This document shows, piece by piece, positions 1 through 64,000 of a stretch of DNA of 64,000 nucleotides (position 1 is the first letter of the stretch; each line of letters begins with the position of its first letter). Both the position numbers and the translations under genes were made by a program. This DNA is from a candidate division FCPU426 bacterium. GTDB taxonomy: Bacteria; Oederibacteriota; Muellerivitia; Muellerivitales; Muellerivitaceae. The stretch lies in contig CAVYSE010000026.1 of assembly GCA_963771075.1 (NCBI GenBank), forward strand, positions 80,687 through 144,686, written 5' to 3'. Below the pieces are notes generated by a model. The model was not told the origin of the DNA. It saw only the letters and a list, made by a program, of their open reading frames with translations, and made no database searches.

Positions 1-16
1 CTACCAAATTTATTTC

Positions 17-763
17 TTGTCTGAGGTCGAGAATTTCTGCAAAGTTTTTTACAAGAGCAAGACCATGCAGGAAACCCGCGACCATGCCCAATTGAACGCC
101 TTCTTGGACCCGGCGGTGGAAAGGTTCAGGCAAAAAGAAGAGGAAACCCAAGAAATATTCAAGAAAGACCTAATCAGTTACCTGCGGCTTTATTCCTTCC
201 TCGCCCAAATCATGCCTTTCCAGGATTCGGATTTGGAAAAGCTTTATGCCTATGGCCGGTTTTTGCTCCTCAAACTTCCCAAACGAACTACCGAACGTTA
301 CGCCTTTGGAGATGAAGTGGCCTTGAAATATTACCGGTTACAAAAGACCATGGAAGGAAGCGTCGCTTTAATCGCCCATGAGGGTGGGATCGTCTATGGG
401 GCGGATGAGGTGGCTACGGGCCAAGAGAAGAATGAGAAGGTTGAGCTTTCCAAAATAATCGAAATATTGAATGAACGTTTTGGCACTGATTTCAAACCAG
501 CCGACGCCCTTTTCCTTGAGCAGGTGAAAGAAGATGCGATTGCGAATGAAGAATTGATGAAAGTCGCCCACGCTAATAACGACATCAATAATTTCGGCCT
601 TGTGTTCAAAAAGGTCTTGGAAGGCTTTTTCGTGGAACGCATGGACCAGAACCAGGAAATCTTTGAGAAGTTTATGGAGAACAACGAATTCCAGAAATTG
701 GTCACGGATTATTTGATGAAGCAAGTTTATGACGGTATTCGGACAAAAGAAAAAAGTATTTAA
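17..763 (+). CDS. hsdR: Type I restriction-modification R subunit, C-terminal part (gene begins upstream of the window)
   Basis: Segments YLRLYSFLAQIMPF-D-DLEKLY, KYYRLQK and LSKIIEILNERFGTDF resemble HsdR C-termini; recognised by eye, no search run. Confidence 0.75.
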   Translation: MSEVENFCKVFYKSKTMQETRDHAQLNAFLDPAVERFRQKEEETQEIFKKDLISYLRLYSFLAQIMPFQDSDLEKLYAYGRFLLLKLPKRTTERYAFGDEVALKYYRLQKTMEGSVALIAHEGGIVYGADEVATGQEKNEKVELSKIIEILNERFGTDFKPADALFLEQVKEDAIANEELMKVAHANNDINNFGLVFKKVLEGFFVERMDQNQEIFEKFMENNEFQKLVTDYLMKQVYDGIRTKEKSI

Positions 764-931
764 TCGAACTCGAATATTAAAAAGGGGTCGCCATTTTCCA
801 CTTTGCGAATAAATGAAATCCAAATTGAATCTTTTCGGGTAGTATTTCTATTCGTCTAAATTGAAAGATTAAAACCTATTCGGGCGGGTGTCCTATGCCA
901 TTCAAACCAAACCAGGGATACGGGACACTAC

Positions 932-3114
932 CTAAATTCTTTTCAAGCGGAAGAGCGCGCAATGGTAGGCCTCCGGCGAGGAGACGGGCTGGAACGATCG
1001 GGGAAGCCAGCCTTCCTTCATCAGGGTATCGGAATTGAACCTTTTCCCCTCTTCCTTTATCTCATAGTAGGAATCGGGTGCCAGGCCCCGGAGCTTGATC
1101 GGTTTCGCCGGGCCCTCCAAAGCCTTGATCTGGAATATAAAGAGAAGAGCTTCCTTCTGGTCCTGGCTGGTGAACATCCAGGAAGCGCGGGAAGAACCAT
1201 AGGGCGCCTCCAAACGATGGTAGTCACCGAACTGGACGATGGGCCGGATTTCCTTGTAAAGGGCGATATAGCCCGCCAGGTCCTCGCGCTCCCGAACGCT
1301 CCACTTGGAAATATCCGCTTCCACGCCCATGTTAGCCGACATGGCTAAAAGCGCCCTCCATTTCAGGGGGCTTTCCCTTTTGGCGATATGGCTGGGGGAG
1401 GAGCCGATATGGGAACCCTGGGTTACGGCGGGATAACCGTAGGTGGTGCCGTATTGGATGAAGAGCCGGTCCAGCCCATCCATGTTGTCCGAGGACCAGA
1501 TCTGGGGCTGGTAGCTCAGGATTCCCAGGTCAAAACGGGCGCCTCCTCCCGCGCAACCCTCGAAGAGGGTGTCGGGAAAACGGTGGTTGAAGCGTTCCAT
1601 CAACTCGTAGACACCCAGGCAATAGCGGTGGTAAACCTCGCCCTGGCGGCCGGGGGGAGCGCGGGGCTGCCCGCCTCGGTGAGGGCCCGGTTCATGTCCC
1701 ATTTCACGTAATCCACGCGCCCCTCGTCCAGGACCCGGCTGATGGTCTCGAAGAGATAGTCCCGGACCTCCCCGCGGGACATGTCCAACACCAACTGCCA
1801 ACGGGCGGTTTTGCGCTCCCGGTTCGGGACGTGCAGGCACCAATCGGGGTGCTTTTCGTAGAGCTCGCTCACCGGCGAGACCATTTCGGGCTCGATCCAA
1901 AGGCCGAACTTGAGGCCCAAGGCGTGGATCTCCCGGGCCAGACCCTGGATGCCCTGGGGCAATTTACGGGTGTCGGGAAACCAGTCCCCCAAAGAGCCGC
2001 TGTCCTTGTCCCTCTTGCCGAACCAACCGTCGTCCAGAACCATCATCTCGATTCCGGCCTGGACGGCGCTTTGGGCGATCCGCAGGATATCGTCCCGATT
2101 GAAATTGAAATAGGTAGCTTCCCAATTGTTCAAAAGGGTGGGGCGGGTCCGGGCGGCCCAATTACCCCGGCAAACGCGCTCCCGGATGAAGGGATGCAGG
2201 GCCTGGCTCAAGGGCGCGAAGCCCTTCGCCGAATAGGTGGTGACGCATTCGGGCGCGGTGAAGGTTTCCCCCGGCCCCAAGAACCACTTGAAGCCGAAAT
2301 CGTTCAAGCCCATGTTCAGCCTCAGCCAGCCCAGGTGATTGACCTCGGCTTCCAACAGCCAGTTGCCGCTATAGGCCAGTTGGAGGCCGTAAACCTCGCC
2401 GCTTTCCTCGTCCGCCCCGCCGCGGACCAACATTACGAAGGGGTTCATGTCATGGGAAGAGATGCCCCGGCGGCTTTCCAAGCGCAGGGTGCCTTGGAGG
2501 AGGGGTCGTTCCTGAAGCGTGCGTTCGCGGGCCCAGGCGCCGCCAAAGCTCACCATGCGGTATTCACCGGAGGGAAGGTCCAAACCCAGGGAAGCGAACT
2601 TCAAAACTTGAATGGATTGGTTCCCAGAATTCCGGATCCTGCTCCTGCGGACGAGGACATTGCGGTGGGGATAGAGGGTGTAGAAAAGGTCGATTTCCAG
2701 GCCGGTGGGCTTGTCGCCCAGGGTGACGCGCAGGGTTTGGGCCTTGTCTTCCGGCTCGGTGCGGGAAGAGGGGAGGCCGGGGAATTCCGGCTTGTGATCG
2801 GAGATATCGTGGGAGAGGTATTGGAATTCGGTGATCCGGGAACCGTCCGCCAATTCCACGATGAAAGCGGGACAGCGCAGGTCGTTATGGCCGAAATCGG
2901 CGAATTCCCGCCGAAGAAGGTCCAGGTTGGCGTTGGGACTGCGGTCTTGAATGGACCGCTCCCATTCCTCCAGCCGTTGATTTTCCTCAGCGTTGGAAAG
3001 GATGGCTCCCCAATGGAGGTGGCCCAGCCCGCCCAAGGGGTTGACGGCGAGGAGAAGGGTCGAATCCCTTGAGTCCAACCGGAAGGTCTGGGAGGCGGCA
3101 TTGAATTGGATCAT
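932..3114 (-). CDS. Alpha-galactosidase, GH36 (one frameshift near 1650)
   Basis: GH36 motifs LNNWEATYF, VLDDGWFG, FGLWIEPEM and DYVKWDMNR lie in ORF 1600-3114; FEGCAGGGARFD and QIWSSDNMD lie in ORF 932-1900. One extra G in the C/G run near 1650 joins SPALPP to GRQGEVYHRY. Confidence 0.9.
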
Positions 3115-3218
3115 GAAAACTCCAAGGGAACTTGTTTCGCGGGAGTGAATCCGTATTGTACGAGCTCCCTGATTTTAAGGCGCCCGAGACTTTAAGTTAC
3201 CAGAAAAGACGGGCGGAA

Positions 3219-3249
3219 TTAAATCGTTTTAGTTAAATTCGGGTATAAT
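3219..3249. promoter_or_regulatory. Candidate LacI-family operator (TTAAATCGTTTTAG) and -10 box TATAAT
   Basis: Imperfect palindrome at 3219-3232 with a central CG, between divergent genes; TATAAT at 3244-3249; similar sites at 5809 and 11027. Confidence 0.55.
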
Positions 3250-3285
3250 CCTGCCGACTCATTTTATCCGGGGCTGGAGGTATCG

Positions 3286-4590
3286 ATGAAACATCGTTTA
3301 GGAATCCTGGCTTGTTTGAGCTTGTTACTGGCGGCAGGCCTGGCAATGGGGCCGTTCCTGTCGGGCTGCGCCCATAACGGGAATAACCAGGGCGTGGTTC
3401 TCACCTGCATGGGTTGGGGCGGCGTGGAGGAGGCCAAGATCGTCCAGGCCGCGGTGGATGATTTCAAAAAGGCCCACCCCGGTGTCGAGGTCCAGCTCCA
3501 AAGGGCGCCCTACGGGGAATATATCCCCAAACTCCTGACCGAATTCGCCGCTGGGCTCGCCCCCGACGTGATCGCCATCAACGCCGAACAAATGATCACC
3601 TTTTCCTCCCGGGGAGTGTTCACGGACCTGAAGCCGTACGTGGATAAGGATCCGTCCGTTCAATTGACCGACTTTTACCCCGAGTCCATTGACCATTACA
3701 CGACCGGGGGCATCCTGACCGCGATCCCGAGGGATATCGCCCCCGTCGCGGTGATCTATTACAACAAGAACATGTTCGACGCGGCGGGACTGCCCTACCC
3801 CAAGGACAATTGGACCTACGACCAGTTCGCCCTGACCGCGCAGAAACTGACCCAAAAGAATGCCCAAGGCAAGACGGTCCAGTGGGGTTTCGTGGACGAC
3901 TACCCCACCTGGGACGCCTGGGTCTACGCGTTCGGGGGGGGCATGGCGGATAACGAGAAAACACCCACCCGGTGCGTCCTCGACTCGCCGGAGGCCATCG
4001 CGGGCGTCCAATTCCGCGCGGACCTCATTTACAAGTACGGATGTACTCCCGGCCCCAGCGCCTCCACCGCGATGGGAGGATTGGGGTTCTCGGACTATTT
4101 CATCAACGGCCAGACGGCCATGTTCTACAGCGGTATTTGGTTGACGCCCAAGTTCCGCGAGATCAAGAAGTTCGATTGGGACGTGGTGGAGTTTCCCGTC
4201 GGCCCCAACGGCCACCGGGGGTTCCCCCTCAGCGCCACGGGGTACGGGATCGTCAAGAACTGCAAGCACCCGGAATTGGCTTATGATTTGGTCAAATACC
4301 TGGCGGGGGAAGTCGGCGAGAAATACATGGCCTCCACCGGTTTGACCCAGCCGGCGATTAAGGCCCTGGCCCAATCCCCGGTTTTCCTGGATGGGCAAAC
4401 CCCCAAGTCGAAGGGATTCCTGGTGGACGCGGTAAAGGACGGCCATTTCCAGCCGCTGGACCCCAATGTCAGCGAGTGGAAATCCCACGTGGACGCGGCC
4501 CTGGACCGCGTTTGGAACGGCGAGGAGAAGGCGGACACGGCCTTGAAGAAAGCCGTGGCGGAGATCAACAAAAACTTTTTTAAGAAGTAA
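3286..4590 (+). CDS. ABC transporter sugar-binding lipoprotein
   Basis: Lipobox LSGC; motifs APDV, IYYNKNMFDAAGLPYP and FINGQTAMF typical of family 1 extracellular solute-binding proteins. Confidence 0.9.
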   Translation: MKHRLGILACLSLLLAAGLAMGPFLSGCAHNGNNQGVVLTCMGWGGVEEAKIVQAAVDDFKKAHPGVEVQLQRAPYGEYIPKLLTEFAAGLAPDVIAINAEQMITFSSRGVFTDLKPYVDKDPSVQLTDFYPESIDHYTTGGILTAIPRDIAPVAVIYYNKNMFDAAGLPYPKDNWTYDQFALTAQKLTQKNAQGKTVQWGFVDDYPTWDAWVYAFGGGMADNEKTPTRCVLDSPEAIAGVQFRADLIYKYGCTPGPSASTAMGGLGFSDYFINGQTAMFYSGIWLTPKFREIKKFDWDVVEFPVGPNGHRGFPLSATGYGIVKNCKHPELAYDLVKYLAGEVGEKYMASTGLTQPAIKALAQSPVFLDGQTPKSKGFLVDAVKDGHFQPLDPNVSEWKSHVDAALDRVWNGEEKADTALKKAVAEINKNFFKK

Positions 4591-4762
4591 CTCGACTTTG
4601 GCAATTCTGCGGATTACAGCCTGTTTCCCCCTCTGAAAGAGGGGGAACAAGGGGGAGTTAGCCTTTTAGTCCATGTTAGCAACGGCTAATACCCCCCTGC
4701 CCCCCTTTTTCAAAGGGGGAAGATAGTCCGCGACTAGCTTTTTGGAATTTGCCAAAGTTGAG
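4591..4762. repeat. Nested inverted-repeat (REP/MITE-like) element
   Basis: Outer arms CTCGACTTTGGCAATTC / GAATTTGCCAAAGTTGAG enclose the hairpins CCCCCTCTGAAAGAGGGGG and CCCCCTTTTTCAAAGGGGG. Confidence 0.6.
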
Positions 4763-4771
4763 AAGTGACAT

Positions 4772-4811
4772 AAAAAGACCCCGGCTCTCGAATGGCCGAG
4801 GTCTTTTTTTT
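4772..4811. terminator. Bidirectional intrinsic terminator
   Basis: AAAAAGACCCCGGC...GCCGAGGTCTTTTTTTT between convergent genes. Confidence 0.75.
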
Positions 4812-4826
4812 ACAGGGTATTTTGGA

Positions 4827-5753
4827 TCAGTAGCTGTTCTTCTTGATGAACCTCACGACTTCCCCAAAGTCGGCGGTGGCCAGGCAGACGCAGGTGTCGG
4901 CCGCGCCGTAGTAGACATCCAACCGGTTGGTCTTCCCGTCTAGGATAGCCGCGGTGGGGAACACCACGTTGGGCACGAACCCCGCCGTCTCATAAAGTTC
5001 GGTGGGGGCCATGAGGTAGCGTTTCGTACGGTATTTAACCTTCCAGGGCTCGTTCAGGTCCAAAATGGCCCCGCCCATCGAATAAACGAATCCGTTGCAG
5101 GTCGTGTGCACCCCGTGATAGATCACCACCCAACCGTCCTTGGTCTCAATGGGGGTCGGACCCGCGCCGACCTTGGTCATCTGCCAGCCGCTGGTGGCGC
5201 CGAACACGAACTCGTGATTGCCCCAGTTGACCAGGTCCGGGCTGGTGGCGTAAAAGACGTCGCCGAAGCGCGTGTGACCGTTGTCCGAGGGGCGGTGCAG
5301 GAGGGCGAACTTTCCCTTGATCTTGCGGGGGAAAAGGACCGCGTTGCGGTTATAGGGGAGAAGGATCGTCGAAACCTGGGTGAACTTCTTGAAATCCTTG
5401 GTCGTGGCCAGCCCGATGGAAGGCCCGGGGGTGGGGTAGTAGCACCAGGTGATGTAAAAGGTGTCCCCGATGCGGGTGATGCGGGGGTCGTAGCCCATGC
5501 CACAGGGAATATCCTTGGGGACCGCGCCGGTCAGCTTCATCCGTTCCGGCTGGATGTCCCAATGCAGGGCATCCTTGCTGAACCCCACGTGCAGCTGCTG
5601 GGTCATCTCCTGGTTGTCCGCGCGGAAAACCCCGGCGAACCCGTCCTTAAACTTGACCACCGCGCTGTTCATGATGACGTGGGCGCCGGGTATGGCCTCG
5701 GCGGTGATGATCGGATTTTGCGCGTAGCGTTTGAATACGGTTTCGTTAGCCAA
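4827..5753 (-). CDS. GH130 beta-mannoside/mannooligosaccharide phosphorylase
   Basis: Motifs YDPRIT, NRNAVLFPRKI, LHRPSD, KVGAGPTPIET, VPNVVFP and YYGAADT. Confidence 0.9.
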   Translation of the reverse strand: MANETVFKRYAQNPIITAEAIPGAHVIMNSAVVKFKDGFAGVFRADNQEMTQQLHVGFSKDALHWDIQPERMKLTGAVPKDIPCGMGYDPRITRIGDTFYITWCYYPTPGPSIGLATTKDFKKFTQVSTILLPYNRNAVLFPRKIKGKFALLHRPSDNGHTRFGDVFYATSPDLVNWGNHEFVFGATSGWQMTKVGAGPTPIETKDGWVVIYHGVHTTCNGFVYSMGGAILDLNEPWKVKYRTKRYLMAPTELYETAGFVPNVVFPTAAILDGKTNRLDVYYGAADTCVCLATADFGEVVRFIKKNSY

Positions 5754-5808
5754 ATGATTCCTCCAAGGGGAAGGACCCCGGACAAGGGGGCCGAAGTTTC
5801 AAAATCGA

Positions 5809-5822
5809 CTAAAAGGTTTTAA
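5809..5822. promoter_or_regulatory. Candidate LacI-family operator (CTAAAAGGTTTTAA)
   Basis: Palindrome between the divergent GH130 and GH2 genes, similar to the sites at 3219 and 11027. Confidence 0.5.
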
Positions 5823-5923
5823 CATTTTAGTAGCAAATCTTGAAAAACAAAGAAAATAGAACAAGCACCCCGGGATAAAGGCTGGTCTCAGCCCGCACAC
5901 CCGATTAACATAAACCCTTCTCC

Positions 5924-8527
5924 ATGAGAAAAGGGAGCTCAAACCAAGTGCCAAAACAGAACCTGGATGGAGCCTGGGAGTTCCGCGCGGCGGCACCCCT
6001 GGCCCCCAAGACTCCCCGAACCCTCCTCCTGAACCGATGGATGAAAGCCCGGATGCCGGGAACGATCCACTATCACCTCCAAAGACTTGGGAAAATACCC
6101 GATCCCTTTTACGCGCGTAATGAATTGGACCTGCAGTGGGTGGACCAACAGGATTGGGAAATCCGGAAATACATCCATGTTAAAGCGGAAGACTGCGCCA
6201 AGCCCCGGCGGGAGCTGATCTTCGATGGCATCGATACGGTCGCCGAGATTTTCCTGAACGACAGGAAAATAGGCCGGACGGCCAATATGTTCCGCCAGGT
6301 CGTTTGCGAGGCGGGAGGCTCCCTTCGCCCGGGAAAAAATGAAATCCGCGTCCTTTTCAAGAGCCCCACGGTTTACGCCCGCGCCCAGGCAAGGCATTAC
6401 CGCTACCGGGTCGATACGGACAAGGAATTTAAATGGGAAACGGGGGAAACCCGGGAAACCCGCCGCTCCTGGATCCGAAAGGTCCAGTGCCATTTCGGCT
6501 GGGATTGGGGGCTTTACCTGGCGGTCTGCGGCCTTTGGCTTTCCGCTCGGTTGGAATGCTCCGACCTTCCCCGAATTGCCGCCGTCCAAGTCCGACAAAA
6601 ACACGAGGGGCCGGTTGGAAAGCCCCGCCGGGTCCGGCTTTTCGTGAAAGCCGTCCTGGAATCCCCGGTTCCTTCCGAGGGGGTTTTGCGCGTCCGATGT
6701 GGAGGGCGGGAAGCCAAAGCCGAACTCCGGCTGTCGCCGGGTGAGAATAGCATCGAACAAACCCTGGAACTGGATTCGCCTGATCTTTGGTGGCCCGCGG
6801 GCCAGGGAAAGCAGACGCTCTATCCCCTTCAAACGGTTTGGGAGGGCCGGTCGGGCGAAACGACCGAGATGGAAAAAAAGATCGGTTTGAGGACCCTGGA
6901 ACTGATCCAAAAGCCGGACCGGTCGGGCGAGGCTTTTTATTTCAAGGTCAATGGCCGGCCCCTTTTCATGAAGGGCGCCAACTGGATCCCCCCCGATGCC
7001 CTGGTGGACCGTTGTACTCCCGGACTTTACCGCCACCTGCTGGGTTCCATGGTGGAAGCACACATGAATATGGTTCGTGTTTGGGGTGGGGGGTGGTACG
7101 AGCAGGATGTTTTTTACGGCCTGTGCGACGAGTTGGGATTGCTGGTCTGGCAGGATTTCATGATGGCTTGTGCGGTCTACCCCGACACAAGGGAGTTCAT
7201 CCATGAACTCACGCAGGAGGCCCGATACCAGGTCCGACGCCTTTCCAGCCACCCCTGCCTGGCCCTCTGGTGCGGGGATAACGAGAACCTAGCGGGTTTG
7301 CGCCATTGGTGGAAAGCCGGCGCCAAGGGCCGGAAAACCTACACCGCGATTTACCGCAAGGTGATGGGCGCCTTGCGGAGGACCTGCGAGTCGGAGGACC
7401 CTACGCGCCGGTTCTGGATCTCCAGCCCCTCCAACGGGACCACCCGGGGCGAACCGGACGATCCCCACCGGGGCGACGTGCACTACTGGAAGGTTTGGCA
7501 CGGAGGCAAGCCCTTCGAGGACTACCTGACCGTCAAACCCCGGTTCGCCTCCGAGTTCGGGTTCCAATCCTTTCCTGAGATCGCCACCCTGGCGCCCGTG
7601 ATTCCACCGGAAGAATGGAATTCCTCCAGCTGGGTCATGGAACACCACCAAAGGTCATACCGGGGGAACCTGCTGATCACCAATACGCTGGCGCGGGAAT
7701 TGCCGATCCCGAAGGATTTTGAGAGCTTTTGCCTAGCTTCCCAGGTTAACCAGGCCTTGGCCATCCGCACCGCGGTGGAACATTGGCGGCGCTTGAAGCC
7801 CCACTGCATGGGAACCCTCTACTGGCAGTTGAACGACCTTTGGCCGGTCGCTTCCTGGAGTTCCATCGATTACCGGGGGCGGTGGAAAGTGTTGCACCAC
7901 ATGGCTGAACGGTTTTTCGCGCCTCTGCTGGTTTCACTGGATACTTCCGGCGGGGAGGCGGCTGTTTGGGCCACCAGCGACCTTCCCCATGGCCTCAACC
8001 TTCACGGGGAATTGGAACTGCTGACTTGGAAAGGGAAAACCCTGCGCCGATTGCCCTTGCGCGGCCGGTTGAGGGCGGGGGAAAGCCGCAGGCTTTTGAA
8101 AATCCCCGTCCATCGCCTATTAAAGGAAGGAACGCACCCCCGGGAGGTTTTACTATTTGTCCGCCTGGGGGATGGAAAGATCAAGGCGGAAAACCACGCC
8201 CTCCTGGTTCCGTGGAAGTGGGCGCCCCAAACCAAGCCCCGATTAAAAGTTTTCCTTGAGCCCCGTCCGGCGGGATGGGAACTTTGGGTTCGAACGGACC
8301 GGGTGACCCCCTTCTTTCATGCTTCCCTGGAGGGTTGGGAAGGCCACTTTTCCGGAGATTTCCAAGTCCTCAGGCCGGGTCGAACCTATGTTTTTCCATG
8401 GATACCCCATTTCCCGGAAGGGAAGCCCTTGCCACCCTTGTTGGAAGCCCGCCAACGTTTGCGAACCCTGAGCTTTTACGATCTTTTCGATCATTTCCAT
8501 CCTGATCACCCCAAAGGGTCTCCCTGA
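5924..8527 (+). CDS. Beta-mannosidase, GH2
   Basis: Motifs FGWDWG, KGANWIP, NMVRVWGGG, WQDFM, WCGDNE, RFASEFGFQS and LYWQLNDLWP. Confidence 0.92.
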   Translation: MRKGSSNQVPKQNLDGAWEFRAAAPLAPKTPRTLLLNRWMKARMPGTIHYHLQRLGKIPDPFYARNELDLQWVDQQDWEIRKYIHVKAEDCAKPRRELIFDGIDTVAEIFLNDRKIGRTANMFRQVVCEAGGSLRPGKNEIRVLFKSPTVYARAQARHYRYRVDTDKEFKWETGETRETRRSWIRKVQCHFGWDWGLYLAVCGLWLSARLECSDLPRIAAVQVRQKHEGPVGKPRRVRLFVKAVLESPVPSEGVLRVRCGGREAKAELRLSPGENSIEQTLELDSPDLWWPAGQGKQTLYPLQTVWEGRSGETTEMEKKIGLRTLELIQKPDRSGEAFYFKVNGRPLFMKGANWIPPDALVDRCTPGLYRHLLGSMVEAHMNMVRVWGGGWYEQDVFYGLCDELGLLVWQDFMMACAVYPDTREFIHELTQEARYQVRRLSSHPCLALWCGDNENLAGLRHWWKAGAKGRKTYTAIYRKVMGALRRTCESEDPTRRFWISSPSNGTTRGEPDDPHRGDVHYWKVWHGGKPFEDYLTVKPRFASEFGFQSFPEIATLAPVIPPEEWNSSSWVMEHHQRSYRGNLLITNTLARELPIPKDFESFCLASQVNQALAIRTAVEHWRRLKPHCMGTLYWQLNDLWPVASWSSIDYRGRWKVLHHMAERFFAPLLVSLDTSGGEAAVWATSDLPHGLNLHGELELLTWKGKTLRRLPLRGRLRAGESRRLLKIPVHRLLKEGTHPREVLLFVRLGDGKIKAENHALLVPWKWAPQTKPRLKVFLEPRPAGWELWVRTDRVTPFFHASLEGWEGHFSGDFQVLRPGRTYVFPWIPHFPEGKPLPPLLEARQRLRTLSFYDLFDHFHPDHPKGSP

Positions 8528-8616
8528 GTTTAAACCGATTGCATTTTCTTTTTGATTTTGCTGTTTCAAAGTGAATAATTAGGCCCTGCGCCTTACTTTA
8601 AGAAAAAAATTGGAGG

Positions 8617-9702
8617 TTGCCTTTGTCCCCTGCCCCGTTGAACCAACCGGAGAAAATGGAAAGGCTGGATCCGTCCGATATGCTGGGAAAGGTGGTCAGT
8701 CTGCCGGGCCAGTTTTTGGACGCCCGCCGACGGGCCCAAGGCGGTCCCGCTTCGCGTTATCGTCCAAGGGGGATCCGGCAGGTGCTGGTGGCGGGTTTGG
8801 GGGGATCGGCCATCGGCGGGGACCTGTTGAAAGGGCTGACTTGGAAGAGCGCGTCTTTTTCCGTGGCGGTGAACCGCCATTATGATCTGCCCCGTTGGGC
8901 CGGTAAAGACACCTTGGTCGTATGTTCCAGCTATTCAGGCAACACCGAAGAAACACTTTCGGTGTTTCGCCAAACGCTCAAACGAAAACTCCCCCTGCTG
9001 GTCGTTTCCACCGGGGGTGAGCTTCTTCACCAGGCAAGGAAAAGAGGCCTGCCTTATTTAGCGCCTCCCGGCGGTCTACCGCCCCGGTCGGCCCTGGGTT
9101 ATTCCTTCATCACCCTCATGACCGCCCTGGAATCCATGGGCTTGATCGAATCCCAGGAAAAAGCATTTATCGAGACAGTGGAGTGGATGAACCGGCTCGC
9201 GGCGGGATATGGCCCCTATTCGCCCCTTGCCAACAACCCCGCCAAGCGCCTGGCCCGGTTTCTTCACCGGAAACTGCCGGTGATCTATGCGGGTCAGGAC
9301 CACCTTGAAAGCGTGGGGATGCGCTGGAAATGCCAGATCAACGAGAACGCAAAGCAAGTTTGCCTCAGCGGAGTGATCCCCGAGATGAACCATAATGAGG
9401 TGCTGGGCTATTCCTTTCCGGAAAGCCTCACCAAGGGGTCGGCGGTAGTCCTTTTGAGGCAGCCCAAAGGGGACCATCCCCAGATAGCGCGTCGTTTCGA
9501 CATCCTTGAGGGCATCCTGAAAAAACGGACCGCTGGGGTTTTATCGGCGGAACCACTCGGCAAGAGCCTATTGTGCCAGATGATGACCCTGGTCTATTTG
9601 GGCGATTTTGTGAGCGTGTACCTGGCCTATTTGAGGGGTGTGGATCCCACCCCCATCGCATTGATCGACCAATTCAAGAAAAACTTGTCGAAAAAGGCTT
9701 AA
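8617..9702 (+). CDS. Bifunctional phosphoglucose/phosphomannose isomerase
   Basis: SIS-domain motifs GLGGSAIGG, SYSGNTEET, RWKCQINENAK and PEMNHNE. Confidence 0.9.
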   Translation: MPLSPAPLNQPEKMERLDPSDMLGKVVSLPGQFLDARRRAQGGPASRYRPRGIRQVLVAGLGGSAIGGDLLKGLTWKSASFSVAVNRHYDLPRWAGKDTLVVCSSYSGNTEETLSVFRQTLKRKLPLLVVSTGGELLHQARKRGLPYLAPPGGLPPRSALGYSFITLMTALESMGLIESQEKAFIETVEWMNRLAAGYGPYSPLANNPAKRLARFLHRKLPVIYAGQDHLESVGMRWKCQINENAKQVCLSGVIPEMNHNEVLGYSFPESLTKGSAVVLLRQPKGDHPQIARRFDILEGILKKRTAGVLSAEPLGKSLLCQMMTLVYLGDFVSVYLAYLRGVDPTPIALIDQFKKNLSKKA

Positions 9703-9753
9703 AAACGAAATCATTCACATCAAAGGTGCGGAAAAGGGACGGAAATATTAAAG

Positions 9754-9848
9754 GGAACTATGCACTTGGCAAAGCTTGCCAGTAAACCTTCGCCCTCTCC
9801 CTCAAGGGGAGAGGGTTTGCTTTTAAGTTATGCCAAGTGCATAGTTCT
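9754..9848. repeat. Nested inverted-repeat element
   Basis: Arms GAACTATGCACTTGGCA / TGCCAAGTGCATAGTTC enclose the hairpin CCCTCTCCCTCAAGGGGAGAGGG. Confidence 0.65.
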
Positions 9849-9902
9849 GAAAAAATTCATCGCGCCTTTGCGGTATTGGTTTATTGATTTTCAGGAGAAT
9901 AA

Positions 9903-10943
9903 ATGAGAAACGTCACGATCAAGGATGTAGCCAAGGCGGCTGGCGTGTCTATTACCACCGTTTCCTTCGTGCTAAACCGCCGGCCGGATATGGTGATCAG
10001 CCAGGCGGTCCAGCGCAAGGTGATGGCGGCGGCGGAAAAACTGGATTACCATCCCAGCGCCCTGGCGGCGGGCCTGGCGGGGAAAAGGACGCGGAACCTG
10101 GGCGTGATCTTTTACCTGGAGGACCAGGTTATCGCCAACCTGTTCTATTCGTTCATCATCGAGGGAATCGTCAAGGAAACCCTCCTGAAGGGTTTCAATA
10201 TCTACTTTTCGTACGTGGAGTCCATTTACAAGGGTTACCCCAGCCTTCCCAAGATCGTGAGGGAAAAGAACGTGGACGGGATCTTGGTGATCGGGCCCTG
10301 CGACCCCAAAATGGCGGCTGATACCCGGAAGCGGAAAATTCCACTCGTGGCGATCGATAATTTCCCGGACCTGAAGGGGGTTGATTCTGTCCAAATCGAG
10401 AATCGCAAGGGTGGCACCCTGGCGGTGGAGCATCTCGCCAGGCTGGGCCATAAACAGATCGGAATTTTAGCGGGTGCTTTGGACCGGCCCAGCATCCGCG
10501 AGCGCCTGGCGGGGTGGAAATCCTCGCTGGTGAAAAACGGGATCGATCCCTCGAACGACCTTGTTTTCAAGGCCGACCAACTGACCTTTTGGGAGGGCTA
10601 CAGTAGGGCGAAGGAGATATTGACCCGCCGAAAGGACTTAACGGCCCTCTTTTGCGTGAACGACGAGATGTCGGCGGGGGTCCTTCGGGCGGCCCGCGAA
10701 TTGGGAAGAAGGGTTCCCCATGACCTGAGCGTGGTGGGCTTCGACAACATCACCATGAGCAACTATACCGACCCGCCCTTGACCACGATCAGTGTGGCCA
10801 AGGAATACATGGGAAAATTGGCGGTCAACCGGGTTCTGCAGTTGATTGATGGCGTGGACCCGGAACCTGTTCGATTGGAAGCTCCCGTCGAGTTGGTCAT
10901 CCGGGAATCGACTGCCAAGCCATCCTCCCGCTCGAAAGTTTAA
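9903..10943 (+). CDS. LacI-family transcriptional regulator
   Basis: N-terminal HTH VTIKDVAKAAGVSITTVSFVLN; C-terminal VPHDLSVVGFDN and PPLTTI. Confidence 0.95.
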   Translation: MRNVTIKDVAKAAGVSITTVSFVLNRRPDMVISQAVQRKVMAAAEKLDYHPSALAAGLAGKRTRNLGVIFYLEDQVIANLFYSFIIEGIVKETLLKGFNIYFSYVESIYKGYPSLPKIVREKNVDGILVIGPCDPKMAADTRKRKIPLVAIDNFPDLKGVDSVQIENRKGGTLAVEHLARLGHKQIGILAGALDRPSIRERLAGWKSSLVKNGIDPSNDLVFKADQLTFWEGYSRAKEILTRRKDLTALFCVNDEMSAGVLRAARELGRRVPHDLSVVGFDNITMSNYTDPPLTTISVAKEYMGKLAVNRVLQLIDGVDPEPVRLEAPVELVIRESTAKPSSRSKV

Positions 10944-10994
10944 GCGGAAATAAAATTGCGCGGGTGGGGTCGGAACCGGTACAAAAGGCAAAGA

Positions 10995-11040
10995 TTGACA
11001 GGGTCCGCTTTTGGATGATAGCCTTGTTAAAACGCTTTAA
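10995..11040 (+). promoter_or_regulatory. Sigma70-type promoter with candidate LacI operator
   Basis: TTGACA at 10995, TAGCCT at 11019, palindrome TTAAAACGCTTTAA at 11027-11040 over the likely start site. Confidence 0.6.
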
Positions 11041-11064
11041 TGATTCCCTGAAAATTAATGTTAA

Positions 11065-11835
11065 TTGGCGGAGAACGGATTGAAACTTAAGTTTGTGTTG
11101 CTGGGGATCATGTTCGCGATCGGTTCGACTATTCCCTTGTTTTATTTTGGATGTGGGGTCCAGAACCCCAACGAGCCCAACTGGGGATATCCGACCTCCA
11201 CTCCGATCCTTCCTCCCGCGAATACCGCCACTCCTAATCCGTCCGTCACCCCCGTGCCTACCCTGCCTGGATCCATTTTCAATTCGGGCGCCTCTGTTTT
11301 GCCCTGGTCGATCAATACGGGCAGTTCCACGGAGGGGAACACCTCGGGGACTGCCATGGGATTTAATTCCTCCTTCAGCGGCTGCTCGACTTTCACCGGG
11401 GCCATGGAGATCACGATCGGGTTCACGGGTCCCCAACAGGCGGTTTATGTCCAAGACACGCTGTCTTCGGTGGTCAATCTCAGCGGGCTTTCGATCAAGG
11501 CAATCCTGGAAGTGAACGGCGGCTGGAACGGCGATTCGGAACAGGTCTATGGCGCCATTTTCATTCAAGAAAACGTCAGCCCCTATGCCGCCATCTATCA
11601 AAACGGGACGGCTTTTTGCAGCTCCTCCTGTCCCGCCAACAGTTCGGGTTGCGTGACCCTAACTTTGACCATCCCTTCATCCACGACCGCGGTCGGAAGC
11701 TACTCGGGTTATAACGTTTACAACGGTCCCTATGACCCCACCCAAACGCAGATCGTAGGGCTGCAACTTGGGACCGGCAACAGCGGTACGGGCTTTTCTT
11801 CGACAATCATCGATGTTCAAAGTTGGCTCTATTAA
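11065..11835 (+). CDS. Putative lipoprotein with a CBM-like beta-sandwich domain
   Basis: Lipobox FGC, Pro/Thr linker, and a C-terminal IVGLQLG motif shared with 18467-19159. Confidence 0.6.
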   Translation: MAENGLKLKFVLLGIMFAIGSTIPLFYFGCGVQNPNEPNWGYPTSTPILPPANTATPNPSVTPVPTLPGSIFNSGASVLPWSINTGSSTEGNTSGTAMGFNSSFSGCSTFTGAMEITIGFTGPQQAVYVQDTLSSVVNLSGLSIKAILEVNGGWNGDSEQVYGAIFIQENVSPYAAIYQNGTAFCSSSCPANSSGCVTLTLTIPSSTTAVGSYSGYNVYNGPYDPTQTQIVGLQLGTGNSGTGFSSTIIDVQSWLY

Positions 11836-11853
11836 ATTTGGCTTAAGGTTTAC

Positions 11854-14800
11854 ATGAAATTGAAATACCAAATCCTGGGGGCGGTGTTTTACGCCGCCTT
11901 TTTTGTTGTGAGTCAGGTCCATGCGCTTCCGGGCGGGACATTCGTTTGGGAGGATTTCGAATTAGGGACCTCCTACTGGGGGACCCAGTTCGAGACCAAC
12001 GCCATGGAAGATGGGGTTATATCACCTGATTTTCCAACGAGCGGTAAATCGTGTTTCCGGGGCCATTTTCAACTCGGCCCAGGGGGAGGGCGGATCGCCT
12101 TTTCCACCGCCCAAGCGGGAGACTTGACGGGCACGACCGCCCTCACCGCGGATTTTTACAATTCATCACCCCTCACCTTTACCGGCTCAGTCATCCTCAA
12201 ACAGGGTCCTTCCTGGAATTGGCTCAAGTCTGCCGAAGTGGCGATAGCGCCCGGGTGGAACCGGAATATTTCGTTCGACCTTTCCACCCTGAACCCCAAG
12301 AGCGATCTTAAACAAGCGGCCTTTGTTTTTGAAACGAAACAGGAAGGCGAAGGTTATTTCTATATGGATAACCTTCGGTTGACAGGCGCTGACCCGGATA
12401 AGGTCATACGTCTTACCCCCGAAGACCTGGCCACGGGGACGCCTGTTTTGGTGACGGGGTTTGAGGATACGAACAATCCATTCGCGCCCGATAAGGATTG
12501 GTCCTCGGCGACTGACGCGGAGGTGCGTCCGGTTCAAACCACCGAGGGAAAGCAAGCCGTCTTTTTCGATTTCGAGAACAAATCACCGGATGACCGCGCC
12601 ACCTTTGTGCTGGAATCCGACATGGACCTGTCCCTCGCCAATGGGGTGGTGATGGATGTGTTCGTCCCCGGGGATGACCCCATGGACACATCGGTGGTAT
12701 TAAATATCGGGGCGAAGTGGGATTATTACGAATCTTCCACCCAGCCCCTGAAACCCGGCTGGAACAAGGACGTGAGCATCTCCTTGAAGGCCAAGACCTT
12801 CAAATGCGCCGCGAATAATTACACGAATACCTCCCCGGTCAAGGGCCTCAATACGATCCGCAAATTCGGTCTTTCCATCGCCTCCCATCAGATCGGGAAA
12901 GGCTACGTCGTCGTGGATAACGTGAGGCTGCTGTCGAATGACGCCCCCGCCCTGGAAAAAATCGTCCGGGACGCGGTGCCTTTTCTTCCGCCGGCTGTCG
13001 GCACCGATCACTTGCTTGAAAGTTTTGAGAAGGGGAAGACCCCGTGGCAAGCCATCGGCGGAACTTCCAAAGCCACCGAGGCTGTCATCGTCACGTCCAA
13101 AAACGCCACGGAGGGAACCCATATGTTGAAGGTTTCTTTCGCTTTTGACGGGGACGGGCAACAGGCATGGTTTGGTTTCGACCAGAACGAGAGCATGAAT
13201 TTGAAAGATTCCAGCGCGGTAAAGGTGGATATCTATAACCCGCAGAAAGAAACCTTGCAGGCGGGAATGGTGTTGAAAACGGGAGACAACTACGACTGGG
13301 TTGAGGCTAATCCCGCGGAAGTCAAGCCGGGTTGGAACCGCAACGTGACCTTTTTATTGAAATCGAAGAACTTCAAGAATGCCGCAAGCGGCTGGAAAAA
13401 CACCGCCTTTGCCGAACAATTGGACCAGGTCAAGAGCCTTTATATCGGCTTTTATCATAACGGACCCCTGACGGGTTCGGCCTATTTTGATAATGTCCGG
13501 GTGACCGGCACGACCGAAGTGGCGATGGGGAAACCAACCGGTTCCCATGGCGAGGTTACGGGGCGTTCCGTCTTGTGGGACCCCCTCTACAACGCCGCGG
13601 CGGATGGGTGGGAAGCGCAAACCAGCGCGGGGAGCAATTCTTTCGCGGTGGTTTGCAATTACACCCTGTTGGAAGGAAAGAATGTAGTGGACATGCGATA
13701 CCGGACCTTTGCCGAGGACCAAGCCGCCCAGTACGTAAAAAGCAAATATGTGGACTGGAGCAACGTCCTGGCGGTCCAGTTTGATTTCTTCAACCCTCAA
13801 CCCTACTCCATCACCTTCACCCTGGCGGTCCAAACGGGTCCGGAATCGGAATGGCAAGAAAGTACGGAATATTCCTTGAAGCCGGGTTGGAACCGGGCGG
13901 TCAAGGTGAATGTTTCGGAGCCCATTTTTAAATCACTCGAAACGAACTGGTCCTCGACCGATTACCTCAGAACCCGTGAGGATATAAGAACCGTTATCGT
14001 TAATGTCCATCCCCATCACATGGGTGACGGGCACCTTTATATGACCAATTTGCGAACGATTGAAAGAGATATCGTCGGTTCGGCGACGAATTCGAAGGAT
14101 GTGGGTTCGGTTATTGGGATCACTTCCGAAACCCAATTGTCGGTTCGGACCTTGCAGTACATCCCGTTCGAGAGTTTCGAAGGAAATATGCTCCCTTGGC
14201 AACCCAGCAACAACGCCATCCTAAGCCGGAGTAATTTATACGCCACCGATGGGACCCATTCCCTCGAGGTGGATTACCAGGCCGTCTTCGGGGCTGGCGC
14301 GAACGCGATTAGTCCCGTGATCCAGTACACCCCCTCCTCCGGGACCATGGACCTTTCCTCCTATACTCATTTTGAATTTGACGCTTACAACCCGGGCCAG
14401 CCACTACAGGTCACGGTCCAGTTTTATACCGGCGGAACCTATAACGGCAACAGCAGTGGAGAGGACATTGAATCCCAATCCGTGACTGTCAATTGCGGGT
14501 GGAACCACAATTTGGATATCCCGCTTGTGGGGAATAATTTCAAGTCGGCCGCAAGCGCTTGGCGGTTTTGGGACACCCTGCGTAATGCCAATCAGGTTAA
14601 CAAGATCTGCATGAAAATCTCAGGTTTGGCGGGATTGCCGGGTCGGGGCACCTTTTACTTGGACAATTTGCGCTGGTTGGGTTCTGGTTCCCAACAGGTG
14701 GACGGTGTGGCGGGCGAGACGATGGCGTTTAAGTTCAATCCCTCGGATCAAATCCAGCTGTTGGTGCAGGGATCAGTGATGGGGACGCAAAACAGCCAAG

Positions 14801-16059
14801 CCCAATTCACCCTGGACAAAATTCGACTGGACGTCCGGGCGGGCGGAAACGAGTTGTCCATCTTCACTGGCGACCAATTGAGTGGATCGGATGACCCGAT
14901 GCAGTTAATGAGCGGGCCGTCCCTGGGGAACCAGATTTTCGGAGCGGAGGACCATTATTCCATCGGGGACGTGGGGATGCTTCAAGCTTCCGGTTTCGCT
15001 CAGTATGGAACGACGCCCAATTCTTTGGGGAATTCAGCCGGGTATCTTTTTCGATTCAAGACGGTCTCAGTTGAGGATTGCTGGCTGGGCGCCGGCTTCT
15101 TGGATGGCCGTTATGGGAACATGCCCGGGTCCAATCCCTTGACGTCGAACGTGGAAGCGGATATCCAAACCTATGAGGTTGATTTCAACGGTTATCTCCG
15201 AGATATCCATCTGCAGTTGTTCGGCGAAGTCGCGGAAAGCGACTATTCGGCCTATCCGGGAAGCTCCTATTTCATGTCCGATCAAAACAACCAAGCTTAT
15301 GACGTGGGTTTCAGCTACCAAATCGGCGCTTTCAAATTCTCGGCTGGAAGAACCGTTAACCAGATCAGCTTTTTCATGCCTTACGAGGGATCGGGTCCCG
15401 CAGCGGGTGCGATCCAGAACAATTTCCAGATCTATTGGGCCACGGATACCCTCCCCCTTGTCAAGGACATGGAAAATTGGAGCTCCTTCTGGGGTGATTT
15501 TCTCACCAACCTGAACCTTCAGGTCCAGTATTACGATTACGCCTCATTGATCAACACTGACAGCAATTACGGCGTGCGATGTATCTTGTCGAATAACACG
15601 GATAAATCGCCCCTTTTCATGAATTTCTGGTGGTATTACTACTATGACGGTTCCGACGCCGGTGATTCTTCATTGCCCAATCCTTCGATGGATACGCACA
15701 TCCAGGAAATCACTTCGAACTATGAACTCCACTACAAAATCACCCCGCATTTCTTGGCTACGGGCATTTTCAGGGACGATTTGACGGAGTGGTGGGAAGA
15801 CTTAACTTATGACGCGGGCCTGAAATACAAGTTCTGGGGAAACACATGGCTCAAGGGTGACGTGAAGTGTGTGGACCAAACCGGATACCGCTTCGGCCAA
15901 TACACCAACATCAATGCGAGCGTGACTAAGTATTTTATGAACAATTCAGTCTTGGCAACCCTGAGTTATGGGCTTCCCAGTTTTATCGGCTATTGGGAGG
16001 CGGATAATAATCTCGAAACCCTCGACCAGTGGCAATTCTCCATAACAGGGAAGTTCTAA
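11854..16059 (+). CDS. Large secreted protein: five CBM-like modules plus a putative outer-membrane beta-barrel
   Basis: Signal peptide; five ~180-aa repeats each with (P)GWN and a xxD/TNxR end; aromatic-rich C-terminal ~450 aa ending QWQFSITGKF. Confidence 0.6.
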   Translation: MKLKYQILGAVFYAAFFVVSQVHALPGGTFVWEDFELGTSYWGTQFETNAMEDGVISPDFPTSGKSCFRGHFQLGPGGGRIAFSTAQAGDLTGTTALTADFYNSSPLTFTGSVILKQGPSWNWLKSAEVAIAPGWNRNISFDLSTLNPKSDLKQAAFVFETKQEGEGYFYMDNLRLTGADPDKVIRLTPEDLATGTPVLVTGFEDTNNPFAPDKDWSSATDAEVRPVQTTEGKQAVFFDFENKSPDDRATFVLESDMDLSLANGVVMDVFVPGDDPMDTSVVLNIGAKWDYYESSTQPLKPGWNKDVSISLKAKTFKCAANNYTNTSPVKGLNTIRKFGLSIASHQIGKGYVVVDNVRLLSNDAPALEKIVRDAVPFLPPAVGTDHLLESFEKGKTPWQAIGGTSKATEAVIVTSKNATEGTHMLKVSFAFDGDGQQAWFGFDQNESMNLKDSSAVKVDIYNPQKETLQAGMVLKTGDNYDWVEANPAEVKPGWNRNVTFLLKSKNFKNAASGWKNTAFAEQLDQVKSLYIGFYHNGPLTGSAYFDNVRVTGTTEVAMGKPTGSHGEVTGRSVLWDPLYNAAADGWEAQTSAGSNSFAVVCNYTLLEGKNVVDMRYRTFAEDQAAQYVKSKYVDWSNVLAVQFDFFNPQPYSITFTLAVQTGPESEWQESTEYSLKPGWNRAVKVNVSEPIFKSLETNWSSTDYLRTREDIRTVIVNVHPHHMGDGHLYMTNLRTIERDIVGSATNSKDVGSVIGITSETQLSVRTLQYIPFESFEGNMLPWQPSNNAILSRSNLYATDGTHSLEVDYQAVFGAGANAISPVIQYTPSSGTMDLSSYTHFEFDAYNPGQPLQVTVQFYTGGTYNGNSSGEDIESQSVTVNCGWNHNLDIPLVGNNFKSAASAWRFWDTLRNANQVNKICMKISGLAGLPGRGTFYLDNLRWLGSGSQQVDGVAGETMAFKFNPSDQIQLLVQGSVMGTQNSQAQFTLDKIRLDVRAGGNELSIFTGDQLSGSDDPMQLMSGPSLGNQIFGAEDHYSIGDVGMLQASGFAQYGTTPNSLGNSAGYLFRFKTVSVEDCWLGAGFLDGRYGNMPGSNPLTSNVEADIQTYEVDFNGYLRDIHLQLFGEVAESDYSAYPGSSYFMSDQNNQAYDVGFSYQIGAFKFSAGRTVNQISFFMPYEGSGPAAGAIQNNFQIYWATDTLPLVKDMENWSSFWGDFLTNLNLQVQYYDYASLINTDSNYGVRCILSNNTDKSPLFMNFWWYYYYDGSDAGDSSLPNPSMDTHIQEITSNYELHYKITPHFLATGIFRDDLTEWWEDLTYDAGLKYKFWGNTWLKGDVKCVDQTGYRFGQYTNINASVTKYFMNNSVLATLSYGLPSFIGYWEADNNLETLDQWQFSITGKF

Positions 16060-18467
16060 TGGAAAAGAATATTCATTCAATCGTTAACTTCCGCCTGAAA
16101 CAAACTGTGGTTTTTTGCTCTGCGATTATTTTAAGTTTGGGGTTGCTGTGGCACTCCCCAGTCCATGCCGCGAATGGGAAGAAAAAACAAAAGAAGCCGA
16201 CCGTGGCTTCTCCGACGGAGGCCATGGGCCTGCGGGTAAACGGCCTTGCCTTGCAAGTGGATGGAAAAACATCATTTGCCGCGGGCTTGGAGGCTCCCGG
16301 CCTCTACCGGTTGCCTGCCGCCCAACAAGCTGCTTTTTTCACCCAGGCCAAGAATGCCGGCGTGGAAATGGTTAAGACCAACGCCTTCTCCCTGGGACGA
16401 GTGGCCATGCCGATCCAAACTGGCCCCGGAAAATGGGATGAGGGCGCATTATCCGCCCTGGATGGTATGGTGGCCGCCGCCGGGAAAACAGGGATCAAGC
16501 TGGTTCTCGACCTGTGCGCTGATTCGGGGCCGGAGGGGGGGAAAGAAACCTACGCATCCTGGGTGGGTAGCTCCAACCCGGGAGTTTTCTTCCTCGACTA
16601 TGGGTGCAAGGCCTGGTATCAGCGATATGTCCGCATGCTTCTGGCCCGAGTCAACAAGGTTACGGGCAGTCCTTACTCAAAGGACCCAACTATTTGGGCC
16701 TTCAACCTGATCGACGCTCCCGCTTATCCTGGCGGGGAGGGCGCGATCGCCAATCAGTGGGTTTCGACCATGGCCAATTTCGTGAAGGGCCTGGGCACAA
16801 CCGCGAAGATTGTCCTTGCTCTGGATCCAACGGCTCCGGGGTTATCCGGGGTTGAGCTGGCGGGTCAACCGGGCGTCGATTTTGTAATGGAAGAAATGGT
16901 CGCGAACGCCCCCTCGCCCGCCCTTTGGGCCCCGAAAATCGGGAAACCAGTTCTGCAAATTGTGGGAAATGCCCAAGCCGCCACGCCGGGATCGACAGCC
17001 GGTTCCCTCCTATCGATGGATCCCACGGCTACCTTTAATTGGGCTCTATTGAAAAAAACGATATCAACGCAAACCTTGGCATTCACACCTTCAAGCGCAG
17101 GCCTGTTTACCGGACTTTCCGCTTCCCCTGCCGGGGATGCGGTGGTGGACTGGGACGCGTCCGAATCGATCGCGGTCACCCTCGCCGCTCCCGCGCAAGT
17201 GACCATTCGATACGGTGAAAAGGGCCTCCTGAACACTGAAACCACCCCGACTCCGGAGAAAAACACAAGCTACCTTGTCCAGTTGAAAGGACTTTCGACT
17301 GGAACCCGTTACGCCTATCAGGTTAAGGCCGTGGGTTCAACGGCGGTCCAGTTTTCGAACATCCAAACCTTTGATACGCCCATTTTGAAAAGGTTGGTGG
17401 TTTCGCCCTCGCCCATGACCCGGAACTTCATCACAGTCAGGGGGACCCAGTTTTACGATGGTGAAAAGCCCTTCCGGTTCGTGGGCACCAATAACTATTA
17501 CCTGCATTACATGCCCGATTCGATCGAGTACATCATGAGCGAGGCTGAAAAAATGGGCTTTACGGTAATGCGGACATGGGCTTTCGGGGAATCTTCCAAA
17601 CCCGTTCCGGATGATTGGGAAAAACTCCGGTATTTCCAGGTGGGCCCTGGCCAGTTCGTTGAATCGAACTTGAAACTTTTGGACAAGGTCGTCGCCTCCG
17701 CCGCCAAGCACCATATCCGCCTGGTGCTGGCCCTCTCGAACAATTGGAACGATTTTGGCGGGGCGCCCCAATGGGTTAAATGGTATGGGTCCCCGGATAA
17801 AAATGATTTTTTTGATAATCCGGCGATCGAAAAGGGTTATCAGGATTACATGGCGGCCATCGTAAACCGAGTGAATACCCTGACCGGTGTGGCTTATAAG
17901 GACGATCCCACGATCTTCGCCTGGGACCTAATGAACGAGCCCCGCGACGAAAAAGACAAAACCGGAACCCTGTTGGTTGCCTGGATCGACCAGATGGCAA
18001 TGTTTTTGAAAAAGCAGGGGGTCAAACAATTGGTCACGACCGGTTCGGAAGGGCTGAGGGCGGTCAATGGCACCCATTATTCGGGAACGGACTTTATCCG
18101 TGACCACCAGTCGCCGGCGATTGATTACGCGGTCTTCCACGTTTATCCAACGATGAATGGATCAGGATGGAATATGACCACAATATCTTCCATCCTTTCC
18201 GCCTATGTGAAAGACGCCCATGAGGTCTTGAAAAAGCCGGTCGTGATGGAGGAATTCGGAATCGAAAAGGGGAAACCGGGCCGTCCCCAAGCCCAATATA
18301 TATATGGAATGATGAGCGCGTTCTATGCGGACGGGGGGGATGGCTGCGGTTACTGGATGCTGGAGGAACCCCATTACTCAGGGGACGCGAATTGTTTCAG
18401 CCCCGACGATACGGATATCGTGAATTTGTTCGTTTTGCAGTCTAAAAAAATGACAGGAGGGAATTAA
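16059..18467 (+). CDS. Endo-beta-1,4-mannanase, GH5, with a degenerate N-terminal GH5-like domain and an FN3-like linker
   Basis: C-terminal domain has FVGTNNYYL, MRTWAF, NNWNDFGG, WDLMNEPR and VMEEFG. ATG at 16059 overlaps the upstream TAA. Confidence 0.85.
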   Translation: MEKNIHSIVNFRLKQTVVFCSAIILSLGLLWHSPVHAANGKKKQKKPTVASPTEAMGLRVNGLALQVDGKTSFAAGLEAPGLYRLPAAQQAAFFTQAKNAGVEMVKTNAFSLGRVAMPIQTGPGKWDEGALSALDGMVAAAGKTGIKLVLDLCADSGPEGGKETYASWVGSSNPGVFFLDYGCKAWYQRYVRMLLARVNKVTGSPYSKDPTIWAFNLIDAPAYPGGEGAIANQWVSTMANFVKGLGTTAKIVLALDPTAPGLSGVELAGQPGVDFVMEEMVANAPSPALWAPKIGKPVLQIVGNAQAATPGSTAGSLLSMDPTATFNWALLKKTISTQTLAFTPSSAGLFTGLSASPAGDAVVDWDASESIAVTLAAPAQVTIRYGEKGLLNTETTPTPEKNTSYLVQLKGLSTGTRYAYQVKAVGSTAVQFSNIQTFDTPILKRLVVSPSPMTRNFITVRGTQFYDGEKPFRFVGTNNYYLHYMPDSIEYIMSEAEKMGFTVMRTWAFGESSKPVPDDWEKLRYFQVGPGQFVESNLKLLDKVVASAAKHHIRLVLALSNNWNDFGGAPQWVKWYGSPDKNDFFDNPAIEKGYQDYMAAIVNRVNTLTGVAYKDDPTIFAWDLMNEPRDEKDKTGTLLVAWIDQMAMFLKKQGVKQLVTTGSEGLRAVNGTHYSGTDFIRDHQSPAIDYAVFHVYPTMNGSGWNMTTISSILSAYVKDAHEVLKKPVVMEEFGIEKGKPGRPQAQYIYGMMSAFYADGGDGCGYWMLEEPHYSGDANCFSPDDTDIVNLFVLQSKKMTGGN

Positions 18468-19159
18468 TGGGATCGTTTAGAATCTCGGCTATTTCCCACC
18501 TGCTTTTCGCGATTGCGCTTTTGTTGGGAGGATGCGGCCAGGTTACGGGCCCCATCAGTCCTTTCTATAACCCGACGATCCTGCCTGCGTGGGGATCTTT
18601 CAACGACGGAACGACCGACAATTGGGTTTTTGATTCTTCCAATCCTAACATCACCAATCCGCTCCCATTGTCAGTAACCGCCCCGGGTTTCCAGGGATTA
18701 CCCTATGCTTTGGACATTGCCATCCCGGCCTATGGTTATTCAGCGGGAAGCACGGTTGAATTAAGCAGCTATTCCGTACATTACCAGATTGTCAGTTCGG
18801 GACCAGGCCTGAACTTGACCGATATGACTCTCTCCATGTGGGTGAAATTGGAGTCCGGGGTTGTAACTCCACCCAACCAGATTGGGGCGCAAATTTTTGT
18901 TAAGGATGGGCCTGAGACGATCAATGGGGTTGTTCATAACTACCAATATGGAAACGGCACCTTTGTGAAACTTGTCCCGGGGCAATGGATGCAAGTGACA
19001 TATAACGTGAAAGCCCCCAATTATCAGGCTAATCCACCGCCGGACGTGTCCAATATTTACCAAGTAGGCCTTCAACTAGCGGGGAATGGCTCGTCTTTGT
19101 TTACATCCAACGGGGTCGTCTACGCGGCCAGCCTTGGTTACCAACCCAATCCTTATTAG
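18467..19159 (+). CDS. Putative CBM-like lipoprotein
   Basis: Lipobox LGGC; LVPGQW and YQVGLQL motifs; translationally coupled to the GH5 gene. Confidence 0.6.
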   Translation: MGSFRISAISHLLFAIALLLGGCGQVTGPISPFYNPTILPAWGSFNDGTTDNWVFDSSNPNITNPLPLSVTAPGFQGLPYALDIAIPAYGYSAGSTVELSSYSVHYQIVSSGPGLNLTDMTLSMWVKLESGVVTPPNQIGAQIFVKDGPETINGVVHNYQYGNGTFVKLVPGQWMQVTYNVKAPNYQANPPPDVSNIYQVGLQLAGNGSSLFTSNGVVYAASLGYQPNPY

Positions 19160-19517
19160 CCGGGATTGAGGCCGATCAGCTCTTTTAGACAGTTTAAGCC
19201 TAACTCTTTTCATGGGTTTTGCCGCAAACCCAACATCCTTCATTTTTCAACGAAAGTTTTAGAATCACAAACAAAACCCAATATTTACCACAGAGACACG
19301 GAGACACATGCCGACCATCCTTGAGACATTAAGTGGGGTCGGTATTGTCCCGATTTCTTTCGCTTTTTGGGCGAAAGGGGACAGAGTAAACCCGGACAAT
19401 TGGTTTAAGATTCCATGAATTTAGAAAGGTTTTTTCTGTGCCTCTGTGGCCGCCAAAGGCGGCCTGGGGTGAAATTAGGTAATGTTATAGTCTCTTAATT
19501 TCCAGAGGAGGCTCTTC

Positions 19518-21449
19518 ATGCGTCACGCATTTAAGGGTTACATGGCCGGGGCCGGAGCCTGTCTGATGGCGGCTATCGCCGGGGCTCAAACCCAACTTCC
19601 GCCAATTTTTGGGGATCACATGGTCCTTCAGCGGGAATTGTCCATTCCAATCTGGGGAAAGGACACGCCCGGCCAAAAGGTTATCGTGACTTTGGCGGGG
19701 AAAACGGCTCATGGCATAGCGAATAAAGACCGTAAGTGGAAGGCGATCCTGCCCGAAATGAAGGCGGGCGGTCCTTATGAAATGACGGTGCAAGGGTCGA
19801 GTGGTGTGACGTTGAAGGATGTTTGGGTTGGGGAGGTGTGGGTGGCCTCGGGACAATCCAACATGGAACTACCCTTGAATAATACCCTCGATACGGCAAA
19901 GGAAGTGCCTTCAGCCGCCCATCCCCTTATTCGATGGTTTGTTCAGGACCGCCGCTTGTCGGACCATCCCGAGAAAGAACCGATCGGGACCTGGAAGGTT
20001 TGTTCCCCTGAAACGGCCAAGGACTTTTCCGCAGCGGCCTATTATTTCGCGAAAAAAATAAGCAACGATTTAAAGGTCCCCGTGGGGATTTTAGGAACTT
20101 ACTGGGGCGGAACCTGGATCGAGTCCTGGACTCCCGAGGAATCCTTCCAGAACAACCCCGCCATCAAACCCATCCTCGACAGTTGGAATAAACTCTCCCC
20201 TTCCGAGAGGATGTCCCAATGCGGGCTTCAAGAGATGAAAATGGAAATCAAGCGTTTGCGCGTGACTTCTAACGATCCATCTCGGAATCCCGTGACCCTG
20301 CTTTCGCCAGAGGGAAGCTGGTTTTCCAATGCCCAGCCTGGATCGGCTATTACCTTCACCGTGGAAAATAAGGAGGGCTCAAATTCGGATCCGGTTGGAC
20401 AACTCAAGGCCGAAATCCAGACGGGGGGATGGGGAAATAGCACCTGCTCCTTTAAAGCCTCGGGTGGTTCCATCGACTTGAGCGCCTATGACACCATCGA
20501 ATTTGAGGCAAGGGGCTATGGGAAATTGAACGCAATATTGGAACAGCCGATTGTGACCGATTGGGATAACTATGGGTCAGCACCATTCACCCTGACCTCG
20601 GATTGGAAGTCTTATCAGATTCCTTTCTCGAGCCTCAAGCAAAGCGGGTGGGGCAAACCCGAGCCTTTCCAACCCAAGGCTATCAACGCTTTTTGCCTCA
20701 ACCCCTGCGTCAACCCGATGGGAATGAGGCCGTTCGCCCTATATAACGGCATGGTTTCCCCCATGATCCCCTTCGGAATTCGGGGCGTGATCTGGTACCA
20801 GGGGGAAACAAACGTGGGAGAGGCGGAAAAATACAAGGAACTCCTTCCGGCCATGATCCAGGGTTGGCGTAAAGCGTGGGGCGAAGGTGATTTTCCGTTC
20901 TTATTCGCCCAATTACCGAACTGGCACGATCCTAACGCAAAGGCTGGGAATGGTTGGCCCGAATTGCGGGAGGCCCAAGCGTCGGCTTTGTCCCTCCCTC
21001 GCACCGAAATGGCGGTATTGATCGATTCGGGTGATCGAAACGACATTCATCCCAAGAATAAATCAGTTGTGGGTCTTCGGTTAGCATTGGCGGCCCTTCA
21101 CGAGGCTTATGGACGGAAGGGTGCCTTTAGCGGGCCTATCCTTGAATCCATTCTCTTGAAGGAGGGTAAGATCCATGTGCGATTTAAGCACCTGGATGGG
21201 GGATTTAAGGTGAAAGGCAAACAAATTGATGGTTTTGAGATTGAGGACGAAAAAGGTGGCTTTATTCCCGCGCAAGCCAAAATAGTAGGCAATGAAGTGC
21301 TGGTTTGGAACGACCAGATCGCCAATCCCAAGGGCGTCCGTTACGCATGGGCGGAAGACCCTAAATGCGATCTCTTCAATGGGGCCGATCTGCCTGCCGC
21401 TCCATTTCGAGCCGTATTGCCGACGGATCCTGCTAAACCCCTAAAATGA
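19518..21449 (+). CDS. Sialate O-acetylesterase-like (SASA/SGNH) carbohydrate esterase with an inserted CBM-like domain
   Basis: Motifs GEVWVASGQSNM, GVIWYQGETN, DIHPKNK and VRYAW; central insert DLSAYDTIEFEARG...WKSYQIPFSSL. Confidence 0.85.
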   Translation: MRHAFKGYMAGAGACLMAAIAGAQTQLPPIFGDHMVLQRELSIPIWGKDTPGQKVIVTLAGKTAHGIANKDRKWKAILPEMKAGGPYEMTVQGSSGVTLKDVWVGEVWVASGQSNMELPLNNTLDTAKEVPSAAHPLIRWFVQDRRLSDHPEKEPIGTWKVCSPETAKDFSAAAYYFAKKISNDLKVPVGILGTYWGGTWIESWTPEESFQNNPAIKPILDSWNKLSPSERMSQCGLQEMKMEIKRLRVTSNDPSRNPVTLLSPEGSWFSNAQPGSAITFTVENKEGSNSDPVGQLKAEIQTGGWGNSTCSFKASGGSIDLSAYDTIEFEARGYGKLNAILEQPIVTDWDNYGSAPFTLTSDWKSYQIPFSSLKQSGWGKPEPFQPKAINAFCLNPCVNPMGMRPFALYNGMVSPMIPFGIRGVIWYQGETNVGEAEKYKELLPAMIQGWRKAWGEGDFPFLFAQLPNWHDPNAKAGNGWPELREAQASALSLPRTEMAVLIDSGDRNDIHPKNKSVVGLRLALAALHEAYGRKGAFSGPILESILLKEGKIHVRFKHLDGGFKVKGKQIDGFEIEDEKGGFIPAQAKIVGNEVLVWNDQIANPKGVRYAWAEDPKCDLFNGADLPAAPFRAVLPTDPAKPLK

Positions 21450-21575
21450 GACCTTTTCCCGACTTTTAAGAAGTAAAATAGAAGGGTGGTTCATGGGCTT
21501 GAACTCTTTTTCCTTTTTCGCTCCTAAAGAAAAGCGAAAAAAAGAAGAGGGAAGCATCCCAACGGGGGTGTTCCG

Positions 21576-22490
21576 ATGCTGGCTGAGATTTATTATTTCT
21601 CGGGCACGGGCAATTCACTGGCGGTGGCCAGGGATTTGGCGGTCAAGCTGAAGGCGACCCTGATCCCGATCGCGACGCTTATGGAAGAAGTAACGGTCAC
21701 CATCGATCCGGACCTAGTGGGGTTCGTTTTTCCTGTTTATCATTCGGGACTCCCTTTTATTCTTAGGGAGTTCCTCCAAAAAACACAATTTCAAGGCAAT
21801 CCTTATGCCTTTTCGGTATGCACCTATGGCGCGGTGGGACCGGGGGCGGCGGCCCGATACCTTCGAACTGCCATTCGCGCCCGGGGCGGGGTCTTGTCGG
21901 CCGGATACGCGGTCAAAATGCCTTACAATTATTTGACCTCAACGGGAGCCCTTTACGAGACCCCCTTCGAAGAGCGACTCGCGATGTACGATGGCTGGCT
22001 CCAAAAGAGGGAAATGATTCTGGGTGCTGTCCGAAAACGGCAGAGCGGGCCATTTGAAACGGGTCCTCGGGCGCTGGGCAATTCGACTCCCGAGGGCGTT
22101 CCGATACCAGTTGGCATGGAACCCATTTCGGGGAAGAACGATCAAAAATCCAGGCTTCGCCCGTTGGGCTTGGCGGGAGAGACCCGCAGGAACATTTGGA
22201 GGAAGCTCCCCCTGATGGACGGCCATTTTTACCGGGACGATCAATGCATCAATTGCGGGATTTGCTCTGAGATTTGCCCCGTTGGTAACATCGAAATGGC
22301 CGCGGATGGGCCTGTTTGGCTCCATGAATGCGAGCAGTGTTTTGCCTGTCTGCAATGGTGTCCCAATGGGTCACTGCAATTCGGGATAAATACCGAGGGC
22401 GGGAAGAGATACCACCACCCGGATGTGGTCATTTCTGACATGATCGGGCAAAGAAAACCGGTTCAGCTACCATGTGGCGGTGGCGTATAA
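21576..22490 (+). CDS. EFR1-family flavodoxin/ferredoxin fusion
   Basis: N-terminal YYFSGTGNS; two 4Fe-4S motifs CINCGICSEICP and CEQCFACLQWCP. Confidence 0.85.
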   Translation: MLAEIYYFSGTGNSLAVARDLAVKLKATLIPIATLMEEVTVTIDPDLVGFVFPVYHSGLPFILREFLQKTQFQGNPYAFSVCTYGAVGPGAAARYLRTAIRARGGVLSAGYAVKMPYNYLTSTGALYETPFEERLAMYDGWLQKREMILGAVRKRQSGPFETGPRALGNSTPEGVPIPVGMEPISGKNDQKSRLRPLGLAGETRRNIWRKLPLMDGHFYRDDQCINCGICSEICPVGNIEMAADGPVWLHECEQCFACLQWCPNGSLQFGINTEGGKRYHHPDVVISDMIGQRKPVQLPCGGGV

Positions 22491-22527
22491 TAGATTTGAA
22501 CTCGATCAAAGGGATTGAGGGGTAATT

Positions 22528-22830
22528 ATGGTCTTGGGCATTCACAACAATAATCCTTATCTTCAAAATATCGCGATATCCGAGGAATTGACGAAAGCTT
22601 CGAAAGAAAAGCTGGAGAAAAGACCCCGCATCGATCCTTCCCGATTTACGGAGGGTTCTTCCCCGGTCCGAGACGAGTTGCAACCCGTAAAAGGGACTTC
22701 CGACGAGGGGGAAATGAAAGGCGGGGTGCGAAAAGATCCAAAGCCATTTGTTGAAGATGAGAATGTTGAAAAATCTCAGCCAAGTAATGAAGGTTCCCCC
22801 CCTGGATCTCGAATCGACATTCGAATCTAG
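22528..22830 (+). CDS. Hypothetical protein
   Basis: RBS GAGGGG before ATG; no recognisable domain. Confidence 0.45.
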   Translation: MVLGIHNNNPYLQNIAISEELTKASKEKLEKRPRIDPSRFTEGSSPVRDELQPVKGTSDEGEMKGGVRKDPKPFVEDENVEKSQPSNEGSPPGSRIDIRI

Positions 22831-23050
22831 ATTAAGGATTCTTAGCGAAGTCGGTCATTTGCCTAGGCTTGCAGGCCAGGCGTCTTTAAGGTTCGGCAGG
22901 AAGTCGATTTCTCGTGAAACCCGTGTCAATTCCTTGCGAACTAAAATTTCGAATGTTATAGTGTTTTTTAAAATCCAAGGGGATTTGGTGCTTTTTTCGG
23001 TCTGCTTTTTCCTTTTTTCCCGATCATTCTGAGTTGAATTTCGAGGTTTT

Positions 23051-25725
23051 ATGAACGGCCCAGCCGCTGGGGACAAGAAAAACATCGTCAAGATGGCCTA
23101 CATTTATTTCCAGGAAGGCCGTTGGGATAAGGCTATTGAGGAATATAGAAAACTCCTGCTTCTCGATCCTGAGGACATCAATACCCACAATATGTTGGGT
23201 GATGTTTACGTCAAAAAAGGGTCGGTGCGCGAGGCCTTTGAGGAGTACATCAAGGTTTCAAACGACTTTTCCACCCGTGGCCAAGCCGACAAAGCCATTA
23301 TCGTCAACAAGAAGATCGCCTCTTTGGATACCGCCCAACTTTCCCCGGATGGACAAAAACAGCAAAGCCTGATTCGAGAGACAATCCGCGCGGAAAGCGC
23401 AATGGAAAGCGGGGATGTAGACGCGGCAATTGAGGCTTTGAGCGAAGTGGCCAAATTGGACAAGGATAATTTGGCGGCCTATTCCAAGCTTGGCGAATTG
23501 TACGAGAAAAAGGGCCTCGCGCAGGAAGCGGTCAAGGCTTACCTTCTGGTCGCGGACAGCTTTTTCAAGAATAGGCTTTTCAAAAAGGCGCAGGAGATAT
23601 ACCAGAAAGTTGTTCAAATCCAGCCGACCAACCTCGATGCCCGGTCCAACCTAGCCCAAATTTTCATGAAACAAGGTTCGGAAGGGGACGCCAAAAAGGA
23701 GTTTCTGGTTTTGGCAGAATTGGCCCTGAGTACAGGGGATCTGGAACGGGCACAACAAAACGCCGCGCGCGCCATAGAGCTCAAAAGCATCGAAGCCCAT
23801 TATGTCCAGGGCGTCATCCTGTTTAAAAAACAACAATTCTCCGAGGCGAAGACAGAGTTGGAAAACCTGCTTCGCTTCAAGGTGAACCATGTCGCGGCCT
23901 TATCCTACCTGGCACGGGTCCACATGGAACAAAATCAGCTGGACAAGGCCAATGAAACAATCCAGCGGGCGCTAAAATCGGAGAAGGACAATCCCATGGT
24001 CCTGGAAGCGCAGGGAGAATTGGCCATGAAACGGGGGTCCAAACTGGAAGCCACCCAGGCTTTCAAAACTCTCCTGGAAAGAGCCGAGGCCAAGAGCGAT
24101 TTCGTCAAGGCCCTGGATTACGCCCGTTTTTTGGTTTCTCTCGACGAGAATTCGGTAATGGCCGTTGGGAAATTGGGCGAGATGTTGAAGGCAGTGGGCG
24201 ATAAAAAAGAGGCCTCCAACACATTTTTTAAAAATGTCCTTCTATTGGAAAAACAAGGGAAGAAAGACGAGGCGGTGGAATGGGCGCGTAAAACCCTGGA
24301 ACTGAATCCGGACCATCCGGGTGCTCAAGAGCGGATCATGGGACAGGTGGTTGCGGCTTCCCAGACTCAAGAAAGCAAGAATTCGATTCCCGTCCCGGAA
24401 GTCAAGACCCCGGCTGCCCCGGCGAGCAAGTCCTCGGTGCTGGATTTGGAGGGGGCCCCGGAATCCCTGCCGACACCTACCGCCCCCCGGCCAACGCCCG
24501 TTTCGGCCCCACCGCCCTCGCCGGTTAAGGCGACCGTGGTTGAGTTGGAAAAAGAACAAGTGGATGAATGGAAGGCTGAATTATCCATTGCGGATAATTT
24601 TATCCGACAGGGAATGTTGGAAGAGGCCATCGAAATTTGCCAAAGACTCGCGGAAACCTATCCGGACAAGCCCGAGATCAAGGAAAGGCTAAACCAGGCC
24701 TATCAAGCGTATGTTAAAACAGGGGACGATGTGATTGGGGCTTTGGAGGCGGAAAGGCAGGCAAAGGAGGAAGAGGAAAAAAACCTGCGTGCCGAAATGG
24801 AGAAAAAAGCCATTGAGGAAGCCAAGCGGATTCGCGCCGAAATGGAACAAAAAGCCCGTCAAGAAGCGGAAATCAAGGCACGGATTGAGATCGAGCGTAA
24901 AGCCAAGGAAGAGGCGGAACGAAAGGCGCTTGAGGAGAAGGAACGGCTTTTAAGGGAAGAGGTGGAACGCCGGGCCAAGGAAGAAATGGAAAACAAGATC
25001 CGGGAAGAAACGGAGAAAAAAATACGCGAGGAGCTTGAACAAAAGGCCCGCGAAGAAGCGGAACAGAAGTACCGCGAAGAGGCTGAGAAAAAAGCTCGGG
25101 AAGAATCGGAGAGAAAGATTCGGGAGGAGCTTGAAAAGAAGGCGAAGGAAGAGGCCGAGAAAAAAATTCGCGAAGAAGCCGAAAAGCGTGTAAGGGAAGA
25201 AGCGGAGAGAAAAATCCGGGAGGAGCTGGAAAAGAAGGCGAAGGAAGAGGCTGAGAAAAAGATACGGGAGGATGCGGAGAGGAGAGGAAAGCGCGGGAAG
25301 GTGCCGAGCGGAAGGCTAAGGAAGAATCGGCCAAAGCGGCGTCCAAGAAAGAAGACGCGCCCGACTTGAAAAGCTTCAAACTGGAACCCACCTCCAAGGG
25401 TGACAGTGTGCTGGAAGAAGGGAAGGATGATTTCATGACCATTGCCGTGGCAGATATTTACACCCGGCAAGGGCTGCACGAGGAAGCCGCGAAGATTTAC
25501 CGGCGGATCCTTGAAAACGAACCTGACAACCTTGAAGCACGGAAGAAATTATTGGAAGTCGAGCGTGTTTTGGCGCCTAAGGGGCCCCCCGAGACTCCGG
25601 CCGCCAGTTCCGCGGCCCCGCCTCTTGTCCACCCGGCCCCGGAAGTAAAGGAAGAGCCGGGAAACCCACCTGGTGAAAAAGATTCGGGTGGTAAAAGAAA
25701 GTCAAATCGAGTAGGCTACGTTTAA
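23051..25725 (+). CDS. TPR protein with an E/K/R coiled-coil repeat region (frameshift near 25.3 kb)
   Basis: Many TPR-like helices and repeated EEAEKKIREELEKKAK; ORF 25366-25725 supplies a last TPR and the C-terminus. Confidence 0.7.
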
Positions 25726-25842
25726 TTTTCCCTGATGGACTATCCTGAGGCGAATCACCAACTTGTCGCCTCTATTGTGGCTACCTTCGGGAACCTTTGC
25801 CTTTCAGGTAAAGCGATTTAATGATTTTCAATTGAGAGCGAC

Positions 25843-26664
25843 ATGAGTTACGAAAATTATTACGGGTTGAAAGAACAGGCTTTTTCCAACGCCCCCGATA
25901 GTCGCTTTTACTATGAAAGCAGCCAGCACGCTGAAGCCATGGTTCGCATGCTGCATGCCATTGATACCATGAAGGGGTTAACCGTTGTCGTTGGAGACAT
26001 CGGCGCGGGAAAAACCCTCTTGGCCCGAAAGGCTCTTGAGAAACTTGAGCAGGATGCTCAGTACGAAGCGACTCTCCTGGTGATCGTCCATAGTGAAATC
26101 ACCGCTGAGTGGATGCTTAAAAAAATCGCTCATCAATTGGGCGTGGATACACCGGGTGACACCAAGGGCCAGATTATTTCGCAACTTTTCGAGCGGTTGA
26201 TGAAGATCCACGAGGAAGGCCGCAAGGCGGTGGTCCTGATCGATGAAGCCAATATGCTGCAGCGGAAGGAAATTTTCGAGGAGTTCCGGGGTTTGCTTAA
26301 CATGGAAGTGCCCGGTCAAAAGCTGATTTCGATCGTCCTGTTGGGTTTGCCGGAATTGGAAAAATACCTGGCTTTGGACCCGCCGCTTTACCAGCGGATG
26401 GCGATGAAATTTTTTCTGAAATCCCTGACGCGGGAGACAAGCGAACAGTACATCAAGCATCGCCTGGCGGTGGCGGGCTGCGTCAAGTCACTATTCACTC
26501 CCAGTGCCTACCAGAAAATTTATGATTACACCAAGGGCATTCCCCGCCTGATCAACACCACTTGCGATAACGCCATGCTGGAAGGGTATCTCCTGAAGAG
26601 GGAGATCATCGACACGGATATCATCGAGCAAGTGGTCAAGGACCTTGGGCTAAAAAAAGACTGA
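25843..26664 (+). CDS. ExeA/GspA-family AAA ATPase
   Basis: N-terminus YENYYGLKEQAFSNAPD, Walker A GDIGAGKT, Walker B VLIDEA, LLGLPEL and GIPRLIN. Confidence 0.9.
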   Translation: MSYENYYGLKEQAFSNAPDSRFYYESSQHAEAMVRMLHAIDTMKGLTVVVGDIGAGKTLLARKALEKLEQDAQYEATLLVIVHSEITAEWMLKKIAHQLGVDTPGDTKGQIISQLFERLMKIHEEGRKAVVLIDEANMLQRKEIFEEFRGLLNMEVPGQKLISIVLLGLPELEKYLALDPPLYQRMAMKFFLKSLTRETSEQYIKHRLAVAGCVKSLFTPSAYQKIYDYTKGIPRLINTTCDNAMLEGYLLKREIIDTDIIEQVVKDLGLKKD

Positions 26665-26833
26665 GACTTTTCCTTTCTTCCTTTTTCTTCGATTCCCTTG
26701 CTCAATGATTTTTTAAAACCGTCCGTGAAGCGATCATTTGGATGGATAGGCATTAAAAACTTGAAATAATGGCTGGTCATTTGGTAAAACTATTCCCCTG
26801 ATTTGTGGGAATTTACAGTGTTTTTCGGTCTGT

Positions 26834-26908
<75 letters not shown>

Positions 26909-27104
26909 TTCATTCCTCCGGCGGGAGGAAAACTCCGCCGATACAATCTGACGGTAAATTCCTAAACCGCCTATGCAATATTGCATGGGCGCTTATTGTG
27001 GCCGCGCGAATCAATGGTTAGCGAAATCTCCGGGCTGGGTCCAATGCGTGAGATCCTCAGGCGGGCCAAGGCCTGAAATTCTTGCGCGAATGTGTTTTGC
27101 CAGG

Positions 27105-27180
27105 GGCGGCATACCCAAGTGGTTAAGGGAGCGGTCTGCAAAACCGCGATTCGGCGGTTCAAATCCGCCTGCCGCCTCCA
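27105..27180 (+). tRNA. tRNA-Cys(GCA)
   Basis: GGCGGCA...TGCCGCC acceptor stem, loop CTGCAAA, GGTTCAAATCC, CCA. Confidence 0.95.
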
Positions 27181-27217
27181 TTTTTCACTTCCTCAATTCA
27201 AAACGCTTTGAGGTGCT

Positions 27218-28780
27218 ATGACATCCTGGTCGGATCAAGATTTACGCCGGATGGAAAATCACGGGATTTCTCACTTGGAAGCGGATCGCCAATTGGATCT
27301 GCTTGCTTTTCCCCCCATACCCCCTCAATTAGATCGCCCCGCGACGCTAGGGGATGGCATTTGTAAACTTACCCTCGATGAGCAGGAAGAATGTTCCAGC
27401 CTATTTGAACCGGAACGCCTGGCCGGCCATTTTGAGAAATTTGTCCCAGCTTCAGGCGCTGCATCCCGTATGTTTTTTGACTTGACCAAGGCGTTGAACG
27501 AAACACCGCTTCGCCGGGAAGATTTAGAACGCCAATCCGAAGAAGGAAAATTGGAGGCGAAAAAGCTTCTAGAATTTTTCAATAACATTCAAAGGGTGGG
27601 GTTTTATCCTGACTTGGAAAAAGTTTTCCTGGACAAGAGGACGACCCTGGGGTCTTTGCTGGAAAAAGGGCAATATGGGGAAATTCTTCAAGCTCTTCTG
27701 CAAAATCCGGGGTTGGGGTATGCAACAAAACCGAAAGGACTTATCCCTTTTCATCGATATGGGCAAGAAACAAGAACACCCCTCGCCGAACATTTGTCGG
27801 AAGCAAGCCTTTTAGTCAGGGATGAAAAAGGGCTCTGCCGACTTCATTTCACCCTTTCGCCGGAACAGGAAGAATCCTTTAAAACCCATGTGGCGGAATT
27901 GAAAGAGAAGCTGGAAAAGAAGGGACTCGACCGATTTGAGATCCTATTCTCCAGACAAAAACCTTCCTCCGATACACTCTCATTGGATGAATCCGGGAAA
28001 CCTTTGCGGGATGAAAGGGGGCTCCTTCTTTTCCGGCCCGGCGGACATGGAGCCTTGATCGAAAATCTGGCCGAAGTTCGAGCCCCTTTCTTATTCATCA
28101 AAAATATCGACAATGTCACGATCGAACCAAAGGCGGTGGAGGTGGTCCGGTGGGAAAAGATATTGGGAGGTTATCTGGTTCAAAGCAAGGCAAAGGCGGA
28201 TGTTTGGTTAAGGGAACTGTCCGAACCATCGGTTGATCCGGGACGAGTTGAGGAAATCCGATCCGCTGTTCGCGAACAATGGGGGTTGGAAATAAACCTT
28301 TCTAAAGGCGTCGGGAAAAGCCCATTGGAAAGGCTCCGAGCTTTTCTAGATCGCCCGATGAGGGTTTGTGGGGTCGTCCCCAATAGCGGTGATCCTGGAG
28401 GAGGCCCCTTTTGGGTTCGGTCACGGGATGGAACTGTTTCACTTCAAATTGTGGAAAGTTCACAGGTGGATATGGCTGATGGAGTTCAAGAGGACATTTT
28501 CCGCCGATCCACCCACTTCAATCCGGTGGACATGGTTTGCGCAACCAGGGATTACACACAAAAACCATTTGATCTCAAAAGATTTATCGATCCACAGGCT
28601 GTTTTTCTTAGCCGAAAATCTTGGAATGGGCGGGAAATCAAAGCGTTGGAAAGGCCGGGACTCTGGAATGGGGCCATGGCAGGTTGGATCACCTTTTTCA
28701 TTGAGACTCCGGCAGAAACTTTTCATCCCGTAAAGACGGTTTTTGACTTATTAAAACCAACCCACGTCTGTCAGTCCTAA
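27218..28780 (+). CDS. DUF4301-family protein
   Basis: Motifs KFVPASGAASRMF, FRPGGHGALIENL, FIKNIDNV, GDPGGGPFWV, THFNPVD and LERPGLWNGAMA. Confidence 0.85.
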   Translation: MTSWSDQDLRRMENHGISHLEADRQLDLLAFPPIPPQLDRPATLGDGICKLTLDEQEECSSLFEPERLAGHFEKFVPASGAASRMFFDLTKALNETPLRREDLERQSEEGKLEAKKLLEFFNNIQRVGFYPDLEKVFLDKRTTLGSLLEKGQYGEILQALLQNPGLGYATKPKGLIPFHRYGQETRTPLAEHLSEASLLVRDEKGLCRLHFTLSPEQEESFKTHVAELKEKLEKKGLDRFEILFSRQKPSSDTLSLDESGKPLRDERGLLLFRPGGHGALIENLAEVRAPFLFIKNIDNVTIEPKAVEVVRWEKILGGYLVQSKAKADVWLRELSEPSVDPGRVEEIRSAVREQWGLEINLSKGVGKSPLERLRAFLDRPMRVCGVVPNSGDPGGGPFWVRSRDGTVSLQIVESSQVDMADGVQEDIFRRSTHFNPVDMVCATRDYTQKPFDLKRFIDPQAVFLSRKSWNGREIKALERPGLWNGAMAGWITFFIETPAETFHPVKTVFDLLKPTHVCQS

Positions 28781-28935
28781 TAGGCTTATAACCACCCGGA
28801 TTTTGTAAGACCCGGTATCTTTTCAATGAAATAAAAACTAGACAGAAGGCCTCCCTGGGATAAAATCTTTCTCCCCCGTCCTCCTCTATTGGTTTAAAGG
28901 ACGGGGAAAGATACAATGCGTGTTTCCGGGTTTGC

Positions 28936-29012
28936 GGGCGTATAGCTCAGTTGGTTAGAGTACTTCCTTGACATGGAAGGGGTCACTGGTTCGAGTCCAG
29001 TTACGCCCACCA
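28936..29012 (+). tRNA. tRNA-Val(GAC)
   Basis: GGGCGTA...TACGCCC acceptor stem, loop TTGACAT, GGTTCGAGTCC, CCA. Confidence 0.97.
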
Positions 29013-29091
29013 TTTATTCCGCGAAATTAGGTCACGCTGATGTTTTCTGGTTGACGATCAAACTTGTTCTTTCGATAACCTAGGATCTCCA

Positions 29092-30936
29092 ATGTCCGAC
29101 AAATACGAACCGAAACATCAGATGGATGAAAATCTCTACAAGATCCGCCATTCCATGGCCCATGTCCTGGCCCAGGCCGTCCTGCAGGTTCGCCCCAAGG
29201 CCCAACTGGGTTTTGGACCTCCCATCCGCACCGGTTTTTACTACGACTTCCTTCTTGAAGAACCACTGACTGAAGCCGATTTGCCGGACATTGAAAAACG
29301 CATGCGGAAGATCATCCAGGAAAAAGAAACATTTAAACGGGAAGATCTACCCAAGGAACGGATGCGCTGGAAAAACTCGCGAAGCCATGGGCCAGGCCCT
29401 GAAAGTGGAATACGCTCAGGAACTGTTGAAGTCAAACGAGTCCCTGAGTTTTTACACCAGCGGCCCATTCGTGGACATGTGCGAAGGGCCCCATGTGGAA
29501 AACACCTCCCAGATCCCCGTCATGTCGTTCAAACTGGACTCGATCGCCGGCAGTTACTGGCGGGGGGATTCCTCCAAACCCATGTTGACCCGCATTTACG
29601 GCCTTTGTTTTCCCTCGCGAGGCCGAATTAAAGGAATTCATCAAGAATCAGGGAACTGGCCCTGAAAAGGGACCACCGCAAATTGGGTCAGGAACTGGAA
29701 CTTTTCACCATCGATGAGCGGGTGGGCAAGGGACTTCCCCTCTGGCTGCCCAATGGGACCGTTATCCGGGAGGAACTGGAAAAGTTCGCCAAGGAAATGG
29801 AATTTAAGGACGGTTACGACCGTGTGGCGACCCCCCATATCGCCAACGGGGAGCTTTATAAGCTGTCGGGACATCTCAAGCTTTATAAAGACTCCATGTT
29901 CCCGCCTATGCGCAGCGTTGAAAAGGACCCGGACTCTCCCTCGCCGAAGAGTTTTATTTAAAGCCCATGAATTGCCCCCATCATCACATGATCTACCTGA
30001 ACCGTCCCCGCAGTTACCGGGAGCTACCCCTGCGATTGGCGGAATATGGAACGGTTTACCGTTTCGAGAAATCGGGCCAGTTGGCGGGTTTGCTGAGGGT
30101 GCGGGGATTGGCCATGAATGACGCCCATATCTATTGCACCCGGGAACAAATTAAAGACGGAGATCAAGAAGGTCGTGGCGCATGCACAAGATGTACTTCG
30201 AGAAATTCCGCATGGATAAGATCTGGGTGCGCTTTCCCTCCACGACCAGGACAAGGAGAAATTCGTCGGGAACGAGGAACTCTGGATCGAAACCGAAAAT
30301 ATTCTCCGCGATGTGTTGAAAGAATTGAAGCGTGGAATATGAGGAAGTGCAGGGTGAGGCCGCCTTCTACGGCCCCAAGATCGACTATCAGACTGAAAAT
30401 GTACTGGGACGGGAGGAAACCGCCGCTACGGTTCAGCTGGATTTTACTTCCCCCGAGCGGTTCCAACTGGAATACACCGCCCCGGACGGTTCCAAACAAA
30501 CGCCCTTTATCATCCACCGGGCTCCGTTGGGTACCCATGAAAGGTTCATTTCATTCTTCATTGAACGATGGGGCGGCGCTTTCCCGTCGTGGTTGTCGCC
30601 CTTCAGGTCCGGATCGTGCCCGTGGCCGATGATTTTATGCCTACGCGAAGGAATCTGGGCGACGAGTTTAAAGGCGGTGATGATTCGGTGCGACGTGGAT
30701 GCCTCCAACGACTCCTTCTCGAAAAAGGTCCGTAACGCCATCACGAAGAAGATCCCGAATATTTGGATTGTCGGGTGCAAACGAGGTGAAGGACGGAACC
30801 ATCACCTGGCGCCGTTACGCGGTTGAAAAGCAGGCCCGGTTTCCCAAGAACCCAAGCTGCAGCGATCCTACTTAAGATGATTCGCGACCGGATGATGGAT
30901 AATTTCGCCGATGTGGACCTGCCTTCCGTCGAATAA
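29092..30936 (+). CDS. thrS: Threonine--tRNA ligase (several frameshifts, probably sequencing errors)
   Basis: [44 protein letters not shown] and [13 protein letters not shown] spread over consecutive frames; sits upstream of infC. Confidence 0.9.
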
Positions 30937-30949
30937 CCTTAAAAAAGCT

Positions 30950-30978
30950 TTGACAAAGAAATGGCCAGTCGGTAGGAT
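30950..30978 (+). promoter_or_regulatory. Sigma70 promoter of the infC-rpmI-rplT operon
   Basis: TTGACA-17 bp-TAGGAT. Confidence 0.75.
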
Positions 30979-30985
30979 TCTTCAC

Positions 30986-31112
30986 TCAAGCAGGGGATTC
31001 CGTCTCCTCACCCCCAGCCCTCTGGGCGCGAAAGGGTTTGTGTCTTCACTCAAGCTGTTTTATTTTTTGATTGATTAGACCTGGACGGGGCCTTCGGCTT
31101 CGTCCTTTTTTA
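30986..31112 (+). ncRNA. Putative ribosomal protein L20 leader with attenuator hairpin
   Basis: AAGCAGGGGATTCCGTCTCCTCACC resembles the L20 leader start; terminator GGACGGGGCCTTCGGCTTCGTCCTTTTTT precedes infC. Confidence 0.55.
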
Positions 31113-31137
31113 TTATTTGAACAGGGAGGTAGAGTTT

Positions 31138-31704
31138 ATTTCTTCGCAAAAAGAATTAAAGATCAACCATCAGATACGGGCCCGCCAGGTCCGTCTGATC
31201 GGTGAGGCTGGCGAGCAGTTAGGAATTGTGGATCTTCCCAAGGCGCAGGGAATCGCGCGGGAAAAGAACCTAGACCTGGTGGAGATCGCCCCGGACGGTG
31301 TTCCTCCCGTCTGCCGCATCATGAATTACGGAAAATTCCGCTATGCTCAGCGCAAACGCGACAAGGAAGCTTCGAAAAAACAACGGGTCATGAAGGTCAA
31401 AGAACTGAAGATACGGCCCAAAATTGACGAGCATGATTACCAGACCAAGCTTCGCATGGCATGGAATTTTTTCGAGCACGGGGACAAGGTCAAGGTTGCC
31501 CTGGTGTTCCGCGGCAGGGAAATGAGCCATAAAGACCTGGGTCGCCAGTTGATGGATCGGGTCATGGAAGATTTGGCGGATGTGGGAGAATTGGAAGCTC
31601 CTCCGAAAGACGAGGGTATGCAGATCATCGCGTATTTTAACCCCCGGCCCCTGAAGCCGGCCGCGAAGGAAACAACGGAAATCAAGGAAGGTGAAAATGG
31701 GTAA
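31138..31704 (+). CDS. infC: Translation initiation factor IF-3 (ATT start)
   Basis: INHQIRARQVRLI, PPVCRIMNYGKF and KVKELKIRPKIDEHDY; SD GGAGGT followed by an in-frame ATT at 31138. Confidence 0.95.
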   Translation: MSSQKELKINHQIRARQVRLIGEAGEQLGIVDLPKAQGIAREKNLDLVEIAPDGVPPVCRIMNYGKFRYAQRKRDKEASKKQRVMKVKELKIRPKIDEHDYQTKLRMAWNFFEHGDKVKVALVFRGREMSHKDLGRQLMDRVMEDLADVGELEAPPKDEGMQIIAYFNPRPLKPAAKETTEIKEGENG

Positions 31705-31897
31705 GGGATTCAAGACGAAGAAAAGCATTTTGAAGCGTTTCAAGGTGACGGGTACGGGAAAGATCATGGTCAAGAAGCAGACCGGACGCGGCCATTTGCT
31801 GGCCCACAAGACCCGCAAACGCAAACGTCAGTTGAAGGGCCAGCCCGTATTGGGCAAAACCCACACCTTCCGCATCAAGCGGATGATCCAGATTTAA
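31697..31897 (+). CDS. rpmI: 50S ribosomal protein L35
   Basis: KTKKSILKRFKVTGTGK; gene order infC-rpmI-rplT. Confidence 0.95.
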   Translation: MGKGFKTKKSILKRFKVTGTGKIMVKKQTGRGHLLAHKTRKRKRQLKGQPVLGKTHTFRIKRMIQI

Positions 31898-31913
31898 TTA
31901 ACCGGAGAAGAAC

Positions 31914-32291
31914 ATGGCACGTATTAAACGAGCAGTCGCGAAGAGAAAACGCAAGAAGAAGTTTTTTAAACTCACGAAGGGTTATTTCGGGGCGAAGAGC
32001 CGCCAGTACCGTACCGTACGGGAAGCGTCCAAACGCTCCGGAAATTACGCCTTTCGGGACCGTAAGGCCCGTAAACGGGAGTTCCGCCGGCTTTGGATCA
32101 CACGTCTTAATGCCGCCGTTCGTGAGAATGGGATGTCCTACAGCAATTTTATTGCCGGCTTGAAAAAGGCTGAGGTGGCTTTGGACCGTAAGATCATGGC
32201 GGATTTGGCCCTGAACGACCCTGCCGCGTTCAAACAGCTGGTGGAAGTTGCCAAAGCCAATTTGCAAGCCAAGGTTGTCGCGGCACAGTAA
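31914..32291 (+). CDS. rplT: 50S ribosomal protein L20
   Basis: [30 protein letters not shown] and [10 protein letters not shown]. Confidence 0.97.
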
Positions 32292-32321
32292 TGCTTTAGC
32301 CCGCGTTTGCAGTCGCTTGAT

Positions 32322-32362
32322 CACACCTTTCATCGCGCAAGCGGTGAGAGGTGTTTTGTTTT
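32322..32362 (+). terminator. Intrinsic terminator after rplT
   Basis: Hairpin CACCTTTCATCGC-GCAA-GCGGTGAGAGGTG followed by a T-rich tract. Confidence 0.65.
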
Positions 32363-34393
32363 CTATGCGTTCAAGTTTTTTAAATGTGGGAAGGGTGCAT
32401 TAAGCCTTTTAATCAGCTGGTTTATGGGCGTTTTTAGCCCGGAGTTGTTGAAAAATAATGGTTTTTCTAAGGTATAATTCAATTGTTGTTGATGGGTCTG
32501 TAAACGCGATTTCAGTTGGCTCCCCTGCCAGGGCTTCCAATACCTTCCAAAATAAATAATAACCAGATTGGAAATATAAAATTCCACGCGGTTAATCATC
32601 TTCCCGATAAAATAGCATTGTAATTGTCAATTATTTTCAGGGAGGAGCGAAATTTAAACCTTAGCTTAACAAGTGGAGCCCCACCTTGATCGAAGGGGTA
32701 ATCCGCCCAATCGACGCCTACCACAACACTATTGGAAAGTGCCTTTAAATGTTTTTTTATGAAAAGTTGGGAAAATTTATAAAGTCAAGCTATGGAAATC
32801 CATCCCGTTTCCCGGGTTGGTTTCTTCTAGGGTGCTATTTATTTGTCGGCCTCGTTCCGAAACCTGCCCAAGCCCAATGCCCGATTTCATGTGTCGCAAA
32901 AGTAAACAAAACAGGTACGGTCACAACCACTTTCGTAAGTGTTACTTGTAGCGGCGTTCAAAGGCTTCTGCTTTTGAAAGCGACGATCCAAAGCGCGGCT
33001 GTCTCGATAACCAAAGCGACCTATGCCGGGGTTGCCTTAACACCCTATCTTCGATCCGCAGATAGCACGAACGCAACGTCGGAAGAAACCTGGTATATGG
33101 TGAACCCTCCCACGGGGGCCAATCCGGTTTCGATCACATTAAGCGCAAGTGCTTACATGCATTCTTCCAATCTTTGCTTCCAAAATGTCAATCAGACCAC
33201 GCCTTTTGGCGCTTCCGGCGCGGTAACGGCTCAGGCCTCTTCCGCGGCCCACGCCATCACCCTCACCACCACGGCGGCAAATAGTTGGATCGTTGACCAG
33301 TGCCTGGTGGCAGATGCAACGAAAATCGCCATTACCGTGCCGGCGCCTCAAGTTGTATTAGTGTCCCAAACAGGCAATAAAGAAACCAGAACGGATGAAC
33401 TGTCGACCACTTCTATTGGTACCTATACTCTGAATTACACGTTCGCCTCCGCCCATATTGCAGATATGCAAGCGGTCGAACTTATTCCGTCCGGTTGTAC
33501 CCCCACGCCGACGTCAACCGTTACCGGAACTTTCACCCCCACTTCCACTGGTACATGGACTCCGACGATAACCAATACGCCTTCCATAACCTTCACGCCA
33601 ACAATGACTCCAACATCAACCATTACTTCAAGCCCGACGGTTACGAGTACCCAAACGCAAACGACCACAGGCACCCAACCTCCCACTTGGACGCCCACGA
33701 ATACAAACACCATCACGGTTACGCCTACGATCACGATCAGCTTCACCTCGACTATTACCTTGACCAGTACGAACTCCATCACCCTGACCCCAACCCTGAC
33801 CCCAACGGTGACCTTATCCCCCACGGTGACGACCACCTATACCTCCACCCCCCCGCTTCCGTGGACCTGCAATGGCACCTGGCAATCCAATTCGGTAGAT
33901 CCAAATGGAATCGCGGAAGATACCGCCAACGGTTATGTTTATGTCGCGGATCAAACCAACGCTGGCATTGACGTTTTCAACGCCTCGTCCGGGGTCTCCA
34001 TAGCCAGCTGGAGTGGAACGCCGGCAAAGTATGCACTCAATACGCCTTTTGGAGTGGCTGTGGACGGGTCGGGCCATGTATTCGTGACGGATACAGGGAC
34101 GAATGAAGTTTATGAATTCGATGGATATGGGGCGAACACTGGAAAAGGGGTTAACGTGTGGGGTGGGCCCACTACCTTTAATGGTCCATGGGGTATTGCG
34201 GTTTATGGGACTACGGTCTATGTGGCTGATAATGGAAATGACCGGGTTGGCATCTACAGCAATACGGGCGCCTATATCGGCGAAATCGGAAGCCCCACCG
34301 ACCACAGTCCGGTGACCTTTGCCTCTCCCACGGGAGTGGCGGTGGATAGTTCCGGCAACGTTTATGTGGCGGATGACGCGAATCAAATGATTT

Positions 34394-35807
34394 CACTCTT
34401 GTCCTAAATAAAGGACTAAAAAAAGACACCTCCGACTGAAGTAGAATTGGGTTAGTCGACAAGCCCAAAGCGACGGTTACCAGCCGTCGCTACTTCAAAC
34501 ATCCGGAGGCGTATTTCGATGGTACCACCAACCAGTCTTTTTGCCCAAGTGTTGAAAATTGTGGATCGCACGGCTTTTGAACGAATTGTGCGGGAGTTTG
34601 AAGCCGAAAAACACGCCAAGGGGTTCAGTTGCTGGAATCAGTTTGTTTCCATGCTTTTCTGCCAGATGGGAGCCGCCCATTCCTTGAGGGAAATCTGTGG
34701 TGGCCTCCACACGGCCCTTGGGAAATTGACCCATTTGGGTCTTTGCGAAGCACCCACTAAATCCACCTTGGCTTACGCTAACGCCAACCGTCCTTGGCAG
34801 GTTCAGCAAAGTCTTTTCTACCATCTGCTATCGAAGTGTCAGCTACAGGCGGCCATCTCGAAGAGGAAATTCAAGTTCAAGAATCCCCTCTACAGCCTGG
34901 ACTCCAGCACCATTGATCTTTGTTTGTCAGTCTTCGACTGGGCAAAGTTCCGTAGGACCAAAGGGGCCATCAAACTCCATCTCTTGCTGGATCATCAGGG
35001 ATACTTGCCCTGCTGGGGACTCGTAACGGAGGGAGGCGTGCATGACGTGAAAGTGGCTCAAAAGCTGGATTTTCCGGTGGATTCAATCGTAGTGATGGAT
35101 CGGGGATATGTGGATTTCTTTCTTCTGGCCCGATGGACGTTCCAAGGCGTGTGGTGGGTGACCCGTGCCAAGATCAACATGGCCTACGAGGTGGTGAAGA
35201 ACCTGCCGGTTCCGAAAACGGGCAACGTCCTGAAGGACCAAGTGATACGGTTAACAACGTTTCGGTCACAGGAAGCCTACCCGAAAGAGATGCGACGAGT
35301 GGTGGTATGGGACGAAGACCAGAAGCGGGAACTCGTATTCCTTACCAACCACATGGGTTTTGCTGCCTCGACGGTGGCGGCCATCTACAAGGAACGTTGG
35401 CAGATCGAGTTGTTCTTCAAGGCTCTCAAGCAGAACTTACGGGTGAAGACTTTCGTAGGGACCACTGAGAATGCTGTTCAGACGCAGATTTGGACAGCAT
35501 TGATTGCCATGCTGCTGTTGAAATTCCTTCAACTGAAGAGCCATATCGCCTGGAGCCTGTCCCACTTGGCGGCCATGCTGCGGATGAATCTATTGACCTA
35601 CCGCGATTTGTGGGCTTGGTTGGATGCACCATTCCTGGTGGCGAGATTGGAACCGGCGGAAAAACGAGATGGAATTAATACCCTCGTGATTTGGACAGCA
35701 TCCGGACGAAAGGGGGGGGCTTATCCCTGGAAATTCACAAACCTGTCCAAAATCGCTTGTTTTTCTTGGGGGGCAGCGGTCAGATTGAGTTGTTTAGGAT
35801 AGCAGTG
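34394..35807 (+). mobile_element. IS4-family insertion sequence, 1414 bp
   Basis: Terminal IRs CACTCTTGTCCTAAATAA / TTGTTTAGGATAGCAGTG; 9-bp target duplication AAATGATTT at 34385-34393 and 35808-35816. Confidence 0.93.
34519..35802 (+). CDS. IS4-family DDE transposase
   Basis: LDSSTI, VMDRGY and YKERWQIELFFKALKQ (YREK signature); DUF4372-like N-terminus. Confidence 0.93.
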   Translation: MVPPTSLFAQVLKIVDRTAFERIVREFEAEKHAKGFSCWNQFVSMLFCQMGAAHSLREICGGLHTALGKLTHLGLCEAPTKSTLAYANANRPWQVQQSLFYHLLSKCQLQAAISKRKFKFKNPLYSLDSSTIDLCLSVFDWAKFRRTKGAIKLHLLLDHQGYLPCWGLVTEGGVHDVKVAQKLDFPVDSIVVMDRGYVDFFLLARWTFQGVWWVTRAKINMAYEVVKNLPVPKTGNVLKDQVIRLTTFRSQEAYPKEMRRVVVWDEDQKRELVFLTNHMGFAASTVAAIYKERWQIELFFKALKQNLRVKTFVGTTENAVQTQIWTALIAMLLLKFLQLKSHIAWSLSHLAAMLRMNLLTYRDLWAWLDAPFLVARLEPAEKRDGINTLVIWTASGRKGGAYPWKFTNLSKIACFSWGAAVRLSCLG

Positions 35808-36109
35808 AAATGATTTATGAACTCAACAGCACCGGGTCAACCCTTCTAAATCAATGGGATGTATCGAATGGAGGAATGCAGGGATGCGAGTTTTTGAGTA
35901 TTGCCGGTACCAATGTTTACTTGTCAGATGGGTCCGGCAATGTGGGAATTTACACAACGGGTGGGGGTTTTCAGGGTGTCGTCGCGATACCAAGTTCGAA
36001 TGACACGGAAGGGGTTTGTGGTGACGGTACGAATTGGTTTGTGGCGGATAATACCAACAATCTTTTGATCAAATATGGTATGTCGAATTGCGGAACAACC
36101 CCGCAAGCA

Positions 36110-39100
36110 ACATTTACTCCCAGTTCAACCATCACTTTGACCCCGACCATCACTAATAGCTTCACTCTTTCTCCGACTATTACGCTGACATACACGATTA
36201 CAAAAACCAACACGATAACCCCAACGATTACGCTTACTCCGACTATTACCAATACTTATACGCTAACGCCCACAATTACCCTGACACCAACTATCACCAA
36301 CACCAACACCCTTACGCCGACGATTACGCTTACCCCGACTATTACCAACACCAACACACTGACGCCAACGATTACGCTTACTCCGACTATTACCAATACT
36401 TATACGCTAACGCCCACAATTACCCTGACACCAACTATCACCAACACCAACACGCTTACGCCAACGATTACACTTACACCGACTATCACCAACACCAATA
36501 CGTTGTCACCCACAATTACGCTGACACCGACTATCACCAACACCAACACACTTACGCCAACGATCACGCTAACCCTGACCATCACCAACACCAATACGCT
36601 GACGCCCACAATTACGCTGACGCCGACCATTACGAACACCAACACGCTGACCCCAACGATCACGCTAACCCCGACTATTACCAACACAAACACACTGACG
36701 CCAACGATTACGCTTACTCCGACTATTACCAATACTTATACGCTAACGCCCACAATTACCCTGACACCAACTATCACCAACACCAACACACTGACACCAA
36801 CGATTACGCTGACACCGACTATTACCAACACCAACACACTTACGCCGACGATTACGCTTACTCCGACTATCACCAATACCAACACGCTTACGCCCACAAT
36901 TACACTTACTCCGACCATTACCAACACCAATACGTTGACACCGACGATTACGCTGACACCGACCATTACGAACACCGACACACTGACGCCAACGATCACG
37001 CTTACTCCGACTATTACCAATACTTATACGCTAACGCCCACAATTACCCTGACACCAACTATCACCAACACCAACACACTTACGCCGACGATTACGCTTA
37101 CTCCGACTATTACCAATACTTATACGCTAACGCCCACAATTACCCTGACACCAACTATCACCAACACCAACACACTGACACCAACGATTACGCTGACACC
37201 GACTATTACCAACACCAACACACTTACGCCGACGATTACGCTTACTCCGACTATCACCAATACCAACACGCTTACGCCCACAATTACACTTACTCCGACC
37301 ATTACGAACACAAACACACTGACGCCGACGATTACGCTGACACCGACCATTACGAACACCGACACACTGACGCCAACGATCACGCTTACTCCGACTATTA
37401 CCAATACTTATACGCTAACGCCCACAATTACCCTGACACCAACTATCACCAACACCAACACACTGACACCGACGATTACGCTTACCCCGACTATCACCAA
37501 CACCAACACACTTACCCCAACGATTACGCTAACCCTGACCATCACCAACACCAATACGCTGACGCCCACAATTACGCTGACGCCGACCATCACCAACACT
37601 AATACGTTGACACCGACGATTACGCTGACACCGACTATTACCAACACCAACACGCTTACGCCCACAATTACACTTACTCCGACCATTACCAACACCAATA
37701 CGTTGACACCGACGATTACGCTGACACCGACCATTACGAACACCGACACACTGACGCCAACGATCACGCTTACTCCGACTATTACCAATACTTATACGCT
37801 AACGCCCACAATTACACTGACCCCGACTATCACCAACACCAATACGTTGACACCGACGATTACGCTTACTCCGACCATTACCAACACCAATACTTTGACA
37901 CCGACAATCACGCTAACCCCGACCATTACGAACACAAACACACTGACGCCGACGATTACGCTGACCCCGACTATTACCAACACTAATACGCTGACGCCAA
38001 CGATTACGCTGACACCGACTGTTACCAACACCGATACACTTACCCCGACGATTACGCTAACCCCGACCATCACCAACACCAATACTTTGACCCCGACAAT
38101 CACGCTAACCCCGACCATCACCAACATTAATACACTGACGCCCACAATTACGCTTACGCCGACTATAACCAATACCAATACGCTAACACCAACGATCACG
38201 CTTACGCCGACCATTACCAACACCAACACGCTTACCCTAACGATTACGCTTACTCCGACCATTACCAACACCAATACGTTGACACCGACGATTACGCTGA
38301 CACCGACCATTACGAACACCGACACACTGACGCCAACGATCACGCTTACTCCGACTATTACCAATACTTATACGCTAACGCCCACAATTACCCTGACACC
38401 AACTATCACCAACACCAACACACTGACACCAACGATTACGCTGACACCGACTATTACCAACACCAACACACTTACGCCGACGATTACGCTTACTCCGACG
38501 GTGACTGACACTTACACCGATACCATTACCTTGACTCCGACGATAACACCAACCCCATCAGCAACAGAAACCTCCACGGAAACCATCACCTTGACTCCGA
38601 CCATAACTTCTACGCCTACCGTAACGGATACTTATACGAATACCCAAACCTTGACGCCGACGATTACCCTTACCTCAACCATTACCGATACTTTCACAAA
38701 TACCCTCACCCCGACCCCGACGGTTTCCCTTTCTCCGACTGCGACGGACACGGACACCTTCACGGTTACCCTAACCCCGACCCTAACCCAAACAGAGACC
38801 ATCACCGAAACTTACACTGATACCATCACGCTGACGCCCACGGAAACCGACACGTATACCAAAACCATTACCCTAACCCCCACTATCACACTTACACCAA
38901 CCATCACCGAAACGCCGGTCCTTTCCTTCACGATCACACTGACGCCTACCGTTACCGCCACACTAACCATAACGGATACGATAACCTTAACCTCCACTAT
39001 CACGGATACACCAACCTTCACCGAAACTCCCACGGGCACCATTACCTTGACCCCGACCGTTACCCTGACCCCCACGGTCACCGATACCTATACGAATACC

Positions 39101-39330
39101 GTCACGCTCACACCCACAATTACGCTTACATCGACTATCACCAACACCTATACCAATACGGTTACCTTGACGCCAACGATCACCCTGACACCCACGGTCA
39201 CCGACACCTATACGAATACCATCACGTTCACACCCACCCTTACCCTAACGCCGACCATTACCGACACATTTACCAATACGGTTTCCTTAACGCCAACGAT
39301 CACCCCGACCATTACTCTCACTGGGACCAA
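36110..39330 (+). repeat. Coding tandem repeat, 48-bp unit (TLTPTITLTPTITNTN)
   Basis: Near-perfect 16-aa repeat from ~36.2 to 38.5 kb with variable third codon positions, then degenerate units. Confidence 0.95.
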
Positions 39331-40300
39331 TACGGCGACCCCTTCATCCACCTTTACCGCCACGCCCATCCCCAGCGGAACCTCTACCGTCACTGAAACG
39401 TCGTCCGCGACCCAAACCGCCACTTCCAGCGGTACTGGAACATTCACCACCACTTCGACCGGCACGGGCACTCCCACGACGACAGTCACGACCACACCCG
39501 CGATAACCCTTAGCTTCACTCTGTCGCCCACCGCTACGGGTTCCGGAACCGTTACCCCCACCCAAACCTGGTCGGCCACACCGATCCAAACCGATACGCC
39601 GACCCTGACCGCCACGCCGGCTTGCGGACAGCAGCTCGTGAACATCTATGACGACCGGGGGGAAAGGGTGGCTTGGATGTGCGGGTCCGGCATTTTCCCC
39701 GAAGGCGTCAGCTTTTCCATGTCGCTCTCCGCATTCGTGCCCAACGCCTCCGGGACGGGCGGGGAAATCACGATCTACTTGAACGGGCGCGTCATCGCCA
39801 CCTGGAACGGCGTGAGCACGGGGGGAACCCTGGTGCCGAACGGGTTCTATCATTTCGCGGTCACTGAAACCCTGCCTGACGGCGAGGTGGTGCGAATGAT
39901 TCACGACGCATATATCGAAACCGCTCCCGGCGGCACGGTGGATTTGGTGGTCTGGCCCAATATCGCCCGGCCCGGCGACACCATCCAGATGTTCGCCTCG
40001 TTCGCCGGCGTGCCCGCGGACTCCCAAAGCAGGATCAAGCTTTACGCCATCAGCGGGGAACTATTGCGTACCCTGTGGGTGTCCGCCGGAACCTCCTCCT
40101 GGGATTTGAAAAACAACAACGGTCAAATCGTGGTTTCAGGCCTTTATTTCGCGGTCCTGGACGGGGTGGACCCGGTGAGTCGTCAAAAACTCTCGAAGAT
40201 CAAAAAAATATTGGTTCTTTATTGAATCGGGGATCCGTCTAAAAAAATTGGTCCGTTAAGAAATTGGGTATAATTCGAAAATTCGGTTAACTTCAACGAG

Positions 40301-41128
40301 GTGCCCATGCCCCCCATGTCCTTGATTCAAAGTGTGCAGAATTCCATGGTGAAGCACGCCTATTCCCTGAAAGTCCCCAAAAAGGCAAAGGAGTCGGAAG
40401 ACTTTCTGTGCGAGGGTTTCCATCTGGTGGACGAGGCCCAGAGGAGCGGCATCCATTTCCGCTTCATTTTCGGCACCAAGGAAGCCTGGAAAAGCCCGGA
40501 AGGAAACCGCCTTCAACAAGTCGCGCACCGAGAAAAGACCAAGATGTTCGAGGCCCCGCTCAAGGTCATCGCCTACATGTCCGATACGGTAACCCCTCAG
40601 GGCCTGGTGGCGGTGGCATCGAAAAAAGAACCCGCTTGGCCCGCGGAGAACGCCCGGCTCCTGCTGGGACTTTGCCAGCTTCAGGACGCGGGTAACCTGG
40701 GGACGATTCTGCGCTCCGCGGAGGCTTTCGGCGCCCAGGGCGTTTTCCTCACGGAGGGCTCTTGCGATCCCTACAACCCCAAGGTGGTGCGTTCCTCCAT
40801 GGGTTCGCTCTTTCGCGTGCCCCTCATGGGGGGGCTTCCCTGGCAAAACTTCAGCCAGTGGGCCGCCGAGAAAAAGATTCCCATGATCGGCCTAGCGGGG
40901 CGGGGGGAGCAAACCCTTTCGGAAATGGATGGGGAAAAACCAGCCCTGCTTTGGATCGGTTCGGAAGGGGACGGGCTTCCGCAAGACTTGCTCGCGGCAT
41001 GCGCCCAAAGGGTGAGGATTCCCATGTTGGGTAAAGTGGAGTCGTTGAACGCCGGAGTGGCCGCAAGCCTGGCCCTTTTTTCTTATGCCGCAAAGGTTCC
41101 TCGCTTTGACACCCCCCTGGGGCAGTGA
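40301..41128 (+). CDS. TrmH/SpoU-family RNA methyltransferase
   Basis: LQDAGNLGTILRSA, IGSEGDGL and IPMLGKVESLNAGVAA. Confidence 0.9.
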   Translation: MPMPPMSLIQSVQNSMVKHAYSLKVPKKAKESEDFLCEGFHLVDEAQRSGIHFRFIFGTKEAWKSPEGNRLQQVAHREKTKMFEAPLKVIAYMSDTVTPQGLVAVASKKEPAWPAENARLLLGLCQLQDAGNLGTILRSAEAFGAQGVFLTEGSCDPYNPKVVRSSMGSLFRVPLMGGLPWQNFSQWAAEKKIPMIGLAGRGEQTLSEMDGEKPALLWIGSEGDGLPQDLLAACAQRVRIPMLGKVESLNAGVAASLALFSYAAKVPRFDTPLGQ

Positions 41129-41140
41129 TACACTTCAGAA

Positions 41141-41332
41141 GTGATGAAAACTGACCTCTTCTTACGCGACCCGGATTCCAAGATGGACCCCTCTTCCCAG
41201 GAGGAGTCCTTAAACAGCGTTTGGAGTAAGTTTGAGCAAACGGGTTCGATCAGTGTTTTTTTGGCCTATTCCCAAATGGCCAATGGTTCGAATGCTCAAG
41301 CAGAGAATCAATCGATCCTCTCCGCCTACTAG
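41141..41332 (+). CDS. Small YqzL-like protein
   Basis: WSKFEQTGSISVFLAY resembles the YqzL core; promoter TTGACA(41106)-17 bp-TACACT immediately upstream. Confidence 0.5.
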   Translation: MMKTDLFLRDPDSKMDPSSQEESLNSVWSKFEQTGSISVFLAYSQMANGSNAQAENQSILSAY

Positions 41333-41421
41333 AAATTTAGTTTTTCTTGGTGAAAATCTTCCCTGCTCCCCCAATAATATGCGTTCAACTATGCCCATTC
41401 GCCCATTCCCCGAGGTTTGAC

Positions 41422-42444
41422 TTGGAAAACCTTCAAAATTCTCTCAAGGATATTCTCTCCCGGGCCGGGGAGGCCGTTTCCCAGGCGCGGGATCTAAAAG
41501 CGCTGGATGACGCGCGGGTCCGTTTCTTGGGCAAAAACGGGGAAGTGACCGAACAATTAAAGGCCTTGGCCAAGGTGCCGCCCGCTGAAAAGCCCCTTTT
41601 GGGAAAGGCTATCAACGAGCTCAAGAACCAGGTGACGGAGCTTCTGGAACGCAAAAAAGAAAACCTAGAGTTGCTTTCTTCCGACCTGGCTCCCGCGGGT
41701 TTCGATCCCACCCTGCCGGGCCGGGTATTGCCGATTGGAAAACTGAACCCCCTGACGCGGGTGATGAAAGACATTACCGGCATTTTCACGGGCATGGGGT
41801 TTGATATCGCCGATGGCCCCGACGTCGAGACCGACTATTACAACTTTCTTGCGCTCAATTTCCCGCCGGACCATCCCGCCCGCGACGCCCAGGATACCTT
41901 TTACCTGTCCGAAGACCTGCTCATGCGCACCCACACTTCCCCCATCCAGATACGGGTCATGCAGAACCACAAGCCCCCTTTCAAGTTCATCGCTCCCGGC
42001 CGGGTTTACCGCAACGAGGCGATCGACGCGACCCACCACCACATCTTCCATCAGGTGGAAGGGTTCCTGGTGGATGAGGGGGTCCACTTCGGGCATTTAA
42101 AAGGAACCCTGGATACCTTCATTAAAAAGTTTTTCGGGAACCGGGTCCAAACCCGTTTTCGCCCGAGCTTTTTCCCCTTTACCGAGCCCAGCGCGGAAAT
42201 GGACATCTCCTGCATTTTTTGCGAGGGAAAGGGCTGCCGGATCTGCAAACAATCCGGGTGGGTGGAACTCCTGGGCTGCGGCATGATCGACCCGGCAGTC
42301 CTGACCAATTGCGGGGTCGACCCCGAAAAATGGACGGGGTTCGCTTTTGGCATGGGGGTGGAACGGATCGCCCTCTTCCAATATGATATTGACGATATAA
42401 GGCTTTTTTACCAGAACGACCTGCGGTTTTTGAAACAGTTCTGA
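41422..42444 (+). CDS. pheS: Phenylalanine--tRNA ligase alpha subunit
   Basis: HPARDAQDTF, MRTHTSPIQIR, FHQVEG, FPFTEPS and GFAFGMGVER; TTG start after GAGG. Confidence 0.95.
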   Translation: MENLQNSLKDILSRAGEAVSQARDLKALDDARVRFLGKNGEVTEQLKALAKVPPAEKPLLGKAINELKNQVTELLERKKENLELLSSDLAPAGFDPTLPGRVLPIGKLNPLTRVMKDITGIFTGMGFDIADGPDVETDYYNFLALNFPPDHPARDAQDTFYLSEDLLMRTHTSPIQIRVMQNHKPPFKFIAPGRVYRNEAIDATHHHIFHQVEGFLVDEGVHFGHLKGTLDTFIKKFFGNRVQTRFRPSFFPFTEPSAEMDISCIFCEGKGCRICKQSGWVELLGCGMIDPAVLTNCGVDPEKWTGFAFGMGVERIALFQYDIDDIRLFYQNDLRFLKQF

Positions 42445-42448
42445 TTTT

Positions 42449-42994
42449 TTGGAGGATGCCTTGCCAGAAAACGCCCCTCATTCCGACTCCCCGGCCACCT
42501 CAAACGGGCCGAAATCCAGCGTGGTGGAAACCCCGACTGAAAAGCCCATGAGCGGGTGGGTTACCGCCGGGGCCATTATCGCCACACTCCTGATCGCCTA
42601 TGGTTTGGCGAACCTGGAAATACTCCGCCGCGCCCATGACGCCTATAACCGGGGTGAAGCCCATTTTGCCGACAAAAAATACAAGGAAGCCATGTGGGAT
42701 TACCAGGAAGTCCAGGAATTTTACTACCTGCCCCATTCCCAGTGGGTCGACAAGGCCGCTGAAAAGGAATGGATCTGCCGGGCCTACCTGGGGGATTTCG
42801 TTCCGCCCGAGGGCCCCTTGGACGCGGACGACCGCACCCTGGAATTACGCAACGGCAAACCCAACGATTACTATAAATACAAGGATGAGATCGCCCAGAT
42901 CACTCCGGTGGGGGACACTTCCTATAACCCCGCCCCCATGACCAATGACGAGAAAGCCTCAACGGATAAGGCCGCCAAGAAGAAAAAGAAGTAA
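42449..42994 (+). CDS. Hypothetical membrane-anchored protein with a TPR-like helix pair
   Basis: One TM segment followed by AYNRGEAHF...YKEAMWDY. Confidence 0.55.
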   Translation: MEDALPENAPHSDSPATSNGPKSSVVETPTEKPMSGWVTAGAIIATLLIAYGLANLEILRRAHDAYNRGEAHFADKKYKEAMWDYQEVQEFYYLPHSQWVDKAAEKEWICRAYLGDFVPPEGPLDADDRTLELRNGKPNDYYKYKDEIAQITPVGDTSYNPAPMTNDEKASTDKAAKKKKK

Positions 42995-43076
42995 AAGTGA
43001 GCGGGTGCCTGTCAATTCCTTCGCGGTGAAATTTCGGAAGTGTAAAACTTCCTTGGCCTAAGCCGTCCCTCTTCCC

Positions 43077-43742
43077 CTACTTTTTTATGGTTAGCCGTGG
43101 GTTTTCAAAATCCTCGTTATAAAAGACCATGTCGGCTGTTTCATGGGGTTTCACTTGTTCCAAATAGAGCCGTTGGCCGGGGAAATAACGTTCCAGATAC
43201 AACCGACGGGTTTCCGCGGGCGGACCGAACCGGTCCATGTCCCTTGCCATCGCGCGTTGAAAGGCGGTTTCGAAACCGCAATCCGTAAATATATGGAAGT
43301 CAAACCATCCCGCCAATTCGGGCCTTTTTAAGAAAACTTCATCCAGGATCAGGATGCAATCAGGGCTTGTCTTCGACCAAAGACCTTTGGATTTAGTCTC
43401 GGTTTGAAGATCGTGGAACGACGTCCGGTACCTTAGGTTTCCGCCCGGGCCCAGGGGCTTCAGGACCTCATCAATCAGTGTGGGGTAATCAAAGGTATTT
43501 TCGTAATAACCCATCGGGGAATAACGTCCCTGCTGGTGCCGGGTCTCCCTCGGCAAATGAAAGTCATCCAAACTGATCCTCAAGATGTCGCGCCGGGTGG
43601 GTCGGAGGGTGGCGGCCAGTTCGTCGGCCAGTCGGGTTTTGCCCGATGCGTCGATCCCGTCGATGAAGACCCGCAGGGGATGGGAGAGTTTTAAGGCGGA
43701 TATCTTGTCGGCGATGGATCGGATGACGTCGGATCGTGCCAT
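43077..43742 (-). CDS. Uridine kinase-like P-loop kinase
   Basis: IDGIDASGKT, SLDDFH and ERYFPGQRLY. Confidence 0.8.
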   Translation of the reverse strand: MARSDVIRSIADKISALKLSHPLRVFIDGIDASGKTRLADELAATLRPTRRDILRISLDDFHLPRETRHQQGRYSPMGYYENTFDYPTLIDEVLKPLGPGGNLRYRTSFHDLQTETKSKGLWSKTSPDCILILDEVFLKRPELAGWFDFHIFTDCGFETAFQRAMARDMDRFGPPAETRRLYLERYFPGQRLYLEQVKPHETADMVFYNEDFENPRLTIKK

Positions 43743-43870
43743 GCGCGCCTCGGTTCTAGGGAGCTAATAGGCTACCGCGTTTGATTCCGCGGGTGGCGAA
43801 AAAAAGGGTCATGCGCTTTGATATAGGCTTCCGAGTCTCCGGGGTAAAATTGGATGAGGGTTCGGGGTTT

Positions 43871-44581
43871 TTAACCTAGATAAACAGGCACGATCGGTTC
43901 CTCGACCACTTTCCCGTTTTTTAAGCCAACCCGATAGGCCCGGCCATCCGGCCGGGAGGATACAATCCTCACTATGGCATTGCCGATAAAATGGATGGCC
44001 ACCCCATCGTCGGCGGCATAGCCCTTTCGGATTTTCTTCTCGGCCAATAAACGATGGTAGGCAGGCCGTCTTTCTTTTTCGCCGTCGTAATGGGGGCAAT
44101 TGCTTCCCTTGAGGAAACCCAGGCACTGGAGCCGGGTCAGGCTGCCCGGGATGGAATCGGTCACGCCCTCCTCGAACCAACAAATGGAACCCGCGCTGAC
44201 GCCGGAAAGCAGGATCCCCTTTTCCCAAGCCTTTTTAAATATCTTGTCCAGTCCCCATTCCCGCCAAAGGGCGAGCAGATTCCGGGTATTCCCTCCCCCG
44301 ACATAAATAATGTCCTTGTCCAGGACATATTTTTCCAGGCTTCCCTGGGGTGCCTTGTAGAGGGCCAGGTGCGAGGGCACGCAATCCAACCGCTTAAAAC
44401 TTTTGTAAAACCGCTGGATGTTGCCGGCGGAATCCCCGCTGGCGGTTCCCGCAAAACATATCTTCGGTTTTTTCTTGCCCGTTTGCCGGAGGATATAGGT
44501 ATCCAGCGGGGATTTGCCTGGGTCCGCCAAAAACCCGCCGCCGCCCATGCAAATGATTTGTTTCTTGATTTTCACCTTCAA
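43871..44581 (-). CDS. Peptidase E (S51 family)
   Basis: IYVGGGNT, GVSAGS and CPHYD. Confidence 0.9.
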   Translation of the reverse strand: MKVKIKKQIICMGGGGFLADPGKSPLDTYILRQTGKKKPKICFAGTASGDSAGNIQRFYKSFKRLDCVPSHLALYKAPQGSLEKYVLDKDIIYVGGGNTRNLLALWREWGLDKIFKKAWEKGILLSGVSAGSICWFEEGVTDSIPGSLTRLQCLGFLKGSNCPHYDGEKERRPAYHRLLAEKKIRKGYAADDGVAIHFIGNAIVRIVSSRPDGRAYRVGLKNGKVVEEPIVPVYLG

Positions 44582-44650
44582 GACACCTTTCCGTTGGGAG
44601 GTTCCGAAACAGCTCCCCGTGTGGTCAGCCTAAATCCCGTCGTCCGGGGT

Positions 44651-45562
44651 TTATTTTATCTTCCCCGTCAACTGAAACACTTCCCGAAGGCTGGGGGGGT
44701 AAAGCGCGGCGGGGAACCGCCGGCAAACGCAGGCGGCGAGGCCCGCCGCGAATCGGACGCAAGGTTCGTCCTCCCATCCGCGCCACAGTCCATAAACCAT
44801 TCCCGCCCGGAAGGCGTCCCCCGCGCCCAGGGTGCCTGAAACCTTCACTTCATAGGGAACGAATTGGCGGATGGGCCCTTGGGGCCGGGCGTACCAGAAG
44901 GCTTGGGTCCCGAAGGTGAAGACCGTCAGGCCTTTGGTGCGGGCCCGATAACGGGCCATGAGTGTTTTCAGGTCCGTTTTGGGTTTTAACCCATTCAAGA
45001 AATATCGGGAAAGGATATTCACCCTTGAGAAACGGTGGCAAACCGAGTCGGGCGGGCAATCCAAGGTAACGTAGGGCACTCCTGCCTTGTGGCATAAAAG
45101 GGCGGCTTTTTCCGATTCTTTTCTTAAATAGGGATCAATGGCGGCGACCTTGGCTTGTTGGATTGCTTTTGCCTTGGGGCTCGCCCATTTCCGCCCGCCG
45201 CCATTCGAAAACCGGTGGGCGAACCAGCCGAAAACTGTCCGGTGGCGGTTGTCCACCAGAACCAAATCCTTCCAACCCTCAAAAGCGGGGTCCAACTTCA
45301 AGCCGGAACAATCCAAGCCCCATTTGCGGTAGTGCCTCAACAGGGGTTCCTGGGTTTGCGTCCCCAGTAAGGTACCCTCGGGATGGACCTTGAGCCCCAA
45401 ACGGGCCAGGAGGATGGCGGCGTTGGCAATTTCGCCCCCGGGCACCTGGAAGGTTTGGGCGATTTCCCGGTAGGTATCCGCCGGTGGATAGGGACCCTTC
45501 AACCGGTGGATGGTGGAATAGAGGGACATTCCGTAAAGATAAGCGTCGTATTTTCGAACCAT
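44651..45562 (-). CDS. PfkB-family carbohydrate kinase
   Basis: PGGEIANAA and the TLGAGDAFRAG signature. Confidence 0.85.
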   Translation of the reverse strand: MVRKYDAYLYGMSLYSTIHRLKGPYPPADTYREIAQTFQVPGGEIANAAILLARLGLKVHPEGTLLGTQTQEPLLRHYRKWGLDCSGLKLDPAFEGWKDLVLVDNRHRTVFGWFAHRFSNGGGRKWASPKAKAIQQAKVAAIDPYLRKESEKAALLCHKAGVPYVTLDCPPDSVCHRFSRVNILSRYFLNGLKPKTDLKTLMARYRARTKGLTVFTFGTQAFWYARPQGPIRQFVPYEVKVSGTLGAGDAFRAGMVYGLWRGWEDEPCVRFAAGLAACVCRRFPAALYPPSLREVFQLTGKIK

Positions 45563-45585
45563 GGATTGGGGCCCTTATGCCTGGA

Positions 45586-46086
45586 TTAATAAATAAAAGC
45601 CCGTTCTTTGACCTCGGCGTTCACGTCGGAATGGCTGACCTTATCTTCCGCTATTTCCACCAGGTCGGAGATCAGGTCGCGGTCTTTTTTTGTTAAATCG
45701 GACCGTCGGCTGAATCGAAGCAGGACCATCCGGTGGCTCTCCTTCATTTCACAAAAACACTTGAATTGGGTGAAGGTATGGGCGTAGTCGAAAAAAATCC
45801 TGACGCTGGACACGTCTTCCCAGCGGTAAGCATTCCGAACGGTCGATAAGAGGTGATCCACGCTTACGAAACCATTCTTGTCAAAGGTGAAAACGGGGTA
45901 TTCGGCGTGAAGTTTTTTGACTCTCAGCAAATACAGGCATAGCAGGCCCATGAAGACCGTCAGCCAGGTGCAATAAAACCATGCGTTCGGCATGAAACAG
46001 GCGAAAAGGAGGAACAGGGCCTCGGCGATGGCGGCCAGCTGGAGGGGATAATTGACGATTTCTTTCGATTCATAGGCTTCTTGCAT
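45586..46086 (-). CDS. Hypothetical membrane protein
   Basis: Two N-terminal TM segments followed by a soluble domain. Confidence 0.55.
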   Translation of the reverse strand: MQEAYESKEIVNYPLQLAAIAEALFLLFACFMPNAWFYCTWLTVFMGLLCLYLLRVKKLHAEYPVFTFDKNGFVSVDHLLSTVRNAYRWEDVSSVRIFFDYAHTFTQFKCFCEMKESHRMVLLRFSRRSDLTKKDRDLISDLVEIAEDKVSHSDVNAEVKERAFIY

Positions 46087-46257
46087 GATCGGGCTCCTTC
46101 CGGACGAAATAGATTATCACGGGTCAGCGGATCGGTTGAGGATAAAAAAATATTGTTAAATCGCGATAAAAAGGCGGGGGAATATTCCATGTGTCGCTGA
46201 ATCGGATCGGCATTTATCACCCAGTGGTTTCGCGATCTCCCTTCGCCCTGGACCTTT

Positions 46258-46971
46258 TCACCAAATCAAAGGAATCAGTTTGTACCGGACCTTTCGGGAA
46301 TAGGTTCGATAACCTTTGAGTTCCTTTCGCAGGGTTTTGTCCTCCAGGCCGGTTCGCAGGACCAGGAGCAATCCGATCAGGATTCCCACTCCCAACGCGG
46401 GATAGGAACCCAAAAGAACCGGGGCCGCCAGGTTGTAAAGGATAGCGCCCGCGTAACCCGGATGGCGCAAATAGGAATAGGGCCCCTGTTGGATCACGCG
46501 ATGCCCCCGTTCTTTTTGGATCCGCACGTAGCTTGAGAAAAAGGGGTTGGACCTCATCGCCCAATAGGTCAAAAATCCACCGGCCAACATCACGCAAATG
46601 GCCAAATAGGATGTGAAGGTCATAAAAGCGGGGGACCATCCCAAGCGCTTGTCCAACCCGGCGAGGACAAGGGACAAGAAGGGCAATAGGCCCCCCACCC
46701 ATCCCACCAGCGCCTTATCCCAGGGTTGGGCGGTCTTTGCGGCTTTCTTCCGCTCGTCCGCCAGGGCGGGATAACGCTTGAAAACGTCCGCTGTTAGCAA
46801 CGCGACAATCGATAAGATGGCCAGGAAGTCCCAGGCGTTCCACCAGTTTAATTTACCGGCCGAGCCGAAAAGAACCGCCGCCGTGAAACCGGCCACGATC
46901 AAATATTGTGTTAGGAAATTTTTTTGTTTTTTGGATTTCAAAATCTTCTCCGTCACGATAATACACGACAA
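46258..46971 (-). CDS. Isoprenylcysteine carboxyl methyltransferase-family membrane protein
   Basis: NPFFS-VRIQ, GPYSYLRHPGY and EDKTLRKELKGY. Confidence 0.85.
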   Translation of the reverse strand: MSCIIVTEKILKSKKQKNFLTQYLIVAGFTAAVLFGSAGKLNWWNAWDFLAILSIVALLTADVFKRYPALADERKKAAKTAQPWDKALVGWVGGLLPFLSLVLAGLDKRLGWSPAFMTFTSYLAICVMLAGGFLTYWAMRSNPFFSSYVRIQKERGHRVIQQGPYSYLRHPGYAGAILYNLAAPVLLGSYPALGVGILIGLLLVLRTGLEDKTLRKELKGYRTYSRKVRYKLIPLIW

Positions 46972-47076
46972 ATGTCAAAAAGGGTTGCCCCATCCCGCAT
47001 GCGAACGCCGGATACCCTGGATCGTCTCCCGAATTTTACTTCGCCGCCTTCATGGGGTCGGGAGGCAGGGAACTAA

Positions 47077-47822
47077 TCAATAACTGACTTGGGCGAGGTT
47101 ACCCGAAAGCACGCAGGAAGAGGATTGGGCTCCGGGGAATGCGGATGGCGAGTATTGGTAGACGCACATGACGACCGAATCAGTTCCGGCCCCGGGTGTT
47201 TCGTTGGTGAAAACAGAGTTAGCCACCGTGTAGGGATTGCTAGCCACCGGCGGCCCGAGATAGGCCAGGACCTGAGCCGAATTATTGAGAACGCGGATTA
47301 AGGTTACGTTCCCCACGCCGTTGGACCAGGAACAGGTCACACCCGCCGCGGCGGTAGAACTGGACGCGGATGCCACGGGATTACCGGCAATGCCAGTGAC
47401 CGAGGCGGTATAGGTTTGGGAACCGATTCCGACCAGGTAGGTATAGACCTGGCCCGCGTTATAGGTCATGGAGCAGTTAAATAAAGCCCCCGTGACGGGG
47501 GCGCGCCCGTATTCGTGATCCCGTAATCGTTGGTGAGGTTTCCCAGGGTGTTCATCGGCGTGGTAACCCCCGCGCTGACGAAACTGACGGCGGTATTAGC
47601 TGGCGCGGTATTGCCCGTGCTGTCGGCGACCCAGACGTCCGAGAGGCTGATGGAGCCATTTACCACAATCATCCCCACGATATAGGGCGCGGTTGAGGTG
47701 GGGGTCGGGGTCGGGTTATTGGCTGTGGTCGGTGAGTCGGATTTGGAACAACCGGCGGGGAGCAGGACGGCCAGGATGGACGCTGTCAATAAAGCCGATA
47801 GGGATAGCCAAGTCTTAGTCAT
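47077..47822 (-). CDS. Hypothetical lipoprotein (frameshift near 47.5 kb)
   Basis: Lipobox PAGC; two abutting ORFs joined at a C/G homopolymer. Confidence 0.55.
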
Positions 47823-47920
47823 ATAAAGCACCTCATTTGAATTTTCGTGAAAGAACCTGTACTAGTCTACCACCCAAAAGCCGGATCGAGGGTGGAGCAA
47901 CATCCAAAAACGCCCCATCT

Positions 47921-48757
47921 TCATTTGCTTTTCTTGATGACTGAATTCAAGAAAAGCGAAATATCCTCCAGGGTTTTCTCGGAGATTTGATGGCCCATGG
48001 AATATTCCTTGAACAGGGGATGGAAGCCCGCGTCCCTTAAGGCTTTTAATGTTTTTTGGGTGATCTCCTCCGTCACGATGGGGTCCATGGTCCCGTGGGT
48101 CAGGAGGATGGGTGTTCCGTTAGGGATCAGGGGATGGGCGAGTGTTTTGGATGGGTCCCAAATGTACCCGCTCATGGAAACGATGGCTAAAACCTTCCCC
48201 ATGTCGTTCAGTCCAGCTTCCAATGACATCACCCCGCCCTGGGAAAAGCCCATGATCACGAAAGGCCGAGGCTTCGCGGCGTCCCGGGTGAAGCGGTCGA
48301 TGACCTTAAAAAGATAATCGCGGCTATTCACGAAGTCAGACCGAAGATGGGTTTGCAGGTCGTACCAGGCAAGGGCGTCGGGGGAGTAGCCGGGCAGGTG
48401 AAGGGGGGCGTCGGGAAGCACGTAACGGCAGGGCGGCAGGTTGAGGCCGTCGCATAGGCCGGCCAAGTCATCGGCGTTGGCCCCCAAACCGTGGAGGATA
48501 AAAACCACAGGGGCTTCCGGCGGAAGGCCGGGAGGGTCTGCCACCAAACAACGGTGGTTCGCGACCGTCACCGGTATGGCGGCGCTCTGCCCATATAGCC
48601 CCGGGGCCGCCGAAAAAACGGCCAGCCACAGGAGGTAAAAGGCAGTGGGAAGCAACCGTGAAACCATGCTGACCTCCACCCCCAAGGGCTGAAAATTACG
48701 TCCTGCGCTTGCCAAAGGTCTTCCCGTCGTGGACAGACTCACAGCATTTTGCTTCAA
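47921..48757 (-). CDS. Phospholipase/carboxylesterase (alpha/beta hydrolase)
   Basis: LHGLGA, GFSQGG, HGTMDPIV and MGHQI; the true start is probably downstream of 48757. Confidence 0.85.
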   Translation of the reverse strand: MKQNAVSLSTTGRPLASAGRNFQPLGVEVSMVSRLLPTAFYLLWLAVFSAAPGLYGQSAAIPVTVANHRCLVADPPGLPPEAPVVFILHGLGANADDLAGLCDGLNLPPCRYVLPDAPLHLPGYSPDALAWYDLQTHLRSDFVNSRDYLFKVIDRFTRDAAKPRPFVIMGFSQGGVMSLEAGLNDMGKVLAIVSMSGYIWDPSKTLAHPLIPNGTPILLTHGTMDPIVTEEITQKTLKALRDAGFHPLFKEYSMGHQISEKTLEDISLFLNSVIKKSK

Positions 48758-48765
48758 AGTTCCGC

Positions 48766-49416
48766 TTACTTGCCATCCATCAGGAAATCTTCAGGGTGAT
48801 CCTTCACTCGTTGCAGATAAAGTGCCCCAAGATTTTCGCGCTGGGTGTAATGCATTTTATCCAGGTCATCCAACCCTTTATACATGGAGCCTTCCGTGAA
48901 AACTTTCCCCGGTTTGTGATTTTCCCAAGCCGGCGGGCGGGAATTTCCTGCCTTTTCGATGCGTTCGATGGCAATCTCAAGGAGCTTTTTGGTTTTGTAA
49001 GAGCCCATCAGTTCCAGTGCCTCCAAGCAAGCTTTTGCCATGGCCCCTTGGGATTCGAGAAAGCGGGTATTCTCGAAATATTGTGAAAATCCGCCGTTAT
49101 TGATTTCTCCATCCAGTTTATTGATGGAATAAATCGCCTTCAAACCTATGGGAATGTTGTCTTCGGTCTCATTCCCTTTTTCCTGTTGGGCATAGAGAAT
49201 AAGCAACCATTCCATGCAATCATCCACGCCCATCTTTTTGTTTTCATATCCAAAGGCGAATTGGGCGATGAGCTTCTCGAAAGGATAGGCTAAGAGGTCC
49301 TCCCCCTTGCTGTAACGTTGAACCAGGTCCTCGAAGCTTAAACGGGGGATTATATTTTTTCGGCGGTCAAATGACGCCGATTTGGCCGTGAAAATGTTTT
49401 TTAAAAAATCAAACAT
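48766..49416 (-). CDS. DUF4375/DMP19-like protein (cassette gene)
   Basis: LDGEINNGGFSQYFEN motif; ATG at 49416 after a GAAGGA RBS. Confidence 0.7.
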   Translation of the reverse strand: MFDFLKNIFTAKSASFDRRKNIIPRLSFEDLVQRYSKGEDLLAYPFEKLIAQFAFGYENKKMGVDDCMEWLLILYAQQEKGNETEDNIPIGLKAIYSINKLDGEINNGGFSQYFENTRFLESQGAMAKACLEALELMGSYKTKKLLEIAIERIEKAGNSRPPAWENHKPGKVFTEGSMYKGLDDLDKMHYTQRENLGALYLQRVKDHPEDFLMDGK

Positions 49417-49459
49417 AAGATCCTTCTCCCCAAAGAAGGCAATTGTACCATTGGTTGCT

Positions 49460-49524
49460 TGTCCTTGATGGGTCTCCCCCATGTAGCATGCGCTTGCGCT
49501 TAACTACTTGGCCCATCTTGGTCA
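49460..49524. repeat. Cassette-boundary site A (65-bp long form, degenerate)
   Basis: TGTCCTTGATGGGTCTCC-CCCATGTAGCATGCGCTTGCGCTTAACTACTTGG-CCCATCTTGGTCA. Confidence 0.85.
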
Positions 49525-49760
49525 ACTCAACATTCTGGGTTCTAGCCGCTTCTTGGAAAGAAGAAGTTTAACATCAGACCAAACAAGGTTATTCAAAATC
49601 CATTCAACGGCTGAAAACTCATATGGAATTCAGTTTTTCACTTCATGATAAAGATCACATTGAAATCCAAACAATAAATTAAAGAATCGGCGGATTCTGC
49701 CGTTAGAGTTATATATAGGTTTATTAAGAGCAAATTAATTTTGACTGGCCGGTGCCATAG

Positions 49761-52700
49761 GTGTCTATTATGAAATCGACGATCCGACAAAAGTGTTTTA
49801 TGCCCATCCCTGTTTTGATCGTGCTCTTTTTGTTCCTCATGGCCTTCAGGACGGGCCCCCCCATTCATCAGCAACCAAACCCCACACAGCCGCTAAAATT
49901 AAAAGAATCTTTCGGCAAACTGCCCTTGGCTTTCGAACCCAACCAGGGCCAATCCGATCCAACGGTCCAGTTCCTCTGCCGCGGAAGCGGCTATACCCTT
50001 TTCTTGACGGGTCAGGGGGCGGTACTCACGTTGCATAAAACCCAAAGTAGCTCCCCCCCGAAGTCGAAAAAGCTCAGGGCGCACAAGTTTTCCAAACTCA
50101 ACCGGCCCAAACCCGCGCCGCCCGACGTGATCCGCCTGACACTTTCGGGCACCCAAAACAACCTTTCCTTCAAGGGCCTGGAGAAACTTCCGGGCATTTC
50201 GAATTATTTCATCGGCGCCGACCCGGCCAAGTGGCTCACCCGCATCCCGCAATACGCCCAAATCCAGGCGGCGGAAGTTTATCCGGGCGTGGATATGACC
50301 TATTACGGCCGGCAGGGAAAACTCGAGTATGACTTCCAGGTGAAACCCGGCGCGGACCTGGGCGTGATCCGTATGAAGGTGGAAGGGGCGGATACAACCG
50401 AAGTCAACGGGGAAGGCAACATGGAAATTTCCGTGGGCGGACGGAAACTGGTCTTCCGGGCCCCGGCCCTCTACCAGGGAAAAGACAATGCCAAGACACC
50501 CGTGGAGGGAAAGTTTACCAAGATAGGCGCGAACGAAATTGGTTTCGAGGTGAAGGATTACGACAGAACCAAGACGCTCATTATTGACCCGACGTTGGAC
50601 TATTCCACTTATTTGGGGGGGATCACAATGAATGGAATGGATGATAGGCTCCTTTTTGGAATCGCTGTGGATTCCGACGGAAACGCTTATGTGACGGGAG
50701 GAGCCGACACCGATTTCCCGGCGACTCCCGGAAGTTTCCAGACAATCCAGGTGAGCGGCGCTTCCGACGCTTACGTCGCCAAACTAAACGCCTCCGGAAC
50801 GGCCCTTATTTATTCCACCTATTTGGGCGGGAGCTTTGTGGATTTCGGCTCGGGAATCGCGGTGGATTCCAATGGAAACGCTTATGTGGACGGCTTTAAC
50901 GGGTCACTGGATTTTCCTTATATCAGCGGCTCTTATACAAGTGATCCAACTTTTGACCCTACATTCAATTTGAGCGATATCTTCGTGGCCGAATTAAACT
51001 CAACGGGAACAGCCTTGGAATACACGTGTTTTATGTTGGGCTATCCCCCGCCTCAAAGCAGTGGTGAACCATCTGACGAACAACCCATGGGGATCGCGTT
51101 GGATTCGTATAATAACGCTTATGTTACTGGTTATACCGATTCAACCGTTTTTCCCACAACCTCGGGGGCTTTCTGGGCATCCAATCTCAATGAGGGCTAC
51201 GACACTTTTGCTTTTAAGTTGAATTCCACGGGGACGACCTTGGTTTACTCAACTTATTTGGGCGGTGAAGAAGACTGGGGTACTGGCATTGCCCTGGATT
51301 CAAAAGGAGACGCGTTTATTACCGGGTTTAGCGATGATCAGTCAATGCCCACTACGCCGGGAGCCTTTCAAACCCAAATGTTAGGCACGGAGGATCCGTT
51401 CGTTTTCGTTTTGAACCCTACCGGGTCAGGCTTGGTCTATGGAACCTACCTAGGCGGGGGTGGTAGTTTTATTTACGACCAAGGTTACGCTATCGCGGTC
51501 AATGACGCGGGAAACGCTTATGTGACGGGATTTACCCAATCCACTAGTTTTCCTACGACTTCCGGGGCTTTTCAAACGGCATTAATTGGTTCCGCAAATG
51601 CGTTTGTGTCCGAACTGAATCCTTCGGGAACGAGTCTGGTTTTTTCCACTTATTTGGGCGGTAGTAATGGCGACGATGGTCTTGGAATCGCCTTGAATTC
51701 ACAGGGAGATGTTTATATCACGGGCGGTACTGGTTCCACTGATTTTCCAACATCGCCAACAGCGTATCAAAGCAGCTTAATCGGCTCGGAAAATGCTTTT
51801 TTTACCGTGCTAAACCCAAGCGGCACCGGCTTGATCTATTCGACCTACTTGGGCGGCAGCGGCATGGATAATGGACAACAAATCACGGTCGACCCTGAAG
51901 GGAACGCTTATCTGGTCGGATACACCAATTCGACCGACTTCCCGACCACCTCCGGGGCTATTCAAACCTCCAATACGGGTGGTGGGGATTCATCCTTCGT
52001 CACAAAATTCGATGATACGATCATTTATATTCCTACCCCTTCGGGAACAACGACCCCCCTCCCGGCCACCGCCACACCCTCGATGTCATCCACTTCGACG
52101 CCAACCACTACCCCGACAGCGAGTTCGACAAACTCACCGCAGGCTACTTCCACGCCCACGGCCTCACCGACCCTCACCGCAATGTCGACAGCCAGCCTCA
52201 CGCCGACTCTTTCTCCCGCTTCTCAAGCCACCCCCACAGCGACAGCGAGTTCGACAAGCTCACCGCAGGCCACTTCCACGCCCCCACCGACCCTCACTGC
52301 AATGTCGACAGCCAGCCTCACGCCGACTCTTTCCCCCACTTCCCAAGCCACCTCTACAGCGACAGCGAGTTCGACAAGCTCACCACCAGCAACACCCACT
52401 TGGACTGAAACGCCGGTGTCTTCCGCCACCGCCACGGCCACTCAAACAGCGATCTGGACCGCGGTTCTGACAAGCTTGCCGCAAGCCAGCCCCTCTTTAA
52501 CGCCCCAGCCAACGGCGACACCAACGTCCGCTTTCACGGGATTAACAGCTATCGTTTATCCCAACCCCGCCATCACCTCCTCTTTTTCAATAGGCGTTGG
52601 CGGTTTCGCACTACCCTCCGACATCACGGTCCAAATCTTCACCACCGCCTTCCGGAAGGTCCAACAAACATCTTTTTCTAATGTGACCCCAGGCCAACGG

Positions 52701-52820
52701 CTTCCATTGACCCTCACGGACAGGGAAGGGCAACCACTGGCAAACGGGCTTTATTACGTAGCCGTGAATTTGACCAACTTGGGGTTCCGGACTGTGGGTA
52801 AACTTTTAATCCTTCGGTAA
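49761..52820 (+). CDS. Secreted SBBP beta-propeller repeat protein with Thr/Ser linker and T9SS-like C-terminal domain
   Basis: LPLAFEPNQGQ, repeated YSTYLGG and GIAVDSxGNAYVTG; C-terminal VYPNP...LANGLYYV. Confidence 0.85.
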   Translation: MSIMKSTIRQKCFMPIPVLIVLFLFLMAFRTGPPIHQQPNPTQPLKLKESFGKLPLAFEPNQGQSDPTVQFLCRGSGYTLFLTGQGAVLTLHKTQSSSPPKSKKLRAHKFSKLNRPKPAPPDVIRLTLSGTQNNLSFKGLEKLPGISNYFIGADPAKWLTRIPQYAQIQAAEVYPGVDMTYYGRQGKLEYDFQVKPGADLGVIRMKVEGADTTEVNGEGNMEISVGGRKLVFRAPALYQGKDNAKTPVEGKFTKIGANEIGFEVKDYDRTKTLIIDPTLDYSTYLGGITMNGMDDRLLFGIAVDSDGNAYVTGGADTDFPATPGSFQTIQVSGASDAYVAKLNASGTALIYSTYLGGSFVDFGSGIAVDSNGNAYVDGFNGSLDFPYISGSYTSDPTFDPTFNLSDIFVAELNSTGTALEYTCFMLGYPPPQSSGEPSDEQPMGIALDSYNNAYVTGYTDSTVFPTTSGAFWASNLNEGYDTFAFKLNSTGTTLVYSTYLGGEEDWGTGIALDSKGDAFITGFSDDQSMPTTPGAFQTQMLGTEDPFVFVLNPTGSGLVYGTYLGGGGSFIYDQGYAIAVNDAGNAYVTGFTQSTSFPTTSGAFQTALIGSANAFVSELNPSGTSLVFSTYLGGSNGDDGLGIALNSQGDVYITGGTGSTDFPTSPTAYQSSLIGSENAFFTVLNPSGTGLIYSTYLGGSGMDNGQQITVDPEGNAYLVGYTNSTDFPTTSGAIQTSNTGGGDSSFVTKFDDTIIYIPTPSGTTTPLPATATPSMSSTSTPTTTPTASSTNSPQATSTPTASPTLTAMSTASLTPTLSPASQATPTATASSTSSPQATSTPPPTLTAMSTASLTPTLSPTSQATSTATASSTSSPPATPTWTETPVSSATATATQTAIWTAVLTSLPQASPSLTPQPTATPTSAFTGLTAIVYPNPAITSSFSIGVGGFALPSDITVQIFTTAFRKVQQTSFSNVTPGQRLPLTLTDREGQPLANGLYYVAVNLTNLGFRTVGKLLILR

Positions 52821-52953
52821 CTTCATTGCGGATCCAAACCAACCGGTCGTAGGAAAACTGCTGAGAAATTCGGCTTTTTACTTGGTGAACGAAATAGGTG
52901 CCTGGCTTCCCGCTCCGCAGCGGGAAGCAGGGACCATTATTTATTATTTGCCC

Positions 52954-52981
52954 TATCCACGATGGGCCCCTGTCGTGGACA
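52954..52981. repeat. Cassette-boundary site B (28 bp)
   Basis: TATCCACGATG-GGCCCC-TGTCGTGGACA. Confidence 0.9.
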
Positions 52982-53001
52982 AAATATCCAATAACCGTAG
53001 G

Positions 53002-53577
53002 TCAGGGATAAAGTTTTTCGCCTTTGGAAAGCATTACCACGAATTGCTTGATTCGTTTCTGTCGGGTTTCCGGTTTTTTCGCGGTTTGAAGCCGGTAAAT
53101 GATGGCGTAAACATTAGAGCGGTTCAATGTTTCCAAAAAGACCTTAGCCTTCCTGCTTTTACTTACCGCTCGCAAAAAATCCTCGGGTAATTTGGCCGAA
53201 CTTTGAGGGTGATAGGCCTTGGACCAGCGTCCATCTTTTTTGGCTGATTCGATTAACTTCAACCCAGCCGGTTTCATCCGTCCTGCTTTGATGAGGCGTT
53301 CAGCGTGGCCTACATTGATCTTCGACCAAACACCTTTCAACCGACGCGGACCAAATTTCTGAAGCCAGACCTTATCATCAAATGCAGCCTTTTGGCCGTC
53401 AATCCAGCCGTAACAAAGGGCACCATCCAGGGCGTCCGGGTAATTAACCGAGAGGGTTTGAGAATCTTTCTTAAATATTTTCAGCCAAACGCCCTGGGAC
53501 GAATCATGATTCTCGTCCAGCCACCTTTCCCAGTCTTGAGCCGATTTGAAAGAAACGATTTTTAAATCCTGAACCAT
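53002..53577 (-). CDS. YdeI/OmpD-associated family protein (cassette)
   Basis: ALCYGWIDG, WSKIN and AKKPETRQKRI. Confidence 0.88.
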   Translation of the reverse strand: MVQDLKIVSFKSAQDWERWLDENHDSSQGVWLKIFKKDSQTLSVNYPDALDGALCYGWIDGQKAAFDDKVWLQKFGPRRLKGVWSKINVGHAERLIKAGRMKPAGLKLIESAKKDGRWSKAYHPQSSAKLPEDFLRAVSKSRKAKVFLETLNRSNVYAIIYRLQTAKKPETRQKRIKQFVVMLSKGEKLYP

Positions 53578-53638
53578 TTATAAACCTTTCTTTTTTCAGC
53601 GAAATAGGCGCCTTGCCGCCATTATCCATTGTTTTCTT

Positions 53639-53703
53639 TGTCCGCGATGGGTCCCCGCCATGTAGCATGCGCTTGCGCTTAGCTACATGGCCCGCCGTGG
53701 ACA
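53639..53703. repeat. Cassette-boundary site C (65-bp long form)
   Basis: TGTCCGCGATGGGTCCCC-GCCATGTAGCATGCGCTTGCGCTTAGCTACATGGC-CCGCCGTGGACA. Confidence 0.92.
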
Positions 53704-53724
53704 ACCATTTTCAAACTTATGTAC

Positions 53725-54060
53725 TTACCCTAACTGTAGGAGAGAAGAAACTTTATCGACCACCGCTTGAAGCGTTTCCGGCGACACTTTCCCTTTGTAG
53801 ACGGCTTTTCGTTCTTTCCAATCTAAATTCTTTAAATGGTCTGAAAGCACTACTCCATGAACGGAACCAGAGATAAGCGCCACTTCGAAGGGGTACCCCT
53901 TCACTTGGGATGTAATGGGGCACATGACCGCCAAGCCCGTCTTTCGGTTGTATTCTTTGGGTGATAAAACCAAGGCAGGCCGTTGCCCCGCCTGTTCACG
54001 CCCTGCTTGCGGGGCGAAATTGAGCCAAACCACATCACCACGATCCGGGGTATAGTCCAT
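53725..54060 (-). CDS. mazF: MazF endoribonuclease toxin
   Basis: PDRGDVVWLNF-PQAGREQAGQRPALVLSP and CPITSQVKGYPFEV. Confidence 0.93.
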   Translation of the reverse strand: MDYTPDRGDVVWLNFAPQAGREQAGQRPALVLSPKEYNRKTGLAVMCPITSQVKGYPFEVALISGSVHGVVLSDHLKNLDWKERKAVYKGKVSPETLQAVVDKVSSLLQLG

Positions 54061-54063
54061 GAA

Positions 54064-54303
54064 TTACCAAACCTCTTTTCCGACCGGTCGCCCGGTTTGG
54101 GTTTCGTCGTGGAGATTACCCGGCTTAATTTGCGAAAGGAGCTCTTTAAGGGATGGCTTGGCCTGGGCAGGTTTGATCAAAAGGTTCCCCTTTTCTTCCG
54201 TCAATTCGACAGAACCCCCTTCCTTGACTTTAATATATTCCGCCATGGATTTAGGTATCCGCAGGGCAAGACTATTACCCCACTTTTGTACAACGGTTTT
54301 CAT
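54064..54303 (-). CDS. mazE: MazE/AbrB-type antitoxin
   Basis: VQKWGNSLALRIPK and C-terminal PVGKEVW. Confidence 0.93.
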   Translation of the reverse strand: MKTVVQKWGNSLALRIPKSMAEYIKVKEGGSVELTEEKGNLLIKPAQAKPSLKELLSQIKPGNLHDETQTGRPVGKEVW

Positions 54304-54322
54304 GAAAATCCCCCTGTTGGTT

Positions 54323-54366
54323 AATGTATCTACAATGAATATACATTGAGTTTAATCAAATGTCAA
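54323..54366 (-). promoter_or_regulatory. mazEF promoter with palindromic operator
   Basis: Minus strand TTGACA-17 bp-TATATT; inverted repeat AATGTAT...ATACATT overlaps the -10 box. Confidence 0.7.
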
Positions 54367-54372
54367 AAAGGT

Positions 54373-54400
54373 CAGCCACGAAGGGCCAGCGTCAGGACCA
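54373..54400. repeat. Possible eroded cassette-boundary site D
   Basis: CAGCCACGAAG-GGCCAG-CGTCAGGACCA, a partial match at the expected position. Confidence 0.4.
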
Positions 54401-54491
54401 GACCTAAAAGGTCTAGCGTAACCCTTTTAATAGTTGGGCCGAGTTAGAAAGGGGACCGAATAAGCCGGCCAAAGATGTGTAATACCCTGAT

Positions 54492-55124
54492 TCATGGTTT
54501 GGTCCCATGGATCGTTTGGTTGGCGGTCTTCTCGAAAATAGGCAAATAATTTGCCCACTTCTCTTCGGGAGTGTAAAAATTAAGCATCACCTGTTTTTCT
54601 CTGAGAAAATAAATATATCCCAACGTTTTATGAAAGAAGAACTTTTTGAGGGAATTATCGTTGTTCATGATCCGGGTAACTATCCTTAAAACTGAAACGC
54701 CGTTGACCTGGACAATGCTTATTTCCAACAAGGCCATTCCCTTGTCTTTGTTTTTCTGAGCCAAAGACTCGAACGATTTTTCGAGGGCGTCCAAAGCTTC
54801 TTTCACATTTAAATGTTCCGGGTCCAATCCCACCACTTCCAGCGGGACGGCCACGGCGGTTAGGTAAGTCGCCCCAACATCCTGGAAAGATTCCGGATCC
54901 GCGGCGATGATGGAGTGGGAGTTTTTTGGGAGGCGCATATTCTCTGATAGCGATAAGAGTTCGGACGGGATATTGCCGGTTTTTCCGACCTTGACCCTGA
55001 TGCCGACATCGATCCAACCGTTCGGCATTGACACGATGACCGGCCTTTTTTGGTCTTCAACCGCCGAACAAACGCTCAAAGACAACAAGGGGTAAAAAAG
55101 AAACAATAAAAAATATTTCATCAA
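54492..55124 (-). CDS. Hypothetical secreted protein (cassette)
   Basis: Signal-peptide-like N-terminus; AGGA RBS. Confidence 0.6.
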   Translation of the reverse strand: MMKYFLLFLFYPLLSLSVCSAVEDQKRPVIVSMPNGWIDVGIRVKVGKTGNIPSELLSLSENMRLPKNSHSIIAADPESFQDVGATYLTAVAVPLEVVGLDPEHLNVKEALDALEKSFESLAQKNKDKGMALLEISIVQVNGVSVLRIVTRIMNNDNSLKKFFFHKTLGYIYFLREKQVMLNFYTPEEKWANYLPIFEKTANQTIHGTKP

Positions 55125-55204
55125 TTTAAGCCAGTTCCTTTCCGCTTATTAAATACATGAGATTCGGAACAAAGGTGTCGTCCACCCAAATCCAATATTC
55201 TGCT

Positions 55205-55269
55205 TGTCCAATCCGGGACCCCGCCATGTAACATGCGCTTTCGCTTAGCTACATGGCCCGTCGTGGTCA
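55205..55269. repeat. Cassette-boundary site E (65-bp long form)
   Basis: TGTCCAATCCGGGACCCC-GCCATGTAACATGCGCTTTCGCTTAGCTACATGGC-CCGTCGTGGTCA. Confidence 0.88.
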
Positions 55270-55280
55270 ATGATATTGGA

Positions 55281-55436
55281 TTAAACAGATTTTCCTTTTT
55301 TTCTTCGAAGCTTTTTTAACGATGCGGGCAACGGCCGGCATCCACAAGCTCGGGCGTGTTTAAAATGCCAGGCCAAGCGCTGCTCAAGGGTTGGCTTTTT
55401 AGGCATCGGATGTTTTTCGTGCCAAATATTATTCAT
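55281..55436 (-). CDS. 51-aa His/Cys-containing protein (cassette; absent from the ORF track)
   Basis: Manual translation MNNIWHEKHPMPKKPTLEQRLAWHFKHARACGCRPLPASLKKLRRKKGKSV; fills the gap between sites F and E. Confidence 0.7.
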   Translation of the reverse strand: MNNIWHEKHPMPKKPTLEQRLAWHFKHARACGCRPLPASLKKLRRKKGKSV

Positions 55437-55461
55437 CTTCCACATCCTTATTTCTTTTGAT

Positions 55462-55489
55462 TGTCATCGCCGGGTCCCCGTCGTGGACA
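55462..55489. repeat. Cassette-boundary site F (28 bp)
   Basis: TGTCATCGCCG-GGTCCC-CGTCGTGGACA. Confidence 0.88.
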
Positions 55490-55515
55490 AGTTTTTTAGA
55501 CGCTAAATCATTAGG

Positions 55516-55827
55516 CTATAAGCCTAACGCGAAATGGATGGCCTGCCGTACCTCATTCATTTTGGAGGCGGGCAAGGCCGTGATGAGCCCGCCCAATTTC
55601 GCCTTAGAGATTGTCTGGATATGGTCGCAGTTCACTGCGCAATCTTTCCCGAGTCCCTCATGGGGTCCCACCGACACCTCGCTAGGAATATTCCGGATGG
55701 TAGAGGTCAGAGGCGCGACGGTTACTTCGCCCAAATATTCAAGGATGGAGTTTCGCGTGAGGATCAAAACCGGCCGTTTCTTATCAGGATGGGTGAACTT
55801 ATACCAGCGAATTTCCCCCCGCTTCAT
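55516..55827 (-). CDS. PemK/MazF-family toxin
   Basis: MKRGEIRWY...DKKRPVLILTR and VTVAPLTSTIR. Confidence 0.9.
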   Translation of the reverse strand: MKRGEIRWYKFTHPDKKRPVLILTRNSILEYLGEVTVAPLTSTIRNIPSEVSVGPHEGLGKDCAVNCDHIQTISKAKLGGLITALPASKMNEVRQAIHFALGL

Positions 55828-56057
55828 TCGTCACCCCAGGCTTGTTCCTTTTCCCAAGCTCCCATCTCGCCAAGAGTGAAAGGGTGGTTTTGATAGCCCT
55901 GGCGATGTTGTTGTTCCAATTGCCGGGTTTTAAGATGACGAAGGGCATCCTTCAGCGCTAGCCGGGTGAAAGCGGACCGGGTTGTTTTCAATTTTTTAGC
56001 GGCAATATCCACAGACTTTATCAGTTCATCCTCCAACGTCATTTGTACCGTCCTCAT
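55824..56057 (-). CDS. Ribbon-helix-helix antitoxin
   Basis: MRTVQMTLEDELIKSVD...TRSAFTRLAL; 4-bp overlap with the toxin; paired ATAGCTAT palindromes upstream (56073-56092). Confidence 0.85.
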   Translation of the reverse strand: MRTVQMTLEDELIKSVDIAAKKLKTTRSAFTRLALKDALRHLKTRQLEQQHRQGYQNHPFTLGEMGAWEKEQAWGDE

Positions 56058-56131
56058 GAACCCCTCCCACAAATAGCTATATTCATAGCTATAATAGTAT
56101 ACAGACCAGTCGATATATCAAGTTCTAAGGT

Positions 56132-56196
56132 GGTCCGCGATGGGTCCCCGGCATGTAGCATGCGCTTGCGCTTAGCTACATGGCCCGTCGTGGACA
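56132..56196. repeat. Cassette-boundary site G (65-bp long form)
   Basis: GGTCCGCGATGGGTCCCC-GGCATGTAGCATGCGCTTGCGCTTAGCTACATGGC-CCGTCGTGGACA. Confidence 0.92.
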
Positions 56197-56224
56197 GGCA
56201 TTGCGTCACTAAAAATTAAGATTT

Positions 56225-56854
56225 TCATTCCGGAATTCCCCAATTATTAAATAGTTCCGTATCTCTTTTGTGGAGTGTGCACTTTTTAATGGTGATGGCG
56301 GGCATTGAAATTAAACGGTCCGAAACTTTGGCCAGGAAATCATCCCTCTTGGAATAGACCTCCCAAGAACGCCCATCCTCGCAGAAAAAGCAGACCTCGG
56401 AATGCTTTTGGATCAGGTCATAGTATAAGTTCCGTGTGGCCGGGGCGAACGCCTGGAATAATGCCAAGGCCAATGGCTTGAAAGTACTCTCGGGCCCGGG
56501 GAGACCGATGAGGTCAAGGCTATCATCCCTCAGATACTTGGCGTGTTTTGGAAGGATGCCGCATTTCATTCCGCAGGCCCCTCCATTCTCAAATTCCGGG
56601 ATCGAAATGGAGTATTTGCCATGCTCTTCCATGCCGCCAGGCACATAGGTCAAGTCTACAAAGGGAGTGGATTGGAAGGCGTGCGCGAACCAATAGTATG
56701 GTTGGAGGTCGGGGAGAATGGTTTCAAAGAAATACTCAAAGGCCCTCCGCCCCGCGGGAACACCGAAAACCCTTTTTTTGTCGGCTTCGACGGCGGATTT
56801 GGACCCGAAGGAATGGATGCCGGGATTTTCAAATTTAATATAAAGACCATTCAT
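56225..56854 (-). CDS. Hypothetical protein (cassette)
   Basis: Single ORF filling the interval between sites H and G. Confidence 0.65.
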   Translation of the reverse strand: MNGLYIKFENPGIHSFGSKSAVEADKKRVFGVPAGRRAFEYFFETILPDLQPYYWFAHAFQSTPFVDLTYVPGGMEEHGKYSISIPEFENGGACGMKCGILPKHAKYLRDDSLDLIGLPGPESTFKPLALALFQAFAPATRNLYYDLIQKHSEVCFFCEDGRSWEVYSKRDDFLAKVSDRLISMPAITIKKCTLHKRDTELFNNWGIPE

Positions 56855-56876
56855 CGCTTACCATCCAATATTTCGT

Positions 56877-56928
56877 TGTCCGCGATCCCTGCCCCAAGCC
56901 GGGGGCTTGGGGCTCCCCATTGTGGACA
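56877..56928. repeat. Cassette-boundary site H (52 bp, different inner hairpin)
   Basis: TGTCCGCGAT-CCCT-GCCCCAAGCC-GG-GGGCTTGGGGC-TCCCC-ATTGTGGACA. Confidence 0.85.
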
Positions 56929-56996
56929 ACGATTTCAGGGGAACTCCCCCATCCCTCACGACAGCTAATTTAGGGAATGATTAACCAGTTAGCCGC

Positions 56997-57593
56997 CTAT
57001 TCACCAATAGTACCTGTCTTGACTTTTCCAGCTCGCTTGTAATTGGCAATAATCACTCCACTTGGCGTAACAATGCTCTCTATTAATGTAAACGTTGTCG
57101 GAGCCGCGCCACTTTCAAACAATTTTTTCCCTTTACCAAGGGTCAAAGGGAAAATCTTGAGCCTGAGTTCGTCCACTAAATCATTCTTAAGTAGTAGCTG
57201 AATAAGTTTACTGCTGCCCCAAACTTGAATGTCAAAACCTTCCGAATTTTTGACCTTTTTGATATCCGCCAAGCTTTTGAAGAATACTGTGTTTTTCCAT
57301 TCTGACTTTTTCACGGTCTTGGACAGGACGTATTTTGTGCCATCATTGATACCAGGCCAAATGTCCGCGTGTTTAGGCCAGAAAGAGGACCACATCGCAA
57401 ACGTTTTTCTGCCCAAAAGATAATCCGCGGTTTGTTTCAACTCTTTTTGCACCACCGCATTACCGACTTCGTCACCATACGGCGCACTCCAACCGCCATA
57501 TTTGAAACCCCCTGATTTATCTTCCTGGGGACCACCTTGTGCTTGCATGACTCCATCTAATGTAATCATTGATAAGACGATTATCTTTCTCAT
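56997..57593 (-). CDS. Dihydrofolate reductase-like / RibD C-terminal family protein (cassette)
   Basis: MRKIIVLSMITLDGVMQ, LLGRKTF, IQVWGSSKLIQ and PLTLGKGKKLF. Confidence 0.88.
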   Translation of the reverse strand: MRKIIVLSMITLDGVMQAQGGPQEDKSGGFKYGGWSAPYGDEVGNAVVQKELKQTADYLLGRKTFAMWSSFWPKHADIWPGINDGTKYVLSKTVKKSEWKNTVFFKSLADIKKVKNSEGFDIQVWGSSKLIQLLLKNDLVDELRLKIFPLTLGKGKKLFESGAAPTTFTLIESIVTPSGVIIANYKRAGKVKTGTIGE

Positions 57594-57634
57594 GTATTTA
57601 CACCTTCAAAGTTTAATGCCTATGACGTTTTAGG

Positions 57635-57662
57635 TGTCCGCGATGGGTCCCCATCATGGACA
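57635..57662. repeat. Cassette-boundary site I (28 bp)
   Basis: TGTCCGCGATG-GGTCCC-CATCATGGACA. Confidence 0.9.
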
Positions 57663-57681
57663 AGCGTTAATCAAGAATCAC

Positions 57682-58521
57682 CTAATTTGTAAATGTGACC
57701 GCATGGTTGAAAACATTCTTAAACGTAGAATTAACTAAAGGTTTCGAGGGATCTACTTGATCAACATCGTAATAACGATAGATGATCTGATTTTGCCTCT
57801 TTTCTATCTCTGCATATCCCCAGGGATGAGCCGTGGCAAAATCAAATTTCAACAATGTTTTGGTTGATGTCATTTGATCCAACGAACGGAAAAATACGAA
57901 ATCTTTTTTATTCAATGTTTTTTTCATCTTAAAGAGCATCAATACATACCGTTCAAGAAACGCCTTTTCCACAGAGACTTCTGCTCCATTGTCCGTAGTC
58001 TGGCCATACACCATCCAAATATTTCTTGCCTTTTTGATCAATTTCTCAGGATCGGTAATTTTCTCTAAAGGATATTTTTCAACGAGTCTAAGAGAATCAC
58101 GCCAACTGCATCGGAGGGCACGATATTTATGTTCGTGGGTTCTCTTCAAATATAATACCCACTGACTGATATCGGTTCGATCAATCGTAAAAGAAAATAG
58201 AATCGTAGTAGCGTCTGGATCCGAAAAATCTGATATGTCTATTTCTGCCTCAGTATTGGCCGGATTTAAAACCCCCCGGAAGTCTTGGGTCTTAAATAAT
58301 TGCCGTACAGGTATTACCCCAATTTTTTTTACCTCTAAGGTCGCATTTGAAAAATAGTCAAAAGAAATGATTAAATCTGCTTGATCGAATGCTTGAATGA
58401 TTGGAAGACCATAACTTTTATGTGGAGTTGGCATCATTAAAGAAGGCTGTGCGAATAAAAGGGCTGAACATAAAAAGTAACCGGTTGCCAATAGGATCAT
58501 TTTTGATAAACCAATATTCAT
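57682..58521 (-). CDS. Hypothetical secreted protein (AT-rich cassette)
   Basis: Signal peptide, GAGG RBS; fills the interval between sites J and I. Confidence 0.7.
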   Translation of the reverse strand: MNIGLSKMILLATGYFLCSALLFAQPSLMMPTPHKSYGLPIIQAFDQADLIISFDYFSNATLEVKKIGVIPVRQLFKTQDFRGVLNPANTEAEIDISDFSDPDATTILFSFTIDRTDISQWVLYLKRTHEHKYRALRCSWRDSLRLVEKYPLEKITDPEKLIKKARNIWMVYGQTTDNGAEVSVEKAFLERYVLMLFKMKKTLNKKDFVFFRSLDQMTSTKTLLKFDFATAHPWGYAEIEKRQNQIIYRYYDVDQVDPSKPLVNSTFKNVFNHAVTFTN

Positions 58522-58546
58522 TTATGCCTCACATAACATTTTTACC

Positions 58547-59008
58547 TTATTTACTAAAAACCATGTCCACGATGGGTCCCCGTCGTGGACAACCATGAAC
58601 TATCAAAAATCCGTTACCACCATTTTCCGGGTTGCTTATTTTCGTTAAACTGACCCAAGCATTCATTTCGAGACTGATATAGGTCGCAACCGCATCAATT
58701 GAACTTTTAAATGTTAATTCATGGCCCAGATTCGGTTTGGGATCTTTGATGCCATATCCAGTGATCCGATAATATCCATCCTGCCCCCAACTGCTGAATG
58801 TCCACCCAAAATCCGTTCGTTTGTCTGACCACCCAATCCATTTATCTATTAAATCCTTGTGGCCTTCTAAATATTCTTTGAAGTCTTCAACACAAATGTT
58901 CTTCCGGTGGTCCATAAATCCGGATTCTTTTAAATAATCTTGAATCGATTTGTCCGATATGAGGGGGTACCGGCATATCGTTTGGGCGATTTCTTTCAAA
59001 TCTTCCAT
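58547..59008 (-). CDS. Hypothetical protein (cassette); reading frame runs through site J
   Basis: GGGGGA RBS before ATG at 59008. Confidence 0.6.
   Translation of the reverse strand: MEDLKEIAQTICRYPLISDKSIQDYLKESGFMDHRKNICVEDFKEYLEGHKDLIDKWIGWSDKRTDFGWTFSSWGQDGYYRITGYGIKDPKPNLGHELTFKSSIDAVATYISLEMNAWVSLTKISNPENGGNGFLIVHGCPRRGPIVDMVFSK
58564..58591. repeat. Cassette-boundary site J (28-bp consensus)
   Basis: TGTCCACGATG-GGTCCC-CGTCGTGGACA. Confidence 0.95.
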
Positions 59009-59060
59009 TTTTTATCCCCCCAGGTCATGTTGACCAACCCCCAGCTGAGCCAATTTTACC

Positions 59061-59088
59061 TGTCCACGATGGGTCCCCGTCGTGGACA
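59061..59088. repeat. Cassette-boundary site K (28-bp consensus)
   Basis: Identical to site J. Confidence 0.95.
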
Positions 59089-59120
59089 ACCACTTACCAC
59101 ATTTAAAACCATTCCTGAAA

Positions 59121-59806
59121 TTATCCCATCCCAAGGTCTTTTACAAAATTTGCATCATCCTTAAATTTTTTAACCCCTAATTGATCAGCAATGATTCTTC
59201 TAACTACTGTTCTCACCTCACCAGGTCTCCATGCCTTAACTTTCATCCTAATCTTTTCGGGTGCTTTCTAACGATATAACTGACAATATCTTCAACACGT
59301 TTCACTTCCGAAATTAAAAACGAATTTCTTGGGTACTTGTTGGTCAAAATAAAGCCAATAACAATAGCTCCAATTGCGCAAAACAGACTCCAAGCAATAC
59401 TCCTGGCTCGATAATAAGTGAAAGCAAAAATGGTTGCCGAAAGAAACCATAGTGTCACCTGAAGCCAGACAGGCCTAGCCAGTTTTGGAAACGTAGATAA
59501 CCCCATTTTTTTCTGCCAAGAACTCCAAAATTCAATGCGATTTTTTTTAGGAACTATTTCTCTAAGAAGAGACTTTGGGCGAAACATTGCCCTTGGAATC
59601 GTCTCCAATTTCATGAAAGAATTTCGGCATAAATGAAAGGCTTTTTGGGACAAACACCGTTCGTCACCTTCCTCGATGTTGATCTTTGAAGCAACAAGGT
59701 CAATAAGGATTCTTGGCGTTGAACACTTCATAGCCTCCTCGTCTGATATCGAAATTTTAAAAACATCTTCGACTTGTAAGATAATTTCCAATCCATCCAA
59801 TCCCAC
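59121..59806 (-). CDS. Membrane protein with acyl-carrier-like termini (cassette; frameshift near 59255)
   Basis: N-terminus MGLDGLEIILQVEDVFKISISDEEA; one added A continues the frame into ...IIADQLGVKKFKDDANFVKDLGMG*. Confidence 0.65.
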
Positions 59807-59849
59807 TTATGCCTCCCAATATTAGACTGCGATTTCTTCGCTTTTATCC

Positions 59850-59877
59850 TGTCCACGATGGGTCCCCGTCGTGGACA
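59850..59877. repeat. Cassette-boundary site L (28-bp consensus)
   Basis: Identical to sites J and K; immediately followed by the intron-like sequence. Confidence 0.95.
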
Positions 59878-60364
59878 TCGTGCCAGCGAAGGTTTGTAGA
59901 GCCAGCAGGTGAGGGAGTAGGCCGAAGAGGGCCAGCCCAAATCCTGACCAGGTAATCGCCAGAGAGCCTGGAAGTCAGCCCCCGGCGTAGGACCGAGAGG
60001 TTCTGCCCGAAACGGGGTCATAAACCTCATTCAGTGAGGGAACAATCTAGCAGTCCGCAACATCAAGTGAATCCTGCCGCGTCGTGAATGGGACACCGAA
60101 AGGTGCAAGAGGATGCCGAGCCGCGTGTCTACCGGCGAAGGCCACGATCCCGCTGAAGAATCTGGAGCAAGCGGGGCAAGTCCTCCGGCGTATGGGGAAC
60201 GGAATGCTGGAAAGGCTTTGCAAGCAACCTGGGAGATCCTACCCACCAAAAGACTTGCCGCTATAAGGCTAAAACCGAAAGGGGCAAGGGCGGGAGGAAT
60301 TCGGAGGGGGTCACAATACCTGTGAAGGGTGGACAACAAAACCACCTGGGAGGGAGAGGGACCC
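59878..60364 (+). mobile_element. Group II intron (IIB-like), 5' part covering domains I-III, truncated by the fold-back
   Basis: Start (TC)GTGCCAGCG, GTGAATCCTGC, GCCGAGCC-loop-GGCGAAGGC, AACCTGGGAGATCCT and the D2/D3-like TCGGAGGGGGTCACAATACC...GGAGGGAGAGGGACCC. No RT ORF or domain V is visible. Confidence 0.72.
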
Positions 60365-63300
60365 CCTCCGACTTTCCTCCCGCCCTTGCCCCTTTTCGGT
60401 TTTAGCCTTATAGCGGCAAGTCTTTTGGCGGGTACTCTCCTGGTTGCTTGCAAACCCTTTTTCCAGCATTCCGTTCCCCATACGCCCGGAGGACTTGCCC
60501 CGCTTGCTCCAGATATTCTTCAGCGGGATCGTGGCCCTCGGCCAGGTAGACACGCGGCTCGGCATCCTCTTGCCACCTTTCGGTGTCCCGCAGATTTCAC
60601 TTGATTTTGCGGAGCTCTAGATTGTTCCCTCACTGAATGAGGTTTATGACCCCGTTTCGGGCAGAACCTCTCGGCCTCCTACGCCGGGGGCTGACTTCCA
60701 GGCTCTCTGGCAAACTCAGATTGGGCTGGCCCTCTTCGGCCTACTCCCTCACCTGCTGGCTCTACAAACCTTCCGCTGGCACGATGTCCACGACGGGGAG
60801 CCCATCGTGGACAGGATAAAAGCGAAGAAATCAGCAGTCTAATATTGGGAGACATAAGTATGATCATAGATGAGTTGGAAATTATCTTACAAGTCGAAGA
60901 TGTTTTTAAAATTTGGTAATCAGACGAGGAGGCTATGAAGTGTTCAACGCCAAGAATCCTTATTGACCTTGTTGCTTCCAGGATTCAACATCGAGGAAGG
61001 TGACGAACGGTGTTTGTCCCAAAAAGCCTTTCATTTATGCCGAAATTCTTTCATGAAATTGGAGACGATTCCAAGGGCAATGTTTCGCCCAAAGTTCTTG
61101 AGAAATGGTTCCCTAAAAAAAATCGCATTGAATTTTGGAGTTCTTTGGCAGGGAAAAATCGGGGTTATCTACGTTTTTCCAAAACTGGCTAGGCCTGTCT
61201 GGCTTCAGGTGACACTATGGTTTCTTTCGGCAACCATTTTTGCTTTCACTTATTATCGAGCCAGGAGTATTGCTTGGAGCATCTGTTTTGCGCAATTGGA
61301 GACTGTGTTACTGGCTTTATTTTGACCAACAAGTACCCAAGAAATTCGTTTTTAATTTCAAAAGTGAAACGTGTTGAGAAGATATTGTCAGTTATATCGT
61401 TCAAAGTACAAAAAAGATTAGGATGAAAGTTAAGGCATGGAGACCTGCTGGTGAGGTGAGAACAGTAGTTAGAAGAATCATTGCTGATCAATTAGGGGTT
61501 AAAAAATTTAAGGATGATGCAAATTTTGTAAAAGACCTTGGGATGGGATAATTTCAGGAAATGGTTTTAAATGTGGTAAGTGGTTGTCCACGACAAGAAT
61601 ACATCGTGGACAGGTAAAATTGGCTCAGCTGAGGGGGTTGGTCAACGGACCTGGGGGATAAAAAATGGAAGATTTGAAAGAAATCGCCCAAACGATATGC
61701 GGTACCCCCTCATATCGGACAAATCGATTCAAGATTATTTAAAAGAATCCAGATTTATGGAGAAGCCGGAAGAAACATTGCTGTTGAAGACTTCAAAGAA
61801 TATTTAGAAGGCCACAAGGATTTAATAGATAAATGGATTGGGTGGTCAGACAAACGAACGGAGTTTTGGGTGGACATTCAGCAGTTGGGGGCAGGATGGA
61901 TATTATCGGATCACTGGATATGGCATCAAAGATCCCAACCAAATAATAAATTAACATTTAAAAGTTCAATTGATGCGGTTGCGACCTCTGTGAGTTCTCG
62001 AAATGAATGCTTGGGCTCAGTTTAACGAAAATAAGCAACCCGGAAAATGGTGGTAACGGATTTTTGATAGTTCATGGTTGTCCACGACGGGGACCCATCG
62101 TGGACATGGTTTTTAGTAAATAAGGTAAAAATGTTATGTGAGGCATAAATGAATATTGGTTTATCAAAAATGATCCTATTGGCAACCGGTTACTTTTTAT
62201 GTTCAGCCCTTTTATTCGCACAGCCTTCTTTAATGATGCCAACTCCACATAAAAGTTATGGTCTTCCAATCATTCAAGCATTCGATCAAGCAGATTTAAT
62301 CATTTCTTTTGACTATTTTTCAAATGCGACCTTAGAGGTAAAAAAAATTGGGGTAATACCTGTACGGCAATTATTTAAGACCCAAGACTTCCGGGGGGTT
62401 TTAAATCCGGCCAATACTGAGGCAGAAATAGACATATCAGATTTTTCGGATCCAGACGCTACTACGATTCTATTTTCTTTTACGATTGATCGAACCGATA
62501 TCAGTCAGTGGGTATTATATTTGAAGAGAACCCACGAACATAAATATCGTGCCCTCCGATGCAGTTGGCGTGATTCTCTTAGACTCGTTGAAAAATATCC
62601 TTTAGAGAAAATTACCGATCCTGAGAAATTGATCAAAAAGGCAAGAAATATTTGGATGGTGTATGGCCAGACTACGGACAATGGAGCAGAAGTCTCTGTG
62701 GAAAAGGCGTTTCTTGAACGGTATGTATTGATGCTCTTTAAGATGAAAAAAACATTGAATAAAAAAGATTTCGTATTTTTCCGTTCGTTGGATCAAATGA
62801 CATCAACCAAAACATTGTTGAAATTTGATTTTGCCACGGCTCATCCCTGGGGATATGCAGAGATAGAAAAGAGGCAAAATCAGATCATCTATCGTTATTA
62901 CGATGTTGATCAAGTAGATCCCTCGAAACCTTTAGTTAATTCTACGTTTAAGAATGTTTTCAACCATGCGGTCACATTTACAAATTAGGTGATTCTTGAT
63001 TAACGCTTGTCCATGATGGGGACCCATCGCGGACACCTAAAACGTCATAGGCATTAAACTTTGAAGGTGTAAATACATGAGAAAAATAATCGTCTTATCA
63101 TTTATTACATTAGATGGAGTAATGCAGGCGCCGGTGGCCCCCAGGAAGATACATCAGGCGGGTTTCAAATACGGCGGTTGGAGTGCACCTTATTGTGACA
63201 AAGTCTGGCAATGAGGTGATGCAAAAACAAATGAAACAAACTGCAGATTATCTTTTGGGCAGAAAAACGTTTGAGATTTGTGCCACCTACTGGCCAACAT

Positions 63301-64000
63301 GCGGACTTTGGCCGGGCATCAATAATGTCACAAAATACGTCCTGTCCAAAACCATGAAAAAGTCAGATTGGAAAAATTCGGTTTTCCTCAAAAGTCTGGC
63401 AGATATCAAAAAGCTCAAAAATTCAAAAGGTGCTGACATTCAAGTTTGGGGCAGTAGTAAGCTTATTCAGCTGCTACTTAAGAATGATTTAGTGGACGAA
63501 CTCTGGCTCAAAATTTTCCCGTTGACGCTTGGTAAAGGGAAAAAATTGTTTGACAATGGCGCGATTCCGGCAGCATTTAAATTAATAGAGAGTTCTGTTA
63601 CGCCAAGCGGAATGATTATTGCCAATTACAAACGGGCTGGAAAAGTTAAGACAGGTACTATTGGTGAATAGGCGGCTAACTGGTTAATCATTCCCTAAAT
63701 TAGCTGTCGTGAGGGATGGGGGAGTTCCCCTGAAATCGTTGTCCACAATGGGGAGCCCCAAGCCCCCGGCTTGGGGCAGGGATCGCGGACAACGAAATAT
63801 TGGATGGTAAGCGATGAATGGTCTTTATATTAAATTTGAAAATCCCGGCATCCATTCCTTCGGGTCCAAATCCGCCGTCGAAGCCGACAAAAAAAGGGTT
63901 TTCGGTGTTCCCGCGGGGCGGAGGGCCTTTGAGTATTTCTTTGAAACCATTCTCCCCGACCTCCAACCATACTATTGGTTCGCGCACGCCTTCCAATCCA
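60360..64000. other. Inverted copy of ~56670-60312 (probable fold-back chimera)
   Basis: Mirror coordinates sum to ~120670 (57682/62988, 58521/62149, 56997/63671); 60.4-62.05 kb is full of indels relative to the first copy. Confidence 0.9.

Follow-up and report, generated by a model that had tools for sequence, protein, structure and literature searches.

How single genes come to stand in a row between copies of a short palindrome, and which enzyme may move them, is the question raised by a locus of a candidate division FCPU426 bacterium (GTDB lineage Bacteria; Oederibacteriota; Muellerivitia; Muellerivitales; Muellerivitaceae). The stretch analysed, called the window below, comprises 64,000 nt of assembly GCA_963771075.1 (contig CAVYSE010000026.1:80,687-144,686, forward strand). 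A sequence-only reading had described it as a cassette capture and shuffling system with its own recombination site, and had compared that site to those of tyrosine recombinases such as dif. The non-attC cassette array was upheld here, but the tyrosine-recombinase comparison was not. We consider it reasonably probable that about 12 mobile cassettes form an array in the window on sites of a 13-2-13 layout and are likely moved by a short serine recombinase whose gene is on another contig (C8). The site survey covered 30 sister genomes of the family and 30 genomes outside it. Below, G000 is the genome of the window (96.7% complete), G001-G003 belong to the same genus and G027 to another genus.

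The site and the array of the window

The motif scan, made with the consensus containing N6 and allowing at most three mismatches, gave 15 strand-matches in the window against the 0.00 expected from 100 shuffles. A motif copy or relic in a single orientation was present at all 12 positions reported earlier (Table 1). The motif described as 11 clear and one eroded 28-bp copies is real, but just five of the 12 are plain 28-mers with zero to three mismatches. The 28-bp site at 55462 has a divergent left arm, four copies are 65-bp variants with an inner 34-nt hairpin, one is a 52-bp variant with a hairpin unlike that of the 65-bp forms, and one is eroded. The 65-bp variant at 53639 is built of site positions 1-18, the 34-nt hairpin, and CCC with the right arm. 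Altogether five of the 12 sites carry a hairpin of 24-34 nt near the centre, which should block dimer binding to duplex DNA and falls outside the account of the model given below.

The best layout of the site is 13-2-13, TGTCCACGAYGGG-TC-CCCRTCGTGGACA, rather than the 11-6-11 proposed before. G12 and G13 pair with C16 and C17, so 13 nt of each arm pair and only the central TC stays unpaired and asymmetric. By comparison, attC sites are 57-141 bp long, have RYYYAAC and GTTRRRY cores and fold in the bottom strand, where some bases stay extrahelical. These cores were found in none of the 12 sites within 22 nt of an end, whichever strand was read, in line with the earlier description of a non-attC site, and the plain sites are 28 bp long. 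The Rfam scan with E-values up to 1 gave no family at the sites of the window.

The left boundary of the array is a hybrid site that the earlier reading overlooked. With at most two mismatches allowed, the right half-site has no match in the window before 48721, which agrees with the report of no copy in the first 49 kb; four more copies closely precede the window on its contig (C26:73627-80233). The reported cargo was recovered in the form of DMP19/DUF4375, YdeI/OmdA and RibD_C genes, two MazF-type toxin-antitoxin pairs and hypothetical proteins, with one interval occupied by a gene of 1019 aa on the plus strand. In the second toxin-antitoxin pair the antitoxin candidate (55824-56072) scored 16.6 bits with RHH_1, under the 20.5-bit cut-off. 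A 1-nt deletion at 58653 makes the gene at 58547-59008 read 153 aa, whereas its length in G027 is 131 aa. Also the statement that the window contains no recombinase gene was confirmed.

The head of the array had been expected beyond 59.9 kb. Instead, the last site is followed by the 5' stub of a 2.0-kb group II intron and then by an inverted, imperfect copy of part of the array that runs to the contig end and includes five inverted site copies at 60.8-63.8 kb, which had been overlooked. This inverted copy could be an artefact or a real duplicate, and the far end of the array is lost in the intron and the fold-back. Eleven further copies of the intron were detected, every one adjoined by a site or site-like sequence.

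Table 1. Sites, cassette genes and flanking elements of the array, in window positions
Position	Strand	Feature	Remarks
48708-48735	+	Leftmost hybrid site: non-site left half, canonical right half (TTCCCGTCGTGGACA)	Right half 48721-48735, 1 mismatch
48766-49482	-	Cassette gene, DMP19-like (DUF4375)	PF14300, 57 bits
49460-49524	+	65-bp site variant with inner hairpin, eroded	
49761-52820	+	Gene of 1019 aa, DUF7948 and beta-propeller repeats	Strand opposite to remaining cargo
52954-52981	+	Plain 28-bp site	2-3 mismatches
53002-53577	-	Cassette gene, YdeI/OmdA	
53639-53703	+	65-bp site variant	
53725-54303	-	Toxin-antitoxin cassette	MazF 53725-54060, MazE 54064-54303
54373-54400	+	Eroded site relic	Read from sequence; no match in any pattern scan
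54492-55124	-	Cassette gene, 210 aa, no Pfam family	Weak TIR-like PADLOC match, E 1.6e-4
55205-55269	+	65-bp site variant, degenerate	
55281-55445	-	ORF of 54 aa	Sole ORF of its cassette
55462-55489	+	28-bp site, divergent left arm (TGTCATCGCCGGG)	Canonical right half
55516-56072	-	MazF-like toxin and weak ribbon-helix-helix antitoxin candidate	Toxin 55516-55827, antitoxin candidate 55824-56072
56132-56196	+	65-bp site variant	
56225-56854	-	Cassette gene, 209 aa, no family	
56877-56928	+	52-bp site variant	Different inner hairpin
56997-57593	-	Cassette gene, RibD_C (DHFR-like fold)	
57635-57662	+	Plain 28-bp site	
57682-58521	-	Cassette gene, 279 aa, no family	
58564-58591	+	Plain 28-bp site	Exact consensus
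58547-59008	-	Cassette gene, 153 aa as read	
59061-59088	+	Plain 28-bp site	Exact consensus
59243-59806	-	Cassette gene, 187 aa	N-terminus weakly ACP-like
59850-59877	+	Plain 28-bp site	Exact consensus; last before intron
59878-60335	+	5' 458 nt of group II intron, directly after site	RF02003, 60.9 bits (gathering score 49)
60336-64000	-	Inverted, imperfect second copy of 56668-60312	To contig end

Distribution of the sites and sharing of cassettes

Of the approximately 83 copies of the site in G000, 13 are single and 70 fall into 13 clusters; the genome has at least ten arrays. The site was present in 24 of the 30 sister genomes and in none of the 30 genomes outside the family, and its sequence is nearly invariant across the whole family. 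Genome-wide scatter of the motif had been named as a finding that would speak against cassettes; single copies do occur, but the copies cluster around variable accessory cassettes and are not placed between conserved genes. All sites in one array are direct repeats, with one site for each cassette and the cassettes co-oriented; in 32 of the 34 intervals between sites the longest ORF runs against the site orientation. Cassette length is 0.2-3.4 kb, and the cassettes carry no recombinase of their own and are found at many loci.

The comparison of relatives proposed earlier showed that cassette content and order differ. Cassettes recur singly in other genera with 96-100% identity and unrelated neighbours. 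The window segment 58564-59062 has 99.2% identity over 500 bp with G027, the flanks being unrelated, and a cassette elsewhere in G000 (C28:108365-108795) agrees at all 431 bp (100% identity) with the cassette that comes first next to the recombinase gene of G024. A third (C21:3283-4957) has 96.2% identity over 1675 bp with G004, sites bounding both ends, and two arrays of G004 share a 1276-bp cassette in copies of 100% identity. As to the other cargo of the window, the YdeI/OmdA cassette has single-cassette homologues in other contexts in G001, G003 and G006, the MazF/MazE cassette an 88% identical single cassette between two sites in G001, and the second toxin-antitoxin cassette homologous single cassettes in at least eight relatives; homologues of the RibD_C gene are present in many relatives in differing contexts. 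The cassettes with 99-100% identity in different genera indicate recent transfer.

Homology between genomes ends inside site positions 14-17. In the C28/G024 pair identity begins at site position 14, and in the C21/G004 pair mismatches are confined to positions from 18 onwards at one junction and to positions up to 11 at the other. An unusual left half (TGTTCACGAAGGG) accompanies the cassette to its left in G004 as well as in G027. Among the four copies of the recombinase gene 3' end in G000, one left half (TGTTCCTTTTGGG) is joined to three different right halves.

A short serine recombinase and the alternatives

A serine recombinase of 275-281 aa, with a catalytic and a recombinase domain and no zinc ribbon, was found in five genomes of the family (in G000 at C8:80002-80832). 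The G000 protein matches PF00239 with 79 bits and PF07508 with 44 bits and ends at residue 277. An alignment of 40 sequences shows no variation at Y16, R18, S20, D89, R90 and R93, among them the catalytic Ser and Arg columns. In the Foldseek search the fold matched large serine integrases, with 4kis_A and 6dnw_A, entries of the LI integrase C-terminal domain with DNA, at 2.5-2.8 Å rmsd over approximately 130 columns. The zinc ribbon PF13408 was detected in none of the 19 ortholog clusters of 275-283 aa, which hold this length at 68-96% identity. Longer relatives carry it, the nearest (up to 58% identity) being large serine recombinases, and in distant homologues the DNA past the matching point encodes Cys-rich ribbon sequence. 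The best NCBIfam matches, CcrB (74 bits, cut-off 900) and CcrA (60 bits, cut-off 700), are far below the cut-offs. Assignment to the small serine recombinases (resolvases and invertases), which have about 180-200 aa, a simple C-terminal helix-turn-helix and accessory sites or an enhancer, was rejected, the C-terminal part being a PF07508 recombinase domain. We know of no natural serine recombinase of this domain make-up with shown activity. PMC3783163 describes how a large serine integrase reads half-site positions 16-24 with its zinc-ribbon domain and contacts positions 9-11 with the helix of the recombinase domain; with these contacts, an enzyme lacking the ribbon would be expected to cover about 13 bp of each half-site.

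In all five family genomes with the full gene, it ends 15-36 nt before a site or half-site: the stop codon precedes a site in G000, G027, G004 and G024, and in G020 it precedes a left half with TC, after which non-site DNA follows. The gene ends before a site also in two metagenome contigs. The full gene was present in five of the 12 family genomes with at least 15 site matches and in none of the 19 with fewer. Searched with this recombinase as the query, it was absent from the other seven site-rich genomes, including G001-G003, G008 (49 site matches, 98% complete) and G021, which has only a fragment; G000 has in addition three 5'-truncated copies. In the loci with the gene, it is located at the other array end, downstream of the cassette genes, and converges on them in G000, G004 and G027. 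As the cassette genes point at the recombinase gene, no common platform promoter can drive them. This protein is the only recombinase found adjoining such sites in several genomes and is the likely candidate for their enzyme, with a putative catalytic role.

The lack of the full gene in seven of the 12 site-rich genomes, its truncated copies, and the many eroded or interrupted sites could also mean that the arrays are fossils in which nothing moves any more, the short protein being an inactive, truncated remnant of a large serine recombinase. This is unlikely in view of the length and identity kept in the 19 ortholog clusters, the invariant catalytic residues and the near-identical cassettes in different genera. 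Quite unlikely, too, are 11-6-11 core sites of a tyrosine recombinase, either Xer-like or a dedicated integrase, with movement as in pdif modules or integrons and exchange at the edges of the GGTCCC spacer. The exchange bracket 14-17 does fall within the 6-bp spacer, G000 has eight PF00589 matches, and in single genomes tyrosine recombinases are present 1.2-5.5 kb from a site (G006:C1:1321885, G004:C2:1186149 and the three-gene set G014:C4:40745-43148). However, none of the tyrosine recombinases adjoins a site in two or more genomes, in G000 the 370-aa class and the three-gene set are away from all arrays, and no IntI is present there, the best of 11 TIGR02249 matches genome-wide having 41.8 bits against a cut-off of 265. 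The pairing of G12/G13 with C16/C17 leaves only two asymmetric nucleotides, and direct repeats run throughout the array, unlike the alternating pdif arrangement. The 13-nt arms around TC, and the short serine recombinase as the sole site neighbour in multiple genomes, give the dif-like interpretation no support.

The mobile elements beside the sites offer another explanation, in which an IS110-family RNA-guided recombinase with copies inside the arrays moves the cassettes, or the sites are mainly a target of the IS110 element and the group II intron. A 358-aa IS110-family gene (243 bits, NF033542) abuts a site in G000 (C5 and C9) and in G027, and the intron shows the constant association described above. 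These are nevertheless discrete units of 1.4 and 2.0 kb beside sites, with their own ends and 99% identity, and the cassettes have no such ends. Neither element is present at most sites, another IS110 type (340 aa) is mostly outside the arrays, and the exchange point is the site centre and not the edge, making this explanation very improbable. Least probable of all is an incidental cassette appearance of an extragenic, REP-like palindrome that a REP-associated HUH tyrosine transposase has spread, even though the motif is a hairpin-forming palindrome at many loci, G000 has 20 Y1_Tnp matches and one 313-aa type passes the NCBIfam model of REP-associated tyrosine transposases (88 bits, cut-off 80). 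Against it, none of the 17 transposase genes checked has a site within 900 bp, the nearest being from 914 bp to over 100 kb away and more than 5 kb away for 12 of the 17, and the genes belong to multi-copy 1-kb elements with a different end repeat of their own. The clustering of 70 of 83 sites, the strict polarity of genes against sites, the inter-site DNA that differs between relatives and the homology breaks inside the site also disagree with such a palindrome.

Proposed mechanism and relation to known systems

In the serine-recombinase model, a recombinase dimer would bind each 28-bp site through the recombinase domain, two sites would pair, and all four strands would be cut with a 2-nt stagger at the central TC, after which half of the complex would rotate before religation. 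Since TC is not its own complement, only one register would allow two sites to pair. From two direct repeats of an array, a circle of one cassette with one site would be released. Reinsertion of this circle could take place at any site of an array, at the site next to the recombinase gene or at a chromosomal sequence resembling the site. Read in the direction of its gene, a cassette would consist of the variable half-site, a ribosome-binding site, the ORF or ORFs and the conserved half-site. The array of the window would be recombinase-less and served in trans, by analogy with an integrase-less attC cluster. Because the sites are identical everywhere and the enzyme has no coiled coil, excision should outrun integration, and the persistence of arrays is outside the model's account.

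The arrays resemble integrons and CALINs in having co-oriented, mostly single-gene cassettes with one site each, cargo rich in toxin-antitoxin pairs and unknown genes, cassettes common to several genera, and, in some arrays, a terminal recombinase gene together with a special first site, while many lack the recombinase. Integrons depend on a single enzyme family and on attC sites in folded single-stranded form; here the site is instead a duplex-type 28-bp palindrome, near-invariant in the family and without attC cores, the candidate enzyme is a serine recombinase, each genome has at least ten arrays, and no divergent integrase gene with a common promoter is situated upstream. Group IIC-attC introns and IS1111-attC elements insert specifically at the cassette recombination site; likewise, the site of the present arrays serves as a target for an IS110-family element and a group II intron, although it is a 28-bp site and not attC.

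Large serine recombinases (Bxb1, phiC31, LI/A118, SPbeta) share with the candidate the catalytic and recombinase domains and the non-palindromic central dinucleotide. The candidate lacks zinc ribbon and coiled coil and therefore any known directionality control, is associated with one 28-bp site type rather than distinct attP and attB of 40-50 bp, and is linked to arrays of tiny cassettes and not to a phage or integrative element. The serine recombinases CcrA and CcrB of SCC similarly insert elements in tandem at one site with direct repeats between them, but SCC elements measure tens of kb, bring along their ccr genes and use a single fixed site in rlmH, in contrast to the small, recombinase-free cassettes at many loci. 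In the Acinetobacter pdif modules (XerC/XerD), 28-bp sites also bound small accessory or toxin-antitoxin modules and one half-site is more variable, yet pdif sites, which resemble dif, alternate in orientation, whereas the sites here are direct repeats with a 2-nt centre and no Xer link was found in the genomes compared.

To our knowledge, the stockpiling of single genes as site-bounded cassettes is established for integrons alone, and no description of a system like the present one was found in a full-text search of the literature outside subscription journals. If the model is true, cassette banking has evolved more than once, here with a serine recombinase and a short duplex site as the unrelated components of a gene-capture system resembling the integron. 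It would expose a mobile gene pool invisible to integron-finding software and provide genome engineering with a naturally minimal serine recombinase (277 aa, a 28-bp site and possibly no directionality control). On balance we favour the view that this family of uncultured soil and bog bacteria runs an integron-convergent capture system, in which a large-serine-type recombinase without zinc ribbon would insert and excise at one and the same minimal 28-bp site of 13-2-13 layout, and at least ten arrays per genome would hold toxin-antitoxin and accessory cassettes that pass between genera and are parasitised by a site-homing group II intron and an IS110-family element.

Sites, cargo and distribution

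Searched with its six central nucleotides left free (≤3 mismatches), the consensus gave 15 strand-matches in the window, 0.00 being expected from 100 shuffles. All 12 positions listed in the sequence-only reading were recognized, by sequence reading and looser pattern scans, as a copy or relic of the motif in a single orientation, and the left part of the window was free of copies as that reading had stated, no site being present left of the terminal hybrid site. The uniform 28-bp form it described held for five plain 28-mers, the remaining copies being more varied than claimed (Table). BLAST located the 34-nt hairpin (GCCATGTAGC...GCTACATGG) at 13 places in the genome, including window positions 53657-53690, all 13 inside a site at the same spot, where it follows GGGTCCCC and CCC is repeated; possibly it is a very small insert that targets sites. 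Different hairpins were present at nearly the same spot in other sites (56877, C26:78222 and the metagenome loci L078 and L109; C numbers denote contigs and L numbers loci fetched around sites).

Table. Sites of the array and copies of the recombinase gene (bare coordinates refer to the window)
Feature	Position	Remarks
Plain 28-mer sites	52954, 57635, 58564, 59061, 59850	
Site with divergent left arm	55462	
65-bp site forms	49460 (eroded), 53639, 55205, 56132	34-nt GC-rich hairpin after GGGTCCCC, CCC repeated
52-bp site form	56877	another hairpin
Eroded site	54373	
Terminal hybrid site, left end of the array	48721-48735 (right half)	right half canonical, left half non-site
Candidate recombinase, full gene	C8:80002-80832	
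5'-truncated recombinase copy	C6:158404-158967	starts at residue 105
5'-truncated recombinase copy	C8:42239-42778	starts at residue 113
5'-truncated recombinase copy	C28:107693-108019	starts at residue 184

The genome of the window (G000; other G numbers are family genomes, G001 to G003 of the same genus) included about 83 sites, 70 of them in 13 clusters over 9 contigs, with 4 of these 70 belonging to an inverted arm, and 13 single. The site (≤3 mismatches) was detected in 24 of the 30 other family genomes, the genera numbering 12 including that of G000, and was absent from all 30 genomes outside the family (one from the same order and 29 from the same phylum); as a control, the pattern in reverse matched in no genome. 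The nearly complete G004 (5 contigs) had at least 10 arrays. Synteny of the left flank with G001 was confined to 36.7-43.0 kb of the window (66-79% identity), and therefore no empty insertion site was recoverable within the genus. At 43000-48700, left of the array, same-genus synteny was already gone and pieces matched other contigs, one of them adjoining cassette homologues in G002:C1, where canonical sites were not found; this stretch may represent an earlier array whose sites have decayed.

The cargo named in the sequence-only reading was recovered as DMP19, YdeI/OmdA, RibD_C, two MazF-type pairs and hypothetical proteins, with one 1019-aa gene on the opposite strand to the other cargo. The other arrays of G000 carried alike PIN/VapB, ParE, YafQ, HicA, BrnT/BrnA, TacA/GNAT and DUF5615/DUF433 pairs, together with GNATs and many family-less proteins. 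PADLOC gave only two matches, both weak. Of 34 intervals, 32 had their longest ORF on the strand opposed to the orientation of the site (binomial p = 7e-8). The G+C content was 47.1% in the array vs 53.3% in the remainder of the window, and from 36.5% to 52% in single cassettes. A 131-aa cassette ORF reads through a site to 153 aa because of a 1-nt deletion at 58653 that neither G027 nor the inverted copy shares.

The claim that the sites are not attC agreed with the absence of RYYYAAC/GTTRRRY cores from all 12 sites, and IntI was not found in G000 (96.7% complete; best TIGR02249 match 41.8 bits vs cut-off 265). Neither were any of the sites called terminator-like, and promoter-like (16 vs 13.6 in shuffles) and terminator-like (17 vs 15.7) counts showed no excess. 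Spread of the sites as REP-like palindromes would have its enzyme in G000, where REP-associated transposase-like genes exist (88 bits vs cut-off 80), but none of the 17 checked had a site within 900 bp, and the 1-kb elements end in a 100-bp repeat of their own that has no relation to the 28-bp site. These multi-copy elements of about 1 kb occupied 17 loci in G000 (e.g. C3:341989-342930 and C26:76422-77261), and their 313-320-aa protein, in which an IS200-like Y1 domain is combined with a DnaA C-terminal helix-turn-helix, passed the NCBIfam model for REP-associated tyrosine transposases.

Transfer of cassettes and the point of exchange

Comparison of cassette content between relatives, proposed earlier as a check on cassette shuffling, agreed with the proposal: the array was matched one cassette at a time, the matches being spread over different contigs and never collinear. 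In G001 the YdeI and MazEF cassettes were on separate contigs, both flanked by sites and in the company of other genes. Window 58564-59062 was 99.2% identical over 500 bp to a copy in G027, of another genus, with both flanks unrelated; in G027 an IS110-family element was present at the edge of the next site. Further pairs emerged when the fetched loci were compared all against all. The 431 bp of G000:C28:108365-108795 matched the first recombinase-side cassette of G024 with 100% identity, and the two-gene cassette G000:C21:3283-4957 matched G004 over 1675 bp with 96.2% identity and a site at either end. G004 also included a 1276-bp cassette as 100% identical duplicates in two arrays. To judge from these sequence comparisons, the cassettes move as units. 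The site-fetched metagenome contigs gave few matches to G000 at ≥90% identity, records near the window's genome being possibly left out, and 11 sequencing runs, all available as contigs, contained part of the window (best share 0.33).

The IS110-family element (1.4 kb, 358 aa, RNA-guided transposase type; NF033542, 243 bits) adjoined the outer edge of a site at three places in two genera, G000:C5:85584-86948, G000:C9:1839-3203 and L020 9329-10695 (G027), and has a parallel in the IS1111-attC elements of integrons.

In the C28/G024 pair the left halves of the site differed up to position 13, with identity from T14 on, and in the C21/G004 pair one junction was mismatched at + positions ≥18 and the other at + positions ≤11. 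G004 and G027 had an unusual left half (TGTTCACGAAGGG) in common, as well as the cassette to the left of it, the right halves being different, and in the metagenome pair L092/L117 position 19, past the right junction, was mismatched. Together these four cases bracket the exchange to positions 14-17, including the central TC. The bracket fits the reading of the site as 13-2-13 and also the 6-bp spacer of a tyrosine-type (11-6-11) site. Genome-wide the core and right arm (GGGTCCCCGTCGTGGACA) were kept and the inner left arm was variable, the recurrent forms being TGTCCAATCC, which represents the class-B left arms, TGTCCAATGC and TGTCCACTCC; the variable left arm is immediately followed by the ribosome-binding site and start codon of the minus-strand gene. 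At L217 7745-10148 (G014:C4:40745-43148) three adjacent tyrosine recombinase genes were separated by 1.2 kb from the site that ends an array, and the same kind of three-gene set was located in G000 (C5:132275-135002) far from any array.

The right edge of the array

The array head expected beyond 59.9 kb was not there: the 5' part of an intron was found instead, followed by an inverted copy to the contig end, which is the right edge of the window. A group II intron (RF02003, 60.9 bits; gathering score 49), represented here by its 5' 458 nt, starts directly after the site at 59850-59877. This stretch, 59878-60335, had 11 further copies in G000 (12 in total: window and C2, C3, C4, C5, C6, C9 and C21), with identities of about 96-99.9% (further copies 95.9-99.3%); full copies were 2.0 kb and coded for a 529-aa reverse transcriptase-maturase. 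Every copy adjoined a site or site-like sequence, the introns lying directly after sites on either strand relative to the TC asymmetry. With cmscan against Rfam (E up to 1), 47000-64000 gave the group II intron only, plus spurious microRNA matches to the fold-back hairpin.

From the fold-back at about 60335, 60336-64000 is the reverse complement of 56668-60312 with 94.3% identity (122 mismatches, 57 gap openings). The differences formed a mosaic: the 279-aa cassette was 100% identical, the RibD_C ORF had about 10% substitutions within the ORF only, and the part from 58.6 kb on was indel-rich, with 12 of 53 indels in homopolymers. One site centre was replaced in the inverted copy (61585: ...GACAAGAATACATC...). 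The copy may have arisen by folding back in the assembly or may be a genuine duplicate that has decayed, and under either origin the DNA beyond 59.9 kb is not the array head.

A candidate serine recombinase

PF00239 had one match in G000, C8:80038-80478, within a 277-aa ORF with Resolvase and Recombinase domains and no zinc ribbon. In G000, G027, G004 and G024 the gene ends 15-36 nt short of a site; in G020 its stop codon is followed by a canonical left half and TC and then by non-site DNA, an arrangement that, from its sequence, looks like an empty docking site. Adjacency thus concerned all five family genomes with a full gene, G020 with its half-site, and a homologue in 2 of 72 compared site-fetched metagenome contigs had its 3' end facing a site in both. 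The neighbouring cassettes are encoded on the other strand, in convergent orientation to the gene. Between the stop codon and the first site there is a short palindrome, TCAGTAGTACTGA (L044 4837-4850, G000:C8), kept across genera (also G027 and metagenome locus L103), which could be an operator or a terminator.

Three 5'-truncated copies were 96-99.8% identical to the full gene, each heading its own small array. All three end in one left half, TGTTCCTTTTGGG, and the right half that follows it differs from copy to copy, which again places the exchange between the two halves. An origin of the truncated copies at pseudo-sites was ruled out by their left junctions, which have no half-site.

Orthologs formed 19 clusters (275-283 aa, 68-96% identity), with catalytic residues invariant; the next relatives (≤58% identity) were large serine recombinases with a zinc ribbon. 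The candidate is of the large-serine type and lacks a defining domain. Its AlphaFold model (mean pLDDT 79.8) matched large serine integrases, with 2.5-2.8 A rmsd to LI integrase C-terminal domain-DNA structures. According to PMC3783163, positions 16-24 of the 25-bp half-site are read by the zinc-ribbon domain, and positions 9-11 are in contact with the recombinase-domain helix. By analogy with these contacts, a recombinase without the zinc ribbon would need about 13 bp per half-site, which would match 13-2-13 and also fit the conservation being strongest in the outer GTGGACA. The hairpin-bearing site variants are a weak point, without explanation in the recombinase model.

The full gene was present in 5 of 12 genomes with at least 15 site hits and in none of 19 with fewer (Fisher p = 0.005, a value that overstates the evidence, the genomes being related). 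Among the seven site-rich genomes without it were G008, which is 98% complete, and the three of the same genus. On sequence grounds, the short serine recombinase is the candidate enzyme of the arrays. No description of such a system came up in full-text searches, subscription journals lying outside the search coverage. By membership the array is not an integron; in function, by analogy, it would work like an integron with integrase-less satellite arrays.

Follow-up and report, generated by a model that had tools for sequence, protein, structure and literature searches.

Within the window (the whole 64,000-nucleotide stretch of DNA analysed here), positions 59878–60365 on the + strand correspond to nt 1–486 of a 1,980-nt group II intron. 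This intron is very probably one that homes into the right arm of a palindromic repeat, as predicted from its EBS1–IBS1 (7 bp) and EBS2–IBS2 (5 bp) pairings. The target is the 28-nt cassette-separating site TGTCCACGATGGGTCCCCGTCGTGGACA (59850–59877), whose last base adjoins the intron, and which the intron likely finds by RNA–DNA base pairing. To my knowledge, the group II introns described so far as specialists of repeats or cassette sites belong to class C, read a DNA hairpin, and have lost most base pairing. Here an IIB-like intron appears to attain the cassette-site lifestyle by the ordinary EBS1/EBS2 route, in dozens of copies and across several genera. This would represent convergent evolution toward a safe multi-copy target, and the family offers a natural series of compensatory EBS/IBS variants.

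The window copy begins with TCGTG, and is 99% identical to nine full-length copies on other parts of the genome. It comprises domain I and the sequence beyond, and stops ∼40 nt short of the first ATG of the RT gene (nt 527). Positions 59929–60065 on the + strand match the Rfam family RF02003 (group-II-D1D4-4; 60.9 bits, gathering cut-off 49, E = 6.7e-11), and one full copy (L007, positions 3336–3452) matches RF00029, which covers domains V and VI, at 41.2 bits (cut-off 40). The domain I architecture is further illustrated by the alpha–alpha′ interaction. Alpha (CCAGA, 59959–59963, +) lies in the loop of a CCAGG/CCTGG hairpin, and alpha′ (TCTGG, 60161–60165, +) in the terminal loop of a CCCGCT/AGCGGG hairpin that is 100% paired, with four covarying pairs; the middle alpha–alpha′ pair is AU in seven rows, UA in five and CG in two, and the flanking hairpins covary as well. 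Domain V, AGCCGUAUGAUC-GAAAA-GGUCACGUACGGUU, possesses the AGC triad and the two-nucleotide bulge. Domain VI is long, enlarged by about 75 nt, and by eye its GAG/CUC base and a bulged A, 7–8 nt from the 3′ end, are retained in relatives. An earlier, sequence-only reading had recognized a group II intron at 59850–60364, and both this identity and its coordinates for the site, the two loops discussed below and the TCGTG start (59878) proved right. The stretch that it delimited does however end at a fold-back, where the window copy is truncated at nt 486 of 1,980.

That reading had also called for the full intron and its RT, and both were obtained from the same genome. The intron contains a 1,299-nt ORF (stop codon counted), leaving 681 nt of other sequence. 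Pfam identifies RVT_1 (1.1e-38) and GIIM (2.1e-14) in the encoded protein, and no other domains; the protein carries YADD, and ends 21 residues past GIIM. It is an RT/maturase without an endonuclease domain, whose closest solved proteins are group II RTs (7uim, 2.5e-65; 6ar1, 2.8e-64). An RT with a maturase (X) domain, encoded in domain IV, is a feature of mobile bacterial group II introns.

The genome possesses 12 intron copies, plus a mirror image described below. Ten copies are full length, nine of these being 99.7–99.9% identical to the reference copy and the one at the end of contig C4 99.3%, and all ten RT genes are 100% identical and free of stops. The twelve near-identical copies (99.3–99.9%) with intact RT genes are indirect evidence that the intron may splice and retrohome. 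In all 12 copies the intron start, TCGTGCC, directly follows ...GTGGACA (or its variants GTAGACA and GTGGACG), while the upstream flanks differ. All ten full copies end in ...CTCTGCA, after which the sequences diverge. The sequence-only reading had asked if other copies also sit after GTGGACA, and this holds for 12 of 12 in this genome and for 28 of 34 junctions in eight other genomes, where one further junction is at a degenerate site and five are at other targets. In G044, a genome of a sister genus, 17 of 17 near-identical copies follow the same right arm of the repeat, and six of them (L102–105, L107, L108) have no left arm. Contigs from RNA libraries (X14, X15, X17, X18) match parts of the intron, and no exon–exon joint was seen in them; such contigs cannot show the ends, and the matches may be DNA carry-over.

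The recognition sequences can be assigned in detail. EBS1 (TGTCTAC, 60126–60132, +) forms the loop of a GCCG/CGGC stem, and pairs with IBS1 (GTGGACA, positions −7 to −1 of the 5′ exon; 59871–59877, +). EBS2 (ATGGG, 60088–60092, +), a hypervariable stretch within a conserved region, pairs with IBS2 (CCCGT, positions −13 to −9; 59865–59869, +). Both loops change with the relatives' own 5′ exons, in line with their original designation as EBS1 and EBS2. Among 27 junctions, from sequences that are related to one another and were picked by the analyst, 97.9% of the IBS1–EBS1 cells are paired, with six of seven pairs changing on both sides, and 74.1% of the IBS2–EBS2 cells are paired; IBS1 and IBS2 taken together show 11 of 12 pairs changing on both sides. 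In this same set the observed values were reached in none of 500 shuffles, and pairing is seen in 91.9% of cells, versus 29–40% when the partner is slid by 1–3 columns.

For EBS1, the combinations encountered were UGUCUAC with GUGGACA or GUAGACA, UGUCCAA with UUGGACA (L069), UGUCUAU with AUGGGCA (L065) and UUCAUGC with GCAUGGG (L067). For EBS2 they were AUGGG with CCCAU or CCCGU, AAGGG with CCCUU (L093, L096), ACACC with GGUGU (L065), GAGAG with CUCUC (L067) and AAUGU with ACAUU (L012). A second subfamily (L109, L068, L069, L072, L073, L080) is found at the same site, with EBS2 unpaired at −13 to −9 and fitting only in a shifted register, with one mismatch; the lower value for the IBS2–EBS2 helix is due to these off-register sequences. 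Homologues inserted at unrelated targets with a different EBS1 loop had been named beforehand as the observation that would count against the sequence-only reading. Such homologues exist (L067, L012, L013, L110/L111, L065), with different EBS1/EBS2 loops, but since these loops match their own exons, the observation turned into support. Taken together, the insertion of 12 of 12 copies at the same nucleotide and the covarying pairings amount to more than chance.

The 28-nt site itself is present in about 93 copies in the genome, and is matched in 23 of 31 family genomes (this one counted). The intron is an independent marker of the abundance, conservation and old age of the site in this bacterial family. 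Upstream of introns the site varies, with a TC or GA centre, CCCAT, CCCGT or CCCTT, and GTAGACA. An integron interpretation of the site was rejected, as the best TIGR02249 match in this genome (96.7% complete) scores 41.8 bits against a cut-off of 265, and no IntI was identified with this model. A REP/RAYT interpretation was likewise rejected: there are 20 Y1_Tnp matches, none directly flanked by the site, the nearest site being 661 to about 197,000 nt away, and seven of the matches are on site-free contigs. No empty paralogous sites were found in this genome for nine occupied loci, and a search of 30 family genomes for the orthologous empty site of the window cassette returned as its sole match the 28-nt site itself, so the intron boundaries are not directly fixed by such a comparison.

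The ORFs neighbouring the window copy (59243–59806, 58547–59008, 57682–58521 and others) are on the − strand, and this copy is therefore antisense to them. The sequence-only reading was correct on this point, but antisense insertion is not the rule. The GA form of the site precedes eight of the 12 copies; for seven of these, crude ORF calls place the end of a same-sense ORF 33–73 nt upstream, and the eighth is at a contig end, where the upstream sequence is not readable. Eight of the 12 copies thus probably share the orientation of the neighbouring genes, and insertion probably occurs in either orientation. As an indication of strand bias relative to replication, GC skew was calculated over ±50 kb on the intron strand, after masking of the introns and of the mirror. 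It is positive at five loci, negative at two and about 0 at one, and gene orientation is a confounding factor.

The end of the window, which is also the end of the contig, has a peculiar structure, with 60360–64000 mirroring 56668–60313. The forward intron reaches nt 486 at 60365, and its reverse complement resumes with nt 436 at 60360; the junction (60360–60365) is GACCCC, common to the forward copy (nt 481–486) and the reverse one (nt 436–431). An error-ridden mirror of intron nt 1–436 and of the site occupies 60360–60813 on the − strand (89% identity, with indels), and a mirror of the cassette array 56668–59849 extends from 60814 to the contig end at 64000, with arms 83–100% complementary. 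This fold-back is probably an assembly artefact, and the reverse arm not a second intron. I consider it unlikely that it represents real DNA, in which a long part of the array would have been duplicated in inverted form around a centre within the intron. Palindromes and template switching can generate inverted duplications, the junction shows a 6-nt microhomology, and the arms are 99–100% alike in parts. Nevertheless, the turn is located at the contig's very end, inside a 12-copy repeat, and the second arm contains many indels and is in places only 83–94% like the first; against the nine full copies, the intron part of the first arm is 99% identical, that of the second 89%. Moreover, DNA contigs of two other runs continue the intron past 60349 and none bridges the turn, the runs checked containing at most 26% of sampled words of 58900–60420 and giving no sign of being the source sample. 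A practical implication is that this intron breaks assemblies of these genomes, as it probably did in yielding the artefact at this contig end.

The intron ends deviate from the 5′-GUGYG ... AY-3′ consensus, whose conserved terminal nucleotides are commonly regarded as important for catalysis. Here the intron is UCGUG ... (U)GCA, with a U at position 1 and a C or G at the penultimate position; the sequence-only reading had anticipated the non-canonical 5′ end. UCGUG is located in the columns of the canonical GUGUG of L067 and L068, where relatives also have GCGUG, GUGUG, GCGCG or UCGCG. The last base is ambiguous, as the final A may instead belong to the exon, as its first base (IBS3), and A occupies the first position after 56% of empty sites. 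GUGYG is in any case a consensus and not an absolute, ends of the form UUGCG..GU being on record (PMC7923331).

It is conceivable, though exceedingly improbable, that the ends are canonical after all, with a GUGCC start two bases in and a 3′ end at ...CCACCGUACUCUAA (nt 1952), the extra 2 + 28 nt being exon that moves along. The GUG at nt 3–5 does resemble a 5′ end, and in the RF00029 alignment a UAC...AA motif closes domain VI at nt 1952. However, the unit common to all copies is 1,980 nt long, and TC follows only one of 114 unoccupied target-like half-sites, and is therefore part of the intron. Canonical ends would further put IBS1 2 nt off the splice site, and would disregard the exact correspondence between UCGUG and the GUGUG columns of L067 and L068. 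By eye, the inner UACUCUAA motif is missing from L010 and L011, while the outer stem (GAG/CUC, bulged A, ∼10 bp) persists through compensatory changes and constitutes the entire domain VI of short-loop relatives from Paenibacillus. On these grounds the shorter domain VI of Rfam, ending at nt 1952, was rejected. An extension 3′ of domain VI, of the type that the Bacillus cereus intron B.c.I4 reportedly possesses, was also considered, and dropped because the extra sequence is inside domain VI and not after it. The UCGUG intron would be a working example of a non-GUGYG 5′ end, as judged from its recent proliferation.

In the proposed homing mechanism, the spliced lariat, bound to the RT, would reverse-splice into the DNA strand bearing ...CCCRUCGUGGACA. 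As the intron has no endonuclease, cDNA synthesis would be primed from nascent strands at replication forks, by analogy to RmInt1. The repeat being palindromic, the same target is present on both strands, and the intron could enter the site in either orientation. The left arm of the repeat would be dispensable for targeting, and hence so would the hairpin.

Introns of class IIC use a short IBS1 at terminators and attC sites, and the window intron could in principle be one of these, reading the folded hairpin and a short IBS1 only. I regard this as very improbable. Admittedly, the palindrome that separates the cassettes and serves as target is strongly hairpin-forming, the RT has no endonuclease domain, and its best matches among solved structures are IIC RTs (2.5e-65, versus 2.4e-50 for IIB and 1.4e-47 for IIA, in a set without any E or F RT). 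The known attC specialists are also IIC introns, according to the portion of PMC4424553 consulted. Yet there is an EBS2, which covaries, EBS1 pairs over 7 bp and not 3–4, and the insertion point coincides with the end of the 3′ arm, instead of being located downstream of the hairpin. Six of the 17 G044 copies are at targets that keep only the right arm, and L067, L012, L013, L110 and L111 are at non-palindromic targets that fit their own EBS loops. The five-nucleotide domain V loop and the terminal-loop alpha′ are E/F traits. Finally, the site preceding eight of the 12 copies is in its GA form, in seven cases with a same-sense ORF upstream, whereas IIC-attC introns are described as antisense in the text available of PMC7923331. 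Judged on sequence, this reading is already largely refuted.

A different possibility is that the intron does not retrohome, but is carried as a cassette, or part of one, from site to site by a cassette recombinase. Its location in cassette arrays beside a recombination-like site, and the near-identity of the copies, would be in agreement with this. It is nonetheless hardly credible, as there is no second site after the intron 3′ end, and the ten 3′ flanks resemble neither one another nor the site. In addition, the upstream sites vary while the introns are 99.3–99.9% identical, the boundary falls at precisely the same base in all 12 copies, and the EBS–IBS covariation would be left unexplained. 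Retrohoming by base pairing to the right arm is the interpretation retained here.

A broader and rather doubtful extension is that an endonuclease-less, E/F-like intron lineage and a non-integron cassette system found throughout the family have diversified together, the intron exploiting the palindrome's two-strand target. With the same pairing target on both strands, one of the two would always fall on the lagging-strand template. Under this extension, EBS2 would already have split into variants matched to site variants (AUGGG, AAGGG, ACGGA). A role in making or spreading integron cassettes has reportedly been proposed for IIC-attC introns, and by analogy the RT, and the location of the intron where cassettes meet, could help make or spread cassettes here.

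By its sequence traits the intron is not class C but IIE/IIF-like, an assignment that is based on EBS2, the five-nucleotide domain V loop and the terminal-loop alpha′; it may belong to E, F or a sister lineage. The loop is GAAAA here and in L010, L011, L022 and L012, and a five-base loop is also present in all 17 more distant relatives in which domain V could be located (GAAAA in 15, GAGAA in L170 and L171). Alpha′ is at the tip of a stem-loop in DId3, with AU, UA and CG as alpha–alpha′ pairs, and the RT is endonuclease-less. As described in the part of PMC3753933 consulted, IIE/IIF introns (Cl.be.I2, Pe.th.I2, Ge.ur.I1-1) have an IIB-like RNA with EBS1 and EBS2, and measure 450–700 nt without the ORF. 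The window intron shares with them the missing endonuclease domain, the five-nucleotide domain V loop, alpha′ at the DId3 stem-loop tip, EBS1 and EBS2 pairing directly upstream of the splice site, and an ORF-less length in this range (PMC3753933, same part). The IIE/IIF introns studied have GUGYG ends of the canonical type, and that part of the paper mentions no specialisation on a repeat as target; here the 5′ end is UCGUG, domain VI is ∼75 nt larger, and the home is a palindromic repeat.

The literature searches made turned up no description of a non-IIC intron homing on a palindromic repeat. The nearest cases are the introns of PMC7923331, those of Pseudomonas putida, where two of nine copies are near REPs (PMC1525189), and the IS targets of RmInt1 and RmInt2. 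As regards the attC specialists (S.ma.I2 and relatives), with which the sequence-only reading had compared this intron, the comparison holds for function but not for class, given the EBS2 and the 7-bp EBS1 pairing. From the excerpts of PMC4424553 and PMC3001079 used, IIC-attC introns are likewise endonuclease-less, multiply within arrays, and are specialised on a multi-copy imperfect palindrome between gene cassettes. They are however class C, with no EBS2 and a short IBS1, recognise a folded DNA stem-loop, and integrate antisense to the cassettes, in the bottom strand of attC, at sites of IntI integrons (same excerpts). The present intron instead combines 7-bp EBS1 and 5-bp EBS2 pairing to the right-arm sequence with insertion in either orientation, at a 28-nt non-attC site in a genome where TIGR02249 found no integron integrase.

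RmInt1 and RmInt2 of Sinorhizobium meliloti (class D) are similarly endonuclease-less, and home by EBS–IBS pairing into a multi-copy mobile target, according to the part of PMC5894124 consulted. Their targets are ISRm2011-2 and ISRm17, and RmInt2 uses both IS inverted repeats, one of which thereby provides a target on the lagging-strand template in every case (PMC5894124, same part). They differ from the present intron in that theirs are insertion sequences and not a 28-nt intergenic palindrome, and in RT lineage. Also similar in setting are the halophile IIB introns located beside attC, namely UHB.I2 (class CL1) and H.ha.F1 and F2 (class E), as presented in the available part of PMC7923331. 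These are also non-IIC introns directly after a cassette site, UHB.I2 being in cassette orientation, with non-canonical ends (5′-UUGCG..GU-3′), in arrays that are rich in toxin-antitoxin genes and have no neighbouring integrase. They are found singly or in truncated form, and conserved pairing with the exons is not shown in that part of the paper. The intron described here, in contrast, is present in dozens of copies across several genera, inserted at a single nucleotide of the site, and its EBS1 and EBS2 covary with the 5′ exons.

The intron begins directly after a 28-nt near-perfect palindrome, TGTCCACGATGGGTCCCCGTCGTGGACA (59850–59877), copies of which separate small minus-strand ORFs in the window from position 52954 onward. 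About 93 copies of this site, clustered and spread over 14 contigs, were found in the same genome (G000). Of the family's 31 genomes, 23 contain a match (this one and 22 out of 30 others), as do 11 of 17 genera; the 5′ part of the intron is matched in eight of the same 31 genomes. Length variants of 52–65 nt with identical ends also occur. Those at 53639–53703, 55205–55269 and 56877–56928 keep the ends TGTCCRC...GYGGACA, with an extra inner hairpin inside, somewhat in the manner of the variable centre of attC sites. The cassettes of the window array encode OmdA, two PemK/MazF-type toxins (53725–54060 and 55516–55827, both on the minus strand), a RibD_C protein, and others with no Pfam match. 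No integron integrase was found in this genome; IS200/IS605-type Y1 transposase genes lie at 20 places in it, several as identical copies, and none of the 20 directly flanks a site.

The element starting at 59878 is a group II intron, as had been proposed: Rfam family RF02003 (group-II-D1D4-4) matches 59929–60065 on the plus strand, scoring 60.9 bits (cut-off 49, E = 6.7e-11). The genome holds 12 copies, plus a mirror image at the end of contig C26, the contig of the window. Ten copies reach the full length of 1,980 nt; nine of these are 99.7–99.9% identical to the reference copy, and one, which lies where contig C4 ends, is 99.3% identical. All ten carry open and identical reverse transcriptase (RT) genes, starting from an ATG at intron nucleotide (nt) 527 and encoding 432 amino acids, with Pfam matches to RVT_1 and GIIM only, a YADD motif, and no endonuclease domain (Pfam). 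Domain V spans nt 1837–1870, with the 5-nt loop GAAAA, and RF00029 matches domains V–VI (41.2 bits, cut-off 40). The remaining two copies are the truncated one in the window and an internally deleted one on contig C2 (∼57300–58050, minus strand). The latter is 93% identical, lacks nt 599–1810, almost exactly the RT gene, keeps domains I–III and V–VI, and is inserted at the identical position within a site, perhaps as a derivative that lost its ORF and relies on the RT of other copies. The intron has proliferated recently, with intact RT genes, and as a 2-kb repeat in 12 copies it breaks the assembly of this genome. Two contigs end in or at an intron copy, C4 (76208–76688) and C26. In four metatranscriptome libraries (three studies), no exon junction was found among the intron-matching contigs, where DNA carry-over is possible.

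Two loops had been singled out as recognising the site, and both are present: TGTCTAC in the loop of the GCCG/CGGC stem (60126–60132) and ATGGG (60088–60092). As EBS1, UGUCUAC pairs perfectly with GUAGACA and with one G-U pair with GUGGACA, at positions −7 to −1 of the 5′ exon (IBS1); as EBS2, AUGGG finds its partner (IBS2) in CCCAU or CCCGU at −13 to −9. I retrieved relatives by searching with the RT and also with the first 491 nt of the intron, and in them both EBS loops vary in step with the exon beside them. For EBS1:IBS1 and EBS2:IBS2 respectively, locus L065 (genome G011) has UGUCUAU:AUGGGCA and ACACC:GGUGU, L067 (G004) has UUCAUGC:GCAUGGG and GAGAG:CUCUC, and L012 (G035) has UGCCA:UGGCA and AAUGU:ACAUU. 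L069 (G020) pairs UGUCCAA:UUGGACA, with no EBS2 match at −13 to −9, and L093 and L096 (both G044) combine the EBS1:IBS1 pairing of the window with AAGGG:CCCUU.

The covariation alignment comprised 27 of the 45 collected junctions, exact duplicates and rows with a missing or misaligned EBS region (L013, L066, L074, L081, L085) being left out. Across these 27, four helices combined are 91.9% paired, against 29–40% after sliding by 1–3 columns, with both-sided changes in 14 of 20 pairs. None of 500 shuffles reached any of five covariation measures, figures that are not probabilities, because the rows are related and hand-chosen. IBS1–EBS1 is 97.9% paired, with both-sided change in six of seven pairs. 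IBS2–EBS2 is 74.1% paired, a lower value attributable to a second subfamily (L109, L068, L069, L072, L073, L080), found in the same site, whose EBS2, GAGUCC, fits only in the register −17 to −12, with one mismatch. In two cousins of this subfamily (L110, L111), GUGUC pairs with GACAC in a non-palindromic target. The covariation of loop and exon among the relatives provides the decisive comparative evidence for target finding by EBS–IBS pairing, and upholds the TGTCTAC/GTGGACA and ATGGG/CCCGT pairings first proposed from the window copy.

The same repeat end precedes all 12 copies in this genome. Among 34 junctions in other genomes, 28 follow a site-like right arm, one lies in a degenerate site, and five are elsewhere, at targets that correspond in sequence to the EBS loops of the intron concerned. 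In G044, from a different genus of the family, all 17 near-identical copies (92–98% identity across the first 300 intron nt) follow the same right arm, and the left arm is missing at six of them (L102–104, L108, L105, L107). Four of the six (L102, L103, L104, L108) have 45 upstream nt in common, in which the site is represented by its right half alone; this half-site seems to belong to a different repeated element. The hairpin as the recognised feature is largely refuted by these right-arm-only targets, together with the non-site targets matching their own EBS loops.

Some loci are of more complex structure. In G044, three introns (L109, L094, L095) lie within 4.7 kb of contig C11 (107397–112100), each behind its own site and one of them of the second subfamily; with only 1,709 nt between the starts of two of them, one or both must fall short of 1,980 nt. 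At L014/L073 (G021, contig C42), the 5′ RNA part lies in a site and is 76–81% similar to the intron described here, and the RT is only 43% identical and contains one TAG; a swapped, nested or decayed intron may be the explanation. Distant RT relatives (46–57% identity) occur in many phyla.

All 12 copies start with TCGTGCC directly after the site, which ends in GTGGACA (nine), GTAGACA (two) or GTGGACG (one), and the flanks upstream of the occupied sites are unrelated to one another. The ten full copies all end in ...GCGCTCTACTCTGCA, beyond which the sequences diverge. Half-sites fitting both IBS motifs number 126 in this genome, against ∼16 expected from base composition, and 12 are occupied; since TC comes next in only one of the 114 empty ones, it is intron sequence. 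The non-canonical 5′ end noted at the outset is thereby retained. In the relatives' alignment, the UCGUG columns hold GUGUG (L067, L068), GCGUG (nine junctions), GCGCG (L012) or UCGCG (L013), which argues that the 5′ end is a drifted GUGYG, and not a misplaced boundary. At the other end, Rfam places the limit of domain VI at nt 1952, and a comparison with relatives, read by eye, argues against this. By the same reading, the conserved domain VI consists, in this order, of GAG/CUC, a bulged A and a ∼10-bp stem with compensatory changes, and 4 nt of the mobile unit lie beyond it. The stem loop is a few bases in Paenibacillus-type relatives, which end in ...ACUCUAC, and the stem holds a ∼75-nt insert in the present intron. 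The terminal A may close the intron or, under strict selection, open the 3′ exon. A is found at the first position after 56% of empty sites, and the following bases give a slight and weak preference for an intron base.

The strands of the palindrome differ only at the two central bases, TC or GA; the TC form precedes four copies in this genome and the GA form eight. By crude ORF calls, a same-sense ORF ends 33–73 nt upstream of seven GA-form copies, the eighth lying at a contig end where the upstream sequence is unreadable. The window copy follows the TC form and is antisense to the neighbouring genes by the same calls, as originally described, but this does not extend to a general rule, because the GA-form copies mostly sit behind a same-sense ORF. 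The anatomy of the intron, its exact repeated insertion point and its covarying pairings are established. From what is known of group II introns (PMC12584367, PMC5894124), a lariat-RT particle would reverse-splice into the strand carrying IBS2-N-IBS1 and, as the endonuclease is absent, nascent DNA at the replication fork would prime cDNA synthesis. The palindrome would make the target available on either strand.

Downstream of the truncated copy, 60360–64000 is the reverse-complement image of 56668–60313, with arms 83–100% complementary and many small indels, and the window ends where contig C26 ends. In local alignment with a full copy, the forward strand carries intron nt 1–486 at 59878–60365, and the reverse strand resumes at nt 436, position 60360; the six bases GACCCC are common to both arms. 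The two arms could represent a real inverted duplication or an artefact of assembling a 12-copy repeat where the contig ends. The intron part of the forward arm shares 99% identity with nine full-length copies; between the mirror and the forward arm, identity over this part drops to 89%. DNA contigs from two public runs continue with normal intron sequence past 60349, and none bridges the turn; no more than 26% of the words sampled from the searched stretch occurred in these runs, which gave no sign of being the source sample. I consider an artefact very probable and a genuine duplication unlikely. The mirror ORFs and sites (e.g., 62149–62988 and 63183–63671) duplicate real ones on the opposite strand and should not be counted.

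As to the class of the intron, the presence of EBS2 and of a 7-bp EBS1 pairing rules out class C. PMC3753933 lists, for IIE and IIF introns, the lack of an endonuclease, IIB-like exon recognition, a 5-nt domain V loop, α′ at the tip of the DId3 stem-loop, and a length of 450–700 nt without the ORF. In this comparison by traits, all of these are present here. Subtracting the 1,299-nt ORF, stop codon included, leaves 681 nt. The α–α′ pairing joins 59959–59963 to 60161–60165, with one pair varying between AU, UA and CG over 14 rows, in which pairing of the α′-bearing hairpin stands at 100% and four of its pairs covary. The best matches to the RT among solved structures, which include no E or F enzyme, are IIC enzymes. 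The lineage may be E, F or a sister to them. In the literature searched, I found no IIB-like intron that multiplies, via EBS1/EBS2, at a single nucleotide of a short, repeated palindrome separating cassettes. Precedents include class C introns inserted at attC sites or terminators, a small number of IIB introns adjoining attC sites in halophiles (PMC7923331), introns homing into IS elements, and IIB1 introns at start and stop codons. RmInt2 uses both inverted repeats of ISRm17, and the two-strand advantage proposed for it in PMC5894124 resembles that suggested here for the palindromic site.
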